From Cladosporium halotolerans (lineage: Eukaryota), in the NCBI RefSeq assembly GCF_011745625.1, contig NW_027191507.1:1-64000 (forward strand): a DNA stretch of 64,000 bases. The letters run 5' to 3'. The number at the start of each line of letters is the position of its first letter. Within the stretch, counting starts at the first letter, position 1. A program made the translations under genes and the position numbers. Of the stretch, positions 1-64,000 are shown piece after piece. The notes under the pieces were generated by a model. The model had not been told where the DNA came from, did not search any database, and saw nothing but the letters and a program-made list of their open reading frames with translations.

Positions 1-729
1 GTCGCTCGTCCACCCATTAGGCGATGAGGCGAAGTGGCACTCGTGTTCCTCCGGCTCGAAGTCGTTGAGCCACGTGTCTTGCAAATTACCAGAGATCGCC
101 TTGTAGATTAGAGCTGGCGACAACTTGGTACCGTCTGCGCATATCGTGGCCACAACCGTGATCCACTCTCTGCTACCGTCCTGGCCTGCTTTTGTGAGGC
201 TTCCTCGCTCGTACAGCTCTCGTGCGAAGATCCTTCGGGTCTTTTGCAGCTTGCCGATGAGAAAGCCCTTCTCGTCCATGTTGTATGTATTGCCAGCACT
301 TATCTTGTATTCTTCTACTTTCTGGCCAACAATGGCGAAGTAGGCCTCATAGCTACTTCTGGAATCAGCTCTGTGGCGGGCGAGGTCGATGGTGTTGAGA
401 TATCGGGCATCAAGCCTGTGCTTGTGTCTTGCCACAAAACGCGAGGACCAGTTCTTTGAGAGCTTTCTCCCACATAGTTCTTGGGCAATATTGGCGACAA
501 TTTTGGGTGTAGGTGGAAGGCATCGCTCACAAAGATGGTGTATGTAGTTCACAAGCTCTTCTTCCTGCTTATCGTTGAGCATCCTCTGCGACTCGTAGCC
601 CCGAGCACGTGAGGAGGTTTTTGCATGGACACGCTTGCTAAGCGCGGATCTGGTAAGCCCGTGTTTTCTTGCGACGTCAGATATCTTCAGACCATCAGAA
701 GACCCTAATTCTGCAAGCGCTATGTCCAT
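1..729 (-). mobile_element. pogo/Fot1-type (Tc1-mariner superfamily) DDE transposase, 5' part; runs off the left edge of the window
   Basis: Manual translation from ATG at 729 is open to base 1: MDIALAELGSSDGLKISDVARKHGLTRSALSKR (HTH) ... LNDKQEEELVNYI...LPPTPKIV...NWSSRFVARH (Tc5/CENP-B HTH) ... YNMDEKGFLIG ... DGSREWITVVATICADG...IYKA...SPNGWTSD (DDE_1 motifs). Not in the ORF track because no stop lies inside the window. Confidence 0.92.
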
Positions 730-787
730 TGAGTTGCGGTCGTTGAGAAATCACGTAGAGAAGAGGACGCGTTGGTGCCGCGTCAAG

Positions 788-817
788 CGTGCCTGAGGTG
801 TGGACGTGCTTGAGGTG
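788..817. repeat. Two 13-bp direct repeats upstream of the transposase, probably inside its terminal inverted repeat
   Basis: CGTGCCTGAGGTG (788-800) and CGTGCTTGAGGTG (805-817), 17-bp period, about 60 bp upstream of the ATG. The other TIR lies outside the window. Confidence 0.45.
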
Positions 818-2832
818 GGGAAAGCTTCTAATCTCCATGCACGATCAGCACAAAGCAGCGATTGGAAGATCGATCACCACACCTCGATATTGCCTGCACA
901 CTCACAGGCCTTCTTGACAAAGGAATGGTTGACCTACTTTTCTCGACAATCGAGCGAGCCAATTTCGACTCACGGACCAGAAACCGTTATGCGACGCAAC
1001 AGATCCGAGACCGTGCGCCGGTCGAAGAATCATGACTCAACCGTCTTGGCGGTGGCCCAAACACAATCGGACCTCGCGTTTCGTCGTACCAACTGAAAAC
1101 TGGGCCAGAGGACGACTCCGTCTCGCGGAACGCTCTTAGGACTGGTTCAGCTGCCTGACTGAACCAAATTCGCGTTGGAGAGATTTCCTTCCGCCACAGG
1201 TGTGGCCCATGTAAAGCAGGATCCTTTTTTTTTTGCGCTCTTCTTTACGACATAATCCCGCCGATAAACCCCCAACTCGATCGCTCGTTGGGTGGTCAAT
1301 TCTAACGGTTTTGCACTTCCGTGCCCTGGGCTTCGTGGATGGGTCGTTAGAGCATGCCGAGTCCCGAAATCGCAATGACTGCCAGACCGACCATCATCAC
1401 CGCTGCCGTCAGTGCGCACCCCTCTCCGCTATACCATCCCCTCTGCTCCATCTTGCGCACGCTTTGAGCAATCACCGCTCAGCGCTTTCTCTCTTTCGGA
1501 AGTCTCAGATTCTAGTGTGACCAAACTGGAACAACATCTGCCGGCGAGCCCGTGACACGCGTAATCATGCCGCCGGAAAGATTTATCAATGTCGTTCCCC
1601 ATTTTGCGGGCTTCGGAAAACGTGACAGAGCTGCGATTCGAACATGCTAGGGCCGTCCGCAATCTCGTCAGAAGCTGTCTTTTTAGACTATGAGTACTAC
1701 TCGTCGGTGTCTTGAAGCACGGAATGCCGTCCATGGTGCCCGGTCGCCTCCAAAATCTGTCGGTTCGCCTCGCAGAAGAACCGAAAGCATGATTTTGTCA
1801 AGAAAGTCCCAAGACATGCCACAGCTATGGTCTTCAATTGGTTCTGCCTTGATGCGATTCAACTCAACATCTTCATCAACGGCGAACCCATCAATCAGTC
1901 TTGTCCAACTTCTACCCGGTAAGGAAGGGCATGGAACTTACCCAGAAAATCATTTGCAGCCTGAAAACACGAAATAAAGTTTGTCTCCGACTCGTGGAAT
2001 TGGCTTCTACCGGGGCTGTCACGCAAAGGCATGATAGCCTCTGAGGTCGAGCTCATAGCCCAAGATGCAACAATCTCCTCATGCAAACGGCAATTTCAGT
2101 TACGAACAGTACGACATAGCTGCCCTCTACGCTTCCGGCGAGATGGCAGTCCCATCGTGACACGACTTTCGCCTCCAGCCAGGATGATCTGCGCAAGCCT
2201 TCCGCTGAGTATGCGATTCGCTAAGCTCGACTCGCTGGACGGGCGGCAGACCAGACTGGCGCACTTATGGCGCAGGTCCCGTCTAATAGATTTGGTCGGC
2301 TGCGCTTCAGCTTTCCCATCTCTATACCGAAATATTTATAGCTCATGGAAACGGCTGCTACTGCTGCAGGACCAAGGATCGACACAATTATCGACAGTTG
2401 CGTACAGCCTTTGGGGCACGCGGGCCTTAGAGATGATGTGAACCATTTCAAGATTGCCCAATTCACTATCCGGTAGAGCCAGAGGACTTTTCCATCACCA
2501 GCCCTCCGCCGAGGGTGGAAATGGCTGCTTGCGTTACACCCAACCACAAAATGTCAGCAGCAACACAGTACAAAATCTCGACGGCGTTGACTCAATTGAC
2601 TTTCGCTACAGCCGATGCAAATTTTGGGCGACGGTGCCATGGTCATGAGCGACAGCATTCATCCTAGACAGCGATGGTTCCATGAAAAATTCGCCCTGCC
2701 AGATCCGCAGTCACGCTGCTTTCATCTGCTACACCACACTGTATTTTACCGTTATTCACCCTGCTGGCTTGCTCTAAAGCTTGAAACAGTTCTGAGCCCG
2801 GACCCCAATTCCCACTGACAAAAGACGGCACA

Positions 2833-4632
2833 TCACACGTACGGGTACTCCCAGGAGTCGCTCCAGTCAAATTCCAGCTCAAGGAAGCTCCAACTGGTCC
2901 TTCGACGTTCGATCGCGCGCAGGCAAAAGGACAACAAGCGTCCGAGGACGGCATCGCCGCCAGTAAAAGTGTGCTCTTGACAAGATCGTCCCAAAGCGAA
3001 GCGACAGCGCGAACACTGCAGTCTTGCCATCATTGCGGTAAAGCCAGGCACATTCGACGAACAGTCTGTCCGGAAAAGTGCCCGATTGGTCCAGTCATCC
3101 TCAAGATCTAGGCTCCAGAAATTCCCGCTCGACTGTCTCACGGCCTCCACCCCGGCAACGTCTTCCCACCAAGTGAGCTTGCGTAAAATATCAAAATCAG
3201 CAATCACACTTTGCCGCCTCTTCTTAGCCGTGTACGGTGCGAAGGAGATGCAGAGGGTGCCATCGTCACCCATTCTTCGAAGTTTCGGCTCTGGGATCCG
3301 ACATGGGTTCAACGCCGCCCGTTTCGTCTGATGAACGTAGTCTATCCCTCCCCGGGCGTACTTGTCGGCCTCACTTTGAGCCTTCTCGCGGAGAGCGCTG
3401 TCATGGCAGTCTCCGACCTGCCAAACATAGGATTGCCCGGCTGCTGTCCGTTGTGCGTACATGCATGCCGCCCCAAAACCGGTGATGAAGCACTGCGCGA
3501 TCGAGGAATGTAACTTCAATACTTCCTGGATACTGCTCTGCTGCGCCGGATGCTCAGGGTGCGCTGCCAGCTGCAACTCGTGACAACGGCCTCTGTGCTG
3601 CAGAGTACCGTACAAGACCCTTTGCGGCGAGGACATCCGCCGCCCCTCGACGTGGGCGCCGTGACTTTCGCGCGGCAGATCCCATTTTACGCCTATCGAG
3701 AGTAGATACGCAGCGAATTTGAGCCAATGCGACACATGAGGGTGTGTGATGAACCTCCAATCTGCGTCCAACAGACTCGCTTCCGGCCAGAAAAAGCCGA
3801 CCGCGCGCGAACCGACGAGCACGACGTCGCATTCGTGCATCATGCTGCGCAAGCCTTCCGGGTCTTGGACGAGCTTCGTCAACAGTGGGATTGGATTGCA
3901 CCTGCGTTTAATCAAGCAGTCAATCTCGGCCTGATTGAAACCGAGTACTCTTGCCAAGGCTCTCATGGTGCCGGGCTTCAAGCCGGACCAGGAAAAGATG
4001 TTATCCAAACAATCGAAATTCAGCCTCACGCGCGGTGTCAGAGGTGCCCTCCGCTCTGTATCTCTGGTCTTCGCAGGCGACGACGGTGCGCATCCGGGCC
4101 CCGACGGCGATCTCCGGACTATCTTCTCTTGAGCAACCGTGCTACAGCGCTCCGCAAAAGCCAGAATTCCACTTTCGCGCCAGAATCTGGGAACCCGAGC
4201 CGTAGTCAGCCTGGGCTTCATCCTGCTGTAGAGGGTTTCAAATTTCTCGATAGCCTCGTCGTACAAGTATACCTTGCCGAGCAAGCCGACCTCCGCTCCG
4301 ACAGGTGTCACTGTGTGACGCCGTGAAATCCATTTTTCTTGTTGCCATGTTGTGAAATGGCCAACGAGCTCTTTCTGTGCTTTGAGCAGATCGGGCACTG
4401 CAACGTTCAAGCCCCAAGCCAGAACGCTGTCATTCCATTTGCCCGCGCCTTCAGCAATATAGTGTAGCGCGTACCACTCAAACGTCGGTGGATGTCGAGT
4501 CACGCTAGGTTCTACGAGCTCGGGCAAAGACACTTTGAGTTCTGAGCACCAAGCTTCACGAGCAAGGTACGCCTCCACGCGATCAGTATCACCAACAATG
4601 ACGTCCTTTTGCCAGCTTCTTCCTTCAGACAT
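2833..4632 (-). CDS. Hypothetical 599-aa protein with a Pol-beta-type nucleotidyltransferase-like motif
   Basis: Long uninterrupted ORF. VVLVGSRAVGFFWPEASLLDADWRF resembles hG[GS]x9-13DhD. Confidence 0.6.
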   Translation of the reverse strand: MSEGRSWQKDVIVGDTDRVEAYLAREAWCSELKVSLPELVEPSVTRHPPTFEWYALHYIAEGAGKWNDSVLAWGLNVAVPDLLKAQKELVGHFTTWQQEKWISRRHTVTPVGAEVGLLGKVYLYDEAIEKFETLYSRMKPRLTTARVPRFWRESGILAFAERCSTVAQEKIVRRSPSGPGCAPSSPAKTRDTERRAPLTPRVRLNFDCLDNIFSWSGLKPGTMRALARVLGFNQAEIDCLIKRRCNPIPLLTKLVQDPEGLRSMMHECDVVLVGSRAVGFFWPEASLLDADWRFITHPHVSHWLKFAAYLLSIGVKWDLPRESHGAHVEGRRMSSPQRVLYGTLQHRGRCHELQLAAHPEHPAQQSSIQEVLKLHSSIAQCFITGFGAACMYAQRTAAGQSYVWQVGDCHDSALREKAQSEADKYARGGIDYVHQTKRAALNPCRIPEPKLRRMGDDGTLCISFAPYTAKKRRQSVIADFDILRKLTWWEDVAGVEAVRQSSGNFWSLDLEDDWTNRALFRTDCSSNVPGFTAMMARLQCSRCRFALGRSCQEHTFTGGDAVLGRLLSFCLRAIERRRTSWSFLELEFDWSDSWEYPYV

Positions 4633-6057
4633 GACGAGGCGACTCTGTGCGAAGTGATGTCATCCGCGATACCGACGGCGGCGAGTGCGTAAGAACACTG
4701 ATCTGGACATGTCTAAGACTTGTACCGGTACGGGACCAGTCAGTGAGTTGCGTCCAGGCATTTCAAGAGCCATCATGGAGAAACAGAAGTTGCAGGGGGT
4801 CGGATGGAGCAGCGTGCCCGCAGAGGGGTTCAAATTGTATTCTGAGCGAACGAGGTGCTACAAGAGGATGGTTTGAGATGGCTAGAAAGGGGGGGCGCCG
4901 GAAATCGTTGCGACAAATGGCACTGGGGTGAAAAATTGGAACCATACAGTAGTGAAGTGTATGGCGATCTCTTGCTAGTAATCATGTAGTTGCGATGCAT
5001 GGTACAGTCATGATTCGAGAGAGACTGCATCTTCAGTCTTCAGCAACAGAATCAGAGCCTTCGTAGTTGTCGGATCGGATGCCACGGGACGGCGATACTA
5101 TACTGCGGAGCAATATATAAGAAGTGCAGAGCTCCTCTTTAGAAACTCTGCTACACTCGAGCGGCATCCATCGCACACAACCCGTAAATCCCCGGATACG
5201 ACACGAAAAGACACCATGATCACGGCCCAACTCGTAGATGCACACCTGGCACGCGCGACGAGCGCGCACCCGAGACCAACCACGGACGTTGCAAGCGGTA
5301 ACCTCAAAGCCTTGGACGGCGACAGACGTTCTCCCGATCCTCACCAACCACCGCCAAGAAATGGCCCTCCTTCCTCGTCTTCAACTCGTGCGACTGCTCC
5401 CATCGATTCTTTCGACAAAGAAAGATACGTGGCTTATCTGGAAACGCTGAAGGTGCAGCTGCGCAAATACGCCGAACGTCGCTGAGAAGAACAATAACGA
5501 ATGCACGACTGGGAAGCTTAACGCTTTCCGTTGTTACCTCGTTGACGCCAAGCAGCCACTGCATGACGGACTTTGCAAGATGTGTGAGGGAGCGCTGGAG
5601 CTGGTCAATGGCGAGGAAAAAGGCGTAATTTACTGTATGGCTGAACCCAGAGTGACGCCATGCCACCTTCCTGCACAGCACTGCCACGTTAGTGTACCTT
5701 ACCAAGACAAAACCAATGCTTTCTCCCTCATTCGATTCTCGTGTATCATAAGGCGATGTTGGACGCCCAAGTATGAGTCATGCTAATCTCGTGCGACTAT
5801 TTAGATCCCATTGACCCTGAGCAGTGTTATCATTCCCCTCTTGCTCAAGCCTAGCCACGAGTGCCGGCCTCTCCAATCGAGCGCTTCGCCCATTGGAATA
5901 CGTCCATATAGGCTTACCGACGACCAATGCGGACGCGGCCTTCGCTGCGCGCAAACGACTGCGCACCCTTCCAAGTCGGGTTCTCGGTCAGATCCACGGA
6001 CAGTACGAGGGCCACATCGCCCTCTTCTCGTACTGTTGGAGCGTGGCAATCTGCTTT

Positions 6058-6330
6058 GAGTATTTAAACTATATTTCTATATATTTCTATAGTAATATTT
6101 ACAAATATTCGTCGACTTATTCTCCGTAAGAAAAGAGAATAGATGAATTATTAGCGGCTTCTTAAAGCCTAGCTATTTCGCGCCTATCGCGTACTTAATT
6201 TCAGGATTAACGTGATAATATCATTAGTGTTATTAGGCGATTTCAAAGCAAATAATAACGGAATTACTTTTGTAGATAGATAAAAATTTAATTTAGAGGA
6301 AGGTGTATTTCAAGTACCCAGAAATATCGA
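6058..6330. other. AT-rich, TpA-rich island (RIP-like relic)
   Basis: Abrupt composition shift in a GC-rich background, e.g. tatttaaactatatttctatatatttctatagtaatatttac. Confidence 0.55.
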
Positions 6331-6751
6331 GTGTGAGGGAGCTAGAAGCCCATTGAATTTGGAAAAATAGCGCGCCGGCTAGCGATGTCTGAGTCTAACC
6401 CGGATGATTTTGCAACGAATTGTCGCTGAGCCGCATGTCGCGCGTAGCGTGCCGTGAAAGCAGGTGACTGCAGAAGAGCAAAGTATGGTCCCAACACCGA
6501 AATGTGTGGGCATGCAGAGTATGGCACAGTATTGAGCTTGATCAAAACGTTTCTATAGGTCCAGTGACTGATTGACGCGAGATAGACTTGAACGAGTGAT
6601 ACTGTATGGCACGACACTGCTAGCTGTTTATTGACACAAGCACAATGCCTTCGTGTACACAGATTAAGTCACGATCGCAGCTCGATTCGTCTCCTTGACG
6701 CTTGGAGAGGCCACATGCCATCTTTGTCGCTAATGCCATCAACCCAACCAA

Positions 6752-7413
6752 CTATACGATCTGCGCAATCTTCGACGAGTGTTTCCTCCACCCTGTAAGC
6801 TCAGTTTTGGAGTGCCTTCGATGCTGAGGTCCGTGGCGCGACGTTGTCTGCTCTTTTTCTCCAACACTGGTTTGCGAAGTAGTTGCTCTGTCGAAGGGCT
6901 TCTTGATCTTGCTGCCTTGCGCTTCCGTCATCCTTGACGTTCTTTGGGTTCTGCAGGCTGGCAATGACCTTTTTCGGTGATGACATGGCTCAAATCCGTG
7001 TCTGGAGTGTCTTCACTTCGATTGGAGTCCTTCTCTCCAAAGTTACGCCGTGCGGCTTCTTGACGCGTCTGTTGTAGCGCTCGCTCAACTAGATCGCAAC
7101 GAGCTTCCAGGCTTTCGAGTCTTTGAATGGTCGTCACGAAGGAACCGCGCGTGCGCCTGTATCCATGGTTTGGTTGGTCCGGAACTGCTTGCGGCACCTG
7201 CTCACAACCAGTCGAGAGCTGTTGGTCCGGCGTTGGCTTGACCGTGCTCGTAGGAGACCATCTCCCGGCAAGGCCTGGGGGGACAACTCTTGGGATCGCG
7301 CGATGCGTCGAAGCACACACATTGGCCTGGCCTGAATCGTACCGCTCGGGTGGATCAGGCATGCTGTTATACCCACGCCAGGCAGTGATTGCTGCGGTGA
7401 ACACGGCGGCCAT
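6752..7413 (-). CDS. Possible hypothetical coiled-coil protein, perhaps frameshifted
   Basis: ORF 6928-7413 has a heptad-like stretch (IQRLESLEARCDLVERALQQTRQEAARR) and an overlapping downstream ORF. No family recognised. Confidence 0.25.
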
Positions 7414-7755
7414 CGTTTTAGAGTTGCTATCTTTGGCGACCTGTCGTCGAGTCTGCTCGCCGGGGAAGATTTCTTCGATGAGGTGCGAAAATCGTTCGGC
7501 GTCACGTTAGATGACGATCGCAAAAGATTGCTACGAGTCTAGGACAGTGCTACGTTGTTGTAGAAGGATCGAGAGGAACTGCTTTAATGACGAAGCGCCC
7601 ACAATCGGGTCAACTTGGTGGGGAGATGGGGGTCTTCGAATGAAAATACGGTCACCGCAACTCGCTTCCACCACGCCTTCTCGGACGGGTTCGCCCCTTA
7701 GCTGTTCCTTTGGGGTTCCATTGACCCTCCGGCAGCACTTGTCTGCAGTGAACCT

Positions 7756-8916
7756 TTGGACCTTCGTTCAGCGCGCTGCACCATCACCACTCCAGATCCG
7801 CCGATGACACTTGGTAAGTTTGACGCATTCTTGGTCGGTCGCCCAAGGCCCAACACGATACATGCAGTTTGTCCAGCTTTATTGCCTCCCAATGCCCTCC
7901 TCTCCGGCACATCAAGCAGCCTCGATCGTGTGAGCGAAGGTTGTTGGTCCGAAAATCTCCATCGTGTGCGACCAAGTGCTGCGGCTCCTCCTGACTCCGA
8001 GAACGCCCGCCCAGACTGCAAAGTCTGGCTCGATACCGTGGGCCGGGACGCAAGCGCAGATGGATCCTATTGTGATCATGGCTTGAGAGGGAAGTGCGAA
8101 GACGACTGTCGAGACAGTCGCTACGAGCGGGCCCGCGAGTGTGGGTGCTGTTTTGGGCTTGGAAGCACGCACAGCAACGTGATTACACCTACAGACGTGT
8201 CTTTGTGTGGAACAGAGGGTGAAAATACAGAGGAGGTTATGAACCTCGATGACCCCTTGACATCGGCACGGTCGAGCACCAACGCACATAGCGGCCGAGG
8301 ATGTCTGGAAAGACGAGCACCAGGGGACGTTTCCTCGCGGTGGACCTCGTTCTCTCGCACGCTCTTCGAACAAAGATTTTTCACTAAGTGGGAGAAACGC
8401 CTGGCACTTGACGTTGGCTCAAGCATCCGCAAGCGCGGAAACGACGCTGGTCGGCACAACACCCTTGGACGGCTTCTCATGCCTCCAGAGGGCCGCGGTT
8501 CGAGTGGTACTCCCGACCACCACAAACCTCTAGACCTGACGACAAATATCTCTAGGACCTCAGAAGTGTATGAATATGTCTTTGAGCGGCCTAGACCGGC
8601 TTTCTTGATGGCTGGTGCTCAGGCAAACGTATCGACGGGTGCTCTCTCCACCGCAGCGTCTTCCGCGGTGCTTCCGCCCGCATTCATGCCCAAAATCGTT
8701 CACAAGGATCTCGAGTTGGATTCGAGGGTGGAATATGAGACAGCGTCGACGAGTCCAGCTTACTCGGTAGAGGCTGACGAAATGATCGACTGCGACTTTG
8801 GTAAAGACGAATCCGAGTTCGCTGGTCTCCGGAAAGGCTGGTATAAGATGCAGACCCTGTGCGCACGAAATTTGGCTGGATCCTCTTCACGGCGTCGTGC
8901 GCGTTCTCAATTGTAG
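7756..8916 (+). CDS. Hypothetical protein (up to 386 aa; first ATG at 7804)
   Basis: Long ORF with no recognisable domain. Confidence 0.45.
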   Translation: MDLRSARCTITTPDPPMTLGKFDAFLVGRPRPNTIHAVCPALLPPNALLSGTSSSLDRVSEGCWSENLHRVRPSAAAPPDSENARPDCKVWLDTVGRDASADGSYCDHGLRGKCEDDCRDSRYERARECGCCFGLGSTHSNVITPTDVSLCGTEGENTEEVMNLDDPLTSARSSTNAHSGRGCLERRAPGDVSSRWTSFSRTLFEQRFFTKWEKRLALDVGSSIRKRGNDAGRHNTLGRLLMPPEGRGSSGTPDHHKPLDLTTNISRTSEVYEYVFERPRPAFLMAGAQANVSTGALSTAASSAVLPPAFMPKIVHKDLELDSRVEYETASTSPAYSVEADEMIDCDFGKDESEFAGLRKGWYKMQTLCARNLAGSSSRRRARSQL

Positions 8917-9370
8917 ATGAGTTGCCTTTCGAAGAGCTATTACCCCCGAGGCACACGAGGGAAACAAGACATCCTCACCTTGCGATTGCGCATTGCCGCC
9001 ACGTTTGACACATTGTTCTATCTCTGCTTCAAAGGTCTCGATCGACTAGTCAGGATTGTAGTTCGAGGCATGCGCCATCTTCGGCCTCGGGAGGTCCCAA
9101 CACACGTGCTGTAGTACAGTCACCACCTTCGTGCTGGGCATCACTGCCCCCAGCTTCAAGTATGACCACCTGTAGATAGCTGCCCTGGAATCTTCCAGTA
9201 GACACACAATGACACAACCCTTGATTGCAGTTTCCTTCCACATCCGTTCCACATCCATCATGGTGCAAAACACATCACCCACCTCAGCCAGAAGATAATC
9301 CCCGCCGAGCACCCGCCGAGCACACTACTTTGCCCGGGGACATCGTTGAACGGCGCCCACGCCAACACAA

Positions 9371-9560
9371 ATCCTCTACGACCTCAACATTGAGTAGTTC
9401 CTCGCTCCCCTTGGCATGGCCGGCCTGACGGCCCACTTCTCTTTCTACGACATCGGTTCTCCGAAGAAGGCCGAGACCATCTGCAGCTCCTCAGCCATCG
9501 GTAACGTCGGCCTCTTCGAGGGCAGGAACTTCGAGAAGGCTGTTCTAGCGCATCCAGTGT
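9371..9560 (+). pseudogene. Remnant of an NADP-dependent alkenal/prostaglandin reductase (MDR family) with an internal deletion
   Basis: *FLAPLGMAGLTAHFSFYDIGSPKKAETICSSSAIGNVG matches the family's LGMPGLTA...GETIFVSxAAGAVG. It is joined directly to LFEGRNFEKAVL, which resembles the family C-terminus (GxNFGKAV). An in-frame TAG lies upstream and a poly(A) run at about 9562-9586 follows. Confidence 0.7.
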
Positions 9561-9866
9561 CAAAAAAAAAAAAAAAAAAAAGAAAAAGCCCCATTCTGGG
9601 GCTAGACATGGTCAAATGATCTGTTCTAGAATTTTCCAACTTTCATTTGGCGCCGGCAGACATCCTCGCCACCGGTGTGCTTAAATACCCTTGCCCTCGC
9701 CCGTGGCCTAGCTCTCATTGCCCCCACGCCCACTGCTTCATGCCTTTCAAATCGCAACGGCCTCACACTTTCCACTCGCCCATTGCCATCGTCGATACCG
9801 TACTTGCTACTCGCCAACACGACCTACTTTCGATCTCTATTCGATCTCCAGCAAGGCTCGAGAAAT

Positions 9867-10355
9867 ATGTTTGAGACTTTGCGCCAGTGCGTTGTGGCGG
9901 TCTCGCTGGGATATAAAAATGTCTCCATCTACACACTGCCGCTTGTCTGGGCGATGTGCTCGTGACCTCATCTGTTTGCACTATGCACCTACACCCTCTC
10001 GACGGGCAAAACCGTCGGACGCGGTCAGCCCCGTGATCTCGTCCAAGTCGCCGGCTCAGATCCTGCACTCTCTTCTTGTACTCGAGATCGGATCCTTCGC
10101 GCTGAAGCGGCAGCGGCAGATGTCGGCCATACTGCACCAATGTTTGCCAGCGCAATTCTGGCTGGAAATCTTGTCGGCCTTTCGCCCGGATCGCTAAATC
10201 TTTTCAGTCTGGCTTACCTTGTTACTCGGACGATGTATGTAATTGCATACGTAGCCTACGAGACCACTGGCGGTGTCTTTGTCAGATCTCTTTTGTCCTT
10301 GTCCTGCCACGCTCTCATCTGGACGATTTTCGCTTTTGCTGGAAAGGACAGCTGA
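9867..10355 (+). pseudogene. MAPEG-family membrane protein with one in-frame stop (TGA at 9963-9965)
   Basis: One frame reads NVSIYTLPLVWAMCS*PHLFA...QPR...RILRAEAAAA...PMFASAILAGNLVGL...LNLFSLAYLVTRTMYVIAY...VRSLL...IFAFAG, the fungal MAPEG pattern. Confidence 0.7.
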
Positions 10356-10877
10356 GCACGACACGACCTCTTGGGAGTGGGCCACAGTATTAGACAATTG
10401 GCATGGAGCACGAACGGCAGATGTGCGGGTCCTCGCCGGTTAGAGTGGATACGAACTTTTACGGGGCGAGAAGGATCCAACTGGGTGCAGTAGAGTGCGG
10501 TATCGTACAGTGCAGTATAAAGCGCCGCAATGTCACGTGTGTTTCCAAACACCCTGAAGTTACCCGCCTGTTGAATGCCTTTGAGGAAGCTTTCGATTGA
10601 CCTGACAAAGATGTGCCGATTCTAGCTGCCAAGTGGCGCCCGGCTTTTTTTTTTTTTTTTTTTTTTTGTTTTTCTTTTTCGCATTCCGATGATGACAGAT
10701 ATGAGCAGACACTGAGGGTGCCGTATTTGCCGCTCTTTCAGAGCCGGGATCTCTGTCGAGAAGGCGTAGTCACGTGTCTTTAGCCTCGAGACCGGCGCTG
10801 AGCTGCAAAAGTACCCTGGAGCACATGGACCGGTCTGCTACTCGAACCAGCTCATCGAAAAGATCGTCTTGCAATCG

Positions 10878-11894
10878 TCAGCATCCATCCTCACAGAATT
10901 TAAGAGTCAAGCGAAACTCACGCCTCGCTGTTACACCAGTCCCATCCCCTTCGCCTTCGACAAACACGGGCTGGGTGGAAGCCGCTTCCCAGGACTGCCT
11001 ATATCGCTCCGCCCATCCTTGCACGTAGATGTGCCGTGCTGCATCGCCGGTCGATATCCGTCTATTCATGTTAAAAGTCAAGAGCCGATCGAGGAGGTCC
11101 AAGGAAGCTTGGGAAGCGTGGGGATACACCTCACGCCACGGCCGTTTCTCTCTCAATGGGAGCATCTTCCGTATGTATTCAATGCTTTTGACGGAGTATC
11201 CAGGCTCCAAATCTTCGTCCGTTGGAGAGCCTAGTACGGCGAAAATGCAATCTAGTTGGTGCACGTAGCCCTGACCTGGGAACAGGACTCTCCTTCCCAA
11301 CATCTCGGCGAGGACGCAACCGCTGGACCAGACGTCCGCAGCTTTGCCGTACCTGGAAAGCATGACTTCCGGAGCCCGATACCAGCGCGTTGCGACGTAT
11401 TCCGTTAGCCTGCTGCGTCTCTTTTCACGCGTTGTTTCCGCCCGAGCCAACCCGAAGTCACATATCTTCAAATCGCAATTTTCCGCAACCAGCAAGTTGT
11501 CCGGCTTAATATCGCGATGAATAATGCCAGCCGAGTGAATCGCGTGCAGCCCGCACAGCATCTGATGCGTGAGGTAGGAAATCTGTGCATCCGAGAGAAG
11601 GAACTTTTGAATCACCTGCGTCAAGTTGTACGGCATTGCTTCCTGAACCAGACACGCTTCCGAAAGCCTGTGGAAGCTACACGGCCTCGCAGAGTCCAGT
11701 AGCCTCACGATGTTGCAATGTTGGAGATGTTGTAGGATCCGAATCTCGCTCAACGTTCGACGACACACCAAAGGATTGTCCAGCTGCCGAATCACTTTGA
11801 TCGCGACCTTGTTTTGGAATCCTCTTGGGGTGGCTTGATAGACCGAACCGTACGCACCCCTTCCCAGCAGCTGATGCACATCGTAACGCTCCAT
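10878..11894 (-). CDS. MAP kinase, Fus3/Kss1 (ERK)-like, divergent and intronless
   Basis: GRGAYGSV, VAIKVI, RTLSEIRIL, HRDIKPDNLL, KICDFGLAR, LTEYVATRWYRAPE (TEY loop), DVWSSGC, LDLLDRLLTFN. Likely start MERYDV at 11894. Confidence 0.92.
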   Translation of the reverse strand: MERYDVHQLLGRGAYGSVYQATPRGFQNKVAIKVIRQLDNPLVCRRTLSEIRILQHLQHCNIVRLLDSARPCSFHRLSEACLVQEAMPYNLTQVIQKFLLSDAQISYLTHQMLCGLHAIHSAGIIHRDIKPDNLLVAENCDLKICDFGLARAETTREKRRSRLTEYVATRWYRAPEVMLSRYGKAADVWSSGCVLAEMLGRRVLFPGQGYVHQLDCIFAVLGSPTDEDLEPGYSVKSIEYIRKMLPLREKRPWREVYPHASQASLDLLDRLLTFNMNRRISTGDAARHIYVQGWAERYRQSWEAASTQPVFVEGEGDGTGVTARREFRLTLKFCEDGC

Positions 11895-12498
11895 CAGATC
11901 GTCATGTCGAGCGTGGTGAGGCCGGGCCGAGGAGAAAGAAGGGGTCGTTGCTGTTCGATCGGCTTGTGAGGGCGGGCAAATGACGCGATGCATCAGTGCG
12001 AGGTGACAGGACAAATTCGGATGAGACCAGCAGATGTGAACAAGATTGAACCGACGAGCGCTCCTGCAGTACTTTTTGATGCAATCTTATGGACTCCGAC
12101 CGCCTTGGTCGATGCCGTCAATGCGGTGAGGCGTTGGTCAAGCAAACTCCGCGTAACCGGCTCCTTTCTCACCTTCCTTGTTGGCCTCCCTTCTTGCTTT
12201 GTTTCATCACTTCCCTTCTCGCTTCCCTCCATCATCACCTTTCTTCCTCGCCTCCCTTCTTCGCCTCCCTTCCTCGCTTTCTGACAGGCCCGAATTTCTA
12301 CCATTCGGGCCGCCACAACCGGCGCTTAACAAACAACGCACCTCGGAGGCCCTTGGCACGAGCTCTGTCAGAAAGCTGCGAAGGAGCCAAGGCCGCATAT
12401 ATCTGTCCGTCTGGGCCTCTCTGTCAGATTCAGTCGCGCGAATTCCTCACCTCTCTGAGACAAAGGCTGTCCAATCGACCAACGGGCCCAAGGTCAGC

Positions 12499-14494
12499 AT
12501 GGATCGAGTCGAAGAAGCTGGCTCTGATGCCCACTTTCAGAATAAGAGTATTCGCAGCTTCCTCTGGACAGGGGTCACCGTCAAGGTGGAGGACCGTCGT
12601 ACGAAACAGCAAAAGGCCATCTTGTCGAACGTGAACGGCATGGTGAGAGAAGGGGAACTGATGACCGTGATGGGGCCTTCGTAAGCGAAACATTGAATCG
12701 ACCCCGGCGGACAATACGCTGATTCACTGTTCACCAGTGGCTCCGGGAAGTCAACCTTACTACAGGTCCTCTCGCAAAGGCGTCGCTTTCCGACGTTGTC
12801 GGCTGACGGCTTGCTTTACTTGAACGGCGTTGCTGCCGACGCAACCGAGTTCAGACGGATTTCTGCTTACGTCGAGCAAGAAGACGCTCTGATCGGTTCA
12901 CTGACCGTCAGAGAGACCCTCGACTTCGCTGCTCGGCTTTCCACGCCCGCGGCAAGCAAGAAAGAGCGCCTCAGGCGTGTCGCCGCCCTGGTCGCGGCGT
13001 TCGGCTTGTCGGACGTGACAGACAGTCTGATCGGAACCACTATCAAAAAGGGTGTCTCGGGCGGTCAAAAACGACGGGTCAGCGTGGCGGCACAGCTCGC
13101 GACGGGACCGCGCCTCTTATTCTTGGACGAACCGACCTCCGGCCTGGATTCAGCCGCAGCGTTCGAAGTCATCTCCTTCCTCAGGCTTGTTGCCAAGAGA
13201 TATCGTGTACGTCGCGCCACACCTCGCTGTTGAATTTTTCACCGTCGTAGTTCGCGCTGACGAAGAAGTAGCTGATCGTCATAGCCTCCATACACCAGCC
13301 TTCGACGTCCATGTTCATGATGTGTGACAAACTGTTGCTGTTGTGCCAGGGCCATATCGCTTACAGCGGGCCTCCCGGCGCAATGGTCCGGCACTTTCAT
13401 GCCTGCGACCTCGCCATTCCCGAGATGATGAACCCAGCCGAGTTCGCGCTCGACTTCGTCAATACGGACTTTGCGCGGAGCAGGGAGGAGTCAGAGCAGC
13501 AAGTTGGCCAAGTGACATCCTCTTGGTACCCATCGGAGCAGAAGAGGATCACGGACGGAGAGATGAGCGACGAACTAGCGCGTAGCTCGATGGGTGTCGA
13601 GGTAAACGTCGACCCGGCGCCCACCTTTTCTCCTTCCATGCTGAGCGTCGTCTTCACCCTCGCGCATCGCAGCTTCGTCAAGTCATACAGAGACGTGGTC
13701 GTCTACGGCATCCGGGTCGTCATGTACCTGGGTTTGGCGCTCTTGATGGGCACAGTGTGGCTGCGCCTGGATCCGAGTCAGCGGAACATACCGGCATTTG
13801 TCAGCGCTATCTTCTTTGGGGGTGCTTTCATGTCCTTCATGGCAGTCGCCTACATCCCAGCTTTTCTCGAGGATTACGCCACCTTTCGCGAAGAACGCGC
13901 GAACGGCCTGTATGGCCCTTGTCCGTTCTCGCCAACTTCTTGGTAGGCGTGCCCTACCTCTTCTGCATCACGCTGGTCTTTTCGCTAGCCGAATACTGGC
14001 TGTCAAACTTCCGACCCGCTGCCGATGGCTTCTTCACTTGGGTTATGTGGCTCTTCCTGGATTTGATCGCGGCCGAATCGCTTGTGGTGCTGGTTACTTC
14101 GGCCTTTCCCATCTTCGTCGTCGCCTTGGCTGGGACGGCATTCGTCAATGGGCTTTGGATGTGTGTCGGAGGCTCTTTGCGGCCTGTCGATGGGCTGAAC
14201 CCATTTTGGCGATATGCTTTCCACTACATCGACTACCAGTCCTACGTCTTCCGAGGGATGATGCATAACGAGTTTGATTGGAGGAACTACTCCTGCCAGC
14301 CGCTCCCTGACGGCCAATGCCAATGCAGCTATGACACCCTGTTGAAAGACCAGTGTCTGATACAGGGGGCTGCGATCCCGGCCAGCTACGGTCTCGGCCA
14401 CAAACCTGCAGCTCATTCTGTTCCAGTGATGATCGCCATCATCGCCGCCTACCGGATTCTCGCTTGGCTCATTCTTGATCGCAGGCGGGAATGA
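12499..14494 (+). CDS. ABCG (White-like) half transporter; introns 12681-12737 and 13207-13271; apparent 1-nt frameshift near 13918
   Basis: The spliced product has Walker A GPSGSGKST, signature VSGGQKRR, Walker B LFLDEPTSGLD, SIHQPS, then ABC2 membrane helices (ERANGLYG | PLSVLANFLVGVPYLF continues in the next frame). Confidence 0.88.
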
Positions 14495-15623
14495 TGGACG
14501 GACGGTGTCGGAGCCTTCCCGGTGATGAGAGAAGGGGGCAGCCGTCTGCACCATGGGTATTTGGGGCGATGAATAACACCACAGCAGCATGTGAGGGGTC
14601 TCCTCAATGAAATGCGTAATGAGGATTCAATTCCGCTCTAAGCACGGCGAGACAGCAACGCTGCTCAATGGCGTGCTTCCGGCCGGCAGCTTCGCAAACC
14701 CCTGTAGTTTGCAGACCGGCTGCACTGCGCATACCGGAAGGAACAATCAAAATCACCGTCCTCCACGCCACGCGTGCACTGGGGTCTCCATGATCGATGC
14801 CAGCTTTGTACGTTGCCCAGATTCTGCGGTATACTGTCTTCACTCCTTCGTTCCGTATCCATCTCGTAAGTTACTGTATGCGAGCTACACAGGTCTTGGT
14901 AGACCCTATTAGGCGGAGGATATCCGGCTTCTTCGTCCATTCTTCGTCCTCTCTTTATGTTTATCTCCCAAAAAAGCACTTCATAGGAACAGCCACAACC
15001 TTCACGGACAGAATGCCCACTGAATAACTTCTTCAACTGCCGTTGCATGTTGCAAGTGATGCATCAGACGGATCGTCTACCTTATTGGGCCGGCAAAGAA
15101 AAGCACCAAAATGTCTACCGACACTGCTACGTGCCACAACACCATAGAATGATTGCAGTCGCAGTAACGTTGCTCCACGGTGCAACCGTCTTTCTGCCAC
15201 ATCAACTCTTGAGAAATCACGTCTGTGCGCAAAGCAATCTAACTTTGATTTCTCCGGGCTCAGCTGTTTCGCGGTCTAGATTGCGGTAGAAGAACAGGGA
15301 AAAGGCACTTTTTTTTTTGAAAGGCAAACGGCCTCATGCGCTTGCGGCAGACGCCGTGCGATCTATCGAGCGACTGCCGCTCGTCTCAACGCTACCATAC
15401 GTCTCAATGGGCTGTGTCCCGTATGGGTGTGTCCCGCACTTCTCCTTGCAACTAGCAAGACGTCATTAAACGAAAAGCATCGCTGACGTCATCGACGGCT
15501 AACTCTCGCCGCGTAAGGCGGCGGCGGCGATACCTTTTGAGATCGAATTGTCAGCGGATATGTCTCTACCGAATCCCACAGTCCGCACTCAACGCCTAAG
15601 ACGTCTTCTTGCACCAGTCCTGG

Positions 15624-18600
15624 CTACGACATACATACCTCTGCCGCTTCAATGCTTGAGCTCTTGTATCTCTCATTGAGAGAGAATGAAGTCCACGTCG
15701 AGCGGCCCACGCTGGAGGTATCGATTGTGTCGCACGGGCTCGCAGGGACAGCCTCACTCGTAGAACCTCCGAGCGTATCCTCAATCTCCGCATACTTGAC
15801 GCTCCCGTGAGTGTCAGGGATGGGAGCTTGTCTTGGCGCACTCGCTGGAGGTGGGAGTAAGACGCTGTGCTCCCTGCTGAGCCTTCGCACGGACCTCGGC
15901 ACACAGAGTCCGGGCGGCACGAGCGCGGTCTCCGCCTCGATGGCGGCACCTTGAGCCGCCATCATATCGCGCCTCCAGTATTCGGTGCGCGGAATGCTCC
16001 AGCTTGCTTGGGGCTCCCACGGCACGGAAAGCCTGTTACTCAGGCAGTGACTGAACGTCAAAGCGCCTTCGCTATTGCGGCGAGAGCGACTGCCCTCCTT
16101 TGGCCAGCACGACCGCATCGATGGGTGCAGAGCGGAAACGACCGATGAGCCTGACCCTTCCGTCCTTGCACGCTTCCCAATCCCTTTCGTGACGGGGCTT
16201 GGAGGCGTTCGAGAAACGCGCTGTGGGAGTGGTGAACGGTGCGGGTCGACGAGCAATCTCGGGAGACCACCGATCGGGTAGCCGTGCGCGAGGTGACCAG
16301 TTGAGGGCGCGAAGAACAGCTGGATGGAGGATGGCTTGCACATCGAGCGATCCAAGCAGATCCTCACCGCGGGCCGCTGAAAGATGCCCTGGCCGATCAT
16401 GGTCTCGATTCTTTCGACGGTGACGCTGACCCTAGTCGCGATCTGCGCCGAGTCTGCTGCAGGACGGATCTCGAAGTACGGCTCAAAGGCGACGCCGACG
16501 AACTGATCTCGCAGGATGCGCCCGAACCCCTTGATCATGTCGATGTCCTCCTCGAAACGGCAAGCTATGCTTCCGCTCACAGCGTCAACGTCGTCGTCTA
16601 GCGCAAATACCCCTTCAGTCTTCAGGTAGAAAGAGGTCGCGACCAGCCGGTGGGCCGTCCTCCTGGCCACCTCTCGTTCTTGCGGCTTGCCCAGCACGTC
16701 CCGCACAGAGGCTTGCAGCTGCCTGAGCGAGCTGTGATCATCGTGGTTTGGGGGCTCGTGTTCCGGGCCCAGGTCCGGGTTCAGTCTGAGGAGGCCGTGT
16801 CCCTTGGCGTGGGGCTGCGCTTGGTTGATCGCGGATTTGAACTCCCGCCATGTCCTCTCCGCTGCCAGCACGCTGTCTTCCCTGACGTGACGACGTCGCG
16901 CAAAGGGCAGCAGCCTTGACCTGATCGTCCTTGCATCCGACTGGGGATCGAACCCGCGTACCATCTCGGCTTGGAGCCCGGCCACGACCCTCCTCCGGTT
17001 CTGACCTGTGCCGATTGACAGGCAAACCGCGGACGGGTACGATTCTGGCCAAATGCGGCGGACTTCGTCCGCGGCGACGGTGACGGGGTTGCTGTCGTAT
17101 ACTTCACTGCTGTCAAATCGCCGGTGGCCGATGCTCACGGGCTTGAAGCTGGAAGCTTCTGCCATCGCTGCTGCGACGGCTTGACACGTCCGCGGTCCGG
17201 CGTCAGGGTCGTCCGAGGTTACGAGGGTGTATTCTCGCTCTTCTTCCGACGTAGGCCGCCTGTAGCTGGCGAGCAATACCTTCCGGCGGTCGGCTCCTTC
17301 GCCGGAGACCAATGCAATCCTTACATCGGGCGCAAATTGGCCCGCATCGCCAAAGAACTCGCGGTGGCCGGTGAAGGCATCTCTGAGCGCGCCTTGTAAT
17401 GCGGAGGTCTTTGCTTTTCGTTCACTGACGATCATTCGGGCCATCCTGTCGACGACGGAGCCGCCGTGGCCGCCGCCGATTCCGTCTGCGTAGCCGTGAT
17501 CGCACGTGGCCAAAAACATGTCGAGGCACTGCTTTGAATGGAGCGACCTCCCGTTGTCAGCGACACAGCGATCAGGCCACCTGTGCCGGCACCAACGATG
17601 AGGTCGAAGAGCCTTTGCACGGGGACATGGTGCCCAAGGGCCTGCTCGATTGCCCGGAGCGCCTCCAGCTGAACGATCCCGCGCACGCCCCCGCCGTCGA
17701 GACTGAGCGCGCAGGCTCCAGCTTCGGGCGATTTGACGCTGAACGTTGCAGGCTCCTCCCACCGAGCGTCGGCACAGTGGAGTGGGCACCGGTCAACAAC
17801 CAGCGACAGCTCGCGCTGGCGCCCGCAAGCGCGTGCACACGTCTCGCACAGCACATGACCGCATGGCAAGGCGCACTGGGGGGTCTCGATCAGGCACGAC
17901 AGACACGTGGAATGGCTCCGTATCGCCACCACCGATGGTCCAAGGCTACCGTAGAACTCGTCGATGGACTCCGAGTGGAGGTCCCAGGCGATGCGGTGGT
18001 CCGAGGTTGTCGCACCGGTGCGCTCCCGCCTGTACAAGAAATCGATTTGCAACTGAGAAATGGCCTCCTTGAGCTGCCTCTTCCACCGGCCCGCAAAGTC
18101 AAGGCCCACCGGGGAGACATAGCCGCGGCCGGTAGTCGACGCGATGATGCCTCGGTGATCTTGGTGTCCTTTGACGCCATGACGAGCCCGCGACATGACG
18201 CAGCGACGCGTGCCGTCGGCACTCGCGTGCGCGCACATTGCATGGGACTCCAGGTAATTGTCGACGGCCCGCGCGAAGAATTCCTCGTACGGGGCGCAAA
18301 CTATCTCTAGACGCCCCTTTCGATATTTCGCCCAATCCAGCAGGATGCAGGATGCTACGAAGGGCCCCATCCGCTCTAGCAGGCGTCGCAGTCCACTCCG
18401 GTCGCCACGGCAGGAGCGCTGGACGGCAAGACACAGCTGCAGGATATGGTCGCCGAAGTCGTTTGGGATCGGGTTTCGCGCCAGAGAGACCTGTAGGAAG
18501 TCAAAAGGGAGGTCGAGATGCGAAGTGAAATGATCAAAGCCGCTCTGCAAGTACTTTCCCAGCTCCGCCCCGTCGCTCAAAACGCGCGCGCGGCTCTTCG

Positions 18601-19714
18601 CCTCAAAAGACCTTGCGCAACACTGGCTGATCAGCCCGCGAAGCTGCGAGACTTGCTCTCGCATCCGGTTGATTTGCGAACCCGTCGGCAGTCGAATAAC
18701 CTTGAAGGAGCTGTAGTAACAAAGGACGAGATCTTCCACGGAACATACGTCCCTACCGAGCTCACGCCAACGCTCAGCCAGCGCTCGGAAACGCGGCACA
18801 CCCTCTGCGTGATCGATGGCACCTCGCACCGTGGAGAGCAAGGCCTGCGTGGCCGAATCGGCGTTCCACTGGTCCGCGGCAAGGGCAGCATCGCTGCAGT
18901 TCAGCACCACCACGCAGTGGGGCAGGGTCGGCTGGTTGATTGATCTCTCCAGTGCTGCGGCGCCCCAGTCAAGCAGCTTGGAGAGAACCGAGGATTGAAA
19001 GGTTTTTGGATTGCGCAGGACGAAAACCACACAGTCGGAGAAGGTGTACAGAATCCTGGGATACAGCCTGGTCACCGCGAACTCTCGCTGCCGAGACTCT
19101 TCCGTGGTCGCCCATTCTATCGAGTGTGTTCGTGCCGATGGCTCAGCTTGCTGTTCGCCAGTACCCGGCGCTGGGTTCCGCTGTCGCGACCGTGACCCAA
19201 GCGGAATCTTCTCGCCTCCCTCGAAGCCCTCGCAGTCAATGTACATGACAGGGTGGCGATCGCCGACGCTGGCAGGGTCGGAGTACAGATGCACGTCGCC
19301 GGAAGTGGGAATACTGTCGTCAGCGACATTCCCAGCGACCGGAGATGGAAAGCCTCTGCGTACATGCTCTGCAATCCCGAGGGAGATGAGCAATTTGATG
19401 AGGGTGGATTTGCCCGCGTTTGTGACACAGATGAAGGAGACAAGGCGGGGGTATTGCAGCGGCGCCGAGTCAGGTCTGCCCAGGCTTGCTGCGCAGAGGA
19501 TCTCGTAGCGACCGTAGTCCTCCAGCACCGGTCTCCCATATCTGTCGCGAACGACACCGAACCATTTGGACGTTTGATCTTTTTCGTGCAATCGTTCGAC
19601 GACGTCGCTGGTGTTGGCCGTGTCGAAAACGCTATCGATTTTTCGAGCAACCATGGGCTCTATTTGCTCATGTGGTGTACCGTCTCTGCCTCCCTTGCCC
19701 GGCTTATGGGGCAC
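15624..19714 (-). CDS. Patatin-like protein with an N-terminal P-loop GTPase-like domain and a RING-like finger; lipase motifs degenerate; frameshift near 17535
   Basis: ORF 17432-19714 has NAGKSTLIKLL, PTSGDVHLY, DCEG, CLSCL...LPCGHVLCETC...CPLH, LSLDGGGVRG and FDLIVGAGTGG. The patatin C-half continues in ORF 15624-17789 from KQCLDMF (SNPV, CLSIGTG, LLRLNP). Confidence 0.82.
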
Positions 19715-20377
19715 TTGTCGCTGCCAACAGTCGCTACAAATGTGTCAGAATTTCCACTTCGACCACCTTACAAATGCACGGCCAGAATTTACGGCCAGTG
19801 ACTTTTCGCCGAGCTTACCCGCAATACGTGCAATAGCATTTTGCGCAATACCACAATGGGCTTCTCGAGCCCATGCAGTCTGTCCCCTCACAGACGAGGG
19901 GAATGCCCTCAAGGTCCTCGCTCGAGCTGGAAGTCGAACAGCTCGTTCGACGCTTGGCAGACATGGCCTGCATACCCTCGTGTGGATGATCCATATCTTC
20001 TCAATGCAGGCAAGGAAGAGTTCGCGGTCTGTGTCTTTGTTGGACTCGTTTGGGTTTTATGGGAGATCCGTCGGCTTCCGATGACAGCATCGAGGCTCAA
20101 CGCCAGTCACTTGGCGGGTCTAATCGTTGCAAAAGCCTGGCGATTCGCAAGACTCCTGTGGGCCGAATTCAAAAGTAGCACCGCAGGCGCCTCCAAAAGA
20201 AACACGGACGTTACTGTGCCTTTCCCTCGGCAATCCATCAAGGTCACGAAAGCTGAGTGATTGAATGACACGGAATGGCAGCGATCGAGACTTTGGATCG
20301 CGAGTTACTCATTCTGCGCTATTTCCTGTTTTTTCAATATGGTAGTCGTCGCGTCTGCATCAGAATCTGTCTGACGC

Positions 20378-21043
20378 TTAGTTTGTGAATCCCTTTCTCT
20401 CGTCCTTGACGACCTCAACTTTGCTTGCTCGACCCTTGACTCTTTTCCTTTTCGTGAGTGGACCCGAAGACTGGCTGGACGGGTTTGATAGCGGCGAAAG
20501 CCCTTCTTGCTTCATTCGGATTGTGTTCACAACACATGCCACTCGCGCCGTCCACTGCTGAAATCCATCGGACTGGTCCTCAAGCTCTTTGACTTGTCTA
20601 CGATCACAACAAGGGAGGTCAGCAACGCCTGCAGGGGTCGGCACATGAGACTGACCTCTTTAGGTCGTCCATCTGTACCTTCAAGCCTCGAATATCTTCA
20701 CGGAGCCTTTCGATGTGTGAGCCCTGGCTCCGCCAGACTTGAGCTCCCCTAGTGTGGACCAAAAGACGTACTGACACATTTCCTGTTGCGTAGGTTTGTC
20801 CTCCTTCACGTCACGTACAGATGGTACCGTGTCGCCTTCCCATGTTGGCTCGAGATCGGCAAGATTGGATATGCCTGGAAAGTCATGGTAGGCACTGAAG
20901 TCGATGCCTCGCGCAAAAGATAGTGTATCTCCGACGCTCTGTTGATCCGCAGTCGGAATCGTCTGCAGAGGTGGAAATAGATCCTCAGACCACGATCCAA
21001 AGTCGTGCTCGACTGACTGATATGCGGAAGACGGTAAGTCCAT
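20378..21043 (-). CDS. Small coiled-coil protein, 3 exons (introns 20707-20771 and 20598-20655)
   Basis: GTACGT...AAG and GTCAGT...GCTGAC...TAG introns join an open frame: QQEMCQLREDIRGLKVQMDDLKRQVKELEDQSDGFQQW, ending in a basic NLS-like TKRKRVK. Confidence 0.65.
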
Positions 21044-21594
21044 TGCTGTAGTGGGAGAAAGCTGCTCAAGTCCACGGGCTTCAAAAAAAATGCATGTAGC
21101 CCTTTGGTATTGTCGTCTGTATATAAACAGATTGCGTTCTACATGCCACTACCCATCTTCCAAAATAGAACAAGAGAGATGCCTGTGCAAAAGATTCTTA
21201 TAGCAATGTAAGCACATGATTTTGCTTTGCAAGTCTCACCATTGTTTCGCATCCGTTTCACATTCGATCCAATCAATAATCTGAGGCTTTAAAAAGGTCA
21301 AGGTGCAGAAGGGATAGAGTGGAGCGAGCGCCAAGTGGAAGGGGCAGACCCGGGGTCCAAGACGCGTAAAATGGCTTGAGTTTACAAGTTTTGTCATGGC
21401 CCCCTTACTTGAGCACTTCCTCTTTATATATCACAGGGCACAGTCCGTGGCCGCATGCGTGTCAATGTCCACAGTTGTGGCTGTCCACATGATAGAAAAG
21501 CACGGTCAGTCTTGGGGCGAGCTGCAAAAAATCAAGCAGCGGTCGATCGAGGAATCCAATTGATGATCGCGTCCCCGGCCAACCTGGAGAAATC

Positions 21595-24500
21595 ATGGGG
21601 GGCTGCCGTCACAGCGACTGGGTGGAGCTGTCCGCCACAACGCGTCACTTACGTCTTTCTGATCCCACCCGCCTGCATCGCCTCATTGGAGAGTTGGAAA
21701 GGGCTGCCAAACAACATCCCCATATCGTGCTTTGTCTTGGCAAAGAAGAGAGGCGAAAGTTGATCAGCCAGATTTTGCTAGGCCAAAGGGTCACTAGGCC
21801 TTCTTCAACCAGAAAGTCTCCCGCTGGTGGGATTTCGAGCATTGTTTCGGACAAATCGCAGGCCGGCGTTGACCATCCGATCTTTTTCGCCCACACTCGG
21901 GTCGAAGGTGCGATCCCGACCAGCAGAGGATACCATTGTCACGAGACAAGGTCCGCACGTAATGGGTGGCCCGCATCGCAGCAAAGTGCTCACGACGCCA
22001 TCCTGACAAAGCTCTTCTTTCCCTTCTCGAATCTCATATGCATGTTCGTTGAAGACTTCGGTGGATTCGATGCCGTATTGGACAGGCTCAACGCCTGGAC
22101 CTCCACTCCACGTGCAACGGACCTTGCTGACTTCGCCCGTGAGGCCCTCCCCAGAGTCTGCCTCATTACGTCGGGCCCCCTGAGTGCCGAAGCCCAGATC
22201 CGAGAGGAAGCAGCGCACTCACGGCTGGATAGGATTGATTTCCACGATCATTTTTCGAATGTCCAGATCCTCCGCTTCGACACAAATAGCCTCGAAGAAT
22301 TTCACGAAGACTTTCGTCTCTTGCTGCTCAACGAGCTGACAACTTCCAACCTCATGAAGGAGAGACATCGAGTGTCGTTCAGCGCCAGGCATCTGGCCGA
22401 GTTTTTCTCGCAAGCAATGTTACACGTCGGGACTGATCCCACTAAAAAGTTTAGTTTTATATCCGCTTCACGGAAGCACCGATCTGTGCCACCATCCTAC
22501 TTCGATCAGGTCGGCGTTGTCTTGCGCAGCAGAGCCAAGCACGGCGTCGGCTTCGACAAGGTTGCCTCGCTGATCAGCTCGTGCTTGCTGTTGGATGCGT
22601 ATCCGCGCGGTTCTCATGGTGAGTTACCAGCCGTGCAACACAAGCGCTGGCCGCTTCCTGCTGACTGAATTAGCTTTCGATGCTTGCGACATTTTCCAAG
22701 AGCTCTACGCCGAGCCTCTGGGCACGGCCCTTCAATCTAACTATGCAGCCCTCTCGCACCCAGGCGAGCGAAGGCTGCAAAACACCATCTGCAAAGATGG
22801 TCGTTTCAAGATACTCGTGAAATTTGTCACAATGGCTCGCCGAAGCGACGGGACGAGGGATTGGGCTCTCCGTCAGCACAAGAATAACCTGTCGTCACTG
22901 TGGCTTTGCGACACTCGCAAGCTGATGGTGTCCGCCCAGATCTGTGTCTCCTGCCTGGCTGGCTCTCCGCATCATGTCCTCGAGTGCGGGCACATTCTGT
23001 GCGACCAGTGCGTCGGCCGGTTCGGCAGACCGTGGGTGGGAGAAGAATACCGTTATGTCGTAGAGGAGTGCGTGATCTGCCGTTTTCCCGTCGGCTTGGT
23101 GGTTCACTTGAAGCCGCCGACTGCGAGACCGCGCATACTCACAATAGATGGCGGTGGCGTACGCGGCGTCGCGCCCTTGGAGGTCTTGAACAAGCTGCAA
23201 AAAGATCTCGGCCCTCGAGCTCGGGTGCAAGATTTCTTCGACCTCGCCTTTGGCGTGAGTGCCGGTACGTCCAACTTGGGTCGCATGCCGCATCTTCCGA
23301 TGCCTCTTCGGTTTCTGATGCAGCCTGCTAACTTCCATCTAGGCGGTCTCGTTATCCTGGGCATGTTCGCGAAGCAGTGGAGCGTCGAGCACTGCACCAG
23401 GTCGTTCTGCGAAGTCGCACAACAAATATTCGCACCGTCGAGGGGGCGGATGAAAGGCGTGCTCGGTCTAGCCCACACTCTGACATGCTGCCTGCTACAC
23501 GATGGACTGTATGGCAGCGAAATGGTAAATTCGTTACTTCAAGAGAGCTTCGGTGCGGAGACTCGGGTGCTCAGTCCTGCTCCGACAAGGGTATCACGCC
23601 ATAAGTATGCGGTAACCACGACGAAGGTCGATGACACTGCAGCCTTCGTCTTCTCAAACTACAGCGTGGCTGTGTCAGACGACCAGAGCCATCCGCTGAA
23701 AGCGGTGACGGGAAGTATCAATGGTTCCAAACGCCAGTCTCGATCTTCTCTGTCGACGTATCACCGACACAGAAGCAGTCGCGCGGACGAAAGTCCATTC
23801 TTGTGGAAAGTGTGAGTATTAGCCAGAGCCTCCCACCAACGGCACCAACGCTAACGCCGAATGTCCAGAGCGAAAGCAACGTCCGCAGCTCCACCGTGCG
23901 TTGTACACGATCCGCCCCGACGGGAGATCATTTGAGTCATCACGGCTGACCAACTTCTGTAGTTTTTTCGAGCCGGTCGCGATGGGTGACGACGGAGTCC
24001 ACCGGGACGGGGGTTACCACAATCTTAACAACACACACATCGCCATAGCAGATAGCTTGAAAATCTGGCCCGGCACGTTGCCCGCTGTAATCCTTTCTCT
24101 AGGCACCGGGCAGACTCCTCGCGGCCATGTCCAAAAGCAAGCCCCCCTTCGGGGAAAGATCCAGAACGGCACGCTGGCCAGGCTTCTACGATGGTCCCGA
24201 GCGAGGTTGATGGAGGCTATAGATGGCGAAGAGGTCCACGAACGAGTGTGCGCCTCCTTGGACGACACCGGGCGTACGACATACTTTAGAATGAACCCCG
24301 AATTTCCAGATGGCCTGCCGCGTTTGGATGATGTTGAACAAATTCAGCACATCCGCGAACACGTCAAGTCCTACCCATCTAAAGAGATGCGGACTGAATT
24401 CAAAATCGCAATAATCGCCTCCTCCTTTTTCTTCGAGCTCTGCCGCAGTCCAAAGCATGGCCGGGCTGCCACGTATCTCTGCGAAGGAACCATTCGCATC

Positions 24501-24968
24501 AGAGGGGATCCCATTCTCGTCCTTGAGTTGCTTCTCTCCTTGGACTATCCGTCTGTAGAGTTTACGAGCGAAGAAGACGAATTGGGCGAGGTGTGCTTGG
24601 CAGGTGCGATCTGTCCGACTTGCAAGATGTTCGCTCAGCATGTACAATTTCACGTCCGTGACCGAGACAAACCCCACACCATCTACATCAAGCTCGATAA
24701 AGACGTAAGGTACCCAATATCCGGCTTCCCTCAGACAATGTCGTGGTTTTGCGAGCAACAGGGCCTATTCGACGCGTTCTCCACGGGTTCCTCGGAACGG
24801 GAGCGTTGTGTCTGCGATCGTTTGCCAGAGCTGCCCAAATTGGATGATCGAAAACGGAGAGCTTCATCCCAACAGCTTACGAGACAAGCCTCCAATCACC
24901 GCAAAGCCAAAAAGGTAAAGTACGACGAGCTCAATCCTGCTCCTGATGTGGGCTGCAGCGGGCAGTGA
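21595..24968 (+). CDS. Patatin-like phospholipase, 5 exons (introns 22619-22673, 23265-23342, 23812-23868, 23896-23962); catalytic motifs intact
   Basis: RING-like CVSCL...HVLECGHILCDQC...CVIC, ILTIDGGGVRG, FDLAFGVSAGG (GxSxG), AKATSAAP, RDGGY (catalytic Asp), LSLGTG, YFRMNP. All splice sites are canonical. Confidence 0.9.
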
Positions 24969-25395
24969 ACAGATTTTGAGAGTCGAAGACCTTTGGGAAC
25001 AACGTCGTCGCTACCGTCAGGTCTAGTCTGGAAAAGGCATTTCCAGTAACGTTAAACTACGTTGTTGAGATCCCGAAGATCTTCAAGAGCTGTATCTACG
25101 TCTAGTATGTGTAAGGATCTGTCTTCATGCTACGGGTATCCCTGTACAGCCCTTTTCCAGGCCCTCGACGCTACTGAAGATAGCGCTCTGACGCCGGTCC
25201 GTCCATCCCTTGCTCAGATCAGCACCCTAAAAAACCCCTCTGATTTAGTTTATATAGTGCTGTACTGAAGCTTTACGTAGCTTCGCTGAACAAATTCGAC
25301 TCATTCCGAGACAAACACCTCCTAAATGCTATCCGCAAGATAACTGATCTACCTGTAAATTTCGTCAACCCTTTGTCTAGATCGCCTTGTCAGCA

Positions 25396-26599
25396 ATGGA
25401 AGCCATACAGATGTTGCGCACCATCTCCCAGGAGTCTTTCACAACAAATCGAGACCGAGTTGAAGCCATAAATTCGTGTCAAGCGCTGCTGACCAGGCTA
25501 CAGGATCCTTTCGAGCGCATCTGGGAAGTCGTGATCGATGTTCCCGCCCTCACCGCTTCCGTCAAGTTGTATCAGGACGTTGGACTGTTCCATTCTTGGA
25601 AGGAGTTAGGTTGCGTGCAACAGAGCTGCCGCGACCTGGCGGAGCTGATCGGCTTCAAGCAAGTCGACGTCCTGAGTGAGTCGTATCGGTTTACAGACTT
25701 ACCGGCGGCGCGCGATTGTTGACCTCTGCAATCTCAGGCCGTATCCTAAAGCATCTCGCCGCACACGCCATCGTCGAAGAAGTTGCCACCGACACCTACA
25801 AGCAGACTCGTCTCTCCGACGCCTTGCTGACATCTGCTGGCGCAGGCATCGACTATTTGTAAGCCTGATCGAACCAGTACAGTATACTCACAGGAAGAAG
25901 TCAGCGGGTCAACCTCAGCATAGTTACGACACATCGGCGAAGCTATACCTCAGCCTTCCAGAATACTTCCGCAGTCACTCCTACGATCCCCCTTCCAGCC
26001 CTCTCGACGGGCTTTTCCCAACGCATCTTCGGTTGTAAAGGACAGACCGCCTTTGAATTTTATGGGGCGTCTGAGCAGCAGTAGAGCTGTTCCGACGAAA
26101 ATATCCCGCACACGGTCAGCAATTGATCCTGCAAGACCTTCCTGACAAAGTGGCACGCGCCACTTGTTCAACAGAGGTCCAGCGTATGGCGCACAACTTC
26201 TTCACAGCCCAGCCCAGTACGGCGCGGGGTGCCCGTGCGTATTATCTGCACAGCATCATCCACGACTGGGACGACATGGACGCGGGGCGGATCTTGGGCC
26301 ACATAAGGGATGCAATGATCCCCGGGTACAGCAAGCTGCTGATCAACGACGTCATGATCCCGGTGCACCAGCCATCCCGCCGTGACACGTCCGTGGACGT
26401 GCACATGATGGTGAAGCTGGGAGGCAGGGAGAGGACGGAGGAGATGCTGCGTGGGCTAATCGAGAAGCTTGGCCTGAAAGTTTGTGGAGTCTGGGGATCT
26501 CGCTCTTCGGAGACGAGCGTCATGGAAGCTGAGCTGCCGTTCCCAGCGTATGAAGCACCAGCTGCAATCGGCGCGGATGGCGCGGGTGTCCTTGCTTGA
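25396..26599 (+). pseudogene. Fungal SAM-dependent O-methyltransferase, frameshifted and lacking the SAM-binding DxGGGxG segment
   Basis: N-terminal RILKHLAA...VEEV...YKQT and C-terminal LILQDLP...MAHNFF...QP...GARAYYLHSIIHDWDD...SKLLIND...GRERT are present. The frame breaks around 26010-26120 and the VDVGGG region is absent. Introns at about 25676-25737 and 25859-25923. Confidence 0.8.
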
Positions 26600-26739
26600 C
26601 GCTTGGTCGCAGCTCAGAGCGGCCAGAGAAAAACACGGTGTGGAGGGTGGGTAGTGGTCCGGGCTCGCTTGAAACTCGCGAGCTCCGCACCTCTCTCACT
26701 TGAGCCTGTGGTCTGCGCATCTCACATCGAGCATTGCGT

Positions 26740-26757
26740 TTAGGGTTAGGGTTGGGG
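26740..26757 (+). repeat. Interstitial telomere-like repeat TTAGGG TTAGGG TTGGGG
   Basis: Read directly. Confidence 0.7.
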
Positions 26758-26949
26758 TTGCGTAATCACTGGTCTCGCCATGACAAGCGTGGCATAGGAG
26801 TTCTCCCACAAGACTAGGGTAGAGCTCGGCGCAGAAGATAGCTTTCACGGTATTTATAGTAGTAACGTTACACAACACTTCCTGTCTGAATAACCACGCT
26901 CCAAAACCACACTTCCTCGCACCATGGCTTTTCAGAAGCCTATCGAAGC

Positions 26950-29871
26950 TTAGCGATGCGAGTGGTCAGGCCCACCTCCTTTCCTACGGCTGCCGGCCGA
27001 AGCGAACGATGACTGGAAACGCGCTTCTTGATCGGGTGGACAGCTCTCTATTGACACTTCGCACGTTTCGTCTAGCCAAGCGCCCTCATCGCTGACTCTA
27101 GTGTGACTCGCTTTGTTTGTCGCATCTTGAACCTCATCTGTGCTGAAACCCAACGGGTCGCGTGGGATCCACACGATCGGTTCGCGATTGTACCCACACG
27201 ACCGCATAGTGTCGCTGATGCTCTCTTCAACTCTCGCGGTTGGCGGAATACCTCGATCGCTCGAGCGCTGGTCGGTCGCAGCGGCGGATCGATATTGACT
27301 AGATGCGCGACGAACTCCGCTGTGACGTTGAGGGGCGAGCGCAGAGCTGCTTATAGCTTGCTCCACATCGAAAGACGTTTGGGACTCGTCTCTGCATGCG
27401 TCGGTGTAGTTCGTACCTCGATCATTCCTCTGGGAGCTGCCATCGTCGTTTGCCTGGTCATGCTCAAACACCGGCAAAAAGTTGATGAGCGACTGGAACG
27501 AACGATTTACGAACATCTGATACGCCACCGTCAAGGCGAGCACTGCGGTCATGGTGGTGCCGTGAGGTACACAGGCGGCTCTACCGTCAGCTCCGGTTGC
27601 CATGAAAAAATGGCCAATCAGGCATAGTTGCATGACGTACAGGCCGGTGAAGAGCTGATTGAACGCCGCCACGAAGAAGCGCCCGGTAGATTCGTGCTCG
27701 TACTGGTAGACGTAGAGGACATTGTAGCGGTGGACAAACCAGTAAAGTGCAAACGCAAACGAGACGAAGACCAGCACCAACGGTGCTATCACACTAAAAG
27801 CAATACCTATCACCGCGATGTTCGTGAGCGGAGGAAAAATCCGCGCCCACTCGATGCGAGAGAGTTCGGCCTGTCTTCTCCACTTCTGACGGGGCGTGAC
27901 GTCCTGGAAACGGCTTACGACCTGTCCAAGCAAGGCCATCGGCTGAAGCAGCGCACTGGCGGTGCCGGATAACGCCTTGACCAAAACGTAGGACATGAAG
28001 TAGTTGGCGGCTCTCGGCAAGGCTTGCGCGAGCTGGCTCGGGACGCTCTTGGGATCACCTGCAGCATTGGCAAGGAAGCCCACCAAGCCGCCAGATATGG
28101 AGACGACGATAAATGTCTAACGCAACACGATCAGCCACGATACACGACACGACCTCGCGAAGCAAAACATGACGTTGGTCGTCACACACTGCCGAGGACC
28201 CCGCTTACCTGCGCGAAAAGGAAGAGGAAATGCCAATTCTGCACACCGAGCTCCCTAGCGCTCCCAGTTGTCGCACCCTGAAAATGCATTACCTGTCTGT
28301 AAGCAGTCGGGACCAAGAGCAAAAGCACCTGGAGCAGGGCTGGGGGCAGAACGCCCTGGATGATGCTTTTGATCGAGCCTGGCCAGTGCAACAACCACGA
28401 AAGCCAGCTGACATTAGACGCCAGGACGTCCAGGTTGGCGAGGAAGGAAGTAAACGCCACAGGGACAGCGTAGAGAAAGATCAGGCTCGTGCTCACGAAC
28501 AGACCGATGCTCACGCGGATCCAGCGCTGCCGCCAGCTCAAAGCCAGGTTGCCCCAGATGACGTCCGTCGGGTCCACCTCCAGGATACGAGGCGTCATGC
28601 GATGCGGCGTACCATGCAAGACGGACTGGCAGGCCATGTGAGCTGCGACCTGACGGTTGAACTGGACGAATGCATTGTTCAGAGGCGCACAAGTTCCTGA
28701 ACGCGCGCGGGCCGACACGATCTGTCGATTTAGCGCGTGTAACGTCTCTTGGAGTTGATGGATCAGGTCGACCTTCTTGCCGAAAAAAGGCACACTGGGA
28801 AGCCACGGCCGAATGACAAGAGGCAGACGAACGGTCTCGCGATTTGCGCTTGGCACGGTCTGCGGCCAAGCGCCTGATTTGCAGCCCTTCCCTTTCCGGC
28901 AGATCGCGGCGAGCGCACCTCCGCCGCATTGAAACAAGCTGCTCGACCCTTTGTTGCCTTGCGCAGCCGCGACATTGGAAACGCGTGCGGCGATCAGCTT
29001 TGTCTGCGCCGTCTCCAACGCGGTGATGAGCTTTTCGCGCGCCGCCAATTCCGCAGTCAGACTCCTGTCACTCCTGTTGACGTAGACGTCCCTGACGCCA
29101 CCCGGAAACACGTCAAACATATCTCTGAGCTTGTCCTCCGCAAGGAAAGCCTTGGGTATGTTGCCAACCAGTATAGTGGTGGCCCGCGATTGCGACCGGT
29201 AGTGCAGACACCTTGCGTACTCTTGTCTGGCCTCGACAAACGCAAGGGCTTCGCGATGCACTACATAGCACACCCATCCGACGACAACGACACCCAAAGC
29301 CCAGTGCGTCCAGAGCTTGCTGGCCACCTGCCCCGGCGCGATGTGTGAGACGGCGAAGACGTCCAGAACGGATGCCCGCGCATGTTCCCCCGAGAGTCGG
29401 TTGACCGGGGCCAGCACTGGAGTCACGATCAGGGTGATGGGAAGGAAAATCCAGAGCATCATACGCAGGTAGCGAACAAAGAGAAGGGCGTCAAAGCCGC
29501 ATTTCTGGAGGATTGTGTCGTCGGATGTCGACCACACAGGCTTCACCCAAGCAATCAACCCTTCTGGTGATCGGGAAGTGCATTGATCTTCAGGTAACAA
29601 GTAAGTCCGGGGTCGGCTGTTGTTTCGCGGGAACGCTCAGCGGTGGATCGGATCGCGACGGGTTCTCACTGACCTACTAGATTCTAGCGATCCGCGGACG
29701 GATGACGAGGAAGATTACAGTCTGCGTGACGTGCAAGATCAACGCGTACGCGACACCGGCAAGCAAAGCTTTCCAAGTGAGGCCCTCGCTTTCCAAGGCT
29801 GTGCCGGAATTTGATGACAAAACGTCGTTTGCCGAGGGAGCGTCCAATGCTCGCGGAGTAGACAAATTCAT
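26950..29871 (-). CDS. OSCA/TMEM63 (CSC1/RSN1/PHM7, DUF221) mechanosensitive cation channel; introns 29617-29677 and 28117-28208
   Basis: IYRPRTYL, CGFDALLFVRYLRM, TTILVGNIP, NAFVQFNRQVAAH, PTDVIWGNL, LAQALPRAANYFMSYV, FSVIAPLVL, YNVLYVY...ESTGRFF, QLFTGLYVMQLCLIG, PIVWIPRDPLGFS. Confidence 0.92.
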
Positions 29872-30442
29872 TGCGTTGAGGGCATTCACAGGATTCGCTC
29901 GGAGCTGAGGGATGATAGTGGAATGACGGTGCTGCCACAAGGGTAGCGGAGATTAAAGCGCGCAAGCAAAGCAGGCACGGGACGGCCGGAGAGGTGGAGT
30001 GCGTTCTGGGCGCAGGCGACACAGCTCTCAGGGCTGGCAGATATAGGAAGTTTCAGGTCGCATGAGTGATCCAAAGCGCAATTGGCATCCGGCAAAAGCA
30101 ATGACACAGTAAAGCTCCCTGACCCTGCTATCACGGGATTAGGGACCCCTGCCTCAACTTGCAAGATATCATCTGCTGACGACAAAGACACCAGAATAGC
30201 ATCATGCATCCAGAAAGCAACCATAGTGCTACTGTAATCTGGATGGTGCATTGCCTCTTTCCATCGAGGTGTGGGGACAACCTAGAAGACCAAACCGCTG
30301 TGCATGTTTCATGTTCGATATTCCGCGAGCGAAAGGGGGCCGATGTTCTTGCTCGAAGCCGTGTCCACGAACTCTGCTGGAATGGCGAGAGACGGCCTGA
30401 AACGAGGTCGTCTGATTAAATAGGCCGTGCAAGTCCTCAAGC

Positions 30443-31208
30443 ATGCTTGCCTCCTCTCGGATGGACGTGTGGAATAGCCATCAATTTAGCGGGAGAGCTT
30501 GTGAGGTGTCGAAAACAAACATGGAACCTCCATCAAGAAGGATGACGCATCCTGCGCTCGTACAATCGACTCACTGCGACGAAGGATGTCCCGAAATAGC
30601 TTGTCCTGACCCTCCGGCTCCGAAAGGATCACAAGCAAAAAGTAAACTTCTCCAGAAGAGTAAGCGCACATGCCCGCGATCTGCCGTTTGATGTTACGAT
30701 CGTTGACTGGACCCAGGGCACAGGCAGCTCCAGAATATCGACGTCGGTCGAGCCGTCAAGCGTCCTAGAGCTGACAGTTCAACGTTGCCCCGGCCGCCTA
30801 CGCCGTTTCCTTGGGAAGCTAGGAGCCAAATCTCGCCCTCAGCCACGAACAGCACCGGCCTTGTTGGCCGCAACAGCAACACCTACAACCACGCAAAGCA
30901 GCCCTGCCTCATCGGCGCTAGATTCGGACTGCTCGTCAGACCAGGATCTGCCACCGTTCCAGCTATCACAAGTCGTGGAAGCCGCAACTTGCCTGCACGA
31001 GAACATAGCGGCGTTGAATTCAAGGAGCAATGCGCCCACTGCGGAGGAGGTGGCAGACCTCGTCATCATGCCGTGCCAAAGGATCATTTGCGAGCTTCAA
31101 GTCGCGATCGAAACGTATCCTGCACGCATCAAGCGCGCCGAAGCACGCACGAGGAGGCAGGTGGGAGCCGAGATCATGGCTATGTTACATGTTCCGGAGC
31201 GGCAGTGA
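30443..31208 (+). CDS. Possible hypothetical gene (intron at about 30660-30716; frame uncertain)
   Basis: A GTAAGC...TTGAC...CAG intron-like segment links small ORFs, and ORF 30861-31208 has a helical C-terminal part. No family recognised. Confidence 0.3.
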
Positions 31209-34200
31209 TGGGTCGGGGCTTTTCGTAATTTCCTGGGATCGTAGCTGGAAGTTATCTGTGGCAGACCTGGGCGCAACCTGTAACTTAGGATAGTTTTTTA
31301 ATGCCATGACCATGCCGATGCGCAATTTGCTATCATATGCCGTATGCGGGAAACTCTGCTCCTTCCCCAAGCCAGCCCATGCCCTAAAGGTGCCATACAC
31401 TCAAGGGAAGCGCGGTGCGTATAACGTTTTTTTTTTGTTTTTTTTTTTTGTTTTTTTGTTTTTTTGGAGACTTCGCCGAGCCGATCGATATAGCCTCGCA
31501 ACATTCTTGCTGTTTCCAATCACCCTTCCCTGTGCACTCCGCTCTGGTCACTCTCTTGGCGCCGCCCTCAATTGCCATTTGTCCGCTTGCTGGCCCCACA
31601 CTTACAGGCAAGGTCTCTTATACCGTTCAAGATGTTCGAACCGGCGTTTCTGTGAGACCGTGCTTGCATGTGTGCGAGCACGATTCACACGTGCGGCTTT
31701 CGTGCGGCTTTCGTGCGTGGCTTGCTTGGAACTGAAGCTACGGGCTCTCAGTACTGCAATCGGAAAGTTGATTGACTGATTAGCAACGAGTGAATGAGTT
31801 GAGTCTCGGTTTCGGTGGTTTTGCGTCGCGCGCGCGGCTGCGTGAACAAGGTTTTGGGGTCAAATATCGCGGACCAGGCAGCTGACGAGTCAGTAAATTT
31901 ACAGTACAGTACAACTCCCGGCCACGACCATTGCAATACGGAGCCCGGCCCGCTGTTCACCGGAAGGCGGTGTTGCTCCCAGCACCTTCGTCAGACCGTG
32001 CGCAAGCCCTCAATCAATCTGGCGGCTATGGATAGGGTCTTTGAGCGTGACGTGCCGAGCCGGGGCTTCGTGGGCATACCGAAGGTCCTCCTGCATTGCG
32101 CCATTGCCTATCATCCAGCGGCCGCATGCTCACGAGGCTAAGATTAAGCTGCCGCAGAAATTCTGCACAGCGCTTACTAAGGCGGGTCCACTACTGCAGT
32201 GCACCCTGGTTGATCACTAGTCATCGAATCATGCGGGGAAGTGATTGTGCCACGGGCGCGCCCTCAATTTCTCCCTTCATCGGTGTTGACTCGATGCTTT
32301 GTCCCCTGCCCGGGATAAAGAGATGGTACGAGACTGGTGAACGTTCTCGCTAATGCGATTGAGGGCATGCAATCAAGATTTAGGTCCTTGTGTATCTGGA
32401 AATCAGCACGCAAGGGGGTTCGTGCAGCGAAAATGGACTTTTTTTTCTCAGACAAGAAATGGCAGCACACAGGCTAGCTGGGGCAGACGAGCCACGGTTG
32501 ATAACCGCCCAGGGCCAACATCTTGAGCACAGAGATGGTCAACGAAGGGTAAAGCAGCGTTTGTCTACCTTCATGTTGCATCCAATGGCTAGCGGATTAG
32601 AGGGCTTCGTTGGTCATCAAACCTAGCGGTAACGGCGACCATTACCCAAGCAACTTGCACACCGTGCGGGAAGGCGGGCATCGAAAGGCGCACACACGTG
32701 TTCTGTAGCCTTACGACATGACCTGTGTCGAGCAAAGCGCACCCACCTCTAACGAATCTCGATTCTTGTACAACCCGAACAATAGACTTCCTTGTTGGCC
32801 GCGCAGAAGGGACATTGCTCTCTCATCCGTGGTGAGCGAGCGTCCAAATGAAGGCACCAAATGAGTCCTTGACCGTGGCGTAGCCCCCCTAGCGCCGTCG
32901 TGCACACATCTGTGCTCTCGATATGCACAAGTCATCGACTCGGCTGCAAAGCGGCGCAGAATCGCTGACTTGGGGGAATCGTCTGTCACATGACTATCGC
33001 ATCATGCGGCGACGCGAACCCTTTGCGCGCCTGCAGAATTGGAGGAATGATAAGTGGCAACTCTAGCGAGACAGGGCTCCATCGCGACCGCGACCTAGCC
33101 CTCGTGCAGGGAGCCAGACCGCAGACTAGACTGTGCAAGGAATGTTGCCCCGAGGTGGGCCAGCCATGGATCTAGTGAAAGACAGGGAACTTGTACAGCT
33201 GATTTAGCGTCGGCGCGATGTCCCACAGAATTTGGGATTGACATGCCGTGCGGACAATACAGCATTCGATATTCGATGGCGGGGTAGAACGGTGGCAGGC
33301 GAGAGAGGAGAGTGGAGCGCCCCCTCACCCGCCGCTAAAGCCGGCGCAGGTTTACGGCATGGAGCGCCACGGCCGTGCGGACATGCTAGCTGATGTGGTA
33401 TGATGATCATGCACCTTTGTGGAGCTGTAGAGGTACAGGGTCAACGGCCTGCCCGACTTTGACGCGACGATCGATTGCGCGATGCGGACATTTCTCGGAG
33501 GGCTTCAGAGGACCCCGGAGGACTTAAACCCTTACAGGTAAGCTTATCGAATACTACGATTGGAACTGATGTGGCACTCTAGGGTTCTGGAGGTCGAGGC
33601 TTCTTCTTCAGCCACGCATCGATATCGTACTAGGCATCAGCGGTTTATCGCTATGTCGTTGGAGCGCGCAACGGCGTCTTCACGCCCCTGTCCGATTGTG
33701 ACGGTGTTAAGCTTGCGAGTTCCTGGCAAAATGCTGCTTGCTAGTGCCTCCTTCGCCTGTGATTGACGCACGCCCGATATCGCCAACCGACTTGGGATCC
33801 ATGACACTTTACGCAAGGACGACCTCTGCGTTCGTGTCCCGGCCGATGATTAACGCGGCGTGCATTTACGCGCGTCTATCGGAAGGAACGCATGATTCAC
33901 GGCACGACTGCAATGGACCATCTTCATGCTAAAGCACCTATCTGCGACCGAGCAAAATTGATTCTACGAAAATTTTTCTTCCTCAGACGGCTCCAGGCAC
34001 CTCGTGAAAGACAGATCTTGACTCGACGGGGCCCATAGGCGTGCAGGCAGCCGTCGGAAGACTGTCGCTCTTACGTCCCTGCAATCTCCACGGATTATTA
34101 TCCCGCAAACGCTCGACTTCCGTGGTGGCCCGGCGATCGCGCGCGCGTCCAGTCTCTTGCTGGCGACAAATTGCGGTAATCCACATGGCGGGACGAAATC

Positions 34201-35291
34201 CCTGGCGCCTAGTATCCTAAGCGACTGCCTATTGCGGGTTTGTTTCGCCAAAGCCCTACCAACATTCACACACCGGTTGATTATCTACATTAGTCTGCGG
34301 AGAGAGACTTCCAAGCACGCGAGTCAAGCAAGCGCCGACCGGTCGCGAATTTTGCAAGCTCCGGCTGAGTCCCCCTGCTTTGCCCAGTCTGTCCGCCTTC
34401 CATACTATGCCCATTCCAAAGCACAAGCTATCGCTGTCGGCGCCGCATGCACTGAGATCCTTCAACAAGTGCCCTTCTGGTTCGCATCTTCATGGCGACT
34501 GGTGCGGTAAGGGAGTTGCGCGCGGTAGCGGGCAACGGCCCGGGCTGGCCAATGAAATAATTGTCTTGCCAACAGATAGACTAAATCAAGGTTCGCCGGC
34601 GGGAAACCATACTTTTACCGAACCGACATCCCATGTCGGTACCCACCTGCCGAACTTTAGAGGAATCCTACACCCAGCCCTTAGCGCGAGGGGGGACAAG
34701 GTAGCTCTGAACCCTGCCCTGCAGGAACCCTGCTCCCTGTACTTAGCGTCTGGTCAGGTTCCAACGTCACTTCTGCTCACGGGTATGGCGCGACTGTGTA
34801 CCCGTGGACGAAGAAACGAAGGTGGCGTTGTCGCTCGGCTTCGAGCGTCGACCGGACAGAAGAAGCACGCATGACGCTTCGTTGGTCTCACAGTCGGTTC
34901 CTACCCTCCACTCACTCGGATCCCGGCGACCAGGTGACGCACGCAGGTTTCCCAAAGACAGGTGCTTTTCGTTGGGCGCTCATTATCGCTTGCGAGGCAA
35001 GCGTGCCGTCGCGATGGTACCCGCCGACACATTAGCACCTCGCGTAAGACATATTCCGCTCCCTAGCACAATCACGCCGCAAAAGAGCTGTCTCGATACC
35101 TACGGTGCAATGGCCGTGTAATCCAGGCTCACACTTGCGGGTCTCAAACGGGCAGGTCTGCAAGAATGCCGGTCTGGAAGGCAATCGCAGGTTTGCCGCT
35201 CAGGAAGGCGGTATAAAGGCAATGTCAAGTACGAAGCCTGCTGCCTCTCCCGATTTCTCCAGGCTTCCGACCCACATCTTCAAGCAAAGCC

Positions 35292-36399
35292 ATGTCTGAC
35301 AGCATGGACACGTCCCACGTGGACCCTCGTTTCCTCACCACTACGAGCGCGCAATCTTCGATTGCTTCGGCCAATCTTACTTACGGCTCCGGTAGCAGTA
35401 GCGCGGAGCCTGGCACCGTCTATGGCTCGGAGTCTGACTTAGCCTTTGATGACTCCACGCACGGGAATCGGCAATCCGCGGCTCAAGGGCAATTCTATCT
35501 GCAAGAGGACCTACAAGGCCAGCAGCAAGCGCAACAGCACAACCGGCAACTCGACGATGGAGCGCCCAATTCCCCGCCTGGTTATTCGACAGCCAATGCC
35601 TTTGGTCCTATCGCGCCAGGGCTTCCGCTTGGGCCTTCCTGGAATCAGGATTTTGGCCATCGTCTCGATCCAATTCCACAAGACGTCTCGCATTGGTGGG
35701 CAGCCGCCGCTGGAGGAAACCACGTCGAGCACTGCCGTGATACTGACTGGTCGACGTCGTCGGCCCCAATGGACGCCTTCAACAGACGTTCTGACCGCAC
35801 CATTGGGAGGCAGTAAGTCACGAGAGGACCTGGTCAACCTCTTCGTGCTAATTTTGGCCACAGATCGTCATCCGATCCGCGACTCGGACCGCAACGAAGC
35901 GGCAACGTGGCTCACGAGCAGCTCCGTAGCGCAGTCAGAAGGAGCAAAGCAGAACGGTCGTCCAAGCAGTGCAGTGAAGCACCTGATGGAAGTCTTTCGA
36001 GTGCCAGGAGGCAGCTCTCCGAGGAAATAGCATGGACGAAATCGGAAAAAGAGTGCTACGCTATTTTCGAGAAGAATCACAATCGCGGAAAATATCACAA
36101 AGCTCCGGAAGCAGTGTGTCACATCAAATTGCTGAATCAACCATGGATCACGCACTGACCGGCCGCAGATGGTGAAAATGGGCTTCCCGGAAAGGTTCCC
36201 CGAGGAGTACAAGAAACGATCTCGTGCGAAGCGACGCCTGCCGGAAAGAGACGGCCACGTGCACAGACCCGTTCGATCATCGAATGAACTGGGGCGATCG
36301 GATATGAGTGAACGACAGGACGAGAACGCGATGTCGGGACCGCCGCAATGCGATCGCGTTGCTGCGACGTCGTGTGATGGTCAATACGAGGGATCATAG
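35292..36399 (+). CDS. Hypothetical protein with a possible Myb/SANT-like domain; introns 35813-35863 and 36114-36168
   Basis: Canonical introns join three ORFs in frame. The spliced AWTKSEKECYAIFEKNHNRGKYHKAPEAMVKMGFPERFPEEYKKR loosely fits WTxEE...GxW...FPxR. The gene is more certain than the domain call. Confidence 0.55.
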
Positions 36400-36920
36400 C
36401 GCCCATTCGACTGTGCGAAAAATGCTAAAGTTCGGTGAGAAACGCCACTGAGGAGCTTTACGCTTCGCTCTGGAGATAGAGATTTGGCCGCTGGACAAGA
36501 GTTTTCGTTGCACCGTATGTTCTTGTACATAGATGTTCGGATAAGCAATTCCAAGAATGAGCCACGATATTCCCTCAGTACCTCCGGGCGGAAGATCTAG
36601 CCTGGTCTTGTGTGGTGTGTACTGGACGCTTCTACCGAGACGGCGCGGTTGTCAACACCACACGGCATCTGTCAAGCTGCAGTTCCCAAGCGAGGCTGAC
36701 CTCGTCTAGGGGATCAGACGAGCCATAGATCCCAACAAGCAGGTAGCGCGAAACCCATTCTCAACCAGTATGCCCCCCCGCGTGACATAAAAGCAGGCGA
36801 CAGGCCCTGCCGCGGCGAGCTCGGGCGGGCCTGTGACGACCGGGTATTAAAAGCGTCTCTGCAGACAGGACGCTCGTCGCCGTCGTACAGCGCATTTCAA
36901 ATATACACAACACCGCAGAA

Positions 36921-39900
36921 ATGCCATCGGTGGTCGAACTATTTACTGCGGAAGAGCGAGCATCACTGCACCAAGTGTACGAAGCCGTGAGGGGCAAATT
37001 ACAGCAAAGCACGTTATCCTACATTCAGAACGAAACGATCCTCAAAAGCGACAAACTTTTTGCTTTCGTCGAAGCTTTAGCCACAGTCTTACAAACCAAC
37101 GGTCTCTCCGAGAAGAGCGCGAAATGGAATCGTCTTAAAGAGCTCGTCAAGGGGGCAAGCAACGACAGCAAGGACACGGATGAAGAAAAGAAATGGAGGA
37201 CACGCGTCACGCAGGCAACTTTCATCTCGATGCAATGGTCGCTTGAGGTCCTGGAGTACTACGAATGGAGCACGGACAGCTTCAGTAGGGACCGACTGGC
37301 TTTCATGTACAACTGCGCCAAAAAGTATCCTCGCTTTCGGCTTGACTTTGTCCCACACGCAAACCTGGTACGATGGTTGAAACACTGCAACGCTTTGTCT
37401 TCCCTGGACAAAGCGACAGAGGACCTCTTTGCCGGGTACGGTGGAGAATTCATGGTCAAAGATCTCAAGAGTCTCCAGAAGCTCCAGGAATCGAAGCACA
37501 CCCCGGTCTACGGTCAGAACGTCACGCTCAAGTCTGCAGGAGAATTTGAGAAGTTCATCGACAGATGGACGCAACACCGCACCGGAATCGTCGTCGTTGG
37601 TGGGAAGACTTTGGATCTGAAGAAGCATAGGCCGCAACACTGGAACACATTCCTGCTCAAAAAAGATAAGAACGGTCTTCTGGTGCGGCGGACAGGCACC
37701 GACGTGGTAGAGACGCCCCGGCATACTGGCTTCCTGTCGCCTCCAACTTCCACCTCCGTCACAGCAGGCGGTGCGACGACACTGCAACCCTGCATTGATG
37801 CGTATTCGCTGCACTTGTTGCATAGCAGCGAGCAGAGCACCTCAAGTGATGACGTGCCCGCCTCAAGTCCGCCGCTCATCGATGACGAGACCGGAACTGC
37901 CCAGCATGTTGAAGAGCTCAGAAGCAATCCTGATTCTCGCAGCGTTGGAGATGCTGAGCCTCGACCTCCTCAGAGCCACAGCTCCGTGGACTCGCCGCTC
38001 GCTCTGCCATACGCGCGACAAAGTGATCTCGGGTCTGGGAACGAGAGTCCTTCTGTACGGCGCACTGCTGGTCTCAACCGGGAGAAGGCAGCACAGGCGC
38101 ACTCAGTCAACGAAGAGATTGACAAGTGCAGTGAAGGATTCAGCAGCAAAGCTTCAACCGACTCGAAACGAACCGAGCGACTCGTGCAGAACAGGCGCGC
38201 GGAAAACGGGGATGATGGGGACCTGTCTTCAGTGCGCGGATCGATGGAGCTGCGGTCTAGGCGTGAGACCAGTCCGGGCGACAATCCGTCGGGTGGAGGC
38301 GATATCACCAAGCAAAAGTGTATCTCCGTGCCCGTCGCAAGTCATGTGGCACCTTCAAGCGAGCCAAATAGCAGTAGTGCCCCGTCACAGGGACGCGAAA
38401 GTCCCTTGCATAATGGACACTGTGATAAAGAGCCAAGCAGCTATTCACTGGAGCATCATGAACTTCTGGGTGATCTAACGCGGACTCATCAAGCTGGCGC
38501 AGCGACGGCCGGCGAAGTGAGCCTACGTCACATCGAGAAATGGTTGAGCGACCAACGCAAGGGCAATTTGTCAACTGCAGATTCTCCGTCTGAGACTGGG
38601 TCGAGTCAACGGGATGTAAGCACCGCTTGCGAGAGGATCAGAATTGCAACACACGAGAGGCAGATGTCCGGGTCGTCTCAGAAGGAAGCAATTCCCCAGG
38701 GATCTTCGAACGGGGCGGGTACGATGCAATCTCTCGCCACCGAATCCAGTGCTTCGAAATCATCTGCAAGTGGCCTTTTCCAGCCACTGTCATCCGCCGA
38801 ATCCGGACTGCCGGCCGGAGCTTCCCAATGGCAGCACAAGCTTTGGCCAAACGGGGACGAGGACTCGTCTACTGTGAAAGATTCGAACACCAGCGGCTCT
38901 CCGAGCCCTTCTCCAAGCTTGGAATCATCCACACGGTTCACGCACCAGCGACTCGTCGCGTGGGCACCTGCCGTCCTGAAGGCACCCTTTGAGCATAGTA
39001 CGGCAAGCAGTGAGGTAAGTTCGCCTGAGGACTCCGCTTCGGACAGCCACAGCTTTGGAACGACATGCTCAGGTAAAAGCGTGGGAGGGGGTTCGAGCTT
39101 GCCTCTAGTACACACAACCCAGGGGCATCGACCAATTGCGGATTCTTCCGCAACACTCGAGGCGGTCGCTGTGATGCAGCCGTATGCAGCCCTTCCGGGC
39201 TCGGTGACGCCATTCTCCGGTTTTGCTTCGTACAATCCACGTTCTGCCAATGGAACGGTCTACCCGGGACGGCTTGACGAGAGTGAGGTATCAGTAAGCA
39301 ATCGAGTGCACGAGGTTGAGAGCTCTACGGACGAGAGCGCTGCGGATGAGAGCGCTGCGGATGAGAGCTCTGCCGACGAGTGCTCTGCCGACGAGAGCTC
39401 TACGGACGACGGCCAGGGAACGTCTTCGGACTGCTCCGAGGATCTCCACCACCTCCATCTTGATAATCTGCCGGTCGTCTGTCAATGCAAAGTCTGCATT
39501 GCGCTCGTGCCGCTGCTCAGAAAAGTCGGGCTCGAAGCTTCCTTGCATGGCGCGTCCGAATTATGCCGTGCGCGAGATTGCTGGTTCGGTGAGGCGAGGT
39601 GGGCCTCTTTCAAAGCAGCATACGAGAGAGACGACCTTGGCGATGAGGCCGAGGCCGAGGCGGAGGTGTTGCATGTCGACTCCACTGGTCTCGAAAGCCT
39701 GGCCGACAGAGGCGTCTTGATCGAGAAACCGATTGTCATCACAGAGCGCAAGATCAATCTACCGACGTACCATGTGGAGTCGTTGCGGAAGGCGATGCGC
39801 GACAATTTTGGGGACCAGACCGTGGCAACGACCCACACCCTCACGCAGGAAGCAGAGCACACTGGTATCACAGACTTCTTCGCAGACATTTCGAGCGGTG

Positions 39901-40745
39901 AATCGCCAGTCAGCTCTTCTACCTTGTGCGACTCCCTCGGAGCACCTCGACCGACCTTTCTGTCCCTTGACCGCTTTCGGTTGCTTCACGCCGCGATCAC
40001 GAGGGGCGTCTCCCAAATTGTCGAAACAGAAGTTGGCGGCTCGGACAGGGGTTGCGCGACTGGCGCCCACTCTTTGTGTGTGAGCGGCGGCCTATCGTTT
40101 AACCGCATCGATGGCTCCGGCGCTTTTGTCGGGCCCTGCATAGATCCTTTGGGTGGCACTTGGATTCGCAATCTGATGGGAAGGAGACTGTGCGCCTTCG
40201 TGCCTCGCGCGAAAATGACGACGTCGCTGTACGGGGACTTCGCAAGCGACAGAGTGGGTTGGCAGCCACGCGGAGAACAAAGGCTGGTACTGCTCGAGCC
40301 TCACGACGTCCTCGTCCTGCCGCCCGGCGTTGTCCACGCACAGCTCGCCGTCGATGCGTCCGCATCGGTGGAGGGATCATTCTGGGACGAGCGGGAAGCA
40401 GGACGCTACTCGACAGCCGCGCAGTGGGCCGCCACAAACCTCACTCACCCGACGCAGATTCCGAGGTGCGCGGTCAGGCTTGCGTTGCAGGGTCTGAAAA
40501 GCATCGTGCAGGGTGACCCGACACGTTTCGATTCGGACCCGTTCATTCGAGAGTTCCTGGGGGACGAACGCTCGGCGGTCTTCGAGGCCGTGATGGCTCA
40601 GACCTGCGGCACAGACGAAAAGCGGATCGAGAGCAACCCCGAGGGCTTCGGAACTTCCGAGGGAAACAGTGATCGTCGAATATCGATGCATGAGGGAGAA
40701 AATGACGCTACGCCACCACCGCCGAAACGTATGTGCCTTCGATGA
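36921..40745 (+). CDS. 1274-aa protein with a long Ser-rich linker and a C-terminal JmjC/cupin-like domain
   Basis: Single long ORF. The C-terminal GAFVGPCIDPLGGTW...G-RR..LVLLEPHDVLVLPPGVVHAQ...SVEGSFW fits the JmjC double-stranded beta-helix pattern. Confidence 0.75.
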   Translation: MPSVVELFTAEERASLHQVYEAVRGKLQQSTLSYIQNETILKSDKLFAFVEALATVLQTNGLSEKSAKWNRLKELVKGASNDSKDTDEEKKWRTRVTQATFISMQWSLEVLEYYEWSTDSFSRDRLAFMYNCAKKYPRFRLDFVPHANLVRWLKHCNALSSLDKATEDLFAGYGGEFMVKDLKSLQKLQESKHTPVYGQNVTLKSAGEFEKFIDRWTQHRTGIVVVGGKTLDLKKHRPQHWNTFLLKKDKNGLLVRRTGTDVVETPRHTGFLSPPTSTSVTAGGATTLQPCIDAYSLHLLHSSEQSTSSDDVPASSPPLIDDETGTAQHVEELRSNPDSRSVGDAEPRPPQSHSSVDSPLALPYARQSDLGSGNESPSVRRTAGLNREKAAQAHSVNEEIDKCSEGFSSKASTDSKRTERLVQNRRAENGDDGDLSSVRGSMELRSRRETSPGDNPSGGGDITKQKCISVPVASHVAPSSEPNSSSAPSQGRESPLHNGHCDKEPSSYSLEHHELLGDLTRTHQAGAATAGEVSLRHIEKWLSDQRKGNLSTADSPSETGSSQRDVSTACERIRIATHERQMSGSSQKEAIPQGSSNGAGTMQSLATESSASKSSASGLFQPLSSAESGLPAGASQWQHKLWPNGDEDSSTVKDSNTSGSPSPSPSLESSTRFTHQRLVAWAPAVLKAPFEHSTASSEVSSPEDSASDSHSFGTTCSGKSVGGGSSLPLVHTTQGHRPIADSSATLEAVAVMQPYAALPGSVTPFSGFASYNPRSANGTVYPGRLDESEVSVSNRVHEVESSTDESAADESAADESSADECSADESSTDDGQGTSSDCSEDLHHLHLDNLPVVCQCKVCIALVPLLRKVGLEASLHGASELCRARDCWFGEARWASFKAAYERDDLGDEAEAEAEVLHVDSTGLESLADRGVLIEKPIVITERKINLPTYHVESLRKAMRDNFGDQTVATTHTLTQEAEHTGITDFFADISSGESPVSSSTLCDSLGAPRPTFLSLDRFRLLHAAITRGVSQIVETEVGGSDRGCATGAHSLCVSGGLSFNRIDGSGAFVGPCIDPLGGTWIRNLMGRRLCAFVPRAKMTTSLYGDFASDRVGWQPRGEQRLVLLEPHDVLVLPPGVVHAQLAVDASASVEGSFWDEREAGRYSTAAQWAATNLTHPTQIPRCAVRLALQGLKSIVQGDPTRFDSDPFIREFLGDERSAVFEAVMAQTCGTDEKRIESNPEGFGTSEGNSDRRISMHEGENDATPPPPKRMCLR
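39318..39407 (+). repeat. Coding minisatellite, 6 x 15 bp (ESSTD/ESAAD/ESSAD)
   Basis: gagagctctacggac gagagcgctgcggat gagagcgctgcggat gagagctctgccgac gagtgctctgccgac gagagctctacggac. Confidence 0.9.
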
Positions 40746-43700
40746 AGCATTTTGGAAGGCTAGTGATGTCGTCGAGATCGCGACTCAACGCCGAGCAGGC
40801 GAGGGGTTCGCTCGTCCGTAGGTTGATGCCGGAAATGCTGTGCGATGAAGTTTTCTTCACTGCCTTACGCCATGCTGCACACGCAACCTGCTCTAAACAC
40901 ACTCTCCCGCCTCTACACAGACAGCACTGTTGTCGGGAGGTAGCAGAATGGGAAGGGGAGCTGGCGCTCACGGTGCTTGTTGACCGTGAAGTGCGCTGCG
41001 GTTGCAAACTAGATTAATTGAAATCAGTTACATTACAGACTACTGACATGGCATAACGTTACTGCACAACCAATGATCCAGCAGATCGGGGTCGTTTGCG
41101 TACTCAAACCTAACGATACCACGATTGCTCCCCCTTTCCCCCAAATTCCAGCTCAGGCGCAACACTGCATCGCACGCTCGATATCTCCGACCCACGCCGC
41201 CGCCCCGCCGACGAATTCATCGGTTCTAGTATCCGCGGGTTTTGTCCAGGGTTTGCCGTCACGGCATTGAGCTGCGAAGGCCGTAGTGCGGCCGGTTCTG
41301 TGAAAGCGAAATGTTCCCGACGACTACCTTTCAGTGATACGTGTTTAGAACGACTTGATAGCGCCTTCTTCGAATCCTGGGTCCGTCAGCAGAGTCCGTT
41401 CCATTTCATAGCCCACATGGGACATTCTTGTGCCGGGAACTCACTTCGCGGCGGTCCCCGGGGATGTCGTACAACACTCCTTTTCGAAACAATACCATCT
41501 GGATCTCGGCCTGATGCTCCTTGGCCATTTCCGCTTTTTTCTTGAGCGACATTCTATACTTGTGGAATTTCTCTTTGCGCTTTCTGGTCTCCGAACACGC
41601 GCCCATAGTGTGGTGTGAACTCTTTCCTGCTTGATGGGGCTTGCGGACGTCGAGCAAATCGAACAGTGTCACCGCAATCTGAAGAGCCCGGCGAGTTTCC
41701 ATCTTTCTACACATACTCAAAAGTGGAGGGTTTAAATGGCAAGTCCTCACCTAGCCTACCCCCCCTTTTCCTCTACAGAAGGAGGCAAGGGGAGCCAGTG
41801 TTTCATCGAGCGTTTCAGGCAGCGAGTATTGCTCAATCGGGGTCAGTCGCACGTCGGCGCGTGACCATCTGGCGTCCAGGGTCTGACCGCATCCATAGGC
41901 TCTGCCGGCGTGCTTGCAGCGACATAAGATCCGCGCGGTAGTATCGCTCGCCCACCTTCTGTCCTGCCTCTAAAACATGATGCAAACTTTCTCCATGCTC
42001 CCTACAATCCTGCTGGCTTGCAGCGCCGCTACCGCAATCATACTCCTAACAAGACTGCCTTCTTTCCAAGTCGACTCACTGAACCTGAGTAATCTGTGGC
42101 AGCGAGCCTTTTCTGCCGGCGCTTTCGACCGGGCGCTGAGGCAGCTCGGGAATTCTGGGCCGATTTCTAGATCATTGCGCTGGCTGATTTCCATGGGCTC
42201 TACATTGAAAGACAAAACGCGCGCGCCGAGTGGATCCGATTCCTCGCACAAAGCCCAGAACGAGGCTTCCGGATTGGACTGGCTCTGGCTGAGAGCGAGA
42301 CGTGCGCTGGTCAGGGCGTCTTGGAGTCTTCTCCGCCGACACCTCAGGACGGCCAGATTGTCACGCTTGAACCGAGCTCTGAGCATCACCACACCGAGAT
42401 TGTCGTCTCAAGTCACAACCGCCATACTCGCAGTGAGTCTCCCTTGAACAGGATCACCCGCGAACGAAGCTGACGTTCTGATCTCACGGGGCTGCGTAGT
42501 TGCCGGAATGTTGGCCGTGACCCTTCCAAGCCTCAGTCTTGCCCTCTCACGTTTTCTTGAGAAGTAAGGGATGGGTCTCCCCACGGTGTCGGACACTTAG
42601 AATTCGTCGCAGGGTGGTGTCGGTGGCGTGCGACCTCAAGCTGTGGTTGTTGGTTCAAAGTTGTTGGTCCATGAGCATCAGCGCGGCATCTGCTTGTTGT
42701 GTGGCTCGGATTGCGTATCACAGGGCCAACGATGACTGGCTCCGCCGAGATTTTACTAGTACTCCCATTTCGTTCTTTGACGTGCCAAACTCCGTCCCGG
42801 GAGCGTGGGCACCGACGTTCTTACCAGAGTTCACCTTGTACCCTTTATTCCCACGACTTTCGTCATTGAAACCACATCTTGCTTTTCTGCAGTCATCTGC
42901 CTCTGTGGCAAGCTATGCGCGCAGTCCGTTTGTTCGTAGGTCCTGAAAGATATCATTGCCGTCCTTGTTTGCAGCTTCCACTTCGCTCGCCGCGCAAATG
43001 GTTGTCGTTGTTGGCGAGGTCGAAAGCGGTTCCAAGAGATGCGTTCCGACTCGGAGCTGACGTTACGATGGCGATTGACTGTTGCAGTTGTTCAGGATCG
43101 CTGGCGGAGGCTGCAGCTGGAAGCATAGAAAGCCGGCGAGGACGATGGCATTGTTGCGGCGAAGACTGCGGGGGACAGCCATGGCGGCGGCGGTGGTGGG
43201 AAGAAATTGTCGCGTGTGCTGCGGCGAGGCGTCAGTGCTTTTATGCTGTTAGTTCAAAACCATGCGCGCGTAACAGCAGTGTATCTTACTTACAAATAAT
43301 GATGTTTGGGTGGTTACGTCAACTGATGATCGATGCCTGCGCGAAACGAACGAACGGTCCGATGGCGCCGCCCGTCTGGCCGAGCGAATTGGTGGCTCGC
43401 GTTGACAGAGTAACAACAGCCGCTGCTTGCCGCTCCCGGCCGTGACCAGCCGGGTTGTGGGTCTGATCCGGGACGATACCGGTTTCGAAGCCTGTGATCG
43501 CTTCCTGCTGCCCACGCATTGTTCCTAGCGCCTTGCAGATTGAGCGCCTTGCAGATGGCCTGCAGGCGCTCTTCAGGGGTACAAACAGTACTGTTGAGCG
43601 GCATGACGTGCTTTCAAATTCCTTTCCAGTTTCCCCATGATCCCTCTGTCAAGCAGGGAAGCGTGGTGGAAGACCGCGACCTTGACCGGACGGTGACCCA

Positions 43701-44171
43701 ACAGCCTGCGCGAGACGGATTCGCATTGGGACGCCGGTGCCAGATACGGTGTCGTGGATAAGTCTGGACGGATTCGTCTCCGTCACGCGGTGAAAGCTTG
43801 GAGCGTTGCAGGCACCGTGCGGCTCACGAAGATCGAAAGATGGTAGTACCTTCGTGCGCTCACCGTCGCCGGACAGCTAGGACGCCGCCACTTCAGCTGT
43901 CTTCAGTGAAGAAAGAGCAAGCGAGGGGAGGGGGCCTCGAAAGATGTTGGCTCGGGGGTAACCACGGATGAGAATGTCTCCGTTCGGACGCCGTGCCACG
44001 ACGTCTCGTTGGACCGACGGCGTGTTTATAAAAATCGAGGCCACAGCATCACCTTGGCCCTGCACTCCATATCCAGTCAAACACGTGCAGGGGGCCCTCA
44101 TCCTTTTGGCTCCAGTCAAAGTCCCCCACGGTTCACAAGGTCCAGTTCCCTGCTACCTGCTGAGCTTTACC

Positions 44172-44807
44172 ATGGTTGATGTGGATCATCAAATGGAAGA
44201 CCTTTCCACAGGGAATCACGCTCCGGTCAAGTTGCAATCGCCTATGCAAGAGCACAAACAGCTTCGGCGGTCGCAGAGCCTTACAATGTACATGGATTTG
44301 GACGAACCCTCAGATTTCGAAGAAGGCTCGCCGGGGCCGGCTACACGTCTAAAGTCCGGCTGCCTCATCCTTTGTTGTGCCCAATGTCTGAGTGCTGTGC
44401 TCATCGAGTACAGCGACGGAACCATACCTGGCCTGCCCAGACTGTCGAAGATCTCTCGGAACCGTAACGGCGTGGCACTCACGGAATGCAAGAAATGTTT
44501 CTGGCGCACACGAAAAGGTTTGGAAGGGCGCGCTCACGACAATCGAGGGCACTTTCGTATGTCTCGGACGGCATCGATGTGTCCTAGCTTGTGGGATACA
44601 TCAGACTTGATCGAGGCAGCGAGCCTGGTGTTGGGAGAAGTGGTCGGCATCATGCTGGCGGGTAGGGTGTGCCTACACCTGAGCTGGGATCACGTCTCGA
44701 AAGCTTTTGGTGGTAGAGATAGAGTGACAAGTCTAGATGTCTCACAGGCGGCGACTGGTGACGTGAGCAAAATCGTCCTGCAGTATCTCACGAGTAACTG
44801 GGTGTGA
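44172..44807 (+). CDS. Hypothetical protein with two CxxC pairs
   Basis: ORF from MVDVDHQ with CCAQC...ECKKC...MC. A TATA-like tttataaaa lies at about 44025. Confidence 0.5.
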   Translation: MVDVDHQMEDLSTGNHAPVKLQSPMQEHKQLRRSQSLTMYMDLDEPSDFEEGSPGPATRLKSGCLILCCAQCLSAVLIEYSDGTIPGLPRLSKISRNRNGVALTECKKCFWRTRKGLEGRAHDNRGHFRMSRTASMCPSLWDTSDLIEAASLVLGEVVGIMLAGRVCLHLSWDHVSKAFGGRDRVTSLDVSQAATGDVSKIVLQYLTSNWV

Positions 44808-45128
44808 GAGTGGTGAGTTTTGCCGCCCTGTACGATTGCACTGGCGATCCCGCACTTCGATAGCGAGCATAAGAAAAAAAATTGCATGATATATGCGCCA
44901 CCGTTTTGGCAGGTGTTCAGCCATCAGCGTCACGTGTATTAGAGTGTCTGACGATGTGCTGAAGTGTGCGTCAACCATCGACGTCGCGTGTGTCATGGTG
45001 TCTGACAGAGTAACCTTACTCGGGTGTTCGCCATGAGCTGCACTCAACCCACCGCAGATTTCGACGGTCGGACGTGTTTTCACGGTCATGCCGCCACAAA
45101 CGCGACGCCCCCCGATAAATTAACGTTG

Positions 45129-45152
45129 CCCCAACCCTAACCCTAGTAACCC
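45129..45152 (-). repeat. Interstitial telomere-like repeat CCCCAA CCCTAA CCCTAG TAACCC
   Basis: Read directly. Confidence 0.7.
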
Positions 45153-46047
45153 ATATCCAATGGGAGCGTCGACAAGGGGAAATGCTTCAGCACAAGCGGG
45201 CCACGGCGACAAAACTCTGTCACTCATCTTGCCATGACAACGCCGAAGGCCGCCCGCTCGCAAGTCGCTTGAGACTTCCCGTCTAGCGAGCTTCCCTGCG
45301 GCACTGCTGACATGCATCTGGCGTATTCGTCAACGCATCACTCGCGCCCCATGTGTCACGCCAGTGCGTGCCCCAAATACAGCGAGAAGTTGTTTCGACG
45401 GTGACCGCTTCCATTTCAGGGGAGAGTCGCGGGGTACTTCGGTAATGGCCCTCGCTGTGGATTGACATGTGCGCCAAGGCATGCATCTCAGCGCATGTAC
45501 TGTAATGTACTGGAAAGTTTGATCTTTTTTCGCTTTTCCTTCCGAGCACGATTTCGCGAACTCATTGTTTGCAAGAGAGGTGAGTCAGCCGAGATTGGCG
45601 TGGCACCTATGCTGCTCAAGCACGTCTGCTATCGCCGACAGAACCGCCGCGTTCCTCTGCAGTATCTGGCTAAGTTAGTCTCTAGAGCGCCAGAAACAGT
45701 GCGCCGCCATGAAGGAAACGGTAGTGTACTGTTCTGATTCGAGGACAATGCAATGTCGCCCTGGGGCCGTAGTCTTGATATTCAAGCCCCCTTCGCAAAC
45801 ATGGCAAATTGCAAAGGGGGCCGATGCAAACTGAAAACTACCGTGGTGACGGAGTGATTCTACGCGGAGTGAGGGAGACGCGGTGTGTATTTGACACCGA
45901 TGGTGCGACGGCCTGGATGATGATGATCTGCTCTCCTCAGTGTTGTGGTACCTTTTTGAATTGAACAGCTGTTCGACGAGCATATTTGGGACCTTCAATA
46001 CTGCAATTGGCGACACGTGGAATTCAGGCTCGTGCGCCACACCCGTG

Positions 46048-46521
46048 ATGCGTCTACCGTCGTTTCGAGAATTCTGTAGGAGTGCGGGAATATCGGCGTC
46101 TTCAGCGAAAGATGAGCTCAAATGTGACAAATGCAACAAGTTGTTCACTAGTAGAAGCAATCTCATGGTACACAGCAAGCTTCACGGCGAAAACCCGAAG
46201 CTGGGGCACCAATGTAAGGAGTGCCAGAGGCGGTTTCGCCGCAAAAACGATTTGAGGAGGCATGAGAGGGAATGACTCCCGGCAGTGTTGCAATCTGAAC
46301 AATCCCTGACGCAATTACAGAAACACGCCGGTGCACGCCCACACAAATGCCCGTATTGCCCTCAAACCTTCGCACGCGGCGACACAATGAATAGGTAAAT
46401 CGATTTATCCCCAGACCATGCACATGTGCGACCTTGCTAAGACGCGTGCAGGCACCAGAAGACATGTTTGAGGAGATTGCCGAATCTTTACCTGCCAGAA
46501 ACTAGGGTTCATGCTTTTTGA
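46048..46521 (+). CDS. Small zinc-finger protein (two C2H2 plus one C2HC); first intron (46270-46320) has a GA rather than GT donor; second intron 46395-46451
   Basis: CDKCNKLFTSRSNLMVHSKLH, CKECQRRFRRKNDLRRHER|KHAGARPHKCPYCPQTFARGDTMNR|HQKTC. Confidence 0.7.
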
Positions 46522-46868
46522 TGTCTCTTTGATCCGAAACGACGTTCTGGTGGGGAAGAAGGATGAATGCAGGTGATAAGCAAGTCTTCAGCAGTCGCAA
46601 CTGTGTCGTCGTAGGCAGTAAAATTCATGGCTTTTGAATGAATGACAAGAATCGTTGCACTGCAAGTTCGGCCTTCCAGAGAATATCGTGTGTTTATAGG
46701 CAAGGTAAAAAATGCCCAGTACCAGGTCAACGCGGTCTTCATTGGTCAGCGACCAGAGCCCAGGGTGGATCTGGCCGTCCACGCTCGCCGGCTTTGTATG
46801 CGCTGATGTCCTTGGGCGCAGCTTTTAAATTACTGATAATTGCTGACGCCTACGCGCAGCACACCCCC

Positions 46869-46870
<2 letters not shown>

Positions 46871-46944
<74 letters not shown>
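46871..46944. repeat. Compound microsatellite (CA)23(GA)14
   Basis: Read directly. Confidence 0.95.
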
Positions 46945-46950
<6 letters not shown>

Positions 46951-48764
46951 TGGAGGGATCCTTCCACAGGCTTTGGCGATTGACGAAACGTATCAATGGA
47001 CACTCAAATCCAGAACGAACACCGGCCGACTGCGCCATTGCAAGTATTGCAAGCTCACCATGGTGGCACTTGACGCCATGTCACTCACTTGCCATCACCA
47101 CTCCGCGACGGCCGCCCATTCACGATCCACCATGATAGACTGGCCCACTCGGCAATGTCTCCAAGGCCTTTGCTCAATTGCTCGCAGTTCGATATCTCAG
47201 CGTGCACTTGATGAGGCTAATGTTTACAACGATGTTACATTTGATTGTTCCTCGACCGGACAGAACTGCTGTCTGAATGCTGCACGACTTTTACCCGTCG
47301 CACGCCCATGGCAACAGTGACATCTGCCTCGAAAGGCAGCCCTGTGACCGAATCATTTTTCGTCGCGTCGACCAAAACATTCTGTTCAAACTGATGATTC
47401 CGAAAACTGCCTCCGGGATCATGTTCGAACAAGCGATTGGGGTGTCTGGCGGTGGCCACATGGACGCCCAATTTCCGAGGGCATGGGGTCCTCGCCATGC
47501 AATGATGAACTTTAATGTGTGAGAGCGGAACAACCACATTAGCCTAGCACAGGGTCAGTGACGGTCCGCGCAGGAAACAGCAACGTAGTTAGACGCTAAC
47601 CATATCCAGACCGTAAACTCTCCGACATGTTCATGTTGCCAGAGCAAAGCCACGTAAGACCATCCGACCACAACTTCAGATGCAAGCCATAACCAACTGG
47701 CATCGATCTGAGCGTCGATGTCAAGGAAGTAGTGGCAGAGTAACAGGGAAAAAGTGGAGAATAGGGACAAATCGCGCGCACACCGGAGCTGGGAGAGTGT
47801 CAGGATCAGAGAAGGATAAAATCATCTTGATCACGAGAGGACTTGCGAACTTACAGCGTCAATACTGCGTTTTCAGTGGAGGGCATGGTGCGCCAAGGTG
47901 TTGGGGGGTTCCAGTTGTCTGTTTGGGTGAGTGAGAGCGGGAGGCAGGAAGGGGGGGACGAGGGGTTGTCCTGGAAGATGCGAAAGGATGGAGGGATGAA
48001 GGGGGCTGATGGCGAGCTTTTGCACCACAGCATGCCGTTCAAATGCGCTATTCCAGGAAAAGATGACGGATCCGATTCTTCCGTTGTGTCCATGAATCAC
48101 GCAATCACAGCAACCCACATGTGCACGCCCCGGAAGCCGTAAGACACGACGACCATGTATCGAGTCGCTGTGTTCACCGTCGTGGGTAGTAGACTCGTCA
48201 GTATTGAGATTTCCATATCCGACATGATCCTGTCCGTCACTGTGAGTATGAGAGAGCGTGGACGAAGAGGTAATATGGCCGTCGACCGGTTCGGATCACT
48301 TACCAACCAGAAATTAGGTGTACTTGGCCACCGCATCTTGCAAAAAATTGTGTCTTGAACCAGCGAAAAAGGGTTTTGGTTGACAAGACTGAGATGCAGG
48401 GATGTAGTGTTCCTGAATATCTAAAGTCGTCACCATGACAACCATTGAACACAACACTTGTACCGCGAACTATCCGCTCGTTAGTTGGCTGCGGTGGGAA
48501 TTCAAGGCGGGGGATTCGAGTCATCGGACTACAAAATAGGATGATGGAACGGGTGCTAATGATCGATTGCCAGAGACACTGCACTTCACCGAAGCTTGCA
48601 ATGGCAAGGTCCTTGACGCACGGCATGCAGATCGAGGCGCAGATGCCTGTGGCGATCTCGAAAAGGGGACAGAGGCCGATGTCCAACGAACACGTACGAA
48701 TCCACAAAAGCGAGGCCTATCCGCCGAGTCGTCAGCGAAACATGGTGTGGGATTCGACTCCTGC

Positions 48765-49568
48765 CTACCGGATCGCACCGTCCGACGTGGTGGCAGCGTC
48801 CACCGTGCAGGGTCCCGGTAATAGCAGCATGCGTCCTTCTTCGCTCGCTTTGCAGCATCGAGACTCTGTCAAGCTCCAGAACCGTTTCTGCTCACCACCC
48901 ACTGTCTCTGCCCACTGCTCTAGAATCTGTTGATTTTGCGGGCTGATGTCTTCCTTCGACTGCTCCGGTTGCCGCACACTCTCGTCGTGATAATCGACCA
49001 CGAAATACCGTCGATGCGCTTTCGATTGAAAAATCGTCTGTACGTATACGGCGTGCCAGTGTTCCGGGTCATCGGCAATAGATTTCCATGCATGTTCCTT
49101 GTAGCAATGTTTTCTGATCTCATCTCGACTCATTGAGATCTTAGTACATCCGGATTCGTCGCATTGAAATCCTCGCATCGGCGACCCGAGCCAGTCGAGC
49201 GGTGCTTGTAGTGACGGCGGTGTTGTGACTTGTGCCGGCTCTAGCAACTCGCAAGCTCCGTATTTCTTCTCTATTGCCGACCTCTCGGAGCTTCGGACTT
49301 TATGTTGTAGCCTTAGATGTGTTGCCAGATTCCGGACGGCATACCCGTGATAACGGCAGACTAGCACTTTATAGTGAGAGTCGTAGTAGAGCCATTCATC
49401 AGCGTTTGCGGCAGCGATCTCTAAGCCGTCTTCCAAGCCAATCGCGCTATCGGATGCGGTTGTGCTATGCTCCGTGCACGAGTTGCTTTGTGCTAGACTC
49501 CACGACCGTTGTCGAACGGGCGTCGACGTTTGCGTGCCCCAGCTCGCAAGTGAGCTGTCATCGCTCAT
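48765..49568 (-). CDS. DUF3505 (OrsD-like) zinc-finger protein related to the N-terminus of the adjacent helicase; probably truncated near 48910
   Basis: YKVLVCRYHGYAV...THLRLQH...GFQC...C...IRKHCYKEHAW...VQTIF...RYFVV parallels HRILICTSCQYAI...THLKEYH...GLRC...C...MRKHCKEKHGW...CQRFF...KYFEV in the helicase. Confidence 0.7.
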   Translation of the reverse strand: MSDDSSLASWGTQTSTPVRQRSWSLAQSNSCTEHSTTASDSAIGLEDGLEIAAANADEWLYYDSHYKVLVCRYHGYAVRNLATHLRLQHKVRSSERSAIEKKYGACELLEPAQVTTPPSLQAPLDWLGSPMRGFQCDESGCTKISMSRDEIRKHCYKEHAWKSIADDPEHWHAVYVQTIFQSKAHRRYFVVDYHDESVRQPEQSKEDISPQNQQILEQWAETVGGEQKRFWSLTESRCCKASEEGRMLLLPGPCTVDAATTSDGAIR

Positions 49569-50241
49569 TTTGTGCTGTTGTTGTTATTTTGTAGAAGCCG
49601 TTTTCAGCTTGTCAAATCGCCGCTTCGCTATAGCACTATATGTTGTACGAAATGAATATGCATCAAGTGTCTAATGTGGGCGCCTGAGCAGATGTGAATG
49701 TCTCACGCGTGAAGACGCGAGCGGTCGTGCTGCGCGGTCGTGCTGCGCCAGTCGCACTGACCCTGAATTCCACGCCCTCCCAATCTTCCATGCTTGTACT
49801 GTCAGCAATGTATCGTTCACTACACGACGGTCAACGCTCCTAAAATCAGTTAAAGTTGCTCGCAGACAGAACACGACACGGAGAAAATTATAGTGCTAGT
49901 TTGAGCGTTATGCGATCGATTTTGCTTGAAGGCACATTTTGCTATGTACGAACGCCAAAACAATGCTTTTGCGCCGACCTTCGCGCTCAAAATATGGTGC
50001 CGCACTCGGTTCCCTGCTTCGTTAGCGCCCATACTTTATAGATGATCTACAGAGCATCGTAGCAATACTTAGTCTCCATGACTTTGCTATAATTTCATTC
50101 ATGATGAAAAGACAACAACTTGGGGATCACTTCTTGGGGAAGACTACAAAATGATTGTAAGCGGAAGTTCAGTAGCTACTTACGGTTAGCGCCGCTTTGG
50201 GGTAAGCTGGGGATCAGTGTTCCCCTCCGCTGCTTTTTGGT

Positions 50242-50301
50242 TAGGATTGAGGATAGGATTGAGGATAGGATTGAGGATAGGATTGAGGATAGGATTGAGG
50301 A
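50242..50301 (+). repeat. Tandem repeat 5 x TAGGATTGAGGA, flanked by GGTTAGG on both sides
   Basis: Read directly; lies about 80 bp downstream of the helicase stop codon. Confidence 0.92.
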
Positions 50302-50381
50302 TAGGTTAGGCTATACTTGTTTCTAACCTTCTACATTTTCTTTCCTATTGAAGAAGAGGGATAAGGTACACTCTACTACCC

Positions 50382-53300
50382 TTATATTGATCGTAGGGCT
50401 AAACCTGCCACTCGCACTGCCTGAATTGCACTCCCCCCTCCGAATCTACTCTCCTCTCCTAACCAGTCAAAATAATCCTCGATATTCTCAAACTTTCGCT
50501 CGAATTGCTCGTGTAGCCATCCTGGCCCCTCAACACTCTCGAATACCCCGAAGCAGAGCGGGAGTACGATGTCTCGGTGTTCACAATCCATGCCACCTCC
50601 ACCTCCTAGCTCTGCTTGTTGACAGATCGATTGCGGATTCAGGCACCAGAAGCAGCTCGTGTATGCCTGTAGCCATTTCCGCCCTCGTCCTTCGTGTCGT
50701 CGTCTGGCTTCGTTCCTGTGTTCAAACACCTCGAATCGCCGTGGGCACGTTGAGAAAGCATGGTCCCAGTTCTGTCTGACTACCCTGCAGAGCAAGCATG
50801 TTCCTTTCACGCTCGCCAGGTCGAGCCGATACTGTGAGAGTTCTGTGTGAGCCCGTAGCCGCTCTTGCTGGATGAGCCCGAGCCCTGTGTGTGGCGTGTC
50901 CTCTTGGACGCTCTCGACCGGGTTGATGGGATCCTGGTGGGCCACCTTGCAGATGTCACACGGTATATCTTCTGGCATACACCATCTTCGATGTCGGGAG
51001 ATATCCAGGTAATCGCTTAACGAGGTCCGGTAGCATTGCTCGCTCTGCAGGTATCGGTGCACCGCCTGTTTGTCCTGGCGCTTTCGAAGCGATACGTCCT
51101 GTCTGTGGTTGCTCGCGTTCTGTAAATCCAGTGGATCGTCATCCATAGCCTTGGGCTGCCAGGTCGCTGGGAGCAACACCATCGAGTACGCACGCTTTCC
51201 GTCTCGCCCTGCTCGACCTGACTCTTGGGCGAAGATGACTAGGGATTCCGGCTCGTCTACATTCATGACGAGTCGGACGTGAGGGTAGTCGAACCCTTCA
51301 GCGAGAGCGGTGGTGGCGACGATATAAGGCGTGCCTGAAGTCTCAATCCATCCATCGAGTATCTCTTTCTTCTCTGCCGGTGTCCCACTCTCTGCCGTGT
51401 ACGCATTGCAGCCGAGTAGCTCTGCCAGATCGTCTGCATCTTTGCACGTCCGAACGTACAGAACGATCTTGTCACAGGCGTGGTCGAAGAACCCCGATTC
51501 TGTCCACGCATCTTTTGCCTCGATTGCAGCCTGTTTGAGAAGGCTTCCGTTGTGGGCGTCGATTTTTCGCACCATGTAGAAAATGTTCAGTCGATTACTA
51601 GGCGCCCTGACAACAGTAGGACGGTGCAGATAGTTTCTCTCCTCGAACTCTGCTCGCATGGATGGCGGAAGAGTGGCTGTCAAATAGACAAACTGAGTTC
51701 TCAAGCTCCGGATGGTTGTTAGCTCGACCATACTTGGTCGATACTCAGCCGCTGTTACAGTCAGATGGCACTCGTCAATCACGATCCGATCGAGCTTTTG
51801 CTCTGCTATTAGCCTCCGAGCATACTTGATGAAATCCTTGGACGAGGCGGCCTCAGCGCTGATGAGTACTAGGGCGGCCTCCCGGCTCTCGCCTGGACGC
51901 CACTCTAGATGGTCGATGCTCATCTCTTTTATACGCCGGATCATATCTCCATAGAGCGAGACGAGCGGTACTACGAGTACTGTTATTCCAGCGTCAGGCA
52001 GAGTACACGGAAGCATAAAGAGCAAGCTCTTCCCGGCTCCTGTGGGAAGGATGGCGACAACCTGCTCGGTCCAAGACATGATTGTGGTGAGAGCTTGCTC
52101 CTGCTCGGCAGATTTCCAGCCTGCTTCCCTGTTGCCGTATAGCTTCTTCACTCCTCCTAGGAGAGCTTCGGTGGACCAAGGTTTCCGAGGACGGTAGATG
52201 CCCATAGCCACCCGTTTCGCCAATCGAGACTCTTGCTCGGCTCTCCCACGTTTCTTTTGCTTGAGCATCATGTCTAACCCCCAGAAGTCCTGCCACAGCG
52301 TCGAAGCCTGTAACCCCATCCGGACTTTTCCATCCCACAAGTTGGCAAATACTGCTCCGGCCTGGTTGGCGTACGCCCGGTTCACCGTCCGCGTCTTGTG
52401 GTTGCGCTGTTCCGTCATGCTTCGGATTGTCGGGTCGATCTCTTCCGCATCTTCGTCGCCTTCGTCAGGGTCGAAACATTCGATCTGGCTGGCGAATTTG
52501 GTCTTGACGATGGCCACTGTGATCTGCCTCCAGTTAGCGACGCGAAGCCGTGGCACGCATGCCCGAACACATGCTTCTTCCAGGTAGCGGCTTAGATGAC
52601 CCTCCGGCCACACTTTTCCATTCTTCTCCCAAAGGTACGGAGAGAGCAACGATCCAGGCGATGTCTGTCGGAAGAATCTCTCCCGTAGTGGCAATACGTA
52701 GACGATGTAATCGAGCAGTAGCTCTGCGATCGGATTAGCGAGGAACCGGACGTTCTCTTTGTAGTCACTCGTTTGTTGCTGGCCCTTATGGTACTGGATG
52801 TGTACCATTATACGGTCGAAGCGAATGACGATGGATCGTCGCCGCTGCGCGTTGCGATATGTCATCGAGAAGAATTCGCTCTCTCGCACAGGCTGTCCCC
52901 CGCTGATGTGTACGAGAACGCTCAATCGCTTCAGAAACTCTTGCACGGTGGCTTTGTAACCAGCCATTGCGCTCTCCCTCCATGCCCATCCGCTGGGTGA
53001 TCGATTGTCTTCGGTAAGGAAGATGCGAGACAGTTGATCCGATCGTTCGATTGCGTTCGTCAGTGCTCTCCCTGTACCGCCGAGGGTCGTTGCGTTATCT
53101 CTGTGCTGAGTAAAACTCCAACCGACGGTCTCGACGTTGACACCATCTTTGAGGAACCGAGGGCTTATTCGGCGGAGACTCTTGAGACCCAGCATCAAGT
53201 CGTCGTAAAGAAGCTGATAACACCCCTGGTACTCAGATGCAAGCAAAGATGGGATCTGATCCATCCGTAGTTCGGTGTCCTCGTATGTCAGCACCTCACT

Positions 53301-54848
53301 TTCGTCCCAAGACGCTTCATGGGTGCCAACGCTCGCACCCGACACCTTGAACAGCAACAGGCGCCATCTGAGGATCTCTCCCATCGGTGTCTCTACGGTC
53401 TGCTGGAGGTACTGGTCGCAGTAAGATCTCACAAGCTCTAGCGTCTTCCCACAGCCTTGTTGTTCCTTCAAGGCGCTATCGTAGAACACTAGCAACTGTA
53501 CGACCCAGATAATGGCCGAGAGACTGCTATTAAAGTTTCCGGGTTCCATCCAGCCGTTTGTCGATGGTTTGATGCTCAGCATGGCGCAGAAGCTCAACAG
53601 AGATGATCCATACCGCCGAGCGCCAGTCGTGTGGCAGATGAGAAGCGTCCTTGGCTCCAGAAGTCGTCTCTTCAATTCCTTTTCCTCTTTATCACCTTCC
53701 TCGTTGTCCTCTTCGACAGGGCTCGCTCGTCTTCGCTGTGCGATCTGGCAGATATCTTGCCATACCGCCAATTGCTCCTCTGTCGCCTCGATGGTGTCTT
53801 CCGGCCTCTGCATGTCGTCGTCATCTTCAGCTATTGCGCTAAAATGGTACTCGTCAGGAGCGACAACTCTGCTGAAGTATGACACGAACCGAAGCGCTAT
53901 TCCGAAATAGCTCACAAGACTCTTCGGCCCTTTGTGTGGATCGAATGGTCTGGTCTTGCCTGTCAGATCGACTTGCGAGGGCTGGAAGCGGCTGAGGACG
54001 ACTCGGCATTGATAAGTCAGCATGCAGTCAGGTCCGTCAAAGCATAGCCTGTGGGCATCCTGTAGTAATGATTGCATCGCATCGATGATGGTACGGAGAT
54101 TGCTCTCCTCTCCTGACGGGGGCACAGCGATTGCTGTTCGAATTTGGTCTTTTCTGAGACCGCATATATGGTCGGCAATGCCTGTCTCTCTTAGCCAAGG
54201 GACTACGGCGGAGACATGGTCGTCAAACCCATGTACTCGGTTCGCATCGTCAGCAGCATCGCGCTGTGCTTGTTGGACGTCGTCTTCTTGGGCGCGGAAA
54301 AACTCATGCTTCTGGGACGTTTGCCTCTCGGTGATTGCACCCTCATCCTGACTTGCCACTTCGAAGTATTTCTGCCAACTGTTGACCTTAAAGAATCGCT
54401 GACACGCACGGTTTTGAGTCCAGATCTTGTTACGCGCATGGAGCTGTTTCGTGCGAACATCCCCTCCCCGCTTTTGCTGATTCGCCCATCCATGTTTCTC
54501 CTTGCAATGTTTCCGCATCAAACGTAAGTTGCGACACACATAGACGCAGGCAATATTCCTGTTATCCGCCCAATCACATCTGAGCCCGTCAAAATAAACT
54601 GGGAGGATCGGAACGGGAGGATCGTTTGGAGTTGGATATACGACGTCTTCATGGACACTCGCCAGAGCGGAGCAACTATCGACCTTGGCAACGAAGGCGT
54701 GACGTCGTTCAAGAGTAAGACGACGGTGGTACTCTTTGAGATGGGTCGTTAAGTGCGATGGCACAATCGCGTATTGACAACTTGTGCATATCAAGATCCT
54801 GTGTTTGTTGTTTATTTCGAAAAGACGGGTGAAATCCACTTCTGCCAT
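50382..54848 (-). CDS. Telomere-linked helicase (TLH)-type protein: DUF3505 zinc fingers, putative tyrosine-recombinase domain, RecQ-type SF2 helicase, Cys-rich C-terminus
   Basis: Intronless 1488-aa ORF with helicase motifs LPTGAGKS, VVPLVSL, IVIDECH, LTAT, IVLYVR, VATTALAEGFD, QESGRAGRDG and the RecQ Zn cluster CYR...C...CDIC. Confidence 0.93.
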   Translation of the reverse strand: MAEVDFTRLFEINNKHRILICTSCQYAIVPSHLTTHLKEYHRRLTLERRHAFVAKVDSCSALASVHEDVVYPTPNDPPVPILPVYFDGLRCDWADNRNIACVYVCRNLRLMRKHCKEKHGWANQQKRGGDVRTKQLHARNKIWTQNRACQRFFKVNSWQKYFEVASQDEGAITERQTSQKHEFFRAQEDDVQQAQRDAADDANRVHGFDDHVSAVVPWLRETGIADHICGLRKDQIRTAIAVPPSGEESNLRTIIDAMQSLLQDAHRLCFDGPDCMLTYQCRVVLSRFQPSQVDLTGKTRPFDPHKGPKSLVSYFGIALRFVSYFSRVVAPDEYHFSAIAEDDDDMQRPEDTIEATEEQLAVWQDICQIAQRRRASPVEEDNEEGDKEEKELKRRLLEPRTLLICHTTGARRYGSSLLSFCAMLSIKPSTNGWMEPGNFNSSLSAIIWVVQLLVFYDSALKEQQGCGKTLELVRSYCDQYLQQTVETPMGEILRWRLLLFKVSGASVGTHEASWDESEVLTYEDTELRMDQIPSLLASEYQGCYQLLYDDLMLGLKSLRRISPRFLKDGVNVETVGWSFTQHRDNATTLGGTGRALTNAIERSDQLSRIFLTEDNRSPSGWAWRESAMAGYKATVQEFLKRLSVLVHISGGQPVRESEFFSMTYRNAQRRRSIVIRFDRIMVHIQYHKGQQQTSDYKENVRFLANPIAELLLDYIVYVLPLRERFFRQTSPGSLLSPYLWEKNGKVWPEGHLSRYLEEACVRACVPRLRVANWRQITVAIVKTKFASQIECFDPDEGDEDAEEIDPTIRSMTEQRNHKTRTVNRAYANQAGAVFANLWDGKVRMGLQASTLWQDFWGLDMMLKQKKRGRAEQESRLAKRVAMGIYRPRKPWSTEALLGGVKKLYGNREAGWKSAEQEQALTTIMSWTEQVVAILPTGAGKSLLFMLPCTLPDAGITVLVVPLVSLYGDMIRRIKEMSIDHLEWRPGESREAALVLISAEAASSKDFIKYARRLIAEQKLDRIVIDECHLTVTAAEYRPSMVELTTIRSLRTQFVYLTATLPPSMRAEFEERNYLHRPTVVRAPSNRLNIFYMVRKIDAHNGSLLKQAAIEAKDAWTESGFFDHACDKIVLYVRTCKDADDLAELLGCNAYTAESGTPAEKKEILDGWIETSGTPYIVATTALAEGFDYPHVRLVMNVDEPESLVIFAQESGRAGRDGKRAYSMVLLPATWQPKAMDDDPLDLQNASNHRQDVSLRKRQDKQAVHRYLQSEQCYRTSLSDYLDISRHRRWCMPEDIPCDICKVAHQDPINPVESVQEDTPHTGLGLIQQERLRAHTELSQYRLDLASVKGTCLLCRVVRQNWDHAFSTCPRRFEVFEHRNEARRRHEGRGRKWLQAYTSCFWCLNPQSICQQAELGGGGGMDCEHRDIVLPLCFGVFESVEGPGWLHEQFERKFENIEDYFDWLGEESRFGGGSAIQAVRVAGLALRSI

Positions 54849-55337
54849 GGTTGATCGAGCAAGTAAGACTTACGACTGCCATTTTTCAGAAACGATAGGA
54901 GCCCTCGTATATCAATAATTTTGTTGCTCCCTGGCAACCTGCCTCCTGTGACTAAAATGCATGTGCCTATGCGTAGACGTGCTTTCATGCCGCAAGAAGA
55001 CGCTCACTCATTCGCAGGTGCTAACGCCAGCTGCGGGGCAGACTTCCAATTTTGTCGCTGGCTGCGTTTTTGGCGTACATATCACCGTCATATTGTCGCA
55101 CCATTCCTGCAAATAAACAAACGAAACGCAGCGAGCAAAAAGAATCATGCTGTCGTATCTTGTTGTTTCAATTTTGGCCAATTACGAGGTTATTAAAGCA
55201 AAGGTCCCGGGTCAGGCAAAGCAAAGGTTTCGGCTTAGCCTTACTTACCCTAACCCTTAATTTATTAGGCATTTCAAAGGTCTCGACTCGAAACCTTTGT
55301 CTTCTAGTGTTAGGGATCTAGGAATTAAGTATTATCC

Positions 55338-55523
55338 CGGCGATCTCGGCGACCTCGACGTAATGAATAGATGTCAGAACACTAGTCGCCTACGCTATCC
55401 TATTAGTAACCGCATATGCTGGACTGGCAGCTGCGGTATTCGCCGATGTACCATTCGCCGGTCACCTGGTCGCCGATGATTTGATCGCCGATTGCCATCT
55501 TTATCCCACTCACAGCTCGCCGA
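55338..55523. promoter_or_regulatory. Array of seven CGGCGA/TCGCCG motifs upstream of the persulfide dioxygenase gene
   Basis: CGGCGA at 55338 and 55347; TCGCCG at 55440, 55455, 55470, 55485 (exact 15-bp period) and 55517. Confidence 0.6.
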
Positions 55524-55635
55524 CGGAGTCGGTAATAAGCCATTGGAAAGGGAACTTCAGTGACCAAAGCTCTCTGGATTTCCCAGCCCGCTTCTACTCG
55601 CACGAAATCCACACTGGACAGCAGCCATATTTAAC

Positions 55636-56865
55636 ATGGTCAAAGCCCCCATCCTCCACTTACCTCGAAGCCCCCACATCTATCACATCCCGCTTAAAAT
55701 CTTGCCGATATTCAATACCAGTCGCCGACCTAGTGCGTACGTCTTTGCGGAAAGGATCAGTCCTTCATTCACGCCTCGGACTCTTCATTTACAGAGTTAC
55801 CAGAGGCAGATTGATCAACAACAACCAAAGTCCACGTTCTTACCAAGACGGCCAATCCCAAGACGGGCGCTACATCACACACCCAACAGCGTACATACCG
55901 AAGTCATGTCCCAAACAGTCACCGTCGACAGCATGCATGATTCAGCCACTGGTACGTGGCAATACATTGTCGCCGATCCGCACACCCTTGACGCCGTCAT
56001 CATCGACCCAGTCTTAGATTACGACATTTCAACACATACCATCAGCACCCACACCGCCGATGGCCTCAAGTCTTTGATTGAAGACAAGGGTTACAAAATC
56101 ATCAGGATCCTCGAGACACATGCGCACGCAGACCATCTGACAGCCGCCTCATACTTGCAAACCGTCCTAGAGCGGGACCATGGTTCTAAGCCGCCTATCT
56201 GCATTGGAAAGCGGATCCGTGAGGTGCAGCGCGTGTTCGGACAGAGATACGGTGTTTACGACTCCGAGCTGAATGCGGCGTTCGATCAGCTCATGGATGA
56301 CGATGAGGAGTTTTGTATTGGCCAGCTAAAAGCCAAAACAATTCATCTTCCGGGCCACACACCAGATCACGTCGGTTACCTCGTCGAAGGTAAGCAATGT
56401 CAGCAGCAAAACAAACGACTTTGGAATTTGCTAATACAAGGCCTCGCAGACAACATCTTTTGCGGCGATTCGGTGTTCAACGCCGACCTAGGCACCGCGC
56501 GCTGCGACTTTCCCGGCGGCAGTGCAAAAGATTTATACCACTCGACTCGCAAGTTGCTGAGCCTGCCCGACAACTACAAGATTTGGACCGGCCATGACTA
56601 CCCGTCTAACGGCCGGATGTGTCCAGTCCCGTACATGAGCGTGGCTGACCAGAAGCAGCGCAATCGCTACCTTTCAGACATTGTATCGGAGCAGGATTTT
56701 CTGCACATGCGCACCCAACGTGATGCACAACTGAAGGAGCCGAAAATGCTACACCCGTCGTTGCAAATCAATATTCGCGGAGGACGGCTACCCGCTCCGA
56801 TGCCATCTGGTGAACGAACCTTAACATTTCCTATTCGACTGGAGACCGAGCACTGGGGAGTTTGA
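55636..56865 (+). CDS. Metallo-beta-lactamase-fold persulfide dioxygenase (ETHE1/Blh-like); in-frame intron 56390-56449
   Basis: TWQYIVAD, IIDPVLD, LETHAHADHLTAA, HLPGHTPDH, IFCGDSVF, GTARCDFPGG, IWTGHDY, LQINIRGG. The R/S-rich N-terminal extension may be a mitochondrial presequence (alternative ATG at 55906). Confidence 0.9.
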   Translation: MVKAPILHLPRSPHIYHIPLKILPIFNTSRRPSAYVFAERISPSFTPRTLHLQSYQRQIDQQQPKSTFLPRRPIPRRALHHTPNSVHTEVMSQTVTVDSMHDSATGTWQYIVADPHTLDAVIIDPVLDYDISTHTISTHTADGLKSLIEDKGYKIIRILETHAHADHLTAASYLQTVLERDHGSKPPICIGKRIREVQRVFGQRYGVYDSELNAAFDQLMDDDEEFCIGQLKAKTIHLPGHTPDHVGYLVEGKQCQQQNKRLWNLLIQGLADNIFCGDSVFNADLGTARCDFPGGSAKDLYHSTRKLLSLPDNYKIWTGHDYPSNGRMCPVPYMSVADQKQRNRYLSDIVSEQDFLHMRTQRDAQLKEPKMLHPSLQINIRGGRLPAPMPSGERTLTFPIRLETEHWGV

Positions 56866-57101
56866 ATAGCATCGCAAGTTTTGCCATTTCAACAATATGC
56901 GCATAGCCAGCATTTATCCATCAACTAGCAATGAACACTGTATGAGTATCACCAACTTCATAATTGTGCGCCATGCTTGTCTTTTGCCACTGGGAGAAGT
57001 TGTTCTGAACTGTTAAGAATGAACTCTCGGGAAACATGCCACAAAGGAAGGAACATAGTGTAATTTGATCTGCAGTAGTCAACAAAGATAATAGTATTTG
57101 A

Positions 57102-58096
57102 TCACAACGACAGCCACGACCCTAGGCGAGGTTTCCAACCACCGCCTGCATGCGGATCTGTCTGGTCCAATCGCCACAACGTGGTCTGCACTCGCAAATC
57201 TGCGAGAAATTCTGCTTCTGTGGATTTTGCGTGCTTATTGAGAGCCGCACATTCGGCGACAGAGTCGCGCGGCTTAGATGAGGTCGACGGGCTACCATCT
57301 CCCTGCTCTCGCCAGACGCGGGTGTTGGCAGGGAGGGACAAGACCCGTTGCATAGAGTTCCAAGCGTCACGATGGTGTGATGAGTCTTTCGACGGATCAT
57401 CGGCAGCGCGGAAAGCGACGCTCTCGAGGTCTGCATGCGCCAAGTCCTCTCTCAGAGTCGCGATTGAGTGTGCGCCAAAAACATCGTTGCCCACTACATA
57501 AGCGCGGCGATGGGGTTTACCAAAGCCTGGCATGTGCATGCATTCCAGAGAGAGCCAGCCCAAAATGATTTCGCCATCATTAAGGCCAGCGCGGAATGTT
57601 GTCTAGAATGAGCTACTAGCACCGTATTTGCGCTGCCACAAAAGGTCGAGGCCAGAGACGGTAGCTTCGTTACAGAGCTGCGGTGCATATCCTGCATTCT
57701 GAGATACCAAGCGGCGGATAGGCAGTGAGGGTTCGCAACATGTGTCTCCAGGATGTAGTCGACAATAGAGCTGCGCTCTTTCATTACAGTAATGATGGCG
57801 TCGGCGGCGCTTGTTGACATGGCAGCCGGGTCAGCACAGGTCAGCACAGCGGTCGCGGACGGGATCGAGCACTACACAGTGCATTGTAGTAGCATCAGCT
57901 ACAATGTATTGCCATGTGTCTGTAGATGCTGCGTATACGTTATGGACAACCGACGAAGTATCGAAGGCCGCGGTCGGCAATTCTGAAGGTACGCCGGATG
58001 TCGTCAGCTTGGAGAAATGGTCGAACAACAAGACTTGATAAGCCTTTTGGCCGTGGATGAGGGGTATACAAAGGTCTTGATCAGGCCCAGAATCAT
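57102..58096 (-). pseudogene. Divergent paralog of the persulfide dioxygenase, metal ligands lost, several frameshifts
   Basis: TWQYIVAD...VLDPV, ILETHVANPHCLSAAWYL, HMPGFGKPH, VFGAHS and LSLPANTRVW are spread across frames. A 10-nt duplication (CTGTGCTGAC x2) near 57830-57850 breaks the frame. Confidence 0.78.
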
Positions 58097-58491
58097 TTGC
58101 AAGAAATGAATTTTGTCGCGTGATGTGAAGGGGGAAGAGAAAACGACGAGGAGACGGGAGCGATGCAGAATGAAGAGTACAAACATTGACGAGCGAGCCC
58201 CCGCGTGCATGTAGTCGCCGATGTTTCCGAGTCCCCGGCCACTCGAGTCCGTGCTTCATGATATTGATCGGTATAGCTCCCTCCCGGGACCCATTGCAAA
58301 TCGTTGCGTTGACGGAAGATTCCATAATTGAACTTCAAGACGAATGTATCTGTTGGCCCCGTACGCCTTTCTCGCTTAGTCATGTTCATGCACCAGGTTG
58401 CATAGGCTGCACACACATAGATGCGAGAAGGGAGGTCACGAGTACGTACGGCGATTTAGTTAGATATCCAGCGTTACTATACAGATAGCTG

Positions 58492-60324
58492 CTAGAGTAT
58501 GTTGTTTGAAAAAAAATTACTTGACATTTCATCTGTCAAAAAAAGATCGAACCAAAATGGGTTATTGCCCATGCTGTCGCTGTCGGCCATGGCACTGTCT
58601 CGGAAAGAAGTAGCGTGAGGCGACAAGGCATGCGTCGAGAAAATGGTCTCGGCAACGACTTTGAGACAACGCGCTGAATTTTGAGCGAGCGTGTATCGCT
58701 CACCTAGCCTTTGCAGTGCACCGAGCATCAGAACGACTCTGTCTCTATGCTGTTGGAGGCAGTCTAGCCCGCCACGGGGTACATGGATGGATCCTGCCGC
58801 GAGTTGAATAACGCATCCTAACACCAGGCCACAAATGAAAAAGGGCGAATTTCTGTCTAAACGCCATGGCACAGTAGCGAGGTTCGCCAAATCCTTTGAA
58901 GCGGCGATAGCTTTGACAGTGTGGTGTCTGGAAGTAGGCGCCAATTGTATATAGCCGTTCGCACAGGCGATGTCTTTTGCAGACGGCACCGTGTCGGGCA
59001 GGTCGCTCCTGGGGAAATGAAGGAAGATGGTAGCGCACGCAATGATGCAGCGTGCTTCGAAAAGCATCAAATCGACATCTCCCGAAGGACCAACGACGTC
59101 TCTATATAAGAACGGGAGATTGTAATCCCAACCTGCAAGCGCGTTATTTAGTGCCTGGATGTTGTCAGGAAGAGCATCGTCCTGGGAAGCAATAGTCAGA
59201 ACTCGGCTGACAAGCGGATCGCATCTATGCGAAAGCACAAAGTTGAGAAGCTGGCTTGCGGCTCCGGTGAAAAAACTCGATTCTCAAACGCTCGGAGTAT
59301 AGGAGGGCTTGGATCACATTCACCTGCTTCATAGGGCCTGGGCACATGGTAGAAAGGGGAGCGTCTTTGCGCAGGCGGTTTGGAAAATCGGACGGCGGTG
59401 TATCGCCGCGAAATAGATGTCGACGGTGTACAGCTCCCACCATGTCCTTCGGAGACTCTCTTCCACCAAAGAGGAACAAGCTGAATTTTCTCGCGCGAAG
59501 GTCGGCTCCTGCATGCCCAAATCCAACACGATGCTGGCAGCACGAGTGACACACGCGGCGGCCTCTGTGGGCTGCTGACGGGCGTGAAAAATGATAGCGT
59601 ACAAAACCAGTGCTTGGACCCTAGAGGGCTTCTGCTCGTGAGGCTCCAACATGGCAGAAGAAACTGCCTCTTGGAGCCCTAAGTCTCCAGGCATGGACGT
59701 CGCATAGTGCTGTCCAGCGAAGCATACGACCAGATCGAGGTAGTGCGGATACTGTTGCGCCGCGTAAAAAGGCCTAGGCACAAGGAAGGGATGTGCGGCA
59801 AAGAAATGGATATAGAAGAGGTTGAGCGGGCGGTCGTGGTCGGAAGGATTGAGTGCCCACGTCGACGGCACGGCGGGAGTTAAGGATGGCAAAGGCAGTT
59901 GTGGATTGCTGAGGCATCCTGGGACAGTGGATGTTGACGAACAAGAAGCGGCAAGGGCCGGACAGGCGGCGAGGGCGGTATGGGAGGTGTTGCTGCTGGC
60001 GGACCGTGCAGATGCGGCTGTGGGCGGCGTCGGTGGCGCGGTGGTGTCTGCAGCGGGACCAGCTCCTGCCGCAGCAGGCAAAGGTCGGTGATTGCGAGGT
60101 CGATGTGGAGAAGCATTTGCATGTGCCGGATCGCCTCGCCTGCCGCGGCGGCCAAGTCCACGGCGGGAAGCGGTGTAAGAGCAGGCAACAGCGTCGACAA
60201 GGCAGCGGCCACAGGTGGGCGACGCGCCGTCGCACTTGAGATGTTTGCGTCGACACCCATCACACGCCAGCGGCGCCGGGCGAGCGGTGGCGTCAGAGTT
60301 GGCAGCGGCGGTGGCGGTGGCCAT
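58492..60324 (-). CDS. Zn(II)2Cys6 transcription factor with a fungal middle-homology region; apparent frameshifts near 59331 and 59210
   Basis: ACDGCRRKHLKCDGASPTCGRC....AC, FYIHFFAAHPFLVP, EESLRRTWWELYTVD, LPFLP, FLHFPRS, SPFFICG. Confidence 0.88.
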
Positions 60325-60679
60325 GAAGGAGAAGATATCGATAAATTGCATGTCCAGCCTTTGAGAACTCCAGCTTGTCGCCGGTCTTGTGTTGTGAGAG
60401 GACAGCCCTGAGCAAGAATTCGGCGACTGGGACTCGGCGACTACAAGTCTCCACAAGCGGTGGCGTCAGCTCATCGCCCGTTGAGGAACAGACCCCGAGA
60501 AAGATCGCCGACAGCAACCTTCAGTCCCGAAGACGCCGGATGGCTAAGATCAATCAATTTACATCTCGTGCTTCAGCTCCTGCAACTCCCGCACTCGCGT
60601 CGCAGCAACTAATTACCTCTTGGGAGCGCACACATACCATCGAGCCTCCAAACCAAGCCACGCATCATCCCTCGCGAAA

Positions 60680-60962
60680 ATGTGCAAAAAGGCAACCTGT
60701 GACACGTGCGGTCGGTCTCTCCTACCTACTCTTCACTCCGCCCGATTCTAACGCCTTTTGTGTCGCAGGCAAGCGATCCTGGTGGGGATGCGGCAATGTA
60801 TTACTGCTGCCAACTCTCTACGCGACAAGCATAAACTAACGTGTCGGCAAGCACATCCCAAGCATCATGGATTCCGTGCAGGAGCAAGACAGATGCAAAT
60901 GCGGGCCCAGGGTCTTTGCGGAGGGCAAGGAGTATCCTCCGAAGGCCGCTCAAGCCGATTGA
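60680..60962 (+). CDS. 56-aa Cys/His microprotein, 3 exons (60680-60710, 60769-60797, 60852-60962)
   Basis: Spliced product MCKKATCDTCGKRSWWGCGNHIPSIMDSVQEQDRCKCGPRVFAEGKEYPPKAAQAD*. Both introns are GT-AG with CTAAC branch points. Confidence 0.85.
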
Positions 60963-61655
60963 CTGTAAGGAGGAGGATAGAACGTTTGGGAGGCTCCGAT
61001 AGAGCATCTACGTACCACTTTCCCACCCACGTCTGTTGCCATTTGGAGTCCAGATCATACCTGTACACCCTTCAATCGTCTCCTTCATAGACATGGAACC
61101 AACCTTGGCTATCGCCATCAAATCACCAGCGTTTCGAATCATGCTTGCACAAGCTCTGCTAGATGAAGCGAACCAACCCAATCCTTCATTCTGTTCTATC
61201 GCAGGTCAGGTTTGCTCGTCGCAGAATTCACATACGCGCGGCAACTGGCCGGAATGTTACACAGCTAGTCCGGACACACACTCTTGGAGCCATTAGCCAT
61301 TAGGAATGGTCGGGCGACAATGAGTGCACACTGAACTTTCGCCTTACCTCGGCGAGCTCAACATTAATATTCTGTAATCGCCGTCGAAGTCGGCGATCAA
61401 ACCCAAGGTCTTGACCTTGCCTTAGGGAGGTAGACTGTGACATGGGTCGTGCAAGACAAGGTCTTCGATTACAAAGATGGTTCGCCACCGGCACTATATG
61501 AACGACGAGTTCCGTCCGCAGCGTTTCCAAGTCCCCCTATCCGCCACAGAAACCGTAACATTAACAAAGCCAGCGCGAATTGTGCCTGTTAGAAACGCCG
61601 CCACTACCGAGCCGTTGTCACAGCGTGTTGACGCGATCTTCCTAAATCATTCAAC

Positions 61656-62729
61656 ATGCTATCCGGATCCATATCCGCCGCTTGCACAGGAGCAATCTTC
61701 GGCGCCTCACTCACAGCATCGGGTGTCTATCTCCCTTTTGTGATAATCGGTCAATTCCGGCTGGCAGACTTCCACATGTTCCACGTCTTTGCAACAGCCA
61801 TGGGCTCAAGCGCGTAAGTAGCAAGTCAAACCGTCGCCACGAGCTCGCAAACGTTGTTTGCGCGTGCGCTAATTTTTCACTGCTCCAGTATCGTCATGCT
61901 CGCATTGGATAAACTCGACATCATCAAGCGGCCGGTACGAATGAACTCGACGCTAGATCTTTGGTCACCATACGACGCAAATCTGGCTGGCGGCGTTCTA
62001 GTCGGAATCGGAATGGCGCTGTCAGGGGCATGTCCTGGCACGGTCCTGGTTCAACTTGTCCAAGGAATACCATCTGCAAAGGCCACAGCCTCCGGAGCCT
62101 TGCTAGGTGCTGCACTTTACATATGGTTCAAAGAGCGGCGCAAGAAGGCTCAACTTGGGGCTGAAGGGGAACGAAACACCTGCAGAAAGACGATATCTGA
62201 CGTGTCCAAAGTCCCTGAATTTGCCGTATACTCATTATTTGGGGTGGCGATCGCGGTGATTTTGCGATTTACACGAGCTGGGAGCGAGCAATCTTTGGCA
62301 TTGCCCGTGGCCGGTGGCTTTCTGATCGGCTGCGCGCAAGCCGTGTCGCTGCTACTCACTCGCAGCCCTCTCGGTGTCTCGACCGCCTACGAACACCTTA
62401 GCCGACACATCCTCAATGCATTGCGCGGAGAGATTGGAGCAAGGCCAAGCCTTCCCTCGAAACCCATCATCTTTTCCCTTGGTATCGTTGCCGGAAGCAT
62501 TGCCTTGCTTGCGAGCAATCCCAGCTTCGGCAACTCAGCACACGAGTCTGCTGTACCGGCATGGCAGGCTTTCATTGGGGGTGTTGTCATGACTTTCGGC
62601 GCCAGGCTGGGGGATGGCTGCACTTCTGGACATGGATTGTCTGGCCTCAGTGCCATGTCTGCTTCAAGTCTTGTGACAGTGGCTGCGATGTTTGGTGCTG
62701 GTATCTCGACCAGGGCGTTGATGGCATGA
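61656..62729 (+). CDS. YeeE/YedE-family sulfur (thiosulfate) transporter; intron 61814-61888
   Basis: GAIFGASLTASGVY...QF...F, GGVLVGIGMALSGACPGT, LGVSTAYE and GGVVMTFGARLGDGCTSGHGLSG: the Cys-containing YeeE motifs in a multi-TM protein. Confidence 0.9.
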
Positions 62730-64000
62730 TGCAGAAGAGGCTACCGATGCAAGATCATCGAACCCTTCGATTGCAGAACTCATCTCCTCCTTCCAGACAC
62801 TTGCGCGGCACTCGACATTACATGGCCAGAAGCCAAACACATATGCAGTCTTGCTGGTTTCCAGCAGTCTCAGATCGAGGACAGTGAAGACATTCGCATG
62901 TGGGTGGGTCCGCTACTTAACTCTTGCAAGTATACTTATTTCTTCTCGTGCAGTCACCGAGCCAATTTCATGACCTCCGTCTCTTGATATGCTCCATGAC
63001 TCGATGTGGTCCTTGCTCTAAAGGTACTCCTTACCCTAACGAGGATCGCCTCTTCACATGCGCTGTGCCCAAATTTTCTCCAATCTTTATCACAGCTTCG
63101 CCCCGCAAGTCACTTGTATATCTCAATCCTCAGCTTCCTCTACCCCCTTGAATACTGTGATCGGGCAACAAGCCAAGAGGCTTCCTGCAATTTCAGACAT
63201 TCAATACACCATGATGCTGGCCAGACATTGATACAATGTCCTGCAATTGTTCCTTTCGCATTTGGCAGGAAGCATTTATCCAGTAGCTCAACAATAAATC
63301 TTGAGCCTTCCTCAGAACTCTAGCGTGATTGTGTTCCACTCCTGATTCTGTGGCCATGTTGTGATGGTGTAAGAGATCTTTGATTTTGAGTGAACTATTG
63401 AAGAGGCAAAATCATCTACATACACAAGTGAAGCGGAAAGTATCGTTCGCCTCGAGCCGGAATTCTTGGCAATTTGCCACCCGTAGCTCGAACGCCATTA
63501 CTCTTGCTTCGCCCGCGGCGTGCCACTGTACACCACTCCGGGATATCTCCTCACTCACTGCATCCTCATCGGCTGGTCGCCGTTTCACATTCATGCATTA
63601 TTGACTCGGGTGGCTGTATGCCATTCGTTCGTTCGCTTGCGACTCGACCTCCTCGGCCTTGCTGTCGACTTTCGTCGCGCCCGGTCTTTCGATGTGAGTT
63701 GCAAAGAGCGCTTTCGCTCTTCTGGTAGCCCGCTGCTCGACCTCGGCCACGATTGACATTTGTCGCAGGTTTTCCGAACGTCTGAGACGCGAGGGGTTGT
63801 TGCTGCTCGTCACTGAGGACCTTGGGATCGACTTTCATCATACCTGGCCCAGAGATTCGAGTTGCTCGTGCTGGCTGCATGCTTGCCACTCCTGGTCGGT
63901 GCATCGACTTGTATCGTGCCCGGTTTAGACGTGCGTGCCGCGAGGTTTGCCCGCTGCTTATCAACCATGACTTGGCCCTTGGGCATTGCCTTGGGATGCT

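Follow-up and report, generated by a model that had tools for sequence, protein, structure and literature searches.

The large GTPases of the GBP and atlastin groups act on membranes, and the solved members of the GBP/atlastin fold pair via the G domain. CapV-type patatins are membrane-destroying effectors, and Neurospora PLP-1, Podospora HET-Z1 and Cryphonectria VIC-2, all of them fungal patatin NLRs, are tied to cell death. In two other systems, ABHD5/CGI-58–ATGL (the latter a patatin lipase) and SMG8–SMG9, a protein that lacks a catalytic residue regulates a live paralogue or partner or pairs with it. Here we analyzed a Cladosporium halotolerans locus, located in a 64,000-nucleotide stretch of DNA (the window), at which two divergent genes each join a GBP/atlastin-like domain to a patatin domain. 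The reading we favor, to which we assign a probability of roughly 60% as a whole, is that both genes are paralogues that diverged long ago within a single Pezizomycotina protein family and are separated by a small third gene, and that their complementary pattern of live and dead domains is a trait of two subfamilies that became neighbours in the Cladosporium lineage, not the reciprocal decay of a local duplicate.

The minus-strand gene (15624..19994; NCBI model WHR41_09228) would encode a product of ~1400 aa if read through. It comprises exon 1 (19819-19994, with the ATG at 19994), an 85-nt intron (19734-19818) and exon 2 (15624-19733), which is broken by a frameshift; the open frames are 17432-19744 and 15624-17792, and the gene starts upstream of the former. 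Exon 1 carries an N-terminal B-box-like Cys/His finger (19705..19892, bounds approximate) that is split by the intron and at which the N-termini of the family align. Its match to the Midline-1 B-box was weak (E 0.42-0.83), and one relative (P0080) carries the UniRef name 'B box-type domain-containing'. The finger is followed by a predicted GBP/atlastin-like large GTPase domain (18575..19654; AF2 pLDDT 86.8) containing the Walker A sequence CVTNAGKST (19403-19429), PTSG (19298-19309), DCEG (19226-19237) and LNCSD (18890-18904), then by a helical middle region delimited from the family alignment (17930..18574, bounds approximate) and a RING-like finger (17735..17929; CLSC..CGH..C..C at 17837-17905 and CPLH at 17777-17788). 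When the family profile was compared with the PDB, the RING matches were RNF141 (E 0.0022), TRIM34 (0.0098) and TRAF6 (0.02), every one below threshold. The patatin domain (16989..17734) scored 35.4 bits against Pfam PF01734 (cut-off 27.7), the match of the minus frame spanning only the first 50 model positions. It retains DGGGVRG (17678-17698) and lacks the nucleophile: GAGTG (17579-17593) replaces GxSxG, AAAMAEAS (17151-17174) replaces ATSAAP, and FDSSEV (17100-17117) replaces DGG. The Asp of FDSSEV aligned with the catalytic Asp and the glycines are gone; the orthologues have FASNEM or FTSDGP, without Asp in that column. The product ends with a helical plus Ig-like beta-sandwich domain (16233..16988; AF2 pLDDT 86.7), for which Foldseek returned nothing at E<=1e-3 and the best VIA score was Z = 5.9 (Brr2 Sec63 unit), and a poorly conserved tail (15624-16232; 24-32% identity between orthologues).

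The plus-strand gene (21595..24968) has five exons (21595-22618, 22674-23264, 23343-23811, 23869-23895 and 23963-24968) and encodes 1038 aa. Its N-domain, together with the start of the helical region, occupies 21595..22617, as placed by profile-profile and subfamily alignment. LCLGKEERRKL (21730-21762) stands at the P-loop place and FFAHTRVEG (21883-21909) at the DxxG place. The loop is shortened, and GK[ST] and DxxG are both absent, a loss that the initial annotation had described. The RING-like finger (22943..23080; pattern at 22943-23011, CVIC at 23069-23080) scored 19.7 bits against Pfam zf-RING_5, under the 27.9 cut-off. The patatin domain (23147..24113) carries the full set of catalytic motifs: DGGGVRG, GVSAG (23252-23266, then an intron), ATSAAP in a 27-nt micro-exon (23869-23895) and RDGGY (24003-24017). 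Because introns split the domain, the exon piece scored 27.3 bits against PF01734, slightly under the 27.7 cut-off. Three related metagenome loci (L001, L002 and L003) have a gene of the same type; in L001 and L002 the exon breaks are identical, the ATSAAP micro-exon included, and the motifs read GTSAG, ATSAAP or ATSAAAP, and DGG. The Ser-Asp lipase dyad of the plus gene is thus intact.

The layout of GBP/atlastin-like GTPase domain, helical region, RING-like finger, patatin domain and C-domain is thus common to both genes. The initial annotation had claimed a shared N-domain, RING-like finger and patatin architecture, with NAGKST, PTSG and DCEG kept and GAGTG and FDSSEV present in the minus copy, and with GVSAG, ATSAAP and DGG intact in the plus copy; the translations and motif positions bore all of this out. 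It had also aligned the two N-domains by eye, and profile-profile comparison with hhalign reproduced the alignment over 259 columns (probability 99.8%, E 5.6e-27), establishing that the domains are homologous. BLASTP of the whole products gave E 6e-26 at 22% identity, over plus residues 219-757 only. Both genes have the RING-like pattern C-x2-C-x11-C-x-H-x2-C-x2-C ... C-x2-[CH], although the matches of the family profile to PDB RING structures were weak (E 0.002-0.03), and both have the oxyanion-hole motif DGGGxRG in the form DGGGVRG. Full-length relatives scored 39.6-94.2 bits against PF01734. In members of the family, which is widespread in Pezizomycotina, a GBP/atlastin-type large GTPase, optionally preceded by a B-box-like finger, leads through a helical region and a RING-like finger to a CapV/iPLA2-like patatin and an Ig-like C-domain. 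Pfam 38.1 covers the family partially and solely as DUF8392, and full-text literature searches found no published description of the architecture. Member proteins are currently annotated only as "FabD/lysophospholipase-like" or "hypothetical".

Comparison with the GBP/atlastin GTPases, which the initial annotation had suggested, used the model of the minus N-domain only and revealed a GBP/atlastin-like fold. Foldseek returned GBP1 at E 9.5e-7, and VIA gave Z = 19.5 for GBP5 (7e5a), 19.2 for GBP1 (2b8w; rmsd 3.8 over 247 residues), 19.1 for atlastin-1 (4idp) and 17.5 for RNF112 (9jjv), with 240-258 residues aligned, and 15.9 for Sey1p (5ca8); small GTPases reached Z 12.5-13.5, well under the GBP/atlastin range. 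As in the GBP/atlastin group, a P-loop and a D-x-E-G third motif precede a helical region, and vertebrate RNF112 likewise combines a RING finger and a GBP-like GTPase in one protein. There are also differences. Sequence identity is 10-13%, neither N-domain matched any Pfam family, GBP included, at E<=0.1, and the P-loop of relatives reached only a sub-threshold 18-19 bits against MMR_HSR1 (cut-off 21.9). A guanine-specificity motif is not evident, the GTPase-like domain here shares its polypeptide with a RING-like finger, a patatin lipase and an Ig-like domain, and the whole plus-type subfamily has a shortened, Ser/Thr-less P-loop.

For the patatin part of the family profile, the nearest solved structures were CapV (E 8.3e-24), the cGAMP-activated effector of bacterial CBASS, and iPLA2beta/PNPLA9 (E 7.1e-21). 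The plus gene has DGGGxRG, GxSxG, ATSAAP and DGG in common with both; in contrast to them, the locus has no cyclic-nucleotide signalling genes and no ankyrin repeats, and the minus clade has no nucleophile. Fungal patatin NLRs are likewise patatin-domain proteins of filamentous ascomycetes, but they run from patatin to NB-ARC/NACHT to TPR or other repeats, whereas here a GBP-like P-loop domain lies N-terminal to the patatin; Pfam detected no NB-ARC/NACHT domain or C-terminal repeats in either gene or in four relatives. The shared patatin domain would be the only tie to allorecognition of the PLP-1 type. The likeness to ABHD5–ATGL and SMG8–SMG9, which both couple a pseudo-enzyme to a live enzyme, would be one of analogy only.

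The possibility that the minus elbow had decayed recently was checked against its relatives. The elbow of close relatives reads GTGTG, GSGTG, GAGTG or GSGSG (GAGTG or GSGSG in the orthologues), and the serine is absent in all that were read. Among the 120 matches listed, regular expressions gave a readable elbow motif in 64 and left 56 unreadable; the 64 comprised 25 GxSxG, 24 GTGTG, 12 GTDFG, 2 GSGTG and 1 GTNSG. In a tree of 112 sequences, which is unrooted with a root drawn for display only, the GTGTG group forms one clade that includes the window gene, L001m, L003m and P0002, and the GTDFG group forms a second, separate clade. The serine-less patatin is thus an old, clade-wide trait and not a product of recent decay, and the lipase serine was lost at least twice, the second time in Xylariales. 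The minus gene sits in a Dothideomycete clade in which the GTPase motifs are kept, serine has become glycine, and ATSAAP and DGG have decayed; [AS]GK[ST] occurs within the first 260 residues in 114 of the 120 matches listed (minus type), and DCEG is nearly invariant. Conservation of the dead patatin domain comes close to that of the live domains. Identity between the window gene and L001m is 62% in the patatin, 67% in the GTPase and 32% in the tail. Against a ~90% identical version of the gene present in sequencing runs X1 and X2, 24 of the 33 changed codons in the interval 613-697 were synonymous, and the GAGTG glycines were kept. A patatin that is conserved without its serine is therefore best described as a putative pseudo-lipase.

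The plus type shows the converse condition. It is a separate, large subfamily (606 representatives at E<=1e-3) that forms a single long-branch clade of 17 tips in the tree. Of 143 members, 6 have GK[ST] at the P-loop place, and all 14 that reach the elbow have GxSxG. The P-loop is two residues shorter and typically without GK[S/T], and the plus type is therefore a probable pseudo-GTPase. Since each subfamily carries its dead-domain state clade-wide, the pattern does not reflect decay of a local duplicate. The "reciprocal loss" of the initial annotation, taken as one duplication followed by complementary decay, consequently gave way to two anciently separated subfamilies.

The frameshift of the minus gene lies where the initial annotation had placed it and consists of two extra bases (17532..17533) relative to all relatives; the NCBI model bridges it by treating 17486-17547 as a GT-AG intron of 62 nt, at the cost of 20 conserved residues. 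Real decay and assembly error are about evenly matched as explanations. The view that these two bases, together with a G at 17526, are local assembly errors in a gene that the living strain has intact falls just short of an even chance in our estimate. The extra bases find no confirmation in same-strain contigs: in run X1, those that match the window exactly (0 differences, depth 26-29) end at 17515 and restart at 17536, and the sole contig crossing both 17526 and 17533 does not have the two bases. The depth of that contig (214.1) nearly equals the depths of the window-like contigs (about 26-28) and of the second, ~90% identical version (188.6) added together. The bases are also missing from the second version (X1, X2), from the X6 loose end behind 17531, and from L001m, L003m, P0279 and P0002, and the reading frame is otherwise open over ~1340 codons. 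However, the missing window-like contig proves little, because Logan contigs lose the rarer bubble arm. In addition, the window copy departs from its clade at three invariant or near-invariant positions, G76C (the first Walker A residue, which is G in 23/23 clade members), V107A and R177H, at all of which a 97%-identical sister copy keeps the consensus; these deviations look like relaxed constraint. Finally, a sister lineage has a different lesion, a 7-base deletion at 17994 (X6 contig; ENA proteins P0001 and P0297). This deletion is real, and the species group can therefore do without the minus gene.

The head-to-head arrangement of the initial annotation held in that the two genes are divergent; they are not adjacent, however, as a small minus-strand gene lies between them (approximately 20378..21148). 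Its exon model is provisional, with ORF pieces at 20681-21148 and 20378-20659. The small gene had no Pfam match, its best Atlas score of 0.78 was uninformative, and its conservation is confined to L001, L002 and L003 (tblastn E 4e-12 to 4e-14). These three loci hold a divergent plus-type gene alongside the small gene, with collinear flanks. The survey covered metagenome contigs only and sees linked, nearby pairs. Within this scope, the partner and small gene were absent from 33 of the 36 loci with at least 2.9 kb of upstream sequence, including those of seven members of the serine-less clade with 3-10 kb of upstream DNA each, and the three loci with a partner are the closest relatives of the window. 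Among the serine-less loci read at the elbow, a partner was present in 2 of 9, to which L002, with its elbow off-contig, can be added. The claim of a conserved pairing thus stood only for these relatives, where the flanking genes are collinear as well. One point counts against the reading we favor: the three-gene order is retained in lineages whose plus N-domains share only 43-54% identity with that of the window, so selection may have kept the genes linked beyond what synteny by itself would do.

The two neighbours may possibly act together. Motifs and fold predict that the proteins bind GTP, act as lipases and associate with membranes. By analogy with GBPs and atlastins, N-domains that self-associate on a membrane in a nucleotide-driven manner may position or switch the patatin domain, and the dead domains may act as scaffolds or regulators. 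The initial annotation had gone further and proposed a two-component module for immunity or cell death, in which the GTP-competent pseudo-lipase would sense a signal or nucleate assembly and activate a pseudo-GTPase partner holding the sole working lipase. We regard this as unlikely. Live and dead domains are indeed complementary between the two genes, the divergent arrangement is retained in L001, L002 and L003 despite 43-67% protein identity, the GBP/atlastin-fold matches include SMG9 (Z 17.4), and the patatin domain is nearest to a defence effector, CapV. Against it are the partner-less loci, the collinear flanks and the third gene that separates the two. The plus subfamily also greatly outnumbers the serine-less clade, so that the majority of plus-type proteins work without such a neighbour, and the proposed sensor carries a frameshift in this assembly and, by a different lesion, in a sister lineage. 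A wider version of the proposal is slightly less probable still. It would give filamentous ascomycetes an as yet undescribed cell-autonomous defence or cell-death machinery of GBP-like GTPase-RING-patatin hetero-oligomers, in which dead-lipase, GTP-competent members license P-loop-dead members with a live, CapV-like lipase; the Cladosporium three-gene block would be a linked example of a split sensor-executor system, and the recurrent frameshifts between strains would be presence/absence polymorphism of immune or incompatibility loci. That the genes ride as cargo in a giant mobile element (Starship) is very improbable: PMC9156397 lists PLP (PF01734) among conserved cargo genes of Starships, but a Pfam scan limited to the 15 large window ORFs found no DUF3435 captain, DUF3723, ferric reductase or NLR, and the block is collinear with a related species, ordinary flanking genes included.

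Under the reading we favor, of two old subfamilies set side by side, the two proteins of this locus would gain importance as a pair only if they were shown to act together. The family itself, with its repeated, conserved pseudo-lipases and a large pseudo-GTPase subfamily, offers a natural system for the role of dead catalytic domains in multidomain immune-like proteins.

The initial annotation had listed GTPase motifs in the minus-strand gene (15624-19994) and patatin catalytic motifs in the plus-strand gene (21595-24968), and all of these motifs were located in the two genes where it had placed them. In the minus gene, a Cys/His-rich, B-box-like finger is encoded by exon 1 (19819-19994) together with the first part of exon 2 and is split by an 85-nt GT-AG intron (19734-19818). 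The remainder of the product is encoded by exon 2 in two frames that join near 17533, and the product was identical to the NCBI protein WHR41_09228 (Cladosporium halotolerans) across all aligned parts, which makes this fungus the most likely source of the window. The plus gene comprises five exons, with ATSAAP carried on a 27-nt micro-exon (23869-23895) flanked by two short introns; the same arrangement was present in the orthologues at two metagenome-contig loci, L001 and L002. The genes had been described as head-to-head. A small minus-strand gene at about 20378-21148 lies in between, so that the large genes diverge without being directly head-to-head. The small gene had no Pfam match and an uninformative best Atlas score of 0.78; its second piece resembles a coiled coil with a basic KRKR stretch after it. 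G+C content is 0.63 over 16001-18000, a segment that takes in the C-terminal half of the minus gene, compared with 0.50-0.59 elsewhere in the window. A kinase gene lies at 10881-12086 on the same strand as the minus gene, and in Cladosporium sp. NU13 an intact minus-type orthologue (P0279, g10324t3) is fused in its NCBI model to a downstream MAP-kinase-like gene, probably as a merged gene model. OrsD domains were found in two further minus-strand ORFs of the window, at 48768-49583 and 50385-54869, the latter with 1495 codons and a DEAD/Helicase_C helicase core.

Whole-product BLASTP aligned the minus and plus products with 22% identity (E = 6e-26), the alignment starting only at the helical region and not extending past the patatin domain. 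Homology of the N-domains, which had been proposed by eye, was borne out in identical register by profile-profile alignment of 109 plus-type sequences against the minus type (99.8% probability, E = 5.6e-27, 259 columns). In this alignment the minus P-loop GxTNAGKST stands opposite a plus loop that is two residues shorter and has no GK[S/T], and the minus DCEG stands opposite a glycine-less stretch. The minus N-domain (residues 1-360 counted from the Met at 19654, with 67 relatives aligned) gave a predicted fold with a pLDDT of 86.8 and a pTM of 0.89. Foldseek placed GBP1 at the top (E = 9.5e-7), and a second aligner returned Z scores of 19.5 for GBP5, 19.1 for atlastin-1, 17.5 for RNF112, 17.4 for SMG9 and 15.9 for Sey1p. 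The large GTPase domain of GBP1 matched with Z = 19.2 and an rmsd of 3.8 across 247 residues; Era, HflX and YsxC scored 12.5-13.5. The comparison with GBPs and atlastins suggested by the initial annotation was therefore positive for the model (Z 19.1-19.5 for GBP5, GBP1 and atlastin-1), and its predicted structure identifies the minus N-domain as a large GTPase domain of the GBP/atlastin type. No Pfam GTPase family reached threshold with the N-domain by sequence. By profile, the closest matches of the family patatin domain were CapV (E = 8.3e-24), which is an effector of CBASS, and iPLA2beta (E = 7.1e-21). The RING-like finger gave sub-threshold matches only (RNF141, TRIM34 and TRAF6; E = 0.002-0.03), and the B-box matches of the N-terminal finger were weaker still. 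For the C-terminal domain (predicted fold, pLDDT 86.7), Foldseek returned nothing at E ≤ 1e-3, and the highest Z in a wide VIA structure search was 5.9, the matches being generic Ig/FN3-like sandwiches only. Pfam 38.1 covers part of the family as DUF8392. Full-text literature searches, in which records were represented mostly by the openings of their abstracts, found no description of a GBP-like GTPase-RING-patatin protein; the family is uncharacterised. The sequence observation from which this analysis started is correct, and its homology claims were verified.

A word-based search with the minus protein identified 167 proteins at E ≤ 1e-5, and motifs were counted in the 120 listed; the named relatives among these listed matches were all from Pezizomycotina. 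The P-loop motif [AS]GK[ST] occurred within the first 260 residues in 114 of the 120. The nucleophile elbow of the patatin domain was readable in 64, reading GxSxG in 25, GTGTG in 24, GTDFG in 12, GSGTG in 2 and GTNSG in 1. We built a FastTree tree from 112 long sequences (1050 columns, shorter matches excluded). The GTGTG and GSGTG sequences formed one clade, the named members of which are Dothideomycetes, and the window minus gene fell inside it beside P0002 and the minus-type orthologues of loci L001 and L003. The GTDFG sequences formed a separate Xylariales clade (P0059, P0065, P0069, P0071, P0072, P0075, P0076, P0083, P0084, P0094, P0095 and P0116), in which the P-loop is intact and GTDFG stands where GTSTG would. 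The two separate clades indicate that the serine was lost at least twice. The GTGTG protein P0046 sits beside the GTSTG protein P0055 and may represent a third loss. Five relatives with NCBI names and short lengths of 498-640 aa (P0033, P0039, P0053, P0080 and P0109) were considered as GTPase-only proteins in their own right and set aside; each stops within a conserved stretch and may therefore be a truncated gene model.

The dead patatin domain of the serine-less clade is conserved. Mean column identity across its 24 sequences was 54%, and the elbow glycines were invariant. Between the window and its L001 orthologue, identity was 62% in the dead patatin domain, 67% in the GTPase domain and 32% in the tail. 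Compared with a version about 90% identical found in sequencing runs X1 and X2, 24 of 33 changed codons (codons 613-697) were synonymous and 9 non-synonymous, a count drawn from the 34 differences listed for 17566-17817. Among metagenome orthologues of the clade no pair had a dS between 0.05 and 1.2 for dN/dS analysis. The minus-type orthologue is a single intact ORF both at L001 (1385 codons, GAGTG at the elbow) and at L003 (1387 codons, GSGSG). No close orthologue with an intact GxSxG was found, and the serine loss in the minus gene is not recent decay.

With the plus N-domain, a word-based search among longer proteins returned a single relative (P0121), and an exhaustive search was used instead, which yielded 606 plus-type representatives at E ≤ 1e-3, 296 of them at E ≤ 1e-10. 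Among the 143 members aligned, GK[ST] occupied the P-loop position in 6, and all 14 members reaching the elbow had GxSxG. In the 112-sequence tree the plus type was one long-branch clade of 17 tips. Given the clade-wide states of both types, the neighbouring genes come from two deep subfamilies that differ in which domain is dead. An origin of the pair by recent tandem duplication was rejected, as the products are 22% identical and lie in separate deep clades. Nor does "reciprocal loss", the term used in the initial annotation, fit dead domains that are each old and clade-wide in separate subfamilies; the pattern is better described as a conserved pseudo-lipase juxtaposed with a conserved pseudo-GTPase.

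Scanning metagenome contigs with the serine-less clade alignment gave 80 loci, of which 36 extended 2.9 kb or more upstream of the family gene. The pairing was conserved in three of these 36 informative loci (L001, L002 and L003), where an opposite-strand plus-type gene lies 2.1-2.4 kb from the Met equivalent to window position 19654, but not in the other 33. The three are also the loci closest to the window (identity 65-67% for the minus N-domains and 39-54% for the plus N-domains), and they alone among the 80 keep the small intervening gene. L001 was collinear with the window as far as the ABC-transporter gene at 12.5-14.5 kb. The plus-type partners at L001 and L002 have GTSAG at the elbow. 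The serine-less loci L007, L013, L014, L015, L018, L038 and L042 extend 3-10 kb upstream, and no second family gene was found anywhere in their available sequence. The arrangement is real and confined to close relatives, and general synteny accounts for it as well as function does. Patatin-like phospholipases are recurrent Starship cargo (PMC9156397), and ToxhAT carries a patatin-TPR NLR (PMC6737239), the architecture of which, as outlined in that paper, differs from that of the window genes. A domain layout for VdPLP was not found in the available part of PMC5867883. No Starship hallmark gene was detected among the 15 large window ORFs scanned.

The reading frame of the window minus gene is broken by two extra bases at 17532-33, where orthologues read through as ...GGRSI[D/K]QC.... 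In X1, the contigs that match the window without a difference (depth 26-29) end at 17515 and restart at 17536. The sole X1 contig over the break has A at 17526 and is without the two bases; its depth of 214.1 approximates that of the window-like contigs plus that of a second version (188.6). The extra bases were also absent from X2 and from the X6 loose end. Contigs drop rare variants, so this absence does not settle the frameshift, and uncovered stretches of the region in runs X3 and X6 carry no meaning. NCBI model WHR41_09228 bridges the break with a 62-nt GT-AG "intron" (17486-17547) that drops 20 residues kept in all orthologues and is probably an annotation workaround; a product truly spliced in this way would be missing the helix that follows the nucleophile elbow. 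Three changes in the window copy at clade-invariant or nearly invariant sites, G76C (Walker A), V107A and R177H, speak for real decay of the window minus gene; the 97% identical protein P0001 has the consensus residue at each. A sister lineage 97% identical in protein (ENA proteins P0001 and P0297) has lost 7 bases at 17994; this deletion, which also occurs in one contig of X6 (depth 6.5 of 11.7), leaves a product of 584 aa ending before the RING-like finger. Overall, the chances that the window break is an assembly error or a real recent frameshift are about even. The second version in X1 and X2, about 90% identical, covers 17484-19367, 16228-16855 and 24078-24391, with changes mostly at third codon positions. 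Its depth was about 188 in X1 (window-like about 27) and about 300 in a dust metagenome (window-like about 5); it may stem from contamination, from an abundant sister species or from a mobile copy.

GBPs and atlastins act on membranes, and their nucleotide-bound GTPase domains self-associate. By analogy, the place and time at which the patatin domain encounters its lipid substrate would be set by the N-domain of this family. Members of the serine-less clade may use their patatin domain as a binding or scaffold module, and in the plus subfamily the N-domain may be a nucleotide-independent interaction module. The domain identities, the catalytic motifs of each gene and the conservation of the dead domains are matters of observation; a functional two-gene module is a hypothesis with modest support. 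A hetero-oligomer of the minus and plus types is an attractive idea, for which the pairings of ABHD5 with ATGL and of SMG8 with SMG9 would be parallels.

Follow-up and report, generated by a model that had tools for sequence, protein, structure and literature searches.

A predicted tyrosine-recombinase fold in the TLH domain of a multi-copy RecQ helicase gene from Cladosporium halotolerans

The telomere-linked helicase (TLH) family includes Magnaporthe TLH1, S. pombe Tlh1/Tlh2, Ustilago UTASa, the Fusarium TLHs and a Monosiga TLH. In the accessible portions of the published descriptions, these multi-copy genes combine C2H2/OrsD fingers with a TLH domain of ~250 aa located directly 5' of a RecQ helicase, and relatives in several fungi are reported to adjoin telomeres (10.1101/2024.02.27.582403; PMC1635262). 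The initial annotation of the locus described below supposed that the domain had gone unnoted. It has in fact already been named, with its function given as unknown in the part of the report available to us (10.1101/2024.02.27.582403), but the link to tyrosine recombinases proposed in that annotation appears in no paper found by our literature searches. A precedent for joining such chemistry to helicase activity is ResT, a single polypeptide that, according to the available part of its description, carries out cleavage-rejoining chemistry as well as RecQ-like 3'-5' unwinding and annealing (PMC5388405).

The window analyzed here is a 64-kb stretch of the C. halotolerans genome (positions 1 to 64,000 of contig NW_027191507.1), and the gene of interest in it, P0001, has the following parts:

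50382..54848, minus strand: intact intronless ORF P0001, 1488 aa, open for 1488 codons
54489..54824, minus strand: OrsD/DUF3505 C2H2-type zinc-finger domain, residues 9-120 (Pfam PF12013, E 3.4e-25)
52272..53321, minus strand: predicted tyrosine-recombinase/topoisomerase-IB-fold region, residues ~510-859 (AF2 model, VIA-align, Foldseek)
50943..52154, minus strand: RecQ-family SF2 helicase core, residues ~899-1302 (Pfam DEAD and Helicase_C)

The protein thus runs from OrsD/DUF3505 zinc fingers through a conserved recombinase-like block and the RecQ helicase to a Cys-rich tail. Besides the OrsD domain, which is the part that diverges most between copies, Pfam recognizes DEAD (residues 915-1063) and Helicase_C (1125-1217), and there is no significant Pfam match between residues 120 and 915. 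By sequence the helicase core is most similar to RecQ-family members, which make up 37 of its 40 PDB sequence matches; RECQL5 scores best (E 1.7e-29), ahead of BLM, E. coli RecQ, RECQ1 and WRN. The combination of C2H2 fingers, TLH domain and RecQ helicase is that of the TLH family as described in the accessible parts of the literature, and homologues of P0001 carry names such as 'tlh1' and 'telomere-associated recQ-like helicase'. The recombinase-fold block corresponds to the published TLH domain.

A template-free AF2 model of P0001 residues 480-880 was obtained with a pLDDT of 88.7 and a pTM of 0.88, with lower confidence (pLDDT 55-65) in the segment that contains H817 and Y826. When this model was compared with 48,161 PDB representatives using VIA-align, all 28 chains with Z>=5 were tyrosine recombinases, type IB topoisomerases, Ndc10 or recombinase-like phage regulators, and the first row outside the superfamily appeared at Z 4.8. 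The matches cover model residues 31-380, with XerA scoring highest (4a8e; Z 11.2, rmsd 2.9 A, 168 residues); Xer-type proteins (XerA, XerH, XerD), Cre, lambda Int and integron integrase gave Z 8.1-11.2 and rmsd 2.9-4.2 A over 150-173 residues. In Foldseek, Xer recombinases fill the first 10 places (XerH, E 0.017, prob 0.98); behind them come ResT, poxvirus and human topoisomerase I, Cre, Flp and lambda Int, with every E-value above 0.001. In the ESM Atlas, the nearest three named clusters carry PF00589 and the fourth NDC10_II, at a score of 0.84 that serves as a lead only. The modeled fold supports the initial assignment of the block upstream of the helicase to a tyrosine-recombinase/topoisomerase-IB-fold domain with a conserved R-K-xxxR-H-Y set. 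The putative active-site residues are encoded as follows:

52884..52886, minus strand: R655, box I Arg in GGQPVRESEF, aligned to XerD R148
52785..52787, minus strand: K688, candidate beta-hairpin Lys in YHKGQQQ, placed by conservation (hhalign alignment not clean)
52527..52529, minus strand: R774, second Arg, in A-N-W-R-Q replacing H-x-x-R-H, aligned to XerD R247
52398..52400, minus strand: H817, aligned to XerD H270
52371..52373, minus strand: Y826, candidate nucleophile, aligned to XerD Y279

These codons, their contexts and their spacings (R-R 119, R-K 33, H-Y 9) are as initially reported, and K688 is located directly after strand 200-207 of the AF2 model. The reference spacings hold as well on the fetched sequences. 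Cre has 119 residues between R173 and R292 and 9 between W315 and Y324; in lambda Int and XerD the R-R distance is 99 and the H-Y distance 9, so that the 119 spacing of P0001 matches Cre only and its 9 spacing matches Cre, lambda Int and XerD alike. The first His of HxxR was correctly read as replaced by Ala (A771, opposite XerD H244 in the hhalign alignment), leaving five of the six catalytic positions in P0001. Most members of the family have A, S or Q at that position, but the His is present in some divergent ones (HAYRH in P0243, HSYRH in a paralogue at metagenome locus L002).

In alignments of the block's family, which comprises at least 3198 cluster representatives, R655, K688, R774, H817 and Y826 are near-invariant. 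Among 121 homologues they are kept in 121, 120, 121, 119 and 117, respectively. A broader count, taken from 290 domain matches in 269 proteins, finds them in 96-99% of non-gap cells (R655 236/243, K688 248/257, R774 247/250, H817 230/239, Y826 230/234). All five fall among the 16 near-invariant columns of a 148-sequence alignment of 401 columns, and again among the 15 such columns of an 87-sequence alignment; the pattern exceeds chance. The recombinase-like domain also has the lowest dN/dS in the protein (0.033-0.040, compared to 0.064-0.077 for the helicase), which by this codon-based measure shows strong purifying selection.

Sequence-level searches connect the block to no known recombinase family. 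Searches of the PDB with phmmer and hmmsearch returned nothing relevant, single Cre or lambda Int sequences yielded no match in hhalign, and Pfam detects neither Phage_integrase (PF00589) nor DUF3435 in P0001 at E<=1 or in 25 of 25 family members at E<=10. The domain is therefore distinct at the sequence level from Starship captains and classical integrases, as the initial annotation had maintained for the DUF3435 captains. A family profile aligned by hhalign to 15 bona fide recombinases gave a weak match over 128-170 columns (P 0.003-0.004; hhalign's own probability 8-10%), while reversed controls gave P 0.14-0.17 over 15 columns. The match to XerD places both Arg, the His and the Tyr in register (R655-R148, A771-H244, R774-R247, H817-H270, Y826-Y279), with no clean pairing of K688 to the XerD Lys.

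The gene is part of a single-gene unit of ~5.1 kb that is multi-copy and, in the window, interstitial. Summed contig depth in sequencing run X1 is 59-269 over the gene vs ~28 in the flanks, and in run X5 it is 100-150 vs 2.5-27; many homologues lie on metagenome contigs of 5-6 kb, in the manner of repeats. The description of this copy as telomere-linked is not supported. The 64-kb window contains no telomere array, only ~3 repeats at 26740-26757; a contig from run X1 extends at least 21 kb beyond the 5' end of the gene, and the window provides 50 kb on the other side. The 5' boundary of the unit is sharp and common to the window and the divergent copies L004 and L005; the 3' boundary is only roughly defined, and a cis-element array is present at one end only. 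The 5' elements are:

55191..55317, minus strand: 5'-terminal cis-element array of the repeated unit, from comparison with L003, L004, L005 and L007
55275..55299, no strand assigned: near-perfect 25-bp palindrome CAAAGGTTTCGAGTCGAGACCTTTG (site I), matched by 0/100 shuffles

The array consists, in order, of the boundary motif ATCCCTAAC, TAGAAGAC, the site I palindrome, a telomere-like TTAAGGGTTAGGG and two further direct copies of CGAnACCTTTG. The three sites in the window have start-to-start spacings of 53 and 23 nt, and the same arrangement (53 + 23/24 nt) is found in L004, L005 and L007; in L003 the array is partial, with the last two sites seen. From one lineage to another the repeats change in sequence but keep their spacing. 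The window and L004 have a common repeat sequence and also the closest zinc-finger domains (dN 0.17, compared to 0.38-0.40 against L003 and L005). In L005 an arm pair of site I is doubly changed with the palindrome retained. CAAAGGTTTCGAGTCGAGACCTTTG is a candidate for a core-type site of recombination or for a site bound by a dimer, and the array as a whole could just as well have a promoter or autoregulatory function.

Relative to the Xer proteins, Cre, lambda Int and integron integrase, the recombinase-like domain lacks detectable HMM-level similarity and usually the first His of HxxR, and it is one part of a 1488-aa polypeptide that also carries zinc fingers and a RecQ helicase, with no known partner recombinase or site. 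Starship captains are likewise fungal tyrosine-recombinase-fold proteins associated with mobile DNA, but Starships are giant and cargo-carrying whereas the P0001 unit has ~5 kb and a single gene. Cryptons resemble the unit in form: they are compact, measuring a few kb, have a single large ORF and lack terminal inverted repeats, and their movement is presumed to depend on a recombinase rather than a DDE transposase, as would be the case for the P0001 unit if it is mobile. Unlike P0001, Cryptons have no helicase, and the word is absent from the main text of PMC3212892 and from PMC13465315. Telomere resolvases (ResT, TelA, TelK) share the fold, a candidate palindromic site and a link to chromosome ends, but their fold scores are weaker than those of the Xer proteins (ResT catalytic domain at Foldseek rank 12, TelA at Z 4.3), and no result on P0001 implies hairpin-forming activity. 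The telomeres of fungi end in open arrays of TTAGGG instead of hairpins.

We consider it probable, if well short of certain, that the TLH domain genuinely belongs to the tyrosine-recombinase/type-IB-topoisomerase superfamily, with a working active site that acts on the 5' array of its own unit. The active site would lie in a conserved block of ~350 residues and consist of R655, K688, R774, H817 and the nucleophile Y826. With a recombinase fold and a retained active site, the protein would be a three-part DNA machine, in which the N-terminal OrsD zinc fingers recognize sequence, the recombinase-type module cuts and rejoins DNA via a 3'-phosphotyrosine link, and the RecQ helicase then processes the joint by unwinding or branch migration. 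The enzyme would act on the palindromic site I and the two direct repeats around the telomere-like TAAGGGTTA, and would thereby copy or move the ~5.1-kb unit. If telomere-like repeats are the preferred partners, this would account for the accumulation of relatives at chromosome ends. The analysis shows the fold, the conservation, the purifying selection, the multiple copies and the conserved architecture of the 5' end, and from these catalysis, the DNA site and mobility are inferred. Mobility of the unit is plausible. The initial annotation had proposed a recombinase fused to a helicase as the mobility gene of an element; the fold and the conserved residues agree with the enzymatic part of this proposal, but the empty sites and circular junctions that it suggested looking for were not seen in 4 runs, nor was a defined 3' end found. 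A more far-reaching version, which we regard as possible but doubtful, is that TLH units are a previously unrecognized class of autonomous eukaryotic DNA elements, uniting zinc-finger head, tyrosine recombinase and RecQ helicase in one protein, with the 5' array (palindromic core, telomere-like TAAGGGTTA and two arm-type repeats) as an attP-like site for recombination with telomere repeats. The 'telomere-linked helicases' of fungi and choanoflagellates would then be telomere-targeting mobile elements, not host genes. A recombinase fold in the TLH domain in any case provides a testable idea of the role of these puzzling multi-copy genes.

The principal competing view is that the protein is a host enzyme of telomere or subtelomere maintenance, a topoisomerase-IB-like swivel or strand-transferase that serves the fused RecQ in recombination-based end repair or amplification, with the gene spread only by subtelomeric duplication and ectopic recombination. 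The fold matches do include type IB topoisomerases (bacterial Z 7.5, Leishmania Z 7.5, variola Z 7.0), and the strong purifying selection and the telomere-like motifs of the 5' array fit such a role, as does the precedent of ResT as partially available to us (PMC5388405). Relatives are also named telomere-associated helicases and, in the accessible descriptions, adjoin telomeres (10.1101/2024.02.27.582403; PMC1635262). Against this view, Xer-type recombinases match the fold more closely than topoisomerases do, the window copy is interstitial, the unit is compact (~5 kb) with a sharp 5' boundary common to divergent copies, and many homologues lie on repeat-like 5-6-kb metagenome contigs; we judge it unlikely, though deserving of serious weight.

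A recombinase fold could also have been domesticated into a catalytically dead DNA-binding or scaffold module, as in the eukaryotic proteins Ndc10 or Crypton-derived DUF3504. Ndc10 structures do turn up in the fold comparison (Z 5.8-6.3), NDC10_II ranks fourth among the nearest Atlas clusters, a Pfam integrase match is absent and most members have lost the first His of HxxR. However, dead derivatives such as Ndc10 have lost the catalytic residues, whereas the P0001 family keeps all five, the nucleophile Tyr included, within its few near-invariant columns and in the domain with the lowest dN/dS of the protein. This conservation argues for retained chemistry, and we consider a dead fold improbable. 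That the motif arose by chance in an unrelated helical domain would fit the failure of HMM searches to connect the domain to recombinases, but it is disfavored by the exclusivity of the superfamily among fold matches above Z 5, by an independent profile alignment in which four catalytic residues agree in register and by the near-invariance of all five; we give it very little credence.

Two further features lie on the 3' side of the gene:

50227..50317, no strand assigned: 12-nt unit GGATAGGATTGA repeated six times in tandem, with flanking GGTTAGG motifs
48912..49571, minus strand: truncated N-terminal (OrsD) fragment from 'B', a second and divergent paralogue

The GGATAGGATTGA array lies 65 nt 3' of the stop codon and stands in place of the AT-rich 3' tail of other copies. 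The paralogue 'B' fragment has 88% protein identity to gene B of L002, where gene B likewise follows an A-type gene. Other copies run on past 48911, beyond the end of the fragment in the window.

Gene A is a single open frame whose 1488-residue product (P0001) carries the following domains.

50382-54848, minus strand: gene A, a single open frame of 1488 codons
Gene A residues 9-120: OrsD/DUF3505 zinc fingers (Pfam)
Gene A residues 915-1063: DEAD-box helicase domain (Pfam)
Gene A residues 1125-1217: Helicase_C (Pfam)

The intervening residues 120-915 contain no significant Pfam domain. The helicase belongs to the RecQ family: 37 of the 40 PDB sequences matched at E<=1e-5 are RecQ-family proteins, with RECQL5 first (E 1.7e-29), followed by BLM, E. 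coli RecQ, RECQ1 and WRN. The gene itself is a member of the telomere-linked helicase (TLH) family, and the names of its homologues include 'tlh1' and 'telomere-associated recQ-like helicase'. Fission yeast, the rice blast fungus, smuts, Fusarium and a choanoflagellate have been known to carry such genes for some 25 years; to our knowledge, the function of these genes and the reason for their position and copy number have never been explained. A study of Fusarium TLH genes, released as a preprint in 2024, describes three conserved features, namely C2H2 motifs, RecQ motifs and a 'TLH domain' of ~250 residues just upstream of the helicase, and credits the naming of that domain to Rehmeyer et al. 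2009 (10.1101/2024.02.27.582403).

The initial annotation had proposed that a tyrosine-recombinase-like domain is hidden in front of the helicase, and had named five candidate catalytic residues. Translation places these at R655, K688, R774, H817 and Y826, in the sequence contexts quoted there, with spacings of 119 (R-R), 33 (R-K) and 9 (H-Y). The comparison with Cre is also borne out by the fetched sequence (R173-R292 = 119, W315-Y324 = 9), and the final spacing of 9 recurs in the fetched sequences of lambda Int and XerD, where R-R is 99. In Cre, lambda Int and XerD, the letters and motifs found at the catalytic positions agree with the numbering used here.

A word-indexed search with residues 400-880 found 178 homologues. 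Among the 120 matches listed, the named homologues are mostly from Dothideomycetes (Cladosporium, Hortaea, Friedmanniomyces) with a few from Leotiomycetes, and many lie on contigs of merely 5-6 kb. Two proteins that are 90-91% identical to these residues (P0002 and P0003) occur in Cladosporium fusiforme as well as in Hortaea werneckii, members of different orders; identity this high may point to horizontal spread or to a very slow rate of change. A 13-sequence profile of the domain recovered 3198 proteins from 1.84 billion cluster representatives at E<=1e-3, of which 1517 also pass E<=1e-10.

Conservation of the five candidate catalytic residues (121 aligned sequences; then non-gap cells among 290 domain matches in 269 proteins)
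R655: 121/121; 236/243
K688: 120/121; 248/257
R774: 121/121; 247/250
H817: 119/121; 230/239
Y826: 117/121; 230/234

In a 148-sequence alignment with a mean column identity of 13%, only 16 of 401 columns are at least 90% conserved, and these include all five residues; by our own rough arithmetic, the chance that five positions named beforehand all fall in these columns is of the order of 1e-7. An 87-sequence alignment agrees on the conservation of the five. Near-invariance of R, K, R, H and Y, which the proposal of a recombinase active site supposes, was thus found in all alignments. The position of the first His in HxxR is occupied in most rows of the 290-match set by Ala (107), Ser (86) or Gln (28), and by His in some divergent members (HAYRH in the homologue P0243, HSYRH in a paralogue at metagenome locus L002). 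When the codons of gene A were compared with those of three metagenome copies, residues 621-860 had the lowest dN/dS in the protein (0.033-0.040, against 0.064-0.077 for the helicase and 0.077-0.093 for the whole protein), all of these values being rough because dS is saturated. Gene A is under strong purifying selection.

The relationship to recombinases lies beyond the reach of most sequence searches. Neither phmmer nor two profile searches of the domain against the PDB found anything relevant, three HipA-like rows at E 1.1 in a profile search being dismissed as chance. Pfam detects no integrase-type or recombinase family in P0001 or in any of 25 diverse members, hhalign gave no match between the family profile and the single sequence of Cre or lambda Int, and a second word-indexed search with the domain profile returned close family members only, with no stand-alone annotated recombinase. 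A first AlphaFold model, built from 13 sequences (pLDDT 62.5), likewise had no significant Foldseek match, with XerA at rank 1 (E 0.33). It was superseded by a template-free model of residues 480-880 based on 87 diverse sequences, which reached a pLDDT of 88.7 and a pTM of 0.88.

In the AlphaFold and Foldseek comparison foreseen in the initial annotation, the 87-sequence model is matched foremost by the recombinase superfamily. Rows 1-10 against the PDB are all Xer recombinases (XerH, E 0.017, prob 0.98), and the rows after them hold ResT, variola and human topoisomerase I, Cre, Flp and lambda Int; all E-values against the PDB are 0.001 or higher. VIA-align, which is independent of Foldseek, found 28 chains with Z>=5 among 48,161 representatives, every one of them a tyrosine recombinase, a type IB topoisomerase, Ndc10 or a recombinase-like phage regulator. 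The top row is XerA (4a8e; Z 11.2, rmsd 2.9 A over 168 residues), and next come a second XerA (5hxy, Z 10.0), XerH (9.7) and XerD and Cre (8.9), with the first unrelated row at Z 4.8. A best Z of 7-8 is common in models without true matches; the top Z here exceeds that level, and the recombinase superfamily alone stands above background. In a feature search of the ESM Atlas, which serves as a lead only (score 0.84), named clusters 1-3 are PF00589 and cluster 4 is NDC10_II. Judged by the predicted structure, the assignment of the TLH domain to the recombinase/topoisomerase-IB fold is secure.

The register with known recombinases comes from an hhalign comparison of a TLH-domain family profile of 209 sequences with a recombinase profile of 15, made up of 13 PF00589 loci of E. 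coli K-12 plus Cre and lambda Int. The E. coli loci were used because the homologues retrieved with E. coli XerD as seed were all 88-99% identical, too close for a diverse profile. The two profiles align with P 0.003-0.004 over 128-170 columns, at which the program's own probability estimate is just 8-10%; reversed-sequence controls gave P 0.14-0.17 over 15 columns. The alignment pairs GGQPVRESEF with XerD ATGLRVSEL (R655 = R148), ANWRQ with HVLRH (A771 = H244, R774 = R247), and QRNHKTRTVNRAY with LLGHSDLSTTQIY (H817 = H270, Y826 = Y279). K688 has no clean hhalign alignment; in the model it directly follows strand 200-207, at the start of a hairpin, and the catalytic Lys of Cre occupies the equivalent place. 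Model confidence is lowest around H817 and Y826 (pLDDT 55-65). Taken together, fold, conservation and register give good support to the central proposal that a recombinase-like domain is hidden in the TLH helicase. Catalytic chemistry is likely to be retained, since the putative nucleophile and its partner residues are near-invariant.

No link between the TLH domain and recombinases, integrases or Cryptons was found in the searchable literature, which covers few subscription journals or database annotations. The word 'recombinase' was not found in the Magnaporthe chromosome-end paper. The main text of a 2011 Crypton survey contains none of 'helicase', 'RecQ' and 'TLH' (PMC3212892), and 'helicase', 'telomer', 'RecQ', 'OrsD' and 'DUF3505' are all missing from a fungal Crypton paper of 2026 (PMC13465315). 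'Crypton-H' was found in five papers, in each case just as the label of a repeat class. A functional parallel is offered by ResT, the recombinase-like telomere resolvase of Borrelia, whose ATP-dependent 3'-5' unwinding and annealing have been likened to those of RecQ (PMC5388405). In the searchable literature, the recombinase nature of the TLH domain has no precedent; what is new is the fusion in which this domain of the recombinase superfamily occurs, the gene family itself being already named.

Gene A lies in a compact repeated unit of ~5.1 kb with an array of sites at its 5' end. The boundary is placed at ~55317, where the metagenome contig L004 begins and from which L005 is similar starting at its base 18. 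On the gene strand the array reads as follows.

From the boundary: ATCCCTAAC, then TAGAAGAC
55275-55299: near-perfect 25-bp palindrome CAAAGGTTTCGAGTCGAGACCTTTG (site I)
3' of the palindrome: TTAAGGGTTAGGG, then two more direct copies of CGAnACCTTTG

The palindrome pattern had a match in none of 100 shuffles of the window, and Rfam found nothing in 48000-56000. The same architecture recurs in L004, L005 and L007, with TAGAAGAC, a palindromic first site, a TAAGGGTTA-like motif and spacings of 53-54 and 23-24 nt; the last two sites are also seen in L003, a contig that begins too late for the first. The sequence of the array repeat varies by lineage.

Window and L004: ..ACCTTTG
L005: ..AAGTGTTCG
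L003 and L007: ACCATGATTCCTTT

In the L005 palindrome, both arms have changed together. Zinc-finger dN is 0.17 between the window and L004, compared with 0.38-0.40 for L003 and L005, so that the closest fingers go with a common repeat sequence. This is an anecdote from three sequence comparisons, of the kind expected if the fingers read the repeats. The array of L004 (1-130) lies 3.5 kb upstream of its gene. There, two versions of a 118-nt leader piece (232-349 and 3304-3421, 76% identical) enclose ~3 kb of other DNA with tandem repeats of its own (1202-1547), and L004:1-3432 is possibly a nested insertion.

On the 3' side, agreement between the copies extends ~135 nt past the stop codon and is then lost. 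No further occurrence of the 5'-array repeat motif is seen at the 3' end of the unit, which in the window is followed by two features.

50227-50317: 12-nt tandem repeat, in place of the 3' sequence of other copies
49571-48912: truncated fragment of gene B, a divergent paralogue, with OrsD fingers, past the tandem repeat

At L002, an A-type gene is immediately followed by a gene B paralogue (1701-5231), which shares 23-29% identity with P0001, and the A-then-B order is common to the window and L002. The L002 gene B has the canonical HSYRH motif, and is probably decaying, to judge from its in-frame stops. As a separate observation, the summed contig depth of sequencing run X1 rises to 2495 (at 49008-49508) within the 662-bp stretch 48911-49572 that holds the gene B fragment, versus ~28 in unique flanks, and X1 and X2 contigs part from the window sequence at either edge of the stretch (48911 and 49572). 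This suggests a repeat module much more abundant than the full genes. Between A and B, 50117-50174 has a contig depth of 2277 in X1 and of 7852 in X2, where the flanks stay below 10, and Rfam finds nothing there.

Gene A is interstitial here. The window holds merely ~3 TTAGGG-like repeats, at 26740-26757 (an isolated interstitial TTAGGGTTAGGGTTGGGG, such a match occurring in no shuffle of the window), and a 21-kb X1 contig runs on for at least 15 kb past position 60000. The upstream (window-right) flank is ordinary-looking, with a metallo-beta-lactamase-fold gene, a Zn2Cys6 factor and a sulphur transporter. Relatives are encoded at ten metagenome loci. Summed contig depth, which is not copy number, is 59-269 over gene A and ~28 in the flanks for X1, which is probably the source sample, and 100-150 and 2.5-27, respectively, for X5; it falls between bins 55020-55520 and 55521-56021. 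There are several related copies of gene A per genome. In four runs, no contig bridges just the gene A unit, and no empty site or circular junction was found. In one X5 contig the 12-nt tandem repeat (up to 50310) is followed, after 9 extra letters, by sequence from 58618 onwards; this join was not counted as an empty site because its short side is below 62 nt and in a microsatellite. The contig is from a close relative (99.2% identical over 58618-59758), and if the join were real, 8.3 kb containing gene A, the metallo-beta-lactamase-fold gene and two further ORFs might be absent or rearranged there.

A conserved catalytic set on a recombinase/topoisomerase-IB fold is thus fused to a RecQ helicase and sequence-specific-looking zinc fingers, within a multi-copy compact unit that has a conserved, co-varying site array at one end. 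The reading we favour, with some confidence, is that the domain is an active recombinase-type module that acts on DNA together with the helicase. Y826 would attack DNA to form a 3'-phosphotyrosine link, with the palindromic site I as the candidate place of action and the two direct repeats as putative accessory binding sites, a layout resembling the core and arm sites of attP; the helicase would migrate or resolve the joint, and the telomere-like array sequence might allow the unit to recombine with chromosome ends. The fuller proposal that the unit is a mobile element is held only tentatively and is on the doubtful side; recognisable sites are present at one end of the unit only.

The main rival, which we consider unlikely, is a host enzyme of chromosome-end recombination; its module would provide a swivel, much as a topoisomerase does, or transfer strands, and subtelomeric duplication would account for the spread of the family. 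That the domain is a dead, domesticated recombinase fold is quite improbable, because the catalytic residues are conserved. With the TLH domain viewed as a cut-and-rejoin module with an intact active site, the function of TLH genes becomes open to direct experiment. If active, the protein would be a natural fusion of a site-specific recombinase/topoisomerase-like module with a RecQ helicase, an architecture not found described in the searchable literature, and would bear on telomerase-independent maintenance of chromosome ends, the plasticity of plant-pathogen subtelomeres and the catalogue of eukaryotic mobile elements.

Elsewhere in the window, 36837-40745 on the plus strand is a stop-free frame of 1302 codons for which Pfam gives no match at E<=0.001. 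A further diverged OrsD/B-type fragment is present ~1.5-2 kb beyond the right end of the window (X1 record 3, positions 9116-9709).

Follow-up and report, generated by a model that had tools for sequence, protein, structure and literature searches.

Comparable systems are described from bacteria. BigR controls the operon yeeE-yedE-pdo2 (PMC7315123), YedE1E2 is described as a zero-valent sulfur transporter (PMC10812762), and sulfide or sulfane sulfur is reported to induce modules that join a persulfide dioxygenase (PDO) to YedE (PMC7315123, PMC9959259). The type II PDO group comprises Blh and SdoA and was reported as limited to Proteobacteria in a survey of bacterial genomes (PMC5702731). The YeeE/TsuA that has been characterised takes up thiosulfate for the synthesis of cysteine (PMC7449682). 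For S. pombe, the steps beyond Hmt2 and thiosulfate uptake are called obscure in a review (PMC8310684).

Here, we report a gene cluster that appears to be a fungal counterpart, previously undescribed, of the bacterial sulfide-detoxification operons. It lies in a window of 64,000 nucleotides (the whole stretch of DNA analysed) from Cladosporium halotolerans, a salt-tolerant mould, and the spliced product of its first gene (P0001) is a 100% match to WHR41_09234 of this species. The initial annotation had claimed five contiguous genes here, and all five features were indeed recovered.

Genes of the locus

Gene 1 (55906..56865, + strand; exons 55906-56389 and 56450-56865, with an in-frame intron of 60 nt at 56390-56449) is, judged by its sequence, a type II PDO of the SdoA/Blh group with an intact Fe triad. 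It aligned over its full length with the solved type II enzymes (4efz, E 1.4e-60; 9g8t, PaPDO, 4.7e-57; 4ysk, PpPDO, 5.1e-57), compared with E 2e-12 for type I ETHE1 (4chl) and 5e-10 and 1e-9 for the rhodanese-fused 3tp9 and 3r2u. The ligands reported for PaPDO, His71, His146 and Asp163 (PMC12856154), align in gene 1 to H, H and D, that is, to a 2-His-1-carboxylate triad; the corresponding motifs THAHADH, PGHTPDH and CGDSVF start at P0001 residues 71, 149 and 166, and HxHxDH and PGHT were present in all 120 PDO homologs. The best NCBIfam match was Blh (E 1.7e-81), through the dioxygenase half of the model. At 274 bits, where the cutoff is 625, and with profile positions 140-420 of 423 covered, gene 1 falls outside the Blh equivalog NF040641, and the N-terminal sulfurtransferase (DUF442-type) half of Blh is absent. 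The earlier label "ETHE1/Blh-like" is thus right in its second part, whereas ETHE1 is only a distant relative. In a phylogenetic tree, the protein clustered with those of other Dothideomycetes (support 0.989).

The annotated gene model begins at 55906, and the reading frame stays open upstream to an ATG at 55636, giving an in-frame N-terminal extension of 90 codons (55636..55905, + strand). The extension is basic and rich in hydroxylated residues, with few acidic ones; extensions of at least 70 residues with similar composition occurred in 72 of the 120 homologs, and the residues directly preceding the annotated start resemble those of P0002. The extension is therefore probably coding, and it could possibly represent a mitochondrial presequence.

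Gene 2 (~57102..58007, - strand) had been read as a metal-less paralog of the PDO. The Fe triad is indeed missing, as only the first of the three ligands is retained and identity to gene 1 is 24%, but in this genome the copy is a pseudogene. When it was compared with an intact relative (P0244, 304 aa), identity was 65% for the entire frame -3 alignment, the frame-shifted middle included, and 78% across the C-terminal 145 residues. Three lesions were detected: a perfect 10-bp tandem duplication (57848-57829), a frameshifting gap (deletion) near 57692-57684 and an in-frame TAG (57605-57603). On this comparison, gene 2 derives from a conserved PDO paralog that is non-catalytic, and its inactivation is recent. 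Its relatives (P0244, P0245, P0247, P0248, P0250 and P0254) make up an unnamed fungal family of PDO-derived proteins of about 300 aa with conserved blocks such as SAAWYLRMQ, WQRKYGA and FGAHS, a description which the window copy fits, though disrupted. HxHxDH was found in none of eight triad-less paralogs, and none of the five family members searched matched Pfam; the match to NCBIfam Blh was 1e-21.

Gene 3 (58492..60351, - strand) encodes a Zn2Cys6 transcription factor with both the Zn(2)-Cys(6) cluster (Zn_clus, E 1.8e-09) and the fungal-specific middle homology domain (Fungal_trans, 7.6e-10). For its single intron, near 59262-59345, a canonical donor was sought and none could be placed. Transposon-like genes adjoin the locus. 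With one member dead, no canonical donor placed for the intron of the factor and transposon-like neighbours, decay of the module in this strain is possible.

Gene 4 (60680..60962, + strand; exons 60680-60710, 60769-60797 and 60852-60962) is a real three-exon gene of no known family, encoding a Cys-rich microprotein of 56 residues with a Cys6-His composition. Both introns are of GT..AG type with CTAAC branch sites. Neither Pfam and NCBIfam (TusA models included) nor the PDB, searched by sequence and fold, yielded a significant match. In metagenome locus L009, a homolog whose first intron is likewise of phase 1 adjoins a distant YeeE paralog.

Gene 5 (61656..62729, + strand; exons 61656-61813 and 61889-62729) encodes a YeeE/YedE membrane protein of 333 aa (Sulf_transp, E 1.5e-26). 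Exon 2 alone scored 94.2 bits against the PF04143 cutoff of 27, and the ortholog P0154, which covers positions 2-308 of the 310 in the profile, reached 117.7 bits. C91 and C293, reported as essential in StYeeE (PMC7449682), have invariant equivalents in 50 of 50 fungal YeeE sequences, and the position of C22 is occupied by Tyr. According to the same report, C22A of StYeeE still complements, whereas E. coli cannot do without the corresponding cysteine (PMC7449682). Scores against the TsuA equivalogs NF052577 and NF041049 were 40.6 (cutoff 400) and 17.3 (cutoff 645), respectively. Given the Tyr at the C22 position and scores so far under the TsuA cutoffs, thiosulfate is not assured as the substrate.

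Recurring linkage and an enriched promoter palindrome

Co-location in other fungi had been set beforehand as a test of the proposed cluster. In Neophaeotheca, PDO (g3837, GAB7358606.1) and YeeE (g3841, GAB7358610.1) are four gene numbers apart on one 856-kb contig. Two deeply divergent fungal metagenome contigs also carry the linkage. In L005, YeeE is accompanied by a PDO with 50% identity (E 8e-102) and by an ortholog of the factor (E 9e-29). In L012, YeeE and a PDO with 48% identity (E 2.5e-97) occur together with another ortholog of the factor (E 4e-22), a sulfate permease of the SulP type and a TPMT methyltransferase. L016 contains an unrelated Fungal_trans factor which, taken as a control, gave no match to the factor of the window. 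The YeeE genes of the PDO-linked loci belong to two widely separated fungal clades. The linkage thus recurs, but it is not general: among fungal-type metagenome YeeE loci with at least 5 kb of flanking sequence, PDO was present within 10 kb of YeeE in two of ten (nine of them independent), and seven independent ones were without PDO. Neighbours at other fungal YeeE loci were unrelated (P450, PKS, COX15 and others).

The promoters of the locus share the palindrome TCG(G/C)CGA. The PDO promoter region (55337..55523) contains five exact copies, TCGGCGA or TCGCCGA (55346, 55440, 55470, 55485 and 55517), and two end-variants. The intergenic region common to the divergent factor and microprotein genes (60352..60679) contains three exact copies (60420, 60434 and 60505) and one variant, and a TCGGCGA pair (61349..61396) lies 266 and 307 bp before the start codon of YeeE; the YeeE genes of other fungal loci are preceded by the same paired arrangement. 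Altogether, the three promoter regions (1357 bp) contain ten exact copies, where 0.22 would be expected (P 5.5e-14), against nine in 56 kb elsewhere.

Similar enrichment was observed at 14 other fungal YeeE loci, with 18 copies in the 10.1 kb lying upstream versus 26 in 180 kb (P 4e-14); the background rate elsewhere was 0.14-0.16 per kb. In an unbiased scan upstream of YeeE, the motif ranked first of 5202 7-mers. It was present upstream of YeeE in 10 of the 14 loci, or in 8 of 12 independent ones (P about 2e-14), alignable upstream DNA being found only in the pairs L006/L007 and L010/L011. Three further copies precede the sulfate permease gene of L012, and none was found upstream of the factor genes there. 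L005 possesses the cluster and contained no exact copy, only CCGCCGAC variants. As the motif is common to the promoters, co-regulation can be argued for, and since the same gene kinds recur in other fungi and the promoters share one 7-mer, the five-gene grouping is above chance.

Proposed function and alternative readings

We consider it fairly probable that the locus is a co-regulated fungal module for reactive inorganic sulfur, with roles as follows. The YeeE/YedE protein would move a species in which a sulfane sulfur is exposed (thiosulfate or zero-valent sulfur) across a membrane, and the glutathione persulfide that results would then be oxidised to sulfite by the type II PDO. The Zn2Cys6 factor of the cluster would be the likeliest reader of TCG(G/C)CGA at the PDO, factor/microprotein and YeeE promoters and is thus our candidate regulator. 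The microprotein would have an accessory role, probably as a carrier or sensor that binds metal or persulfide. The module might serve either of the purposes named in the initial annotation, detoxifying H2S, polysulfide or S8 or scavenging thiosulfate. The substrate and direction of transport, as well as the signal inducing the module, are what we infer here.

Alternatively, the locus might be a sulfur-acquisition regulon and not a detoxification one: the motif would mark sulfur-limitation genes, YeeE would import thiosulfate beside a sulfate permease, and PDO would turn the sulfane half into assimilable sulfite. The SulP permease within the L012 cluster and the three motif copies upstream of it fit this, but the same cluster has a TPMT-type methyltransferase (a Pfam match), and the TPMT family includes thiol and sulfide methylases. 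Moreover, assimilation of sulfane sulfur needs no dioxygenase; by established chemistry, reduction by GSH gives sulfide directly. Although the known YeeE/TsuA does take up thiosulfate for cysteine synthesis (PMC7449682) and the review gives as unknown how fungi take up thiosulfate (PMC8310684), the bacterial PDO-YedE modules are described as responding to sulfide or sulfane sulfur (PMC7315123, PMC9959259). Acquisition is therefore a reading we hold to be rather improbable.

A fortuitous neighbourhood, in which a housekeeping (probably mitochondrial) PDO happens to lie beside an unrelated membrane protein and the motif is a general promoter element, appears unlikely to us. The PDO family is much commoner in Ascomycota than YeeE, and its homologs are frequent in fungi without a YeeE match; this wider distribution argues for a YeeE-independent role of PDO. 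Neighbours are unrelated at most fungal YeeE loci, and gene order and orientation differ among the window, L005 and L012. Against this, four loci combine the three gene kinds although identity among their YeeE proteins is no more than 38-62%, the matches to the factor orthologs are specific (E 1e-22 to 1e-29, with the other Zn2Cys6 factor unmatched), and the 7-mer, rare elsewhere, was the top word of the unbiased scan.

As for the prokaryotes, searched with one genome per species, the statements below concern the best 80 of 606 pattern-matching stretches. Bacterial and archaeal YeeE relatives were 27-36% identical (tblastn), with one short best segment listed at 56%; identity to the nearest bacterial ones was 30-36%, and most were split over two genes. 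An MBL/PDO-like gene lay within 6 kb in 22 of the 80 loci. In the alphaproteobacterial loci L083 and L107, a type II-like PDO (38-40% identical) lies close to halves of YedE, together with TauE and an SQR-like gene in L083 and an ArsR regulator in L107. Recent transfer of a bacterial blh-yeeE operon and its domestication in a fungus, for which these two loci and the reported limitation of type II PDOs to Proteobacteria among bacterial genomes (PMC5702731) might speak, is highly improbable, as the prokaryotic YeeE relatives are so distant and mostly split, the YeeE intron position is common to distant fungal clades, the PDO groups with Dothideomycetes and the GC content of the locus resembles that of the remainder of the window.

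Going beyond the co-regulated module proposed above, we can speculate about a dedicated fungal reactive-sulfur regulon, in which TCG(G/C)CGA would be read by this factor family, YeeE would be a near-universal target, PDO, sulfate permease and other sulfur genes would be facultative members, and the microprotein would stand in for TusA/YeeD, the sulfur relay partner of YeeE, or act as a persulfide sensor gating the factor; we put this forward only tentatively and with low confidence. The disposal or use of sulfide-derived sulfane sulfur past the SQR step is poorly known in fungi, and the locus supplies concrete parts: a type II PDO, a eukaryotic YeeE family, a candidate regulator and a sharply defined cis-element conserved upstream of YeeE in very divergent fungi. 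It also brings out two unannotated families, the Cys-rich microprotein and the non-catalytic PDO paralog. Such a module would bear on fungal tolerance of sulfide-rich or saline habitats and of sulfur-based fungicides, and on the rise of inorganic-nutrient gene clusters in eukaryotes by convergence with bacterial operons.

Comparison with known systems

With the structurally characterised PpPDO (4YSK/4YSL), PaPDO (9G8T) and B. pseudomallei 4EFZ, the fungal PDO shares full-length alignment, the triad and the type II C-terminal region; it differs in being eukaryotic, in its one intron and, probably, in an N-terminal targeting extension. With mitochondrial sulfide oxidation (SQR, ETHE1, rhodanese and sulfite oxidase, in animals; Hmt2 in S. 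pombe) it would share the persulfide dioxygenase step, and its extension is compatible with the mitochondrial targeting of that pathway. However, the enzyme is of type II and not a type I ETHE1, and the locus is without SQR.

As for YeeE/TsuA and its TusA-like partner YeeD/TsuB (6LEO, 8J4C), the fungal protein shares the Sulf_transp fold family and the two loop cysteines that are essential in StYeeE (PMC7449682), and in both cases a very small Cys-containing protein is encoded beside YeeE. The fungal YeeE is nevertheless distant (E 1e-4), lies below the TsuA equivalog cutoffs and has Tyr for C22, and its small neighbour matches no TusA model.

Finally, the BigR/PigS-controlled blh (pdo2)-yedE/yeeE operons described from Xylella, Agrobacterium, Serratia and Acinetobacter (PMC7315123, PMC10812762, PMC5823870) likewise combine a type II PDO, YeeE/YedE and a dedicated regulator. 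The initial annotation had proposed a counterpart of bacterial blh-bigR-yeeE operons; the PDO-YeeE linkage and a fungal regulator in place of BigR bear this out as an analogy, but not as a transferred operon, the bacterial YeeE being distant and the fungal intron positions conserved. No HTH_5/ArsR match was found among the ORFs of the locus, and the sole regulator is the Zn2Cys6 factor instead of an ArsR-family dithiol sensor/repressor. SQR, TauE and rhodanese, by contrast with the bacterial operons, were not found among the ORFs scanned across the window, and the PDO does not have the sulfurtransferase half of Blh. The fungal genes stand under separate promoters with a repeated palindrome instead of sharing an operon. 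YeeE is encoded by one gene of ~330 aa with an intron and not by two half-size genes, and the fungal locus also includes the Cys-rich microprotein and the PDO paralog that lacks the triad.

Gene complement of the locus

Reading of both strands and a Pfam scan of the 55-64 kb region identified five consecutive features, in agreement with the five contiguous genes of the initial annotation. A metallo-beta-lactamase-fold protein, the candidate persulfide dioxygenase (PDO), is encoded on the plus strand by two exons (55906-56389 and 56450-56865; reading frames and Pfam). A diverged copy of it, recognised from its reading frames, lies on the minus strand (57102-58007), as does a Zn2Cys6 factor with Zn_clus and Fungal_trans domains (58492-60351). 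These are followed on the plus strand by a small gene of three exons (60680-60710, 60769-60797 and 60852-60962) separated by canonical introns and by a two-exon Sulf_transp (YeeE/YedE) gene (61656-62729; Pfam). No further sulfur gene was found among the large ORFs of the window. The contig assembly of sequencing run X2 (independent, possibly the source) is identical to the window over 54900-63900.

Upstream of the sulfur locus there are transposon-like ORFs. Transposon- or telomere-linked-helicase-like ORFs occupy 50382-54848, 48768-49583 and 1-750, all on the minus strand. One intact ORF of 1488 aa joins an OrsD domain to DEAD/Helicase_C, and a second OrsD ORF and a Tc5-transposase HTH ORF are also present in the window. 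Two partial CCCTAA-like telomere repeat units occur at about 55230-55250, directly upstream of the PDO promoter.

The spliced product of the first gene is identical, letter for letter, to Cladosporium halotolerans WHR41_09234. Over its whole length it matched solved type II persulfide dioxygenases (4efz, 1.4e-60; PaPDO 9g8t, 4.7e-57; PpPDO 4ysk, 5.1e-57), while ETHE1 was matched at 2e-12 only. Its H, H and D residues align to the PaPDO iron ligands His71, His146 and Asp163 (PMC12856154), and both HxHxDH and PGHT were present in all 120 listed homologs. The top NCBIfam model was Blh (E 1.7e-81), with a score under the cutoff and a match confined to positions 140-420 of 423, i.e. the dioxygenase half. 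Since type II comprises both Blh and SdoA according to PMC5702731, the earlier label "Blh-like" is correct for this gene; treatment of Blh as "type III" was rejected on the basis of the same source and the NCBIfam scan.

According to the homology search, the PDO family is widespread in Ascomycota, and in a quick tree Hortaea and Neophaeotheca PDOs clustered with that of this locus (support 0.989). Of the 120 listed homologs, 72 are extended at the N-terminus by at least 70 residues, which are basic and hydroxyl-rich. The ORF is open for 90 codons before the annotated start (55636-55905), with the same composition as these extensions; the annotated model (299 aa) thus probably begins too late, and the extension suggests that the enzyme is probably organelle-targeted. 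A separate 6.1-kb X2 contig (record 8) matched two conserved segments of the PDO, at 55957-56013 and 56629-56667, with 11 and 6 differences, respectively, which makes a second PDO paralog elsewhere in this organism probable.

The second gene is only 24% identical to the first. With its C-terminal ORF as query, an exhaustive search gave 22 proteins at an E of 0.001 or less, among them an intact relative (P0244, 304 aa, 78% identical) and a group about 300 aa long with 35-41% identity. None of the eight fetched members contained HxHxDH and none of the five scanned had a Pfam match, while the family retains conserved blocks of its own; it is a conserved, non-catalytic family derived from PDO. A metal-less paralog had been proposed here: the family is indeed triad-less, but the copy in this genome is dead. 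It is a pseudogene here, with three lesions relative to P0244: a 10-bp stretch perfectly duplicated in tandem (57848-57829), a gap near 57692-57684 that shifts the frame, and a TAG codon (57605-57603). As the X2 assembly is identical across the region, these lesions are not an artefact of one assembler. Rescue by introns was rejected, as a search by eye gave only GT..AG spans of 16-38 nt; nor are the breaks themselves introns, since comparison with the intact, intronless P0244 shows indels and a nonsense codon. Because the indels (+10 and about -16 nt) compensate each other, the outer thirds share a frame and the middle third is in another. This middle third is still identical to P0244 at 36 of 43 positions (hand count), which points to recent inactivation. 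In Meristemomyces, a named member of the paralog family (LTR62_003585) is not near the YeeE gene of that species (LTR62_000889).

An apparent double frameshift in the Zn2Cys6 factor gene was rejected, because its N- and C-terminal homology blocks share one frame; an intron was sought in the sequence and its position was not found.

The three-exon gene encodes a 56-residue microprotein, whose pattern is M-C-x4-C-x2-C-x-K-x-[ST]-W-[WF]-G-C-G-x-H-I-P-S-[VI]-M-D ... R-C-x-C-x-P ... G-K-x-Y-P-P-K. A wide distribution in fungi was not borne out: in an index of 5.8 billion proteins, only two annotated homologs were detected, in Aureobasidium melanogenum (62 aa) and Exophiala viscosa (58 aa), and YeeE is present in both genera. 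On the 2.3-kb contig L009, a further homolog and a distant YeeE paralog are separated by about 300 bp; the first exon of this homolog is likewise 31 nt long and ends in phase 1. No family was matched in Pfam or NCBIfam, no PDB profile under E 0.2, and no fold by Foldseek at E 0.001 or better with the AF2 model (pLDDT 66). An Atlas feature search gave 0.93-0.95 to small unnamed eukaryotic clusters, which is a lead only.

The YeeE protein has 333 residues. Equivalents of C91 and C293, both essential in StYeeE (PMC7449682), were retained in every one of 50 fungal sequences, and the C22 position is Tyr in the fungal alignment. The score was far under the TsuA equivalog cutoffs.

Upstream palindrome and linkage in other fungi

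In our best reading, which we consider somewhat more probable than all others together, the locus would be a module of co-regulated genes that handles reactive inorganic sulfur. The palindrome TCG(G/C)CGA (TCGGCGA is palindromic about its central base) occurs 23 times in the window against 13.4 expected. Ten copies fall within the 1357 bp made up of the regions before PDO, between the microprotein and factor genes, and before YeeE (expected 0.22, P 5.5e-14), and one further copy is upstream of the pseudogene. In the 700 bp before the start of YeeE at 14 other fungal loci, 18 copies were found in 10.1 kb, compared with 26 in 180 kb (P 4e-14); the copies are mostly paired, 180-600 bp from the ATG. 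The motif also ranked first in an unbiased scan of 5202 7-mers (2e-14). It was present at 10 of the 14 loci, or 8 of 12 independent ones, alignable upstream DNA being found only in L006/L007 and L010/L011. One fungal metagenome locus, L005, contained no exact copies, only CCGCCGAC variants. In another, L012, a SulP sulfate permease is preceded by three further copies; this permease suggests the main rival, namely that the genes form a sulfur-acquisition regulon, a possibility that we regard as rather unlikely.

Gene neighbourhoods were also compared. In Neophaeotheca triangularis, PDO (g3837) and YeeE (g3841) are on one contig, four accessions apart. A metagenome scan with the YeeE alignment kept 80 loci, 19 of them eukaryotic-looking by ORF density and split genes. 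PDO adjoins YeeE in two of the ten fungal loci that have at least 5 kb of flanking sequence (nine independent), L005 (50% identical to the PDO here, E 8e-102) and L012 (48%, E 2.5e-97). Among these ten, the same two alone possess an ortholog of the factor (E 9e-29 and E 4e-22, respectively); a Fungal_trans factor in L016 is unrelated and gave no match to that of the window. Gene order differs in each linked locus, and the PDO-linked YeeE genes fall in two distant fungal clades. The remaining flanked loci have unrelated neighbours. Co-location in other fungi therefore holds for Neophaeotheca, L005 and L012 but not for most flanked metagenome loci, so that the linkage is recurrent but facultative. 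That the genes are neighbours by chance is disfavoured, and we hold it to be improbable.

Other genes accompany some of these loci. In L012, the SulP permease (L012:3491-6341) and a TPMT-family methyltransferase (L012:11896-12569) flank the PDO-YeeE pair; L005 has DUF1275 and PQ-loop proteins. A DUF1275 membrane protein adjoins YeeE or PDO in two unrelated loci (L005:13149-14282, L006:7526-8398). A reducing polyketide synthase, probably unrelated, is encoded at L010:429-5917, a few kb ahead of YeeE on its upstream side, and likewise in the near-duplicate L011.

Among the matches listed, named fungal YeeE carriers are chiefly extremotolerant or rock-inhabiting black fungi (Friedmanniomyces, Cryoendolithus, Recurvomyces, Meristemomyces, Vermiconidia, Acidomyces, Aureobasidium, Exophiala and Cladophialophora), together with Umbelopsis and the lichen fungus Pyrenula (P0154-P0233); relative to PDO, the distribution is patchy. 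A Paracoccidioides YeeE/YedE protein is listed in a proteome table (PMC12565617). Recent transfer of YeeE from bacteria is disfavoured and very improbable, as the best prokaryotic relatives are 27-36% identical and mostly split into two genes (best 80 of 606 stretches; tblastn, one genome per species), and the N-terminal exon boundary is common to L005, L012 and other loci, all of which argue against it.

The proposed module and bacterial operons

In the proposed module, YeeE would move thiosulfate or zero-valent sulfur and PDO would form sulfite by oxidising glutathione persulfide. The likeliest reader of the palindrome would be the Zn2Cys6 factor, and the microprotein would be an accessory. 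The module may be eroding in this strain, given the dead paralog, the unplaced factor intron and the transposon-rich surroundings.

Our literature searches found no publication that describes a fungal PDO-YeeE cluster, the function of YeeE in fungi or the motif; a search for the motif as a known binding site matched only a Beauveria promoter, where the sequence is incidental. STRING places yedE near sulfur genes "in bacteria and fungi" according to PMC10812762, and Figure S2 of its supplement shows three bacteria only.

The fungal module is proposed to work much like the BigR-controlled blh/pdo2-yedE operons (PMC7315123, PMC10812762), and the bacterial PDO-YedE arrangement was observed directly in two alphaproteobacterial loci (L083 and L107). 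The initial annotation had called the cluster a fungal counterpart of bacterial blh-bigR-yeeE operons; this stands in the sense of an analogue, but the locus is built from fungal genes and is not a member of the BigR-controlled system.
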